Source of the DNA: Nanobdellota archaeon
GTDB taxonomy: Archaea > Nanobdellota > Nanobdellia > Woesearchaeales > JAHWHD01
Length of the DNA: 18,548 nt
NCBI GenBank assembly: GCA_034722435.1
Contig: JAYENX010000009.1
Location: 1 to 18,548 of the forward strand
Direction of reading: 5' to 3'
Position 1 is the first letter of the stretch. Every line of letters starts with the position of its first letter. Position numbers and translations under genes: made by a program. Under the pieces are notes generated by a model that had not been told where the DNA came from, made no database searches, and saw only the letters and a program-made list of their open reading frames with translations. This document shows positions 1 through 18,548 of the stretch, piece after piece.

Positions 1-1
1 G

Positions 2-124
2 GATATGGAAGAGTTTCTTGATGTGTTGGAAACTAAGTTTAAAATAGTTGATAAGAAGTCATTTTTTATTATTGATGATCTTAAGAGGGAGAGTTTTATG
101 AGCAATCTTATGTTTTTGGAATAG
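2..124 (+). CDS. 3' end of a gene cut by the window edge; probable Lrp/AsnC-family regulator paralogous to the next gene
   Basis: Frame 2 reads DMEEFLDVLETKFKIVDKKSFFIIDDLKRESFMSNLMFLE* (TAG 122-124). It aligns by eye with the C-terminus of the 198-626 protein (MKDYSNFKDELEK...TFVLEELKKEGFSNF). Confidence 0.6.
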   Translation, partial: DMEEFLDVLETKFKIVDKKSFFIIDDLKRESFMSNLMFLE

Positions 125-197
125 TTTCTATATTTGTCAGAAGATTTTCAATGTTTGTGAATAAAGACTTTTAAATCTTATTTGTTTATCTAAATTG

Positions 198-626
198 ATG
201 TTATCTAAAAATGAAATAGTTGTACTTAAACAGATTAGAGAAAATTCTAGAGAGACCTTATCAAGTATGAGCAAGAAAATTAATATTCCTATATCTACTA
301 TTTTTGAGATATTGAAACGGTTAGAGAGAAAAGTGGTGTCAAAGCATGTTTCGTTATTGGATTTTTCTAAGCTAGGTTATGGGTTGAAAGTTAATTTTCT
401 TTTGAAAGCGTCTGATAAAGATTTATTGAGGCAGTTTTTGGTGCAAAATTCTTCGATTAATGATGTTTCAACGTGTTTGAATGAACATGACTTTTATATT
501 AAATGTATTTTCTCTTCAATGAAAGATTATTCTAACTTTAAGGATGAACTTGAAAAGAATGGTGCTGATTTTGAAGAAACATTTGTTCTTGAAGAACTAA
601 AAAAGGAAGGTTTCTCTAATTTCTGA
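198..626 (+). CDS. Lrp/AsnC-family transcriptional regulator
   Basis: N-terminal HTH (VLKQIRENSRETLSSMSKKINIPISTIFEILKRLE), linker LDFSKLGY and a RAM-like C-terminal domain. ATG 198 preferred over TTG 195 because the TATA-like box TTTTAAAT lies at 169-176. Confidence 0.85.
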   Translation: MLSKNEIVVLKQIRENSRETLSSMSKKINIPISTIFEILKRLERKVVSKHVSLLDFSKLGYGLKVNFLLKASDKDLLRQFLVQNSSINDVSTCLNEHDFYIKCIFSSMKDYSNFKDELEKNGADFEETFVLEELKKEGFSNF

Positions 627-733
627 ATAGTTTCCGAGATTTATTTTATGTTCGTAAATGTTTTGTTTTTATTCGGAGTATCGTCGACATTTCTTGAATA
701 AGCTACTTTAAAACTCTTCACTCATTGAAGTGT

Positions 734-2671
734 ATGAGATTAAACCAAATAATTGCAACTGCATTGATAGGGGCTACAGCTCTTATGATTCCTGGAACAG
801 CTGATGCTTTGTCTACTAAAGGTCAAGCTTATCTTGACCATCTTAGAAGTAAAAGACAAGTAGTACAGATTGAAAAGAGTTCTTCAAGGTCTGTGGTTCG
901 ACCTATGCATTCTAATGTATCTAGTTTGAGTGATTTTGATAGCGGTCTTCTTTATCGTGATTCTAAAACTTTACGTGAAATTAAATCTAAAAATAATAAA
1001 GTTAAAGCTGAAACTAAAGCTAAAAGTTATATTAAATCTAGAACTAAAATTAAACCTAGATCTAGATCTAAAGTTGATGTTCTTAATAGAAGAAAAATTT
1101 ATTCAGGTAAGGTACGGTTTGAATATGGGCAGAATTTGGAGGATAGGTTGAAGCCTGGTTTTAGTCCTTATGTTCCGGAAAGTGTTGCTTTAGGTCTTTC
1201 TCGAGTTGATTATGATGTTAGGAATTCTTTTAATAAAATGATGACTGATAGAGGTTCTTATGCTGATGTTATTGGTTTTATGAAGGATAAGACTGAGAAG
1301 CAAAAACTCTTGGCGGTGAGAAGTATGGCTGGTTTAGCGGGAAGTATGATGTACGATCATACTCAGAATACTGATAGAGTGGAGAAATCTGAATTTTTTA
1401 ACAGGTTACAGAATGCTTATAATGATGAGAAAACGAAGTACGGTGTTTGTAGGCATATACATGGCGTAATATCTGAGATGGCGCGTGATATGGGTTTAGG
1501 AGCTTTTAGTAGTTCAGTGAACTCCTCGGCTGGTGGTCATGTTGTATCGACTGTTTATACTAAAGATCTTGGTTGGCTTGTTGTGGATTATAGTACTATA
1601 CATGTTACTGGAGCTAGAACTTTGAGTAAAGCTTTAAATTATTATCAGTTGCAGCATGATGAAATAACTTTTGATCATAATGTTTTTGATGGAACTCATA
1701 AAGGTAAAGTTTATTCTGAAGGGTATGAACAGATGAATGAGTTCCTTGGAATTCATAAAAAAGGTATTTGTGCAGATACTAAAGATGTATTGTTAAGGCG
1801 GAATGTAGTTGATAGGACAAGGTTAGTAGTAAAGAATTCTCCTAATGAAAGATCTGTTACTTACAAGGCTAAACAAAAATCTGCTGTTGGTGATGGTGGT
1901 TCAGAGGGTGGATTAGTGGTTAAGTATGGGGAGATTGACTGGAAAGATTGGAAAGGTACTACTGCGAAAGTTGCTGCTTTAGGTTATGGACATGATGGGG
2001 TTGATTCGAAATCGTTTGGTGGTCTTATCAGGATGACTAATGAAGATGTTGATTATAATATTTTAAGGTTTTATGGGGTATATGGGTCTAAAGATTCTGG
2101 GAGTTCAGGATCGAGGGTTGTGCTTGGCGGGGATATTTTTAAGGAAGTATCTCGATCAGGGAAAAAGTCTCAACATCCAAAATCCGTTGTTGATGATTTT
2201 CTTCTTACAACCGGATTTTCTAAGTATAAACAATCTAAAAATTCAAGAAGTGATTTTTATGTGATGGCACATTTAGATATAGGTTCTCCGGAAGATTATA
2301 ATTATGATGATGATGGTGTGATCTTTGGTAAGCCAACTATTGTGAATAAAGTTATAGGGTTTAATCAGAGTTTTGCATTTGGAAAGACTAGGCTTGATTT
2401 GAATCCTGAGTATGAAGTTACGCCTACTCATAAAATGAAGAATTTCGAAATCTATACGATGGGTCCAGGTGTAAGGTTAAGGGCAAAGTACGGTTTAGGT
2501 TCACCAAGAGATTCAATGTTTTCTGAGAGGAAAAAAATTGAAGCGTCAGGTGAATTTTCAATAGGTAGAAATCTTGATTTTGAAATACAGTATGAAAAAA
2601 CTGAAGATGATTATCATGGTATTAAAATTGTAGATGAGAAAAAGTTTGGCGTTGTTAAGGTGAGATTTTGA
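734..2671 (+). CDS. Secreted protein with a transglutaminase-like (Cys-His-Asp) domain and a beta-strand-rich C-terminal domain
   Basis: Sec-type signal MRLNQIIATALIGATALMIPGTADA, basic low-complexity linker, motifs YGVCRHIH / GGHVV / WLVVDY, and a C-terminal half of amphipathic strands ending FGVVKVRF. ATG 734 preferred over TTG 725. Confidence 0.6.
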   Translation: MRLNQIIATALIGATALMIPGTADALSTKGQAYLDHLRSKRQVVQIEKSSSRSVVRPMHSNVSSLSDFDSGLLYRDSKTLREIKSKNNKVKAETKAKSYIKSRTKIKPRSRSKVDVLNRRKIYSGKVRFEYGQNLEDRLKPGFSPYVPESVALGLSRVDYDVRNSFNKMMTDRGSYADVIGFMKDKTEKQKLLAVRSMAGLAGSMMYDHTQNTDRVEKSEFFNRLQNAYNDEKTKYGVCRHIHGVISEMARDMGLGAFSSSVNSSAGGHVVSTVYTKDLGWLVVDYSTIHVTGARTLSKALNYYQLQHDEITFDHNVFDGTHKGKVYSEGYEQMNEFLGIHKKGICADTKDVLLRRNVVDRTRLVVKNSPNERSVTYKAKQKSAVGDGGSEGGLVVKYGEIDWKDWKGTTAKVAALGYGHDGVDSKSFGGLIRMTNEDVDYNILRFYGVYGSKDSGSSGSRVVLGGDIFKEVSRSGKKSQHPKSVVDDFLLTTGFSKYKQSKNSRSDFYVMAHLDIGSPEDYNYDDDGVIFGKPTIVNKVIGFNQSFAFGKTRLDLNPEYEVTPTHKMKNFEIYTMGPGVRLRAKYGLGSPRDSMFSERKKIEASGEFSIGRNLDFEIQYEKTEDDYHGIKIVDEKKFGVVKVRF

Positions 2672-2787
2672 TACTTGATTTTGTTTATACATTGATGGAT
2701 AAGTATGGTTTGTTAGAATTTTCTGCAATTTATCAATCTCCTGATGTTCATAAATATTCTCTTGAAAGTAAATTGTTACAAGATTAG
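2668..2787 (+). CDS. Possible 39-aa small ORF not in the supplied track
   Basis: TTG 2668 overlaps the upstream TGA and is preceded by AGGTGA. Reads MILDFVYTLMDKYGLLEFSAIYQSPDVHKYSLESKLLQD*. An alternative ATG lies at 2695. No recognisable family. Confidence 0.25.
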   Translation: MILDFVYTLMDKYGLLEFSAIYQSPDVHKYSLESKLLQD

Positions 2788-2800
2788 TCTTTAAATTAAC

Positions 2801-2846
2801 GAAACGTTTATAAACTGAAAACGCATTTTCTTTGTTCAGAGGTGAT
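2801..2846 (+). promoter_or_regulatory. Archaeal BRE/TATA promoter plus Shine-Dalgarno site
   Basis: GAAACG (2801-2806) is followed by TTTATAAA (2807-2814). GAGGTGAT (2839-2846) precedes ATG 2851. Confidence 0.7.
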
Positions 2847-2850
2847 AGTT

Positions 2851-3159
2851 ATGGCTAGAAAGAAGGCTAGGAAATCTGCTGCGAAAAGACCAGCTAGACG
2901 AAAAGCATCTGTTAGAGTAAGCAAGCCAGCTAATAAATTCAAACAAAATCATGCATGGGGACTTCTAGGTTTATTGTTCAGTCTTGTGAGTTTAGTGTTA
3001 GTATACTATAAAGGTGTACAGAGTGGACTTATACTAGCGATACTTGCTATAGTATTTTGTGAGAATCAAAAGAATATCTGGCACTCAAACATTAATGCTT
3101 GGGGTACTGTATTAGGTATACTTGCAGTTGTATTGCATTTAGTATTTGTTGGATTATAG
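2851..3159 (+). CDS. Small membrane protein with an Arg/Lys/Ala-rich N-terminal tail and a 3-TM (DUF4190-like) module
   Basis: MARKKARKSAAKRPARRKAS followed by three hydrophobic helices. The SD site fixes the start at 2851. Confidence 0.7.
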   Translation: MARKKARKSAAKRPARRKASVRVSKPANKFKQNHAWGLLGLLFSLVSLVLVYYKGVQSGLILAILAIVFCENQKNIWHSNINAWGTVLGILAVVLHLVFVGL

Positions 3160-3217
3160 AAACATTTTTATTTTATTTATCTTATTCTTTTTTTATTTTA
3201 ATTGGAGGTTAGAAAAA

Positions 3218-3508
3218 ATGGGAATACAATTAACACCTGAAGAGATGGAACTCGTTAAACAAGGCACGTTAGATCCTGCTAATATAATGGAGCATAGAAA
3301 GATACATCCAGTACGTTCAATAAATATTAACGAGGTTGATGTTATTAAGCAAGAGATTCGTGATGTGAATGTGAAGTACAGAGAATCGATTGATAGGAAT
3401 AAAGAACTTTATGATTTGCTTATAGAAAATCGTGGAGAGAAGGAGAAGTGGCGAAATAAGCTTGCAGAGTTACGTAAGAAAAAGAAAGAATTGTTAGGGT
3501 TGATATAA
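3218..3508 (+). CDS. Hypothetical protein with a C-terminal coiled coil (96 aa)
   Basis: SD GGAGGT (3204-3209) precedes ATG 3218. The longer ORF-track N-terminus is T-rich intergenic DNA. Heptad-like C-terminal half. Confidence 0.7.
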   Translation: MGIQLTPEEMELVKQGTLDPANIMEHRKIHPVRSININEVDVIKQEIRDVNVKYRESIDRNKELYDLLIENRGEKEKWRNKLAELRKKKKELLGLI

Positions 3509-3509
3509 A

Positions 3510-3992
3510 ATGAGGAATTTATTATTTGTATTGTTTGTTTTATTTCTGTTAGTAGGTTGTTCAAGTGAAGTTAGTGAACCTAAACAGGTTGAACCAGTGA
3601 TTGGTTCGGACACTGAGGTTTTGGATGAAATGGTTTTAGATATTGTAGAAGAAGATTCAGATAATGATGATTCTGTTGAAGAGATTTTAGTAGAAGACGA
3701 AATTGATGATGAAGTTGTTATCGAAGAAGAAGTTGTAGAAAAACCTGAAGAAGTAAAAGTTGCTATTAGAGATCAGGAGTTTCAACCTTCGGAGATTACG
3801 ATTAAACCTAATACAAAAGTTACCTGGACAAATTATGATCGTGAATATCATTTGATATCGGGTGAAGGGTTTGTTTCAAAGATTCTTGGGAGAGGTGGAG
3901 TTTTTACGTACTTGTTTGATGTTGAAGGAGAATTTGTGTATAATTGTACAATGGATTCTTCTTTATCTGGAATGGTTGTTGTTGAGAATTAA
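3510..3992 (+). CDS. Lipoprotein with an acidic linker and a cupredoxin (plastocyanin/azurin-like) domain with degenerate copper ligands
   Basis: Lipobox LLVGC, E/D/V-rich linker, and cupredoxin motifs FQPSEITIKPNTKVTWTNYD..YH and YNCTMDSSLSGMVVV. Starts 1 nt after the upstream stop. Confidence 0.8.
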   Translation: MRNLLFVLFVLFLLVGCSSEVSEPKQVEPVIGSDTEVLDEMVLDIVEEDSDNDDSVEEILVEDEIDDEVVIEEEVVEKPEEVKVAIRDQEFQPSEITIKPNTKVTWTNYDREYHLISGEGFVSKILGRGGVFTYLFDVEGEFVYNCTMDSSLSGMVVVEN

Positions 3993-4004
3993 TTTTTATT
4001 TTTA

Positions 4005-4025
4005 TATTATTATTATTATTATTAT
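4005..4025. repeat. (TAT)7 trinucleotide repeat at a convergent gene junction
   Basis: Read directly from the sequence; it overlaps the stop codon of the 4022-4348 gene. Confidence 0.85.
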
Positions 4026-4348
4026 CTTAATTCTAATTGAGATTCTGTGTAAGCGATAATGGTGTTAAGCATTGCATAAGATTCATTTGTTTCTTCTTCT
4101 TTTCTTCTGTTTAGTATTTTTCGGCTCATGTATTCTGTTACTTGGTCTTTGTGAGGTTGGCCAATGCCAGTTTTTATAGATCGGGCAAGGCAGGCGTATA
4201 TTCTGAAGTACCACGCATTCATTCCATCCATTTTGGTTTTTTTAAGTGTAGTTGCTGTCTTAAGAATTTCTTTGAGAAGTATTTCATCTCGTGGACAGTT
4301 TTTACCTAGAAGTGTTTCTAATTTTTGGGCTCTTATTTCGGGGGTCAT
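4022..4348 (-). CDS. Hypothetical protein (108 aa)
   Basis: Minus-strand TTTAAATA (4371-4378) lies 22 nt upstream of the ATG. Helical-looking sequence with no recognised family. Confidence 0.6.
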   Translation of the reverse strand: MTPEIRAQKLETLLGKNCPRDEILLKEILKTATTLKKTKMDGMNAWYFRIYACLARSIKTGIGQPHKDQVTEYMSRKILNRRKEEETNESYAMLNTIIAYTESQLELR

Positions 4349-4420
4349 TTATTAGTTTTAAAGAGGGTTTTATTTAAAGCTTGGGTAAAGTTTTTAAATT
4401 CTGTATTTGTTTTATTTGTT

Positions 4421-4786
4421 ATGGGACTTCAATCAAGGGTGTTATTGGTGAAAAACGATAAGGTTCTTCTTATTCATAGAGTTAAGAATGGTAAAGAGTA
4501 TTGGGTTATACCTGGCGGGCATATTGACGAAGGGGAGACTCATGAGCAAGCAGCTATTCGTGAAGTTAAGGAAGAGACTAATCTTGATGTTATTAATCTT
4601 TCATTGTTATGGGAAGATGAAAAAGGGTATGTGTTTAAAGCTAAATTTACAGATGGCGAGTTACGGTTTACGGGTCCTGAATTGGAGAACGCGAATGAGA
4701 ATAATAGTTATGAGCTTGAATGGGTCTCTGTTGTTAAAGCTAAAGATTTAGTTGTTTATCCTGAAAAGGTTAAAGACTTTTTGTAG
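4421..4786 (+). CDS. NUDIX hydrolase
   Basis: Nudix box PGGHIDEGETHEQAAIREVKEETNL. ATG 4421 chosen because TTTTTAAA (4391-4398) is 22 nt upstream. Confidence 0.9.
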   Translation: MGLQSRVLLVKNDKVLLIHRVKNGKEYWVIPGGHIDEGETHEQAAIREVKEETNLDVINLSLLWEDEKGYVFKAKFTDGELRFTGPELENANENNSYELEWVSVVKAKDLVVYPEKVKDFL

Positions 4787-4832
4787 GAATGTTTTTATAG
4801 TGATTAATTATTTGTTTCTCAGGTGATATTAA

Positions 4833-5387
4833 ATGAAAGCATTATTAGCTTTAATTTTTGGAATTTTAGGTTTAGTTCTTATTTGGGTGCCTGTTGTTGG
4901 TCTGGTATTGGCTGTGTTGGCAATAGTTTTTTGGTCATTACAAAGAGAGAATCCTAAAGGTATTGCAACTGTTGGACTTGTCTTAGCTATTATAGCTATA
5001 GTGTTTCAAACATTGATAGTTGTAGGTGCGCTTGCTATGTTTGGTGTGCTTGAACCTAATAGTTTTATGCCTGGTAGATGTATTATGCCTGCTGGTATGG
5101 ATTGTTTAGATAATTATTATGATAATGGTAATATTTATCTTGAGTTTCAAAACAATAAAGGTGTAACAGTCGAGATTAGCCGTGTTGAATTAGTAAATAG
5201 TGATACTGATGAAATATGTAAAGTTGATTCAAATGTTGTTGTTGGAAATATGGCTGTTGAAAGATTTATCATACCTTGTACTTTGACTAGTGAAGACTTG
5301 AATAGGTTCGATGTGGTTGTTTCATATCGTAATCAGGGTTCGGATCTGGAGAAGACTGTAGCAGGAGATTTGGTGATAAGGGGTTAG
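4833..5387 (+). CDS. Membrane protein: DUF4190-like 3-TM module fused to an archaeal pilin-like extracellular domain
   Basis: SD AGGTGAT (4821-4827), three TM helices, then GALAMFGVLEPNSFMPGRCIMPAGMDCLD and a beta-rich domain with a second Cys pair. Confidence 0.65.
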   Translation: MKALLALIFGILGLVLIWVPVVGLVLAVLAIVFWSLQRENPKGIATVGLVLAIIAIVFQTLIVVGALAMFGVLEPNSFMPGRCIMPAGMDCLDNYYDNGNIYLEFQNNKGVTVEISRVELVNSDTDEICKVDSNVVVGNMAVERFIIPCTLTSEDLNRFDVVVSYRNQGSDLEKTVAGDLVIRG

Positions 5388-5432
5388 GTGGATAGAGTAA
5401 TCTTTAATTTTTTCTTTTTTTTATTAATATTA

Positions 5433-5786
5433 CTAAGGAAGTAAGTTATCATCAATAGGTATTTCTAATAATTCTTCAATTACTTCGTCTAAATCAGTTT
5501 TATCTTGTTTAGATCCTTGTTGTGTGATTTTTATCATCATGCGTAAAGCTCTTTGAGTTCCGTGAAGGTAAGGTTTTGTATTGTTCTTTTTAAATATTTC
5601 AAATCTGTTTTCCATGTCTATTGCAATGTTCCAATATACAAGTCCTGGAAGGCCGTAAAGAGCCTTTTGTTCATGACAATTATATATGTACGCCGCTAGA
5701 AAATGTGTGAGATCTACACCTAGTTGCTTTTTGTTTATTTCTGCGTCTCGCAGTACATTTTCTTTTATGTATTTTTTCTTTTCCAT
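5433..5786 (-). CDS. Hypothetical protein (117 aa)
   Basis: ATG lies 1 nt downstream of the stop of the 5788-6351 gene, so it is probably co-transcribed. No recognised family. Confidence 0.6.
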   Translation of the reverse strand: MEKKKYIKENVLRDAEINKKQLGVDLTHFLAAYIYNCHEQKALYGLPGLVYWNIAIDMENRFEIFKKNNTKPYLHGTQRALRMMIKITQQGSKQDKTDLDEVIEELLEIPIDDNLLP

Positions 5787-5787
5787 T

Positions 5788-6351
5788 TTAAAAGTTTATT
5801 GATAAACCTCCTAAATATTTGAGATCTTTCATGCCGTGGCTGTTAAAACCTCTTCCTTGGATGAATGCTGAACTTTTTTTGTTCAATTTCCATAATAGAG
5901 TTGGTTCTAAGTATGTTCTTTTGAAATCTGTATTAGTGTATAGTTTGGTTGTTAATCTTCCGAATGATTTTTTTGCCAGGAGAGATGCTTCATTTTTTCT
6001 CCAACTGTTAAGTTGTTTAGGAAAGTAACAGAAGCGTACAAATGCTTTGTTTTTCTTTTTTATTTTTGGTTGTACTGTAACTGCTAATCTTATTTGATCA
6101 TCAAGGGTTGCAAATGATTTTATTTCTCCTTGCACACCTATAGGTCCTTTTAGTTTGTAGAATTGTTCTGCTTTCGCGAAATATTTATTTTCTATATCTG
6201 CAAAACTGTAAAAGTCTTTGTTTCTGTATTTGATTCTAGTAGTTTGATTTACAGTCGGCATTACAGTGAAAGTTGGTTTAGGTGCTGCGTATGTTGATGT
6301 TGCTAGTGTTGCTGTTAGTGCTAATGTTGTTAGTAGTTTTTTTAAGTTCAT
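5788..6351 (-). CDS. Secreted beta-strand-rich protein with a beta-barrel-like pattern
   Basis: SD AGGTGA (6358-6363, minus), signal peptide MNLKKLLTTLALTATLATSTYA, a series of amphipathic strands, and the C-terminus KYLGGLSINF. Confidence 0.7.
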   Translation of the reverse strand: MNLKKLLTTLALTATLATSTYAAPKPTFTVMPTVNQTTRIKYRNKDFYSFADIENKYFAKAEQFYKLKGPIGVQGEIKSFATLDDQIRLAVTVQPKIKKKNKAFVRFCYFPKQLNSWRKNEASLLAKKSFGRLTTKLYTNTDFKRTYLEPTLLWKLNKKSSAFIQGRGFNSHGMKDLKYLGGLSINF

Positions 6352-6396
6352 ATTGTTTCACCTTTGACTATTATAGTTACTACTCTTGCGTTAATT

Positions 6397-6446
6397 TATA
6401 TAAAAACTAACTCTCTAAATCTGGAGAGTTTTAGAAAATATTAAAT
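6397..6446. promoter_or_regulatory. Divergent archaeal promoter pair flanking an inverted repeat (candidate operator)
   Basis: Minus-strand TTTATATA (6397-6404), AACTCTC-N8-GAGAGTT (6409-6430) and plus-strand TATTAAAT (6439-6446). Confidence 0.6.
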
Positions 6447-6469
6447 ACTTTGGCGTGTTTATGTTCAGT

Positions 6470-7195
6470 ATGGATACATCAATACTTGAGGATTTAGGGC
6501 TTTCTAAGGGAGAGATAAAGGTATATTTAGTGCTTTTAGAGCTTGGAAGTACAAAGGTTGGTCAGGTGATTGAGAAGTCGCGAATGGCTTCAAGTGCTGT
6601 ACATAATGCTCTGAATACATTAACTGTTAAGGGGCTTGTGACATTTATCAAGAAAGGTAAAGTTAAGTATTATGCGGCTGTATCTCCGAAAAGGTTAGTT
6701 GAGTTTATTGATGAAAAGAAACGTCGAGTTTTGAAAATACTTCCTGAGCTTGAGCTTAAACAGAAATTGGCTAAGCAGAAAGAAGAAGCAGAAGTGTTCG
6801 TTGGTTTTAAAGGTGTTACGTCTATGATTAATTATACTCTTGATACTCTTAAGAAGGGTGATGATTGTTTGTTTCTGGCTGCATCAGGGAGTGTTACATT
6901 GTCTGATAGTATACACAAATTTTACAAAAAGTATGATCTTAGACGGATAGAGAAAGGTGTAAAGGTTAAAGGGATCTCTAAGAAAAAGGATAAACATTAT
7001 TTTGAAGCTAGACTGAATGAAGGTGCTAAGATGGAAATACATTATACTGATCTTCCTTTTCCGTCAGGTATTAATTTTGGAAAAGATTGTATTGCAATAA
7101 CTTCGTGGGGAGATGTTCCTGTAGGATATTTGATTAAATCTAAGAAGATTACTGCTGCGTTTAAAGAGTTGTTTTATAGTTTGTGGAAGAGTTAG
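6470..7195 (+). CDS. TrmB-family transcriptional regulator
   Basis: LEDLGLSKGEIKVYLVLLELG...LVTFIKKGKVKYYAAVSPKRL is a TrmB wHTH, followed by a coiled helix and an effector domain (EAEVFVGFKG). ATG 6470 lies 23 nt after the TATA box. Confidence 0.9.
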   Translation: MDTSILEDLGLSKGEIKVYLVLLELGSTKVGQVIEKSRMASSAVHNALNTLTVKGLVTFIKKGKVKYYAAVSPKRLVEFIDEKKRRVLKILPELELKQKLAKQKEEAEVFVGFKGVTSMINYTLDTLKKGDDCLFLAASGSVTLSDSIHKFYKKYDLRRIEKGVKVKGISKKKDKHYFEARLNEGAKMEIHYTDLPFPSGINFGKDCIAITSWGDVPVGYLIKSKKITAAFKELFYSLWKS

Positions 7196-7265
7196 ATGAA
7201 AATTTCGCTATTTTTCCGAGTATTTTAAGAAACTCTTTTAAATGATATTTACATTTTAATTGTTT

Positions 7266-7628
7266 ATGAAGATATATTCTTTTTGTCTTATTGAAAAAGA
7301 ATCTAAGTATTTGGTTATGTTAAAAAGCAAGATGCCTTATTGGAACTTGCCTGGTGGTCATATTGAAGACGGTGAGAATTCTGTGAATTGTGTGATAAGG
7401 GAGACAAAAGAAGAGACTACATTGGATGTGTCCTCTTTAATTTTAATACATGAACTTAAGGTTTATTCTTTTCGAGGTAAGAAGATGGGTGTTTATTTAT
7501 ATAAAACAAATGATGTTAAAGGTTCTGTTGTGTTGAATGATGAACATATTGAATATAAATGGGTTACTAAAAAAGAAATACTTAAATTGAATGTGTTTGA
7601 TTATTTGAAAGAATGGGCACAAGGGTAA
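7266..7628 (+). CDS. NUDIX hydrolase
   Basis: Nudix box PGGHIEDGENSVNCVIRETKEETTL and C-terminal EHIEYKWV. TTTTAAAT (7236-7243) lies 22 nt upstream of ATG 7266. Confidence 0.9.
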   Translation: MKIYSFCLIEKESKYLVMLKSKMPYWNLPGGHIEDGENSVNCVIRETKEETTLDVSSLILIHELKVYSFRGKKMGVYLYKTNDVKGSVVLNDEHIEYKWVTKKEILKLNVFDYLKEWAQG

Positions 7629-7642
7629 GTTTTTTAATTAAA

Positions 7643-8515
7643 TTAGCAATTTTTATCAATAGCTTTTACAATCTTTTCTGTTGCTGTTTTTACTTTAATT
7701 TCTAACTTTTTTGGTATTCTGACTGCTCTGCCTTCTGCAAATAAATGCATTGGTCGGTTTGGAGATACGAATAACATGGCACCTGCGTATTTGCCGTTAA
7801 CTGTCATGCTACGTATTTCGAAGAATTCGTTTTTAAACAAATCATGTGAATGGATAAGTTGTTGTAGAATGTATGGTCCTGTTATTTTAAAGTCTTTAGG
7901 GATTTCTTCGTATGAATGGAAAATGTAAAGGCCTTGGCTTTTTTGGCCCTTAAGAGGTTTTAGAACAAAACCGTCTGTTAAAGTGTTTTTTACTATTTTT
8001 TTTATATCTGACTTTTTATTTATTTTGAAAGATTTAGGTACTTTTACGTTTGTGTTTTCTTTTACAATTTTCTGCGTTTTTAATTTGTTTAGAGTTAATC
8101 GTGATATACATAATGGATTAATAACTTTAATTCCTGCTTTTTCTTGGGCGGTTGCGATTCCGGCACCTGCTCTTAAAACAACATCAGGTAGTATAATCTT
8201 GTTTCTGGATGTGATTAAAGAACCGTCTCCTTCTTTCATCCTTTTACGGTTTTTTTCGTAAGGGCAGAAGTTTATGTTTCCTTTGAAATATTTCTTGAAC
8301 TCTTTTGAAACAATAGTTTTATTCCAATTACCTCTTGAGATTACAGCTAAAGTTTTGTATTTGTTTAAGAATTTACATAGTTCTTTTACAGGTTTTACAG
8401 TAGGGTATATTTTTTTGTATTCTTTTAATGCGCCTGGTGAAGAGTTGGCTTCAATAAAGTAAAGGTCTTTATGTTTATCATAAATGAAATCCAGAGCTGC
8501 GTATGTGTAGTTCAT
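7643..8515 (-). CDS. RimK/LysX-like ATP-grasp ligase, circularly permuted
   Basis: Motifs NKLKTQ, VPKS, VLKPLKGQKSQG, ILQQLI and EIRSMTVNGK are present. The normally C-terminal D...ExN segment (ALDFIY...FIEANSSPG) is at the N-terminus. Confidence 0.8.
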   Translation of the reverse strand: MNYTYAALDFIYDKHKDLYFIEANSSPGALKEYKKIYPTVKPVKELCKFLNKYKTLAVISRGNWNKTIVSKEFKKYFKGNINFCPYEKNRKRMKEGDGSLITSRNKIILPDVVLRAGAGIATAQEKAGIKVINPLCISRLTLNKLKTQKIVKENTNVKVPKSFKINKKSDIKKIVKNTLTDGFVLKPLKGQKSQGLYIFHSYEEIPKDFKITGPYILQQLIHSHDLFKNEFFEIRSMTVNGKYAGAMLFVSPNRPMHLFAEGRAVRIPKKLEIKVKTATEKIVKAIDKNC

Positions 8516-8616
8516 TACTATTATATTATGTATTGTGGTATTAAAGGGTTGTGGTTGAGTAAGTTAATCTTTTGATTTCAAAACAATTATAAACTTCTTA
8601 TGTTTTCTAAGTTATT

Positions 8617-8898
8617 ATGACGGCAAGAGATAAATACGGACATACGTCTGTGAAGGATAAGGATGGTAAAGTATTGTTTGATTATTATTATAGTGAGAAT
8701 GATGGTTGGACATTGAAGAATAGAGGTTTTGAGACTGATCTGGAGATTAATTTTGGTACCTGTACAATTGATGATTTAACAGGCGTTCTTCCTAGTCTTC
8801 CGAAAGATGTATATACACTTGTTTCTGGGATGATCGTTAAAGGTAAGCTTGTTTCAGGAAGTTATAGGCAACCTGAACCTGATTTTAGTAAGAGATAA
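8617..8898 (+). CDS. Hypothetical protein (93 aa)
   Basis: ATTATAAA (8586-8593) lies 23 nt upstream of the ATG. No recognised family. Confidence 0.6.
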   Translation: MTARDKYGHTSVKDKDGKVLFDYYYSENDGWTLKNRGFETDLEINFGTCTIDDLTGVLPSLPKDVYTLVSGMIVKGKLVSGSYRQPEPDFSKR

Positions 8899-9055
8899 TT
8901 CTGAAGAAATCATTGTATGTATATGGTAGTTTTAAGTATAATATAAAGAGGATAAGGTTGGACTTATTCTGAATTGATATTTTTAATATTTTTATTATAA
9001 TATTTTCGCATTATTTGCGATAATCTTTATAAAGTATTAAGCATTGTAAAGGTGT

Positions 9056-10507
9056 ATGCGATGGTTAATATTGTTCATTGTGCTTTTGTTACTTGTTTCT
9101 GTAGTTGTGGCTAAACCTCTTGTTACTGTTAAGAAAGATGGTGAGTTTGTATATGGTCAGATTATAAGTTATGATGAAGAGGACGATTATGATTCTTCCA
9201 AAGGAGGGTTACTTGATAATTCCGAGCCTGATGAAGAAGGGGTAAGGTATCATGTACGTTTATCTGATGATGATCTTTTGATGGGTTATTTAAAGTTTAG
9301 TCAAGATACTCCAATAGAAGTTAATCTTGACAGGGTTGTTGAGGTTGAGGTAAAGGAGAAACCTTATATGAAAACTTTAATGATTACAAGTGCCGATTTT
9401 TATTGTACTGATATTGAAGTCAGGGATAAAGGTATTTTCTCTGTTCTTGCATCGAAAAGTTATCTTAGATTTTTTGATAACAAAGTTATGTTGCCTGATT
9501 TTATGGATAAGTATAGGTTTCATTTTCAAAGTAATTTTGGATATAATGATTATTTTGATGGTTTTTTTGTTCTTGTTAAAGGTAGCAAAATTGTTATTGA
9601 TGATGAGGATGTTTATGTTAATGGTGAAAAATTAGAGAAGATAGGTAGTAAATCTGATTTCGAGAGTTATAATCTTGTGATGGAGGGAGGGTGTACAGAA
9701 CTTCCAATTTCTGAGAGATTTGTTGTTCAAGATGAGTCTGTTGAGAATGAAGAAATTGTTGATGGAGATTTTGATGAGTTAGGTGTGCTTGTAGTGTTTG
9801 CTTTTTTTTCTGGCGATGATAAATTTAATGGAGCTGATTTGCAGGAGTTTGGTGAGGAAGTGAAGAAAGCTTTTGTTTCTGGTTTGAATATTTGTGCTGA
9901 TATTCGGGTTATAACTGCTGGTTCTTGTGAAGGGTTTAAGTATGATGGTGAAAAGGATTCTGATAATTGGAATATTGGAAAGGATTGTGTATTTGAAGAG
10001 AATCCTTTTTATAGAAAATATTTTAATAATACTATATTTCTTGCTATAGGTAATAATAATGTGAAAACGAGTTATTTTGATTATGGTTTTCCTGGTGTGA
10101 GTTCAGCATCAATACCTGGGTTTATATTTACAAGGTATGGAAAGATAAATGCTGCAGTGCATGAACTTGGGCATAGTTTTGGGTTGAATGAAGGGTATTG
10201 TTATAATCCTCCAGGGAATGAACAGTGTCCAGAAGGAAAAGATTGTACTTCTAATCCGACTGATTCTTCTTTAGACGGAAATGAACCTGCGTTTTGGGGA
10301 TTTTTTAATTGGATAAATAGTTTAGTGGATGGAGATTATTGTGAAAGTCAAACGGGGTACAGATTGAGTGTTAAAGGGAATAAATGGGATCCTCCTAATG
10401 GAGGAAGGACGTATATGGCAATGGAAGATGCTCAAGGTCCGCGCGGTTGGGATAAGTATGATAGAAAATATTTGAATAATTATTTTTTATTGAAGTGTGA
10501 AGAATAA
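9056..10507 (+). CDS. Secreted acidic protein with a C-terminal zinc metallopeptidase-like domain
   Basis: Signal peptide MRWLILFIVLLLLVSVVVA, motif VHELGHSFGLNE, Cys-rich C-terminal region and a downstream Met (YMAM). TTTATAAA at 9026-9033. Confidence 0.75.
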   Translation: MRWLILFIVLLLLVSVVVAKPLVTVKKDGEFVYGQIISYDEEDDYDSSKGGLLDNSEPDEEGVRYHVRLSDDDLLMGYLKFSQDTPIEVNLDRVVEVEVKEKPYMKTLMITSADFYCTDIEVRDKGIFSVLASKSYLRFFDNKVMLPDFMDKYRFHFQSNFGYNDYFDGFFVLVKGSKIVIDDEDVYVNGEKLEKIGSKSDFESYNLVMEGGCTELPISERFVVQDESVENEEIVDGDFDELGVLVVFAFFSGDDKFNGADLQEFGEEVKKAFVSGLNICADIRVITAGSCEGFKYDGEKDSDNWNIGKDCVFEENPFYRKYFNNTIFLAIGNNNVKTSYFDYGFPGVSSASIPGFIFTRYGKINAAVHELGHSFGLNEGYCYNPPGNEQCPEGKDCTSNPTDSSLDGNEPAFWGFFNWINSLVDGDYCESQTGYRLSVKGNKWDPPNGGRTYMAMEDAQGPRGWDKYDRKYLNNYFLLKCEE

Positions 10508-10509
10508 AG

Positions 10510-11391
10510 TTAGTTCATTATTGTTTTTAGGTAATCTCCTACTTTGATACATACTTCAATAGCTTCTTGGTGGTAATATTTTACAGGGTCTTTATCGTTA
10601 TCAGCTAATATTCCAATTATTTTGTCAGTGCCTTTTGAATTTCTGTGAAGACGGAGTTCTTCATACGTGCCTGGTCTGAATATCATTTTTTCAGACTTTT
10701 CAAGGTTACGAAGTTTGACGTATATATCCGTAAGAAGTTTAAGAAGTTCAGCTGCGTTATCTTTTTTGAAGTATTTAGTGAGTTCAGAAAATTTATTGTA
10801 AAGTTCTTTAGGAATTTTTATAGAATTGCGTAGTTCTATGCTTCCGCCTTTTTTGTTGGAGTAAACTCTTCCGATTACAAAATTAATAGATTTACATTTA
10901 TCTTCAATACTGTTCAGAGATACTTTGAAGTTTTTCTTGTTTACAGAAAGTTGTTGATGTGCTTGTTTCAAAGATCTTCTTAAAGCTGTGATGTCTCTTG
11001 TATATTGTGAACGTTGTTGTTTGTAGAGTGTTTGAAGTTTTTTAACTGTGGTCTCTCGAGATATTGAGTGTTCGTTCCGTGCAATTATGAAGAATAATGC
11101 ATTTGCAAGGTATGCGATGATAATGTTAACAACTGCTAAATTTCCCCATTGATCTTTGATTAAAAAAAATAGTAAAGGAAATATTAATGGAGCTATTAAT
11201 ACTAAACGCATATCTTGTTTTCGTATAAAAAACATTAATATTAGATATAATAAAAATGGTAGTAAGCCTGCGAAGACTTTGTCAAGAGCGGATTCTGTAA
11301 GGAATGATAATATCATCATAGCCGATATAAAGAATACGCTTGAAGAAATCAGCATTACTTTGTTATTGAAATACAGTACCTCTTTTTGCAT
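10510..11391 (-). CDS. Hypothetical membrane protein (4 N-terminal TM helices, coiled coil, soluble C-terminal domain)
   Basis: Four hydrophobic segments in the first ~105 aa, then a heptad-like region. Minus-strand TTTAAATA at 11417-11424. Confidence 0.75.
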   Translation of the reverse strand: MQKEVLYFNNKVMLISSSVFFISAMMILSFLTESALDKVFAGLLPFLLYLILMFFIRKQDMRLVLIAPLIFPLLFFLIKDQWGNLAVVNIIIAYLANALFFIIARNEHSISRETTVKKLQTLYKQQRSQYTRDITALRRSLKQAHQQLSVNKKNFKVSLNSIEDKCKSINFVIGRVYSNKKGGSIELRNSIKIPKELYNKFSELTKYFKKDNAAELLKLLTDIYVKLRNLEKSEKMIFRPGTYEELRLHRNSKGTDKIIGILADNDKDPVKYYHQEAIEVCIKVGDYLKTIMN

Positions 11392-11446
11392 AATGGGGTT
11401 ATTTTAGAGGTTTTAGTATTTAAATGTTTAGAATGAAAAAAAATAA

Positions 11447-12076
11447 TTATACTAATTTTTCAAGAGTTGTGTAAGCTTTTTCCCAGAATGTAGGTGAAGC
11501 TTTTTGTCCAGGTTTGTCTTTATCGCAATCAACTAAATGTCTGCCATATTTAGTACTTATGACTTGAGTAAGATGGTCGTGATGGTATGTAGATGTTGCA
11601 ATTACAAAAGGAAGTCCTCTAGATCTTGCTTCTTCAGCTATTAATACACCTAATGGTTGGTTTGAAGCAGATTCTTGGATTGCCATTCTCATAGCTTCTT
11701 TGTATCCTATTGCACTAAAAAAATTAGGTAGATGTGCATTTTTCGCAAGTAGTTCTCCTACTTTTTTACGTGTTTCTCCTTCTGCACCTAATGTATCAAG
11801 AACTTTTATCATAGCTTTAGATACTGGGGTGTCTTTACTTATTTTTGTGTCTTTAGTAAGATCTTCTAGAACTTGGTATCCTAGTTTTCTATCTTCACTT
11901 CCAGTTTCTGCAGGAAAAAAGCAATCAGTGATTATTCCACCATAAGTGTTAATCTTTAAAAGTTGCATAGCTTGTTTGTAATCTGAAACATAGTCTACTT
12001 CAATGTTTCTAGTTTTAAAGAATTCTTCTGCAGCTTTTTTGAACTCAGGGTTATCTTCTACTAATAATATTTTCAT
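11447..12076 (-). CDS. Stand-alone response-regulator receiver (REC) protein with a large internal insertion
   Basis: ILLVEDN, phosphoacceptor IITD51, LPFVIATS and a late Lys (GQK). SD AGGTGA at 12086-12091 (minus). Confidence 0.8.
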   Translation of the reverse strand: MKILLVEDNPEFKKAAEEFFKTRNIEVDYVSDYKQAMQLLKINTYGGIITDCFFPAETGSEDRKLGYQVLEDLTKDTKISKDTPVSKAMIKVLDTLGAEGETRKKVGELLAKNAHLPNFFSAIGYKEAMRMAIQESASNQPLGVLIAEEARSRGLPFVIATSTYHHDHLTQVISTKYGRHLVDCDKDKPGQKASPTFWEKAYTTLEKLV

Positions 12077-12217
12077 TTTAATTTTTCACCTTGTTAAATT
12101 GTATTAATATTTTTGATTAATGTTTTACTTATATTTAAATGTTTCTTTATGTGACTACTGGTAAGGGGTTCTAAATCACAACTAACCTTTATATTCAACT
12201 CTTTATGAACTATTAAT

Positions 12218-12976
12218 ATGGCTATGATTGACGTTGGACATCCTGATATGATGAGTCTTTATAGGGGTCTTGTTATGTTGACAAAGATACCTGAACTTTG
12301 TAAAGAACAAAATAAAGGTAAGAATAAAAAGAAAAGTAAAAAAAAGAAGGATGTTGAGCCTGTACGAATCTTGGATGTAGGTGGTGGTATCGGTAAGATC
12401 GGTTTTGTGATGCGGTACGAGTTAAATTTAAAGAATTGGGAGTATCATAATGTTGATCAAGATCGGAGTCATCTTGAACGAAGTGTGGGTAATACTTATC
12501 ATGCTGATAGGGATGATATTGATACTTTATTTCAAGCGGATTATTTTCATAGATGTTTTTATATATTTCCAGCGGCTAAAACTTTTACTAGTGAAGATGG
12601 TCAGAGGCGTAATATTGATAAAATTGTAGATGATGATTTAGAGGGTATGTCTAATGCTTATTTTATACCTATATTTAAACAGATACATGTGTTAAGAAAA
12701 CGTGGTCTTTTAGCATTTGCACATTTTGATTACATGAATTTTGATTTTTTATTTGAGGGTATTAATAATGCAGGGATGATTTTGCAAGAAACTTTTGAAT
12801 GGGGAGTGCCTGAAAGTTGTGTATCTTATGCAGATGGAGATGGGCATGTGCCTGGTGTTAAGGCGTATATTTTCCGAAAACAGAGACGGACTAAAGTTCT
12901 TGACAAAGTTACTGAGTTAAAAGAAATGATTAAGATTGAGAAGGTTAAGAAGTCTAAAGGTTGGCCCATTTATTAG
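12218..12976 (+). CDS. Class I SAM-dependent methyltransferase-like protein
   Basis: Motif I RILDVGGGIG and an acidic motif II (NVDQD). TTTATATT at 12188-12195. Substrate unknown. Confidence 0.6.
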   Translation: MAMIDVGHPDMMSLYRGLVMLTKIPELCKEQNKGKNKKKSKKKKDVEPVRILDVGGGIGKIGFVMRYELNLKNWEYHNVDQDRSHLERSVGNTYHADRDDIDTLFQADYFHRCFYIFPAAKTFTSEDGQRRNIDKIVDDDLEGMSNAYFIPIFKQIHVLRKRGLLAFAHFDYMNFDFLFEGINNAGMILQETFEWGVPESCVSYADGDGHVPGVKAYIFRKQRRTKVLDKVTELKEMIKIEKVKKSKGWPIY

Positions 12977-13067
12977 TATATATATGGATGAATTGTATTT
13001 AAATTACGTAACCCTTATATACTTCCTTCGGGGGATAGGGTTAAAAACATATTGGAGTTGATATAAT

Positions 13068-13502
13068 ATGCCAGTAAAAGAAGGAGATAAAGTAAAAGTT
13101 GATTATGAAGGTAAATTTGATGATGGTACAGTTTTTGATTCGTCAACACATGGAGATCATAGCCATCCTTTAGAGTTTGAGATTGGGGCTAAACAAGTTA
13201 TACCTGGATTTGAAGAAGCTATTAAAAGTATGGAAATTGGTGAAGAGAAGGAAGTTGTTCTTGAATCAAAAGATGCTTACGGGGATGTTAACCCTGAACT
13301 TCATAAGAAATTGCCAAGGGAAATGTTGCCAAAGGATCAAGAGCCTAAAGTTGGAATGATGTTAGCAATGCAAGGACCAGATGGTCAACAGTTTCCTGCA
13401 AAGATTGTTGAAGTGGATGAGAAAGAGATTACGGTTGATTTGAACCATCCATTAGCGGGTAAGACTTTGCATTTTAAATTGAAGTTAGTTGGAGTTAACT
13501 AA
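13068..13502 (+). CDS. slyD: FKBP-type peptidyl-prolyl cis-trans isomerase, SlyD-like
   Basis: GDKVKVDYEGKFDDGTVFDSS, VIPGFEEA, DAYG, IF domain and VDLNHPLAGKTLHF. It lacks the long His/Cys-rich C-terminal tail of E. coli SlyD. Confidence 0.95.
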   Translation: MPVKEGDKVKVDYEGKFDDGTVFDSSTHGDHSHPLEFEIGAKQVIPGFEEAIKSMEIGEEKEVVLESKDAYGDVNPELHKKLPREMLPKDQEPKVGMMLAMQGPDGQQFPAKIVEVDEKEITVDLNHPLAGKTLHFKLKLVGVN

Positions 13503-13560
13503 TTATTTTATTTTTTTAAATTATTTTCTTAATTTTTTATAACTTGGATGGATTAATTTT

Positions 13561-13584
13561 TTATTATTATTATTATTATTATTA
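13561..13584. repeat. (TTA)8 trinucleotide repeat in a T-rich intergenic region
   Basis: Read directly from the sequence. It follows oligo-T tracts at 13505-13540, which may be an archaeal terminator. Confidence 0.85.
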
Positions 13585-13657
13585 TTTCTATGTATTCTTA
13601 AACCTATAGAACCATGTTACATAAATCTTTATAAGTTGTTGGTATTGTTTTTTTATG

Positions 13658-14587
13658 ATGAAAAAAATTGTGGTGATAGGTGGTGGAACAGGTAGTTATA
13701 CTGTGTTACGTGGTTTGAAAAAGTTTTCTAAATATGATCTTACGGCGATAATTGCAATGTTTGATTCTGGTGCTAGTACTGGGATGTTACGTGATGAATA
13801 TGGTATACTTCCTCCGGGGGATATAAGGAAGGCTCTTACTGCTTTGGGTGATACTTCGTTAATGCGGAAGATATTCAAGTATAGGTTTAGTAAGACTGAT
13901 AAACATTCACTTGGTAATCTTATGTTAACAGCTCTAGGTGATATTGCTGGTGATGAGGCTGAAGGGTACAAACTTGCTTCAAAACTTTTGAATGTTCAAG
14001 GTAGAGTTCTTCCGGTTACTACGGATCATTGTCATTTTAATGCTGAGCTTTTTGATGGTCGTGTTTTAAAGGGTGAGAGTAATTTTAATTTCCCTGTTAG
14101 TTCTCCAATAAAAAAGATTTGGCTTGAGCCTAAATCTATTATTTATGAGGATGCAAGAAATGCTATTGAAGATGCTGATCTTATAGTTATAGGTCCTGGT
14201 TCTTTGTATACAAGTGTATGTTGTAATTTTTTAGTTGAAGGTTTTGCTGAAGCTATTAGAAAGAGTAAAGCTAAGAAAGTTTATGTGTGCAATATTATGA
14301 CTCAGTTGAGTGAGACTGATGGTATGAGTGTGGTTGAACATGTTTCTGTTGTTGAATCATTTTTAGGTGAAAATGTGTTGGATTATGTTATAGTTAATAG
14401 TAAAAGGCCGTCTAATGAACTATTGGAAAAATATAAACAAGAAGATGCTTATTTTGTGATTGATGATAGTGAAGAGTTGAATTATAATATAATACGAGCA
14501 AACCTTTTATATGAGCCTGATTTGATAAGGCACAATCGAGAAAAATTGGCAAGGTTAGTACTTGAACTTGCTGAGGTGGAAAAATGA
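13658..14587 (+). CDS. yvcK: YvcK/GlmR (UPF0052, CofD-related) family protein
   Basis: VVIGGGTG, DSGASTG.LR, PPGDIR, HSLGNL, IGPGSLYTS and VCNIMTQ. TTTATAAG (13628-13635) favours ATG 13658, though 13655 is possible. Confidence 0.9.
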   Translation: MKKIVVIGGGTGSYTVLRGLKKFSKYDLTAIIAMFDSGASTGMLRDEYGILPPGDIRKALTALGDTSLMRKIFKYRFSKTDKHSLGNLMLTALGDIAGDEAEGYKLASKLLNVQGRVLPVTTDHCHFNAELFDGRVLKGESNFNFPVSSPIKKIWLEPKSIIYEDARNAIEDADLIVIGPGSLYTSVCCNFLVEGFAEAIRKSKAKKVYVCNIMTQLSETDGMSVVEHVSVVESFLGENVLDYVIVNSKRPSNELLEKYKQEDAYFVIDDSEELNYNIIRANLLYEPDLIRHNREKLARLVLELAEVEK

Positions 14588-15270
14588 AAGTTGTATTATT
14601 GGCTGCAGGGAAGGGTACGCGTATGATGCCTTTGACAAAGGATACTCCTAAACCTTTACTAAAGATTAATGGTAAACCTTTTTTGTATTATATGATTGAA
14701 AGATTGAAAAAGGCAGGGTATACTGAATTTGGAATTATTTATTCAGTTATGAAGGATCAGTTTGAGAGGTTTATGGATGAGTATAATGTTAATGGTACTT
14801 TGATAATGCAAGAGAATCAACTTGGTACTGGTGATGCTTTGAAAAAGGCGCGAGCTTTTATTGGTGAAGATGATTTTGTTATGATATATGCTGATAATAT
14901 TTTTTCTGTTGATGATTATAAACATTTTAATTTAAGTGATGATTTTTGTTATGTTTCAGGTCTTAAGCATGAACATCCTGAAAATTATGGTGTGCTTTTG
15001 GAGAAAGATGGTTATTTGAGGGAGATAGTTGAGAAACCGAAAGAGTTTGTTGGTAATCTTATCAGTGCAGGAATTTTCAAGTTTACTCCTGCGATTTTTG
15101 ATGCTCTTGATAAGATTGAACTTTCTCCCAGAGGTGAATATGAACTTACAGATGCAGTCACTATACTTGCTGAGAAAAAGAAAGTTAAGGTTGTTCAAGT
15201 ATCTATAATGGTTGATTTTGGTAAGTTAGAAGATGTGCCGAAGGTTGAATCGTATCTTTCTGATGAGTGA
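14584..15270 (+). CDS. Sugar-phosphate nucleotidyltransferase (NTP_transferase; GlmU/RmlA-like catalytic domain only)
   Basis: LLAAGKGTRMMPLT...KPLL, QLGTGDA, YADN, EKP and PRGEYELTDA. ATGA overlap with yvcK. Confidence 0.92.
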   Translation: MKVVLLAAGKGTRMMPLTKDTPKPLLKINGKPFLYYMIERLKKAGYTEFGIIYSVMKDQFERFMDEYNVNGTLIMQENQLGTGDALKKARAFIGEDDFVMIYADNIFSVDDYKHFNLSDDFCYVSGLKHEHPENYGVLLEKDGYLREIVEKPKEFVGNLISAGIFKFTPAIFDALDKIELSPRGEYELTDAVTILAEKKKVKVVQVSIMVDFGKLEDVPKVESYLSDE

Positions 15271-15375
15271 AACCGTCTCGTTCACCTGCTGTAATTTATA
15301 TTTTTTGTAATACAGCATCGTTGCAGTCTTACGATTAGTGGGCTGGTTCACTGGCCATTACTGGCGACGTTTTCA
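15268..15375. ncRNA. Candidate structured RNA or MITE-like element between convergent genes
   Basis: 46/108 G+C by hand count, 10-nt terminal inverted repeats (9/10 match) and three internal hairpins. No family recognised. Confidence 0.3.
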
Positions 15376-16080
15376 TATTTTTCTAAAGAAACTTAAGAAA
15401 GCTGTATGTGCAATCATTTGCGATTTTGGTCTGACACGTCTGCCGTCAATGTGCCATTCTCTTTCTAATAATTCAATTGTTTTAATATGTCTTAACCCAG
15501 ATATTTTTACCATTTCTTGTACTTGGGATGTAGTAGGAAGGTATGTTACGACAAAACCTGCGGGTTTTAAGCAGAGTTCAATAACATCAAGGTAGTCCCA
15601 TGGTTGGGGTAGGTCGAGAGTTATCAGGTCAACTTTTTCTTTTGCTTCTTTCAAGTCTTTGTTTTCTATAGTTATATTTTTTATTTCTAAATCTTCTATA
15701 TTGAATTTTGCAATTTTATAATGTTTATCGTTGTTTTCATAAGTGTAGACATGTTTTGCGGTGTTTGATAAAGTTATAGCTAGAGCTCCTGAACCAGCGC
15801 CAGCATCTAAAACCATAGATTCTTTGTTTAGACCTGTTTCTGCAATAATATATCCTGCATCTTTAGGGAGAACAATTGCTGCACCCCTCTTTATTTTTTT
15901 TTGAAGATCTGCACGTGTAGGTGTAAATATTGATAGTTCTTTATCAGTATTAGTTTTTATTATTCCTTCTTTTTCAAGATCTGATTTGCTGACAATACCG
16001 AAATGTGTATGGTAATCTTTAGAGGTGTCTCTAACGAAGAACATTTTGTTGTCAGGTGTTATAAGGATTTTTTTAATCAT
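15373..16080 (-). CDS. trmI: tRNA (adenine-N1)-methyltransferase, TrmI/GCD14 family
   Basis: HTHFG, KRGAAIVLPKDAGYI, LDAGAGSGAL, TLDLPQPW, YLPTTSQV and RPKSQMIAHTAFL. Confidence 0.93.
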   Translation of the reverse strand: MIKKILITPDNKMFFVRDTSKDYHTHFGIVSKSDLEKEGIIKTNTDKELSIFTPTRADLQKKIKRGAAIVLPKDAGYIIAETGLNKESMVLDAGAGSGALAITLSNTAKHVYTYENNDKHYKIAKFNIEDLEIKNITIENKDLKEAKEKVDLITLDLPQPWDYLDVIELCLKPAGFVVTYLPTTSQVQEMVKISGLRHIKTIELLEREWHIDGRRVRPKSQMIAHTAFLSFFRKI

Positions 16081-16102
16081 AATTAGTTTTTATAGATGGA
16101 AG

Positions 16103-16110
16103 TTTATAAA
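16103..16110 (-). promoter_or_regulatory. TATA box of trmI
   Basis: TTTATAAA lies 22 nt upstream of ATG 16080 and 2 nt downstream of the sigma-factor stop codon. Confidence 0.7.
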
Positions 16111-16112
16111 GA

Positions 16113-17417
16113 TTACTCGTAGAAAGTTTCGAGAGGTTTAGCTCTTGATGGATGTCTAAGTCTTCTAAGTGCTTTTGCTTCAAGCTGTCTTATACGTTCT
16201 CTTGTGACGCCGAACTTGTGACCTATTGCTTCGAGAGTCATTGGTTTTTCGCCGTTAATTCCGAATCTTAGTTTTAAAACTGTTTTTTCTCTATGAGGTA
16301 TTTTGTTTAACTGTCTTTCAACTTCGTCTGAAAGAGCTATTTTATTGGCTTCTTCTTCTGGAAGGTTCATAGAACCTGCAATTCGTTCATGAGGGTTTAT
16401 TTCTTCTGCATCTTTAGAGTCCATTGAAGAAGCATCTTGATATTCTCCTGATAAGATTTTGTTGACTTCATCAACAGGTTCTTTTGAGTAATTAGCTATG
16501 GTTTCAGCGCTTAAGTTTCTTCTACCTTGTTGTGCAAGGAAATTTCTGGCTTTCTTAACTTTTCTTATGGTTTCATGTTTGTGTACAGGTTTTCGTATGA
16601 CGTCGCGTTGGTTATTTAATCCTCGGGTTATTGCTTGACGTATCCACCATATGACGTAAGTAGTTAAACGAAAACCTCTATCTTGATCATATTTTTCAAC
16701 TCCTCTTATTAATCCTCTATTTCCCTCTTGTATGAGATCGAGAAAATCTAAGCCGTGTCCTATATATTTTTTAGCTACTTTGACGACAAGCCGAAGGCAT
16801 GATTGGACAAGTATGTTAGCTGCTTCTTGGTCATCTTGGTCTTTAAGTTTGGCATAATGTACTATTTCTGCATTTGTTAGATTTTTATATCTGGAAATTT
16901 CGTTAAAATATGACATAAGGTCGTTTGATGAGAATTTGGGATCTTCTAAAATATTTTCAAGTTTGTCTTCTTTTAATTCTTTTTCGAGGCTTTGAATATC
17001 TTTAGTAGAAGGTTCGTCATTGTTATCTGCAATATATTGTTTTTCTTCTATAACTATATCTCTTATAGTTCCGCATTGGGATTCTTTTTTCTTTGGTACT
17101 GGTTGTTGGTTAAGTTCTGTACGATGTTTTAATTTTTTGATTCTTTTAGCAGCTTTTTTGATCTTTTCTCTAAAAGTTTTTTGATAGTTACTAGGGATGT
17201 ATGTATTGTCTCTGTATATTACAACTCCTTGGATGTGCGGTACGAGCGGGATAAGATTCTCCAGGTCATCTCCTTGTGCGGGAACGAGTTTTTGTTCTCT
17301 CTGGAGTTGGTGGAAATATTGACTACCTTGTAAAGGACCTTTAGGGGTTTCATAGTTTTTTTTACGATCTATATATGTTACTCCTAATTTTTCTTTTAAT
17401 TCCTTTACATTAACCAT
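16113..17417 (-). CDS. rpoD: Sigma-70-family RNA polymerase sigma factor, group-1 (RpoD/SigA)-like, with an atypical N-terminal domain
   Basis: Region 1.2 (DLMSYFNEISRYKNLT), 2.1 (LRLVVKVAKKY), 2.2 (FLDLIQEGNRGL), 2.3-2.4 (TTYVIWWIRQAITR), 3.0 (IRKPVH) and 4.2 (TLEAIGHKFGVTRERIRQLEAKALRRLRHPSR). Confidence 0.95.
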   Translation of the reverse strand: MVNVKELKEKLGVTYIDRKKNYETPKGPLQGSQYFHQLQREQKLVPAQGDDLENLIPLVPHIQGVVIYRDNTYIPSNYQKTFREKIKKAAKRIKKLKHRTELNQQPVPKKKESQCGTIRDIVIEEKQYIADNNDEPSTKDIQSLEKELKEDKLENILEDPKFSSNDLMSYFNEISRYKNLTNAEIVHYAKLKDQDDQEAANILVQSCLRLVVKVAKKYIGHGLDFLDLIQEGNRGLIRGVEKYDQDRGFRLTTYVIWWIRQAITRGLNNQRDVIRKPVHKHETIRKVKKARNFLAQQGRRNLSAETIANYSKEPVDEVNKILSGEYQDASSMDSKDAEEINPHERIAGSMNLPEEEANKIALSDEVERQLNKIPHREKTVLKLRFGINGEKPMTLEAIGHKFGVTRERIRQLEAKALRRLRHPSRAKPLETFYE

Positions 17418-17440
17418 ATTAATTAGAACTTTAGGGTGTT

Positions 17441-17452
17441 TTATATAATTTT
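17441..17452 (-). promoter_or_regulatory. Archaeal-type TATA/BRE promoter of the sigma-factor gene (leaderless layout)
   Basis: Minus-strand TTATATAA (17441-17448) lies 23 nt upstream of ATG 17417 and is preceded by AAAA. No SD site is visible. Confidence 0.6.
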
Positions 17453-17513
17453 AGAATAGTATTTATAAATATTTATAAGGTAAAAAGTAAGTTGTTTCTG
17501 AACAGATTCATCC

Positions 17514-18455
17514 TTACTCAGATTTCTTTGAAATCTTCGCAACGAAAAATCCTTCTGTATCATTATCTTGGGGCCAGATTCTTAAACATTTTTTAACTTC
17601 TGGGTTATACGTTTGTTTTTCAAATTCTAGTATTGGTGGCGAAGTTTTTAGTTTGGGTATATCAATTGGAAGAAGTTTTGCATCTTCGTGATTTTCTAAG
17701 AACCATGAGATAACGCCTTCGTCTTCTTCAGGTTCAATTGAGCATGTTGAATATACTAAGGTGCCGCCTTTTTTTAGGTTTTTGAAGCCTGCACTTAGAA
17801 TTTTTTTTTGTTGTTTTGCCATGTGTCTAATAAATCCTGGGCTCCATTCTGTTAATGTTCTAATAGATTTTCGTATAGTACCTGTTCCTGAGCAAGGCGC
17901 GTCAACAAGTACTTTGTCGAATTCGAATCCTTTAAAGTAAGCTCCGTCCATTAATGTAGTTACAACATTGGTGATACCCATTCTTTGAAGGTTTATACCT
18001 AGAGGTGCTAATCTTATACCTCTATAATCATTAGCAACAAGTACACCTTGATTTTCCATGAACGCAGCCATTTGGCTAGTTTTTGAACCAGGGGCAGCGC
18101 ATAAATCCAGAACTTTTTCACCAGGTTTTGGTTCAAGGACAAGAGGAGGGATCATTGAAGCTGCGCCTTGGACGTAGAAATATCCTAGAGAGTGTTCAAT
18201 GGTGTTACCTATATCTATCCTATCTTCAGTTCTATGTTTTATCCAGAAACCTTCCTTGCACCAAGGTACTTGTGTAAGTTCCCAGTTTTTCATTTTTTTA
18301 ATAAGTTCTGGTATTGAAATTTTAAGAGTGTTAACTCTGAGAGATCGTGTAGGTCTTTTTATTGAGTAAGTAATGAAATCTTCATATCTATCTTCAAGAA
18401 TGGTTTTAAAACGTTGTTCAAACTTTGGTTTTACAAGTTTTCTGTAATCTTCCAT
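17514..18455 (-). CDS. NOL1/NOP2/Sun (RsmB/RsmF-like) RNA cytosine-C5 methyltransferase, archaeal short form
   Basis: RVNTLK, YVQGAASM, VLDLCAAPGSKT, LVDAPCSG (motif IV Cys) and LVYSTCS (motif VI Cys). TTTATAAA (18478-18485) lies 22 nt upstream of ATG 18455; the track start is 18458. Confidence 0.95.
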   Translation of the reverse strand: MEDYRKLVKPKFEQRFKTILEDRYEDFITYSIKRPTRSLRVNTLKISIPELIKKMKNWELTQVPWCKEGFWIKHRTEDRIDIGNTIEHSLGYFYVQGAASMIPPLVLEPKPGEKVLDLCAAPGSKTSQMAAFMENQGVLVANDYRGIRLAPLGINLQRMGITNVVTTLMDGAYFKGFEFDKVLVDAPCSGTGTIRKSIRTLTEWSPGFIRHMAKQQKKILSAGFKNLKKGGTLVYSTCSIEPEEDEGVISWFLENHEDAKLLPIDIPKLKTSPPILEFEKQTYNPEVKKCLRIWPQDNDTEGFFVAKISKKSE

Positions 18456-18548
18456 CATGATTTAAATAGGGTAATGTTTTATAAAGGTTATTGAATAACA
18501 TAGATGTGGAAGTTTAAGTTTGGTGATGGTCGAGATTAAGATAAATTT

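Follow-up and report, generated by a model that had tools for sequence, protein, structure and literature searches.

Sigma factors, on the one hand, and TBP, TFB and TFE, on the other, are the textbook markers of bacterial and archaeal transcription start, respectively. Complete sigma factors in Archaea were reportedly described by Rinke et al. in 2013. Castelle et al. (2021, PMC8204110) found sigma-70 genes of DPANN archaea (fam00359) to be "particularly prevalent in Woesearchaeota" and ruled out mis-binning, without settling on a mechanism. These homologues contain regions 2 and 4 and are encoded together with TBP, TFB, TFE and solely an archaeal RNA polymerase; anti-sigma factors were not found with them. 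The sigma-70-family protein analyzed here, P0001, is alike in its sigma regions and in the transcription machinery of its genome, where a search for the anti-sigma domain zf-HC2 gave no match, and is another homologue of this already published type. Its specific traits are an orphan N-terminal domain, a decayed region 3.2, an N383C change and the conserved position of the gene between RsmF and TrmI genes. The initial annotation knew of no characterized case; none is indeed characterized, but the presence of such genes was already on record (Castelle et al. 2021, PMC8204110). About 40% of the genomes of the lineage retain and duplicate sigma genes without a bacterial polymerase.

The features of the window, i.e., the whole analyzed stretch of 18,548 nucleotides, are listed in Table 1. 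The initially annotated 434-aa reading frame of P0001 was borne out by the ORF list and translation as free of interruptions.

Table 1. Features of the sigma-70-family gene and its surroundings (positions in the window).
Feature	Position	Strand	Evidence
NOL1/NOP2/Sun (RsmB/F-type) RNA m5C methyltransferase, upstream	17514..18458	minus	Pfam; NCBIfam TIGR00446 above cut-off
TATA-like box AATTATATAAAA, 22–33 nt upstream of sigma ATG	17439..17450	minus	sequence, genome-wide peak
Sigma-70-family gene P0001	16113..17417	minus	434 aa + TAA stop; ORF list, translation
P0001 lineage-specific N-terminal domain, residues 1–103	17109..17417	minus	AF2 model
P0001 linker, residues 104–159, basic then acidic	16941..17108	minus	AF2 model, P0002 comparison
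P0001 region 1.2-like segment, residues 160–195	16833..16940	minus	phmmer alignment
P0001 region 2, residues 196–275: core-binding helix 2.2, melting aromatics, −10 readers	16593..16832	minus	
P0001 degenerate region 3, residues 276–355, with decayed 3.2 finger at about 326–355	16353..16592	minus	
P0001 region 4, residues 356–434, −35-reading helix-turn-helix VTRERIRQ	16116..16352	minus	
TTTATAAA box, 23–30 nt upstream of TrmI-like gene	16103..16110	minus	sequence, genome-wide peak
GCD14/TrmI-like methyltransferase, downstream	15373..16080	minus	Pfam PF08704

Two domains of P0001 were recognized by Pfam well above the gathering score: Sigma70_r2 (PF04542) at residues 203–271 (2.4e-19, 69.3 bits; gathering score 24) and Sigma70_r4 (PF04545) at residues 370–422 (1e-17, 63.8 bits; gathering score 24.1). 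With regions 2 and 4 both above these scores, P0001 is a member of the sigma-70 family. The closest solved structure was SigA (7ckq_F, 2.4e-61). The phmmer alignment paired residues 160–195 with SigA region 1.2 (B. subtilis type); Pfam made no call for region 1.2 in P0001, and a weak PF00140 match was obtained with its orthologue P0002. Region 1.1 (PF03979) had no Pfam match in P0001 even at E values up to 10. The Pfam cut-off of 25.3 was missed by region 3 (PF04539), which scored 18 bits (E 0.0032). The region 3.2 finger kept 3 of 12 RpoD-invariant positions and contained a two-residue deletion, and pLDDT was below 50 at residues 330–350 of the AF2 model; equivalents of H455 and E458 were retained in region 3. 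Thus, of the core regions, all of which had initially been annotated as present, 1.2, 2 and 4 stood, while region 3 was below the cut-off with a degenerate 3.2 finger and region 1.1 was undetected.

Residues 203–434 of P0001 were 42% identical to residues 379–612 of E. coli K-12 RpoD (BLASTP), with region 2 aligned without gaps. The melting aromatics Y430/W433/W434 of RpoD corresponded in this alignment to Y254/W257/W258 and the −10 readers Q437/T440 to Q261/T264 of P0001. Region 2.2 read LDLIQEGN, with D403/Q406/E407/N409 matched by D227/Q230/E231/N233, and VTRERIRQ of region 4.2 was the same as in E. coli; every residue mapped by eye in the initial annotation was thereby found to align. Among the 119 positions with at least 95% conservation in bacterial RpoD, 84 were kept by P0001 and 83 by E. 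coli RpoS. Retention amounted to 35 of 48 RpoD-invariant positions in region 2, where the N383C change was specific to P0001, and to 31 of 35 in region 4, where all four changes were conservative. In 41 archaeal homologues, Y430 was invariant, D403 was present in 40, W434 in 39, E407 and N409 in 38 each, E585 in 37, and R586 and R588 in 36 each; the core-binding residues of region 2.2 and the melting aromatics were thus kept at an overall identity of 30–45%. The retention of DNA-reading and polymerase-binding residues in P0001 and these 41 homologues argues for function rather than decay, in agreement with the initial proposal.

P0001 shares with bacterial RpoD/SigA and RpoS the fold, the order of regions 1.2-2-3-4 and all of the named core-binding, melting, −10 and −35 residues. 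It differs from RpoD/SigA in the state of regions 1.1, 3 and 3.2 given above; the dnaG-rpoD operon is absent at its locus, and no bacterial core polymerase was found in its genome. Scores with all NCBIfam RpoD/RpoS equivalogs were far under the cut-offs, including PRK09210 (247 vs 572), PRK05658 (238 vs 555) and TIGR02393 (229 vs 354); therefore, "primary-type" denotes resemblance, not membership, and its use in the initial annotation was an overstatement, also with regard to the undetected region 1.1 and degenerate region 3.

In the full-length AF2 model, residues 1–103 formed a small alpha/beta unit with a long helix (76–103) at pLDDT 74–93, followed by linker residues 104–134 with pLDDT below 50; the linker was only 30% identical, with gaps, between P0001 and P0002. 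An exhaustive HMMER search of 1.84 billion representatives with the N-terminal domain recovered P0002 (55% identical) as the sole homologue, the other match being one spurious repeat protein; a faint match was seen in the positional orthologue of G001, a genome of the same genus. A word-indexed search returned nothing but P0001 itself, and nothing was obtained from Pfam or the Atlas feature search. Atlas structure matches had a TM by query of at most 0.48, under the level of a shared fold, and VIA-align gave no PDB fold match (best Z 4.2). Modelled alone, the domain folded poorly (pLDDT 59.6). No hhalign match was found with the N-termini of either paralogue; therefore, the idea that the domain represents a single wHTH-like repeat of the kind noted in the C59 paralogue is without support.

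The archaeal genomic context stated initially was confirmed: two TBP and two TFB genes and one RNA polymerase, archaeal, with split B and A′ subunits, were encoded in the genome. The polymerase genes gave one Rpb2_6 and one Rpb1_2 match in archaeal split-gene order on contig C11. Neither a bacterial-type RNA polymerase, initially considered as possibly encoded elsewhere, nor a bacterial alpha C-terminal domain nor zf-HC2 (PF13490), the domain covered by the anti-sigma search, was found in this 94.5%-complete genome (metagenome-type assembly of 60 contigs). Other sigma genes were also present, with three sigma paralogues in the genome; the C56 paralogue is located on a 59-kb contig together with TFB, eIF-6 and FtsY. 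The description of all neighbors as archaeal in appearance was too strong, since they are mixed and include, for example, a YvcK/CofD-related protein of a bacterial-type family.

In an independent assembly from a different sample, the gene order RsmF-sigma-TrmI-(NTP-transferase, CofD) was kept around the gene of P0002, a sigma orthologue 50% identical to P0001. This order was also found in G001, where the RsmB/F-type orthologue was 76% identical and in an equivalent position, and the TrmI-like orthologue (70–71% identical) directly followed the sigma gene(s); both neighbors took equivalent positions on the P0002 contig. The GC content and tetranucleotide composition of the contig were typical of the genome, GC and GC3 of the sigma gene resembled those of its neighbors, and sigma genes were also encoded by closed single-contig relatives. 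P0001 is almost certainly a resident gene and no assembly artefact. For this fam00359-type sigma, mis-binning is excluded by TBP, TFB, the polymerase, the C56 paralogue and synteny in two assemblies.

Sigma70_r2 was encoded in 86 of the 201 genomes of the order and in 98 of the 251 genomes of the phylum sample, closed genomes included. The sigma gene diverges about three times faster than its neighbors, with the core-binding and DNA-reading residues kept: positional sigma orthologues of the same genus (G001) were 31–32% identical, vs 60–87% for their neighbors. Reading frames were intact in the G001 copies as well as in P0001 (434 aa) and P0002 (433 aa), which are 50% diverged. No orthologue close enough for dN/dS was found; matches in genomes and metagenome contigs were at most 52% identical and mostly bacterial or partial. 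The sigma-70 tree did not resolve the donor of P0001 and placed the long-branched archaeal sigmas in more than one clade, its well-supported branches requiring at least two label changes. At least one relative contained a whole bacterial rpoD, apparently from a fairly recent uptake. P0001 almost certainly belongs to the Woesearchaeota-type sigma-70 homologues of DPANN archaea, as a resident gene that is inherited vertically and maintained by selection; the DPANN placement draws on genome size, gene content and the distribution of sigma genes. Such homologues most likely originate from bacterial rpoD-like genes through horizontal transfer, followed by duplication and rapid divergence.

TATA-like hexamers peaked genome-wide at −35 to −26 before start codons, with 561 in these two 5-nt bins vs approximately 60–80 per bin elsewhere. 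Judging from its position, AATTATATAAAA is probably the archaeal promoter of the sigma gene, of the leaderless type, so that the gene would be transcribed from its own TATA-type promoter; TTTATAAA lies downstream of the sigma stop, in a spacer of 32 nt. No excess of TTGACA-N16-18-TATAAT was detected in the genome, wrong spacers giving equal counts, and TTGACA had no positional peak; therefore, no target set is visible if P0001 keeps sigma-70 specificity. Sites agreeing with the sigma-70 promoter at 10 or more of 12 positions were found in 102–108 upstream regions, vs 80.5 ± 6.7 in dinucleotide shuffles and 87–104 with wrong spacers. The slight excess over shuffles was concentrated where the −10-like hexamer coincided with the archaeal TATA box. 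Sigma-70-type promoters in this genome were rejected, as the small excess was equalled by wrong spacers.

The clamp of the archaeal polymerase was compared in 27 genomes, and its A′ coiled-coil did not vary with the presence (16 genomes) or lack (11 genomes) of sigma. I/L/H occupied the positions aligned to E. coli beta′ R275/E295/A302, substitution of which impairs holoenzyme formation (PMC8321222). By our own count, 14 of 50 aligned positions of the coiled-coil tip matched across the domains, including the A-P-[DE]-I-I turn, R278, L279 and Q300. Archaeal TFE-alpha is not homologous to sigma region 2 but is its functional analogue at the clamp coiled-coil; a sigma on the archaeal clamp would take the TFE/Spt5 site and could stabilize open complexes. 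TFE-alpha was encoded in 196 of the 201 genomes of the order regardless of sigma, which rules out a complementary distribution; therefore, sigma is not a replacement for TFE-alpha.

Tentatively, we favor P0001 as a sequence-specific DNA-binding transcription regulator within the archaeal cell, a role that seems plausible rather than probable. The protein would be cytoplasmic and five-part (orphan N-terminal domain, disordered linker, regions 1.2/2, decayed region 3 and region 4), would bind DNA via the helix-turn-helix of region 4 and the DNA-binding surface of region 2, and would form no canonical bacterial-type holoenzyme. Canonical holoenzyme use is disfavored because each of ten sigma-bearing relatives had a single polymerase B gene and because the 3.2 finger is lost and the A′ coiled-coil is unchanged, with I/L/H. 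Nevertheless, the four region 2.2 residues are surface contacts for the beta′ coiled-coil, and a polymerase-independent DNA binder fails to explain their retention; the melting aromatics, which act on single-stranded DNA in the open complex, point to a polymerase-coupled role, against the preferred mechanism. The low identity of the same-genus sigmas could also reflect relaxed constraint or an arms race. It is conceivable, with less confidence than we place in the regulator, that archaeal sigmas engage a multisubunit RNA polymerase, either their own, via the clamp coiled-coil in hybrid initiation, or that of a bacterial partner cell. If true, polymerase engagement would keep core-binding and melting residues under selection without a bacterial polymerase. 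Hybrid initiation appears unlikely. In this model, sigma would serve as a further TFE-like factor or an alternative initiation factor, binding the A′ clamp coiled-coil at the TFE/Spt5 site and aiding recruitment or melting at certain promoters. The model accords with the archaeal polymerase being the only one encoded, with the conservation of region 2.2 and the melting aromatics in the 41 archaeal sigmas and with the partly common coiled-coil tip; the indifference of the A′ coiled-coil to sigma, its I/L/H residues, the loss of the 3.2 finger, the near-universal TFE-alpha and the lack of a sigma-70-type promoter signal in the genome speak against it. To our knowledge, the flap-tip helix to which region 4 binds in bacteria is also absent from archaeal polymerases. 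Action on the bacterial RNA polymerase of a partner, host or prey cell, similar to that of phage-encoded sigma factors, is more doubtful still. It would account for the retained bacterial interface residues. In its favor, RpoD-invariant positions are kept at the RpoS level (31 of 35 in region 4), and −10/−35 readers are kept in a genome without matching promoters; the sigma genes recall conflict genes in their rapid evolution, tandem paralogues and varied N-terminal extensions, and relatives apparently still acquire whole bacterial rpoD genes. However, no hydrophobic signal-peptide-like stretch was seen by eye in the N-terminus, the 3.2 finger, which is important for initiation with the bacterial core enzyme, is degenerate in P0001, and the gene is placed among housekeeping RNA-modification genes. 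We know of no bacterial host shown for these archaea and of no route for the protein transfer. P0001 is a clean test case, being a copy of single-domain architecture with a putative but defined archaeal promoter and a series of positional orthologues (sigma 50% and 31–32% identical, vs 60–87% for the G001 neighbors); its sigma retains the bacterial "key" residues, whereas the three bacterial "lock" residues are absent from the only available clamp.

That P0001 is a neutral relic, i.e., a transferred gene decaying without function, is very improbable. The low identity of the same-genus orthologues, the decayed region 3.2 and the orphan N-terminus would fit decay, but the reading frames of P0001, P0002 and the G001 copies have come through strong divergence without interruption, conservation was focused on known functional residues, the gene is host-like in composition and carries a TATA box of its own, and about 40% of the genomes of the group keep sigma genes. 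A 60-contig metagenome-type assembly might raise the suspicion that bacterial DNA had been misassembled into, or misbinned with, the archaeal genome; this is close to refuted by the gene order repeated in the independent assembly and G001, the genome-typical composition, the paralogue sharing its contig with TFB and eIF-6, and the sigma genes of closed single-contig relatives. Hardly any credit can be given to a defense-system sigma of an anti-virus system, although MzaA of the MZA anti-phage system was the best NCBIfam and PADLOC model for P0001 (266 and 180 bits). The former score is far under the cut-off of 800, and the generic C-terminal sigma part alone aligned, with the N-terminal 400 residues unmatched. 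No MZA partner genes were identified by PADLOC among the nine proteins of the window, and the defense-system identity was rejected on the MzaA score and the neighbors, whose sole PADLOC matches were mad2, PDC-M60C and BrxC.

The genome G000, of which the window is the whole contig C9, was 1.30 Mb in length and consisted of 60 contigs (94.5% completeness, 2% contamination). Two TBP genes, two TFB genes, and a single polymerase operon on C11 in the archaeal order H-B''-B'-A'-A'' were encoded, which bears out the archaeal genomic context proposed in the initial annotation. Neither a bacterial alpha C-terminal domain nor a zf-HC2 anti-sigma factor was found in this 94.5% complete genome. P0001 was one of three sigma genes in G000, the others being two paralogues (Table). 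Among sigma-bearing relatives, 10 of 10 carried one polymerase B gene each, five genomes being closed or nearly closed.

Table. Locations of sigma genes, conserved regions and other features discussed in the text
Feature	Location	Strand	Description
P0001, sigma-70-family ORF	16113–17417	-	434 residues, uninterrupted
Region 2 of P0001			invariant positions retained: 35/48
Region 3.2 finger of P0001			invariant positions retained: 3/12
Region 4 of P0001			invariant positions retained: 31/35; all four substitutions conservative
Sigma paralogue, 516 aa	C56		all four Pfam regions; same 59-kb contig as TFB, eIF-6, FtsY, ScpA
Sigma paralogue, 826 aa	C59		sigma part C-terminal; adjoins ELP3
Stretches concerned in the probable C9/C59 junction	18459–18548 and C59:1–3456 (locus L064)		
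G041 sigma genes	locus L117 (G041:C3:9000–28000), genes at 7361–12496		287, 297, 371, and 684 aa
YvcK/CofD-related gene with the overlapping nucleotidyltransferase gene	13655–15270	+	
Receiver-like protein	11447–12076	-	209 aa
Two large proteins	9056–10507; 725–2671	+	

P0002, the closest relative of P0001 (433 aa, 50% identity over the full length), came from an independent assembly of a different sample, and its contig retained the order of the window: RsmF-like, sigma, and TrmI-like genes, then NTP-transferase and CofD-like genes on the opposite strand. Gene order was also shared with the same-genus genome G001: RsmF (76%), two sigma genes, TrmI (70%), NTP-transferase (60%), and FKBP (73%). 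The GC content of C9 was 0.329 (G000 mean, 0.330), its tetranucleotide correlation with the G000 mean was 0.989 (contig median, 0.988), and the P0001 gene did not differ from neighbouring genes in GC or GC3. The chimeric assembly that the initial annotation had considered is thus contradicted by the synteny kept in P0002 and G001 and by the genome-typical composition of C9, and the same evidence, together with the archaeal-type TATA box of the gene (below), argues strongly against an artefact. The TrmI locus of the genome G002 had no adjacent sigma gene. G001 and G002 are unpublished genomes; the same-genus synteny, the rate contrast (31–32% versus 60–87%), and the inferred C9/C59 adjacency rest on G001.

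On a single G001 contig, orthologues of the C59 start (ELP3, 77%; a sigma gene; FmrO, 76%) were joined directly to those of the window end (RsmF, 76%; sigma genes; TrmI). Therefore, C9 and C59 probably abut in G000; no sequence overlap between their contig ends was found. Abutment would create two divergent units, FmrO–sigma (826 aa) and RsmF–sigma (434 aa)–TrmI; in both, the sigma gene would directly follow a gene for an RNA methyltransferase.

Pfam sigma-70 regions 2 (residues 203–271) and 4 (residues 370–422) of P0001 were well over threshold; region 3 scored 18 bits, below the cut-off of 25.3, and regions 1.1 and 1.2 received no Pfam call. The best solved relatives were SigA/RpoD/RpoS chains (7ckq_F at 2.4e-61, spanning residues 123–434 with a region 1.2-like segment included), and the AlphaFold model matched the same chains. 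Residues 203–434 were aligned by BLASTP with residues 379–612 of E. coli K-12 RpoD (reference sequence from NC_000913) at 42% identity, region 2 being gap-free. This alignment upheld the by-eye mapping of the melting aromatics Y430/W433/W434 to Y254/W257/W258 and of the −10 determinants Q437/T440 to Q261/T264, as well as the claimed retention of region 2.2 core-binding residues (D403/Q406/E407/N409, here D227/Q230/E231/N233) and of VTRERIRQ in region 4.2, identical in both proteins. Over an invariant set of 119 alignment columns, at least 95% conserved among 41 bacterial RpoD sequences, 84 positions were retained in P0001 versus 83 in E. coli RpoS, which is a sigma that does bind core polymerase. 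Retention was uneven between regions (Table), and N383C, in the NLRLV motif, was found in the P0001 copy only. Scores against all NCBIfam RpoD/RpoS equivalogs were far under the cut-offs; P0001 is RpoD-like, not a primary sigma, and the label "primary-type" was not sustained.

Sigma70_r2 was present in 86 of the 201 genomes of the same order (74/166 of high quality). In the phylum sample, 98 of 251 high-quality genomes had it, and these 98 all belonged to the same class; copies were often tandem. Of the genomes counted in these tallies and in that for TFE-alpha, a few are unpublished (G001, G108, G127, G351, G191, G193, G195).

The P0001 gene evolves very fast: identity between G000 and G001 was 87% for RpoA' and 60–76% for genes flanking sigma, but only 31–32% for the positional sigma orthologue. 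Divergence lay mostly outside regions 2 and 4; identity with archaeal homologues except P0002 was 45–59% in region 2 and 38–51% in region 4, with 14–36% in regions 3.0–3.1 and 10–17% in region 3.2. Across 41 archaeal sigmas, the core-binding residues D403 (40/41), E407 (38/41), and N409 (38/41), the melting and −10 residues Y430 (41/41), W434 (39/41), W433 (36/41), and Q437 (36/41), as well as E585 (37/41), R586 (36/41), and R588 (36/41), were conserved. That the frames are intact in spite of such heavy divergence, with conservation centred on residues of known function, argues for purifying selection on a sigma-like activity.

No sigma-70 donor was resolved by the maximum-likelihood tree, in which archaeal sigmas formed long branches in more than one clade and P0001 paired with P0002 (support 99). 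In the relative G041, whose only polymerase B gene was archaeal, a 126-kb archaeal contig syntenic with G000 carried four sigma genes in tandem. The 684-aa copy was a complete RpoD (regions 1.1–4.2) fused to a 320-aa N-terminal extension; it retained 118/119 invariant positions, and between region 1.1 and the C-terminus it shared 62% identity with a genuine bacterial RpoD (dnaG-rpoD operon). Whole rpoD genes seem still to be taken up, then duplicated and left to decay.

A AATTATATAAAA box was located 22–33 nt upstream of the P0001 ATG. TATA-like hexamers in G000 (997 genes) peaked at −35 to −26 before start codons, with 561 in two 5-nt bins versus ~60–80 elsewhere; since the two positions coincide, the P0001 gene probably has the organism's usual leaderless-type archaeal promoter. 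The TrmI-like gene had its own TTTATAAA box inside the 32-nt spacer. The sharp peak 26–35 nt upstream of starts also implies that most G000 mRNAs are leaderless or very short-leadered.

Our preferred reading, put forward tentatively, is that P0001 may work inside the archaeon as a DNA-binding transcription regulator. The readings of consequence are those coupling it to a polymerase, its own or a partner's, and jointly they appear somewhat less likely. TTGACA-N16–18-TATAAT-like sites with the right spacing were no commoner in G000 than those with wrong spacings, TTGACA showed no positional peak there, and the A' clamp coiled-coil did not differ between 16 sigma-bearing and 11 sigma-lacking genomes. 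In a gap-free alignment, this coiled-coil had I, L, and H at the positions of E. coli beta' R275, E295, and A302, residues whose substitution impairs holoenzyme formation and whose partners are sigma residues 403/406/407/409 (PMC8321222). By this comparison and the substitution data, the sigma has kept the bacterial "key", while three "lock" residues are missing from the cell's only clamp. Replacement of TFE-alpha by the sigma was rejected because TFE-alpha occurred in 196 of the 201 genomes of the order. No defence-system context of the P0001 gene was found.

The observation of a sigma-70 gene in an archaeal genome was confirmed, its archaeal context being real. Sigma factors in Archaea were reportedly described by Rinke et al. 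in 2013. Castelle et al. (2021, PMC8204110) report sigma-70 genes in DPANN, above all in Woesearchaeota; they excluded mis-binning, found no anti-sigma factor, and left the mechanism unclear. Since the phenomenon is already published, P0001 is a further example of a known, mechanistically unexplained kind.

Residues 1–103 of P0001 formed a confident fold in the full-length model (pLDDT 74–93), a small alpha/beta unit with a long helix, followed C-terminally by a disordered linker. Among 1.84 billion representative proteins this domain was common only to P0002; the G001 orthologue matched it faintly, no family or fold match was found, and the N-terminal extensions of other sampled archaeal sigmas were unrelated.

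Elsewhere in the window, the YvcK/CofD-related gene, of a bacterial-type UDP-GlcNAc-binding family (TIGR01826, over cut-off), overlapped by 4 nt a sugar-1-phosphate nucleotidyltransferase gene resembling the N-terminal half of archaeal GlmU, and the pair was retained on the P0002 contig. The 209-aa protein had a receiver-like N-terminus (PF00072, 29.7 bits, slightly below cut-off) and a C-terminal half without assignment; no histidine kinase was found in the window. Neither of the two large proteins was assigned to a family; both had a hydrophobic N-terminus resembling a signal peptide, and one had a HELGH zinc-protease-like motif, the other a weak transglutaminase-core match. Plus-strand GC skew was positive throughout the window (1–18548), at 0.03–0.12 even where all genes were on the minus strand (15373–18458).
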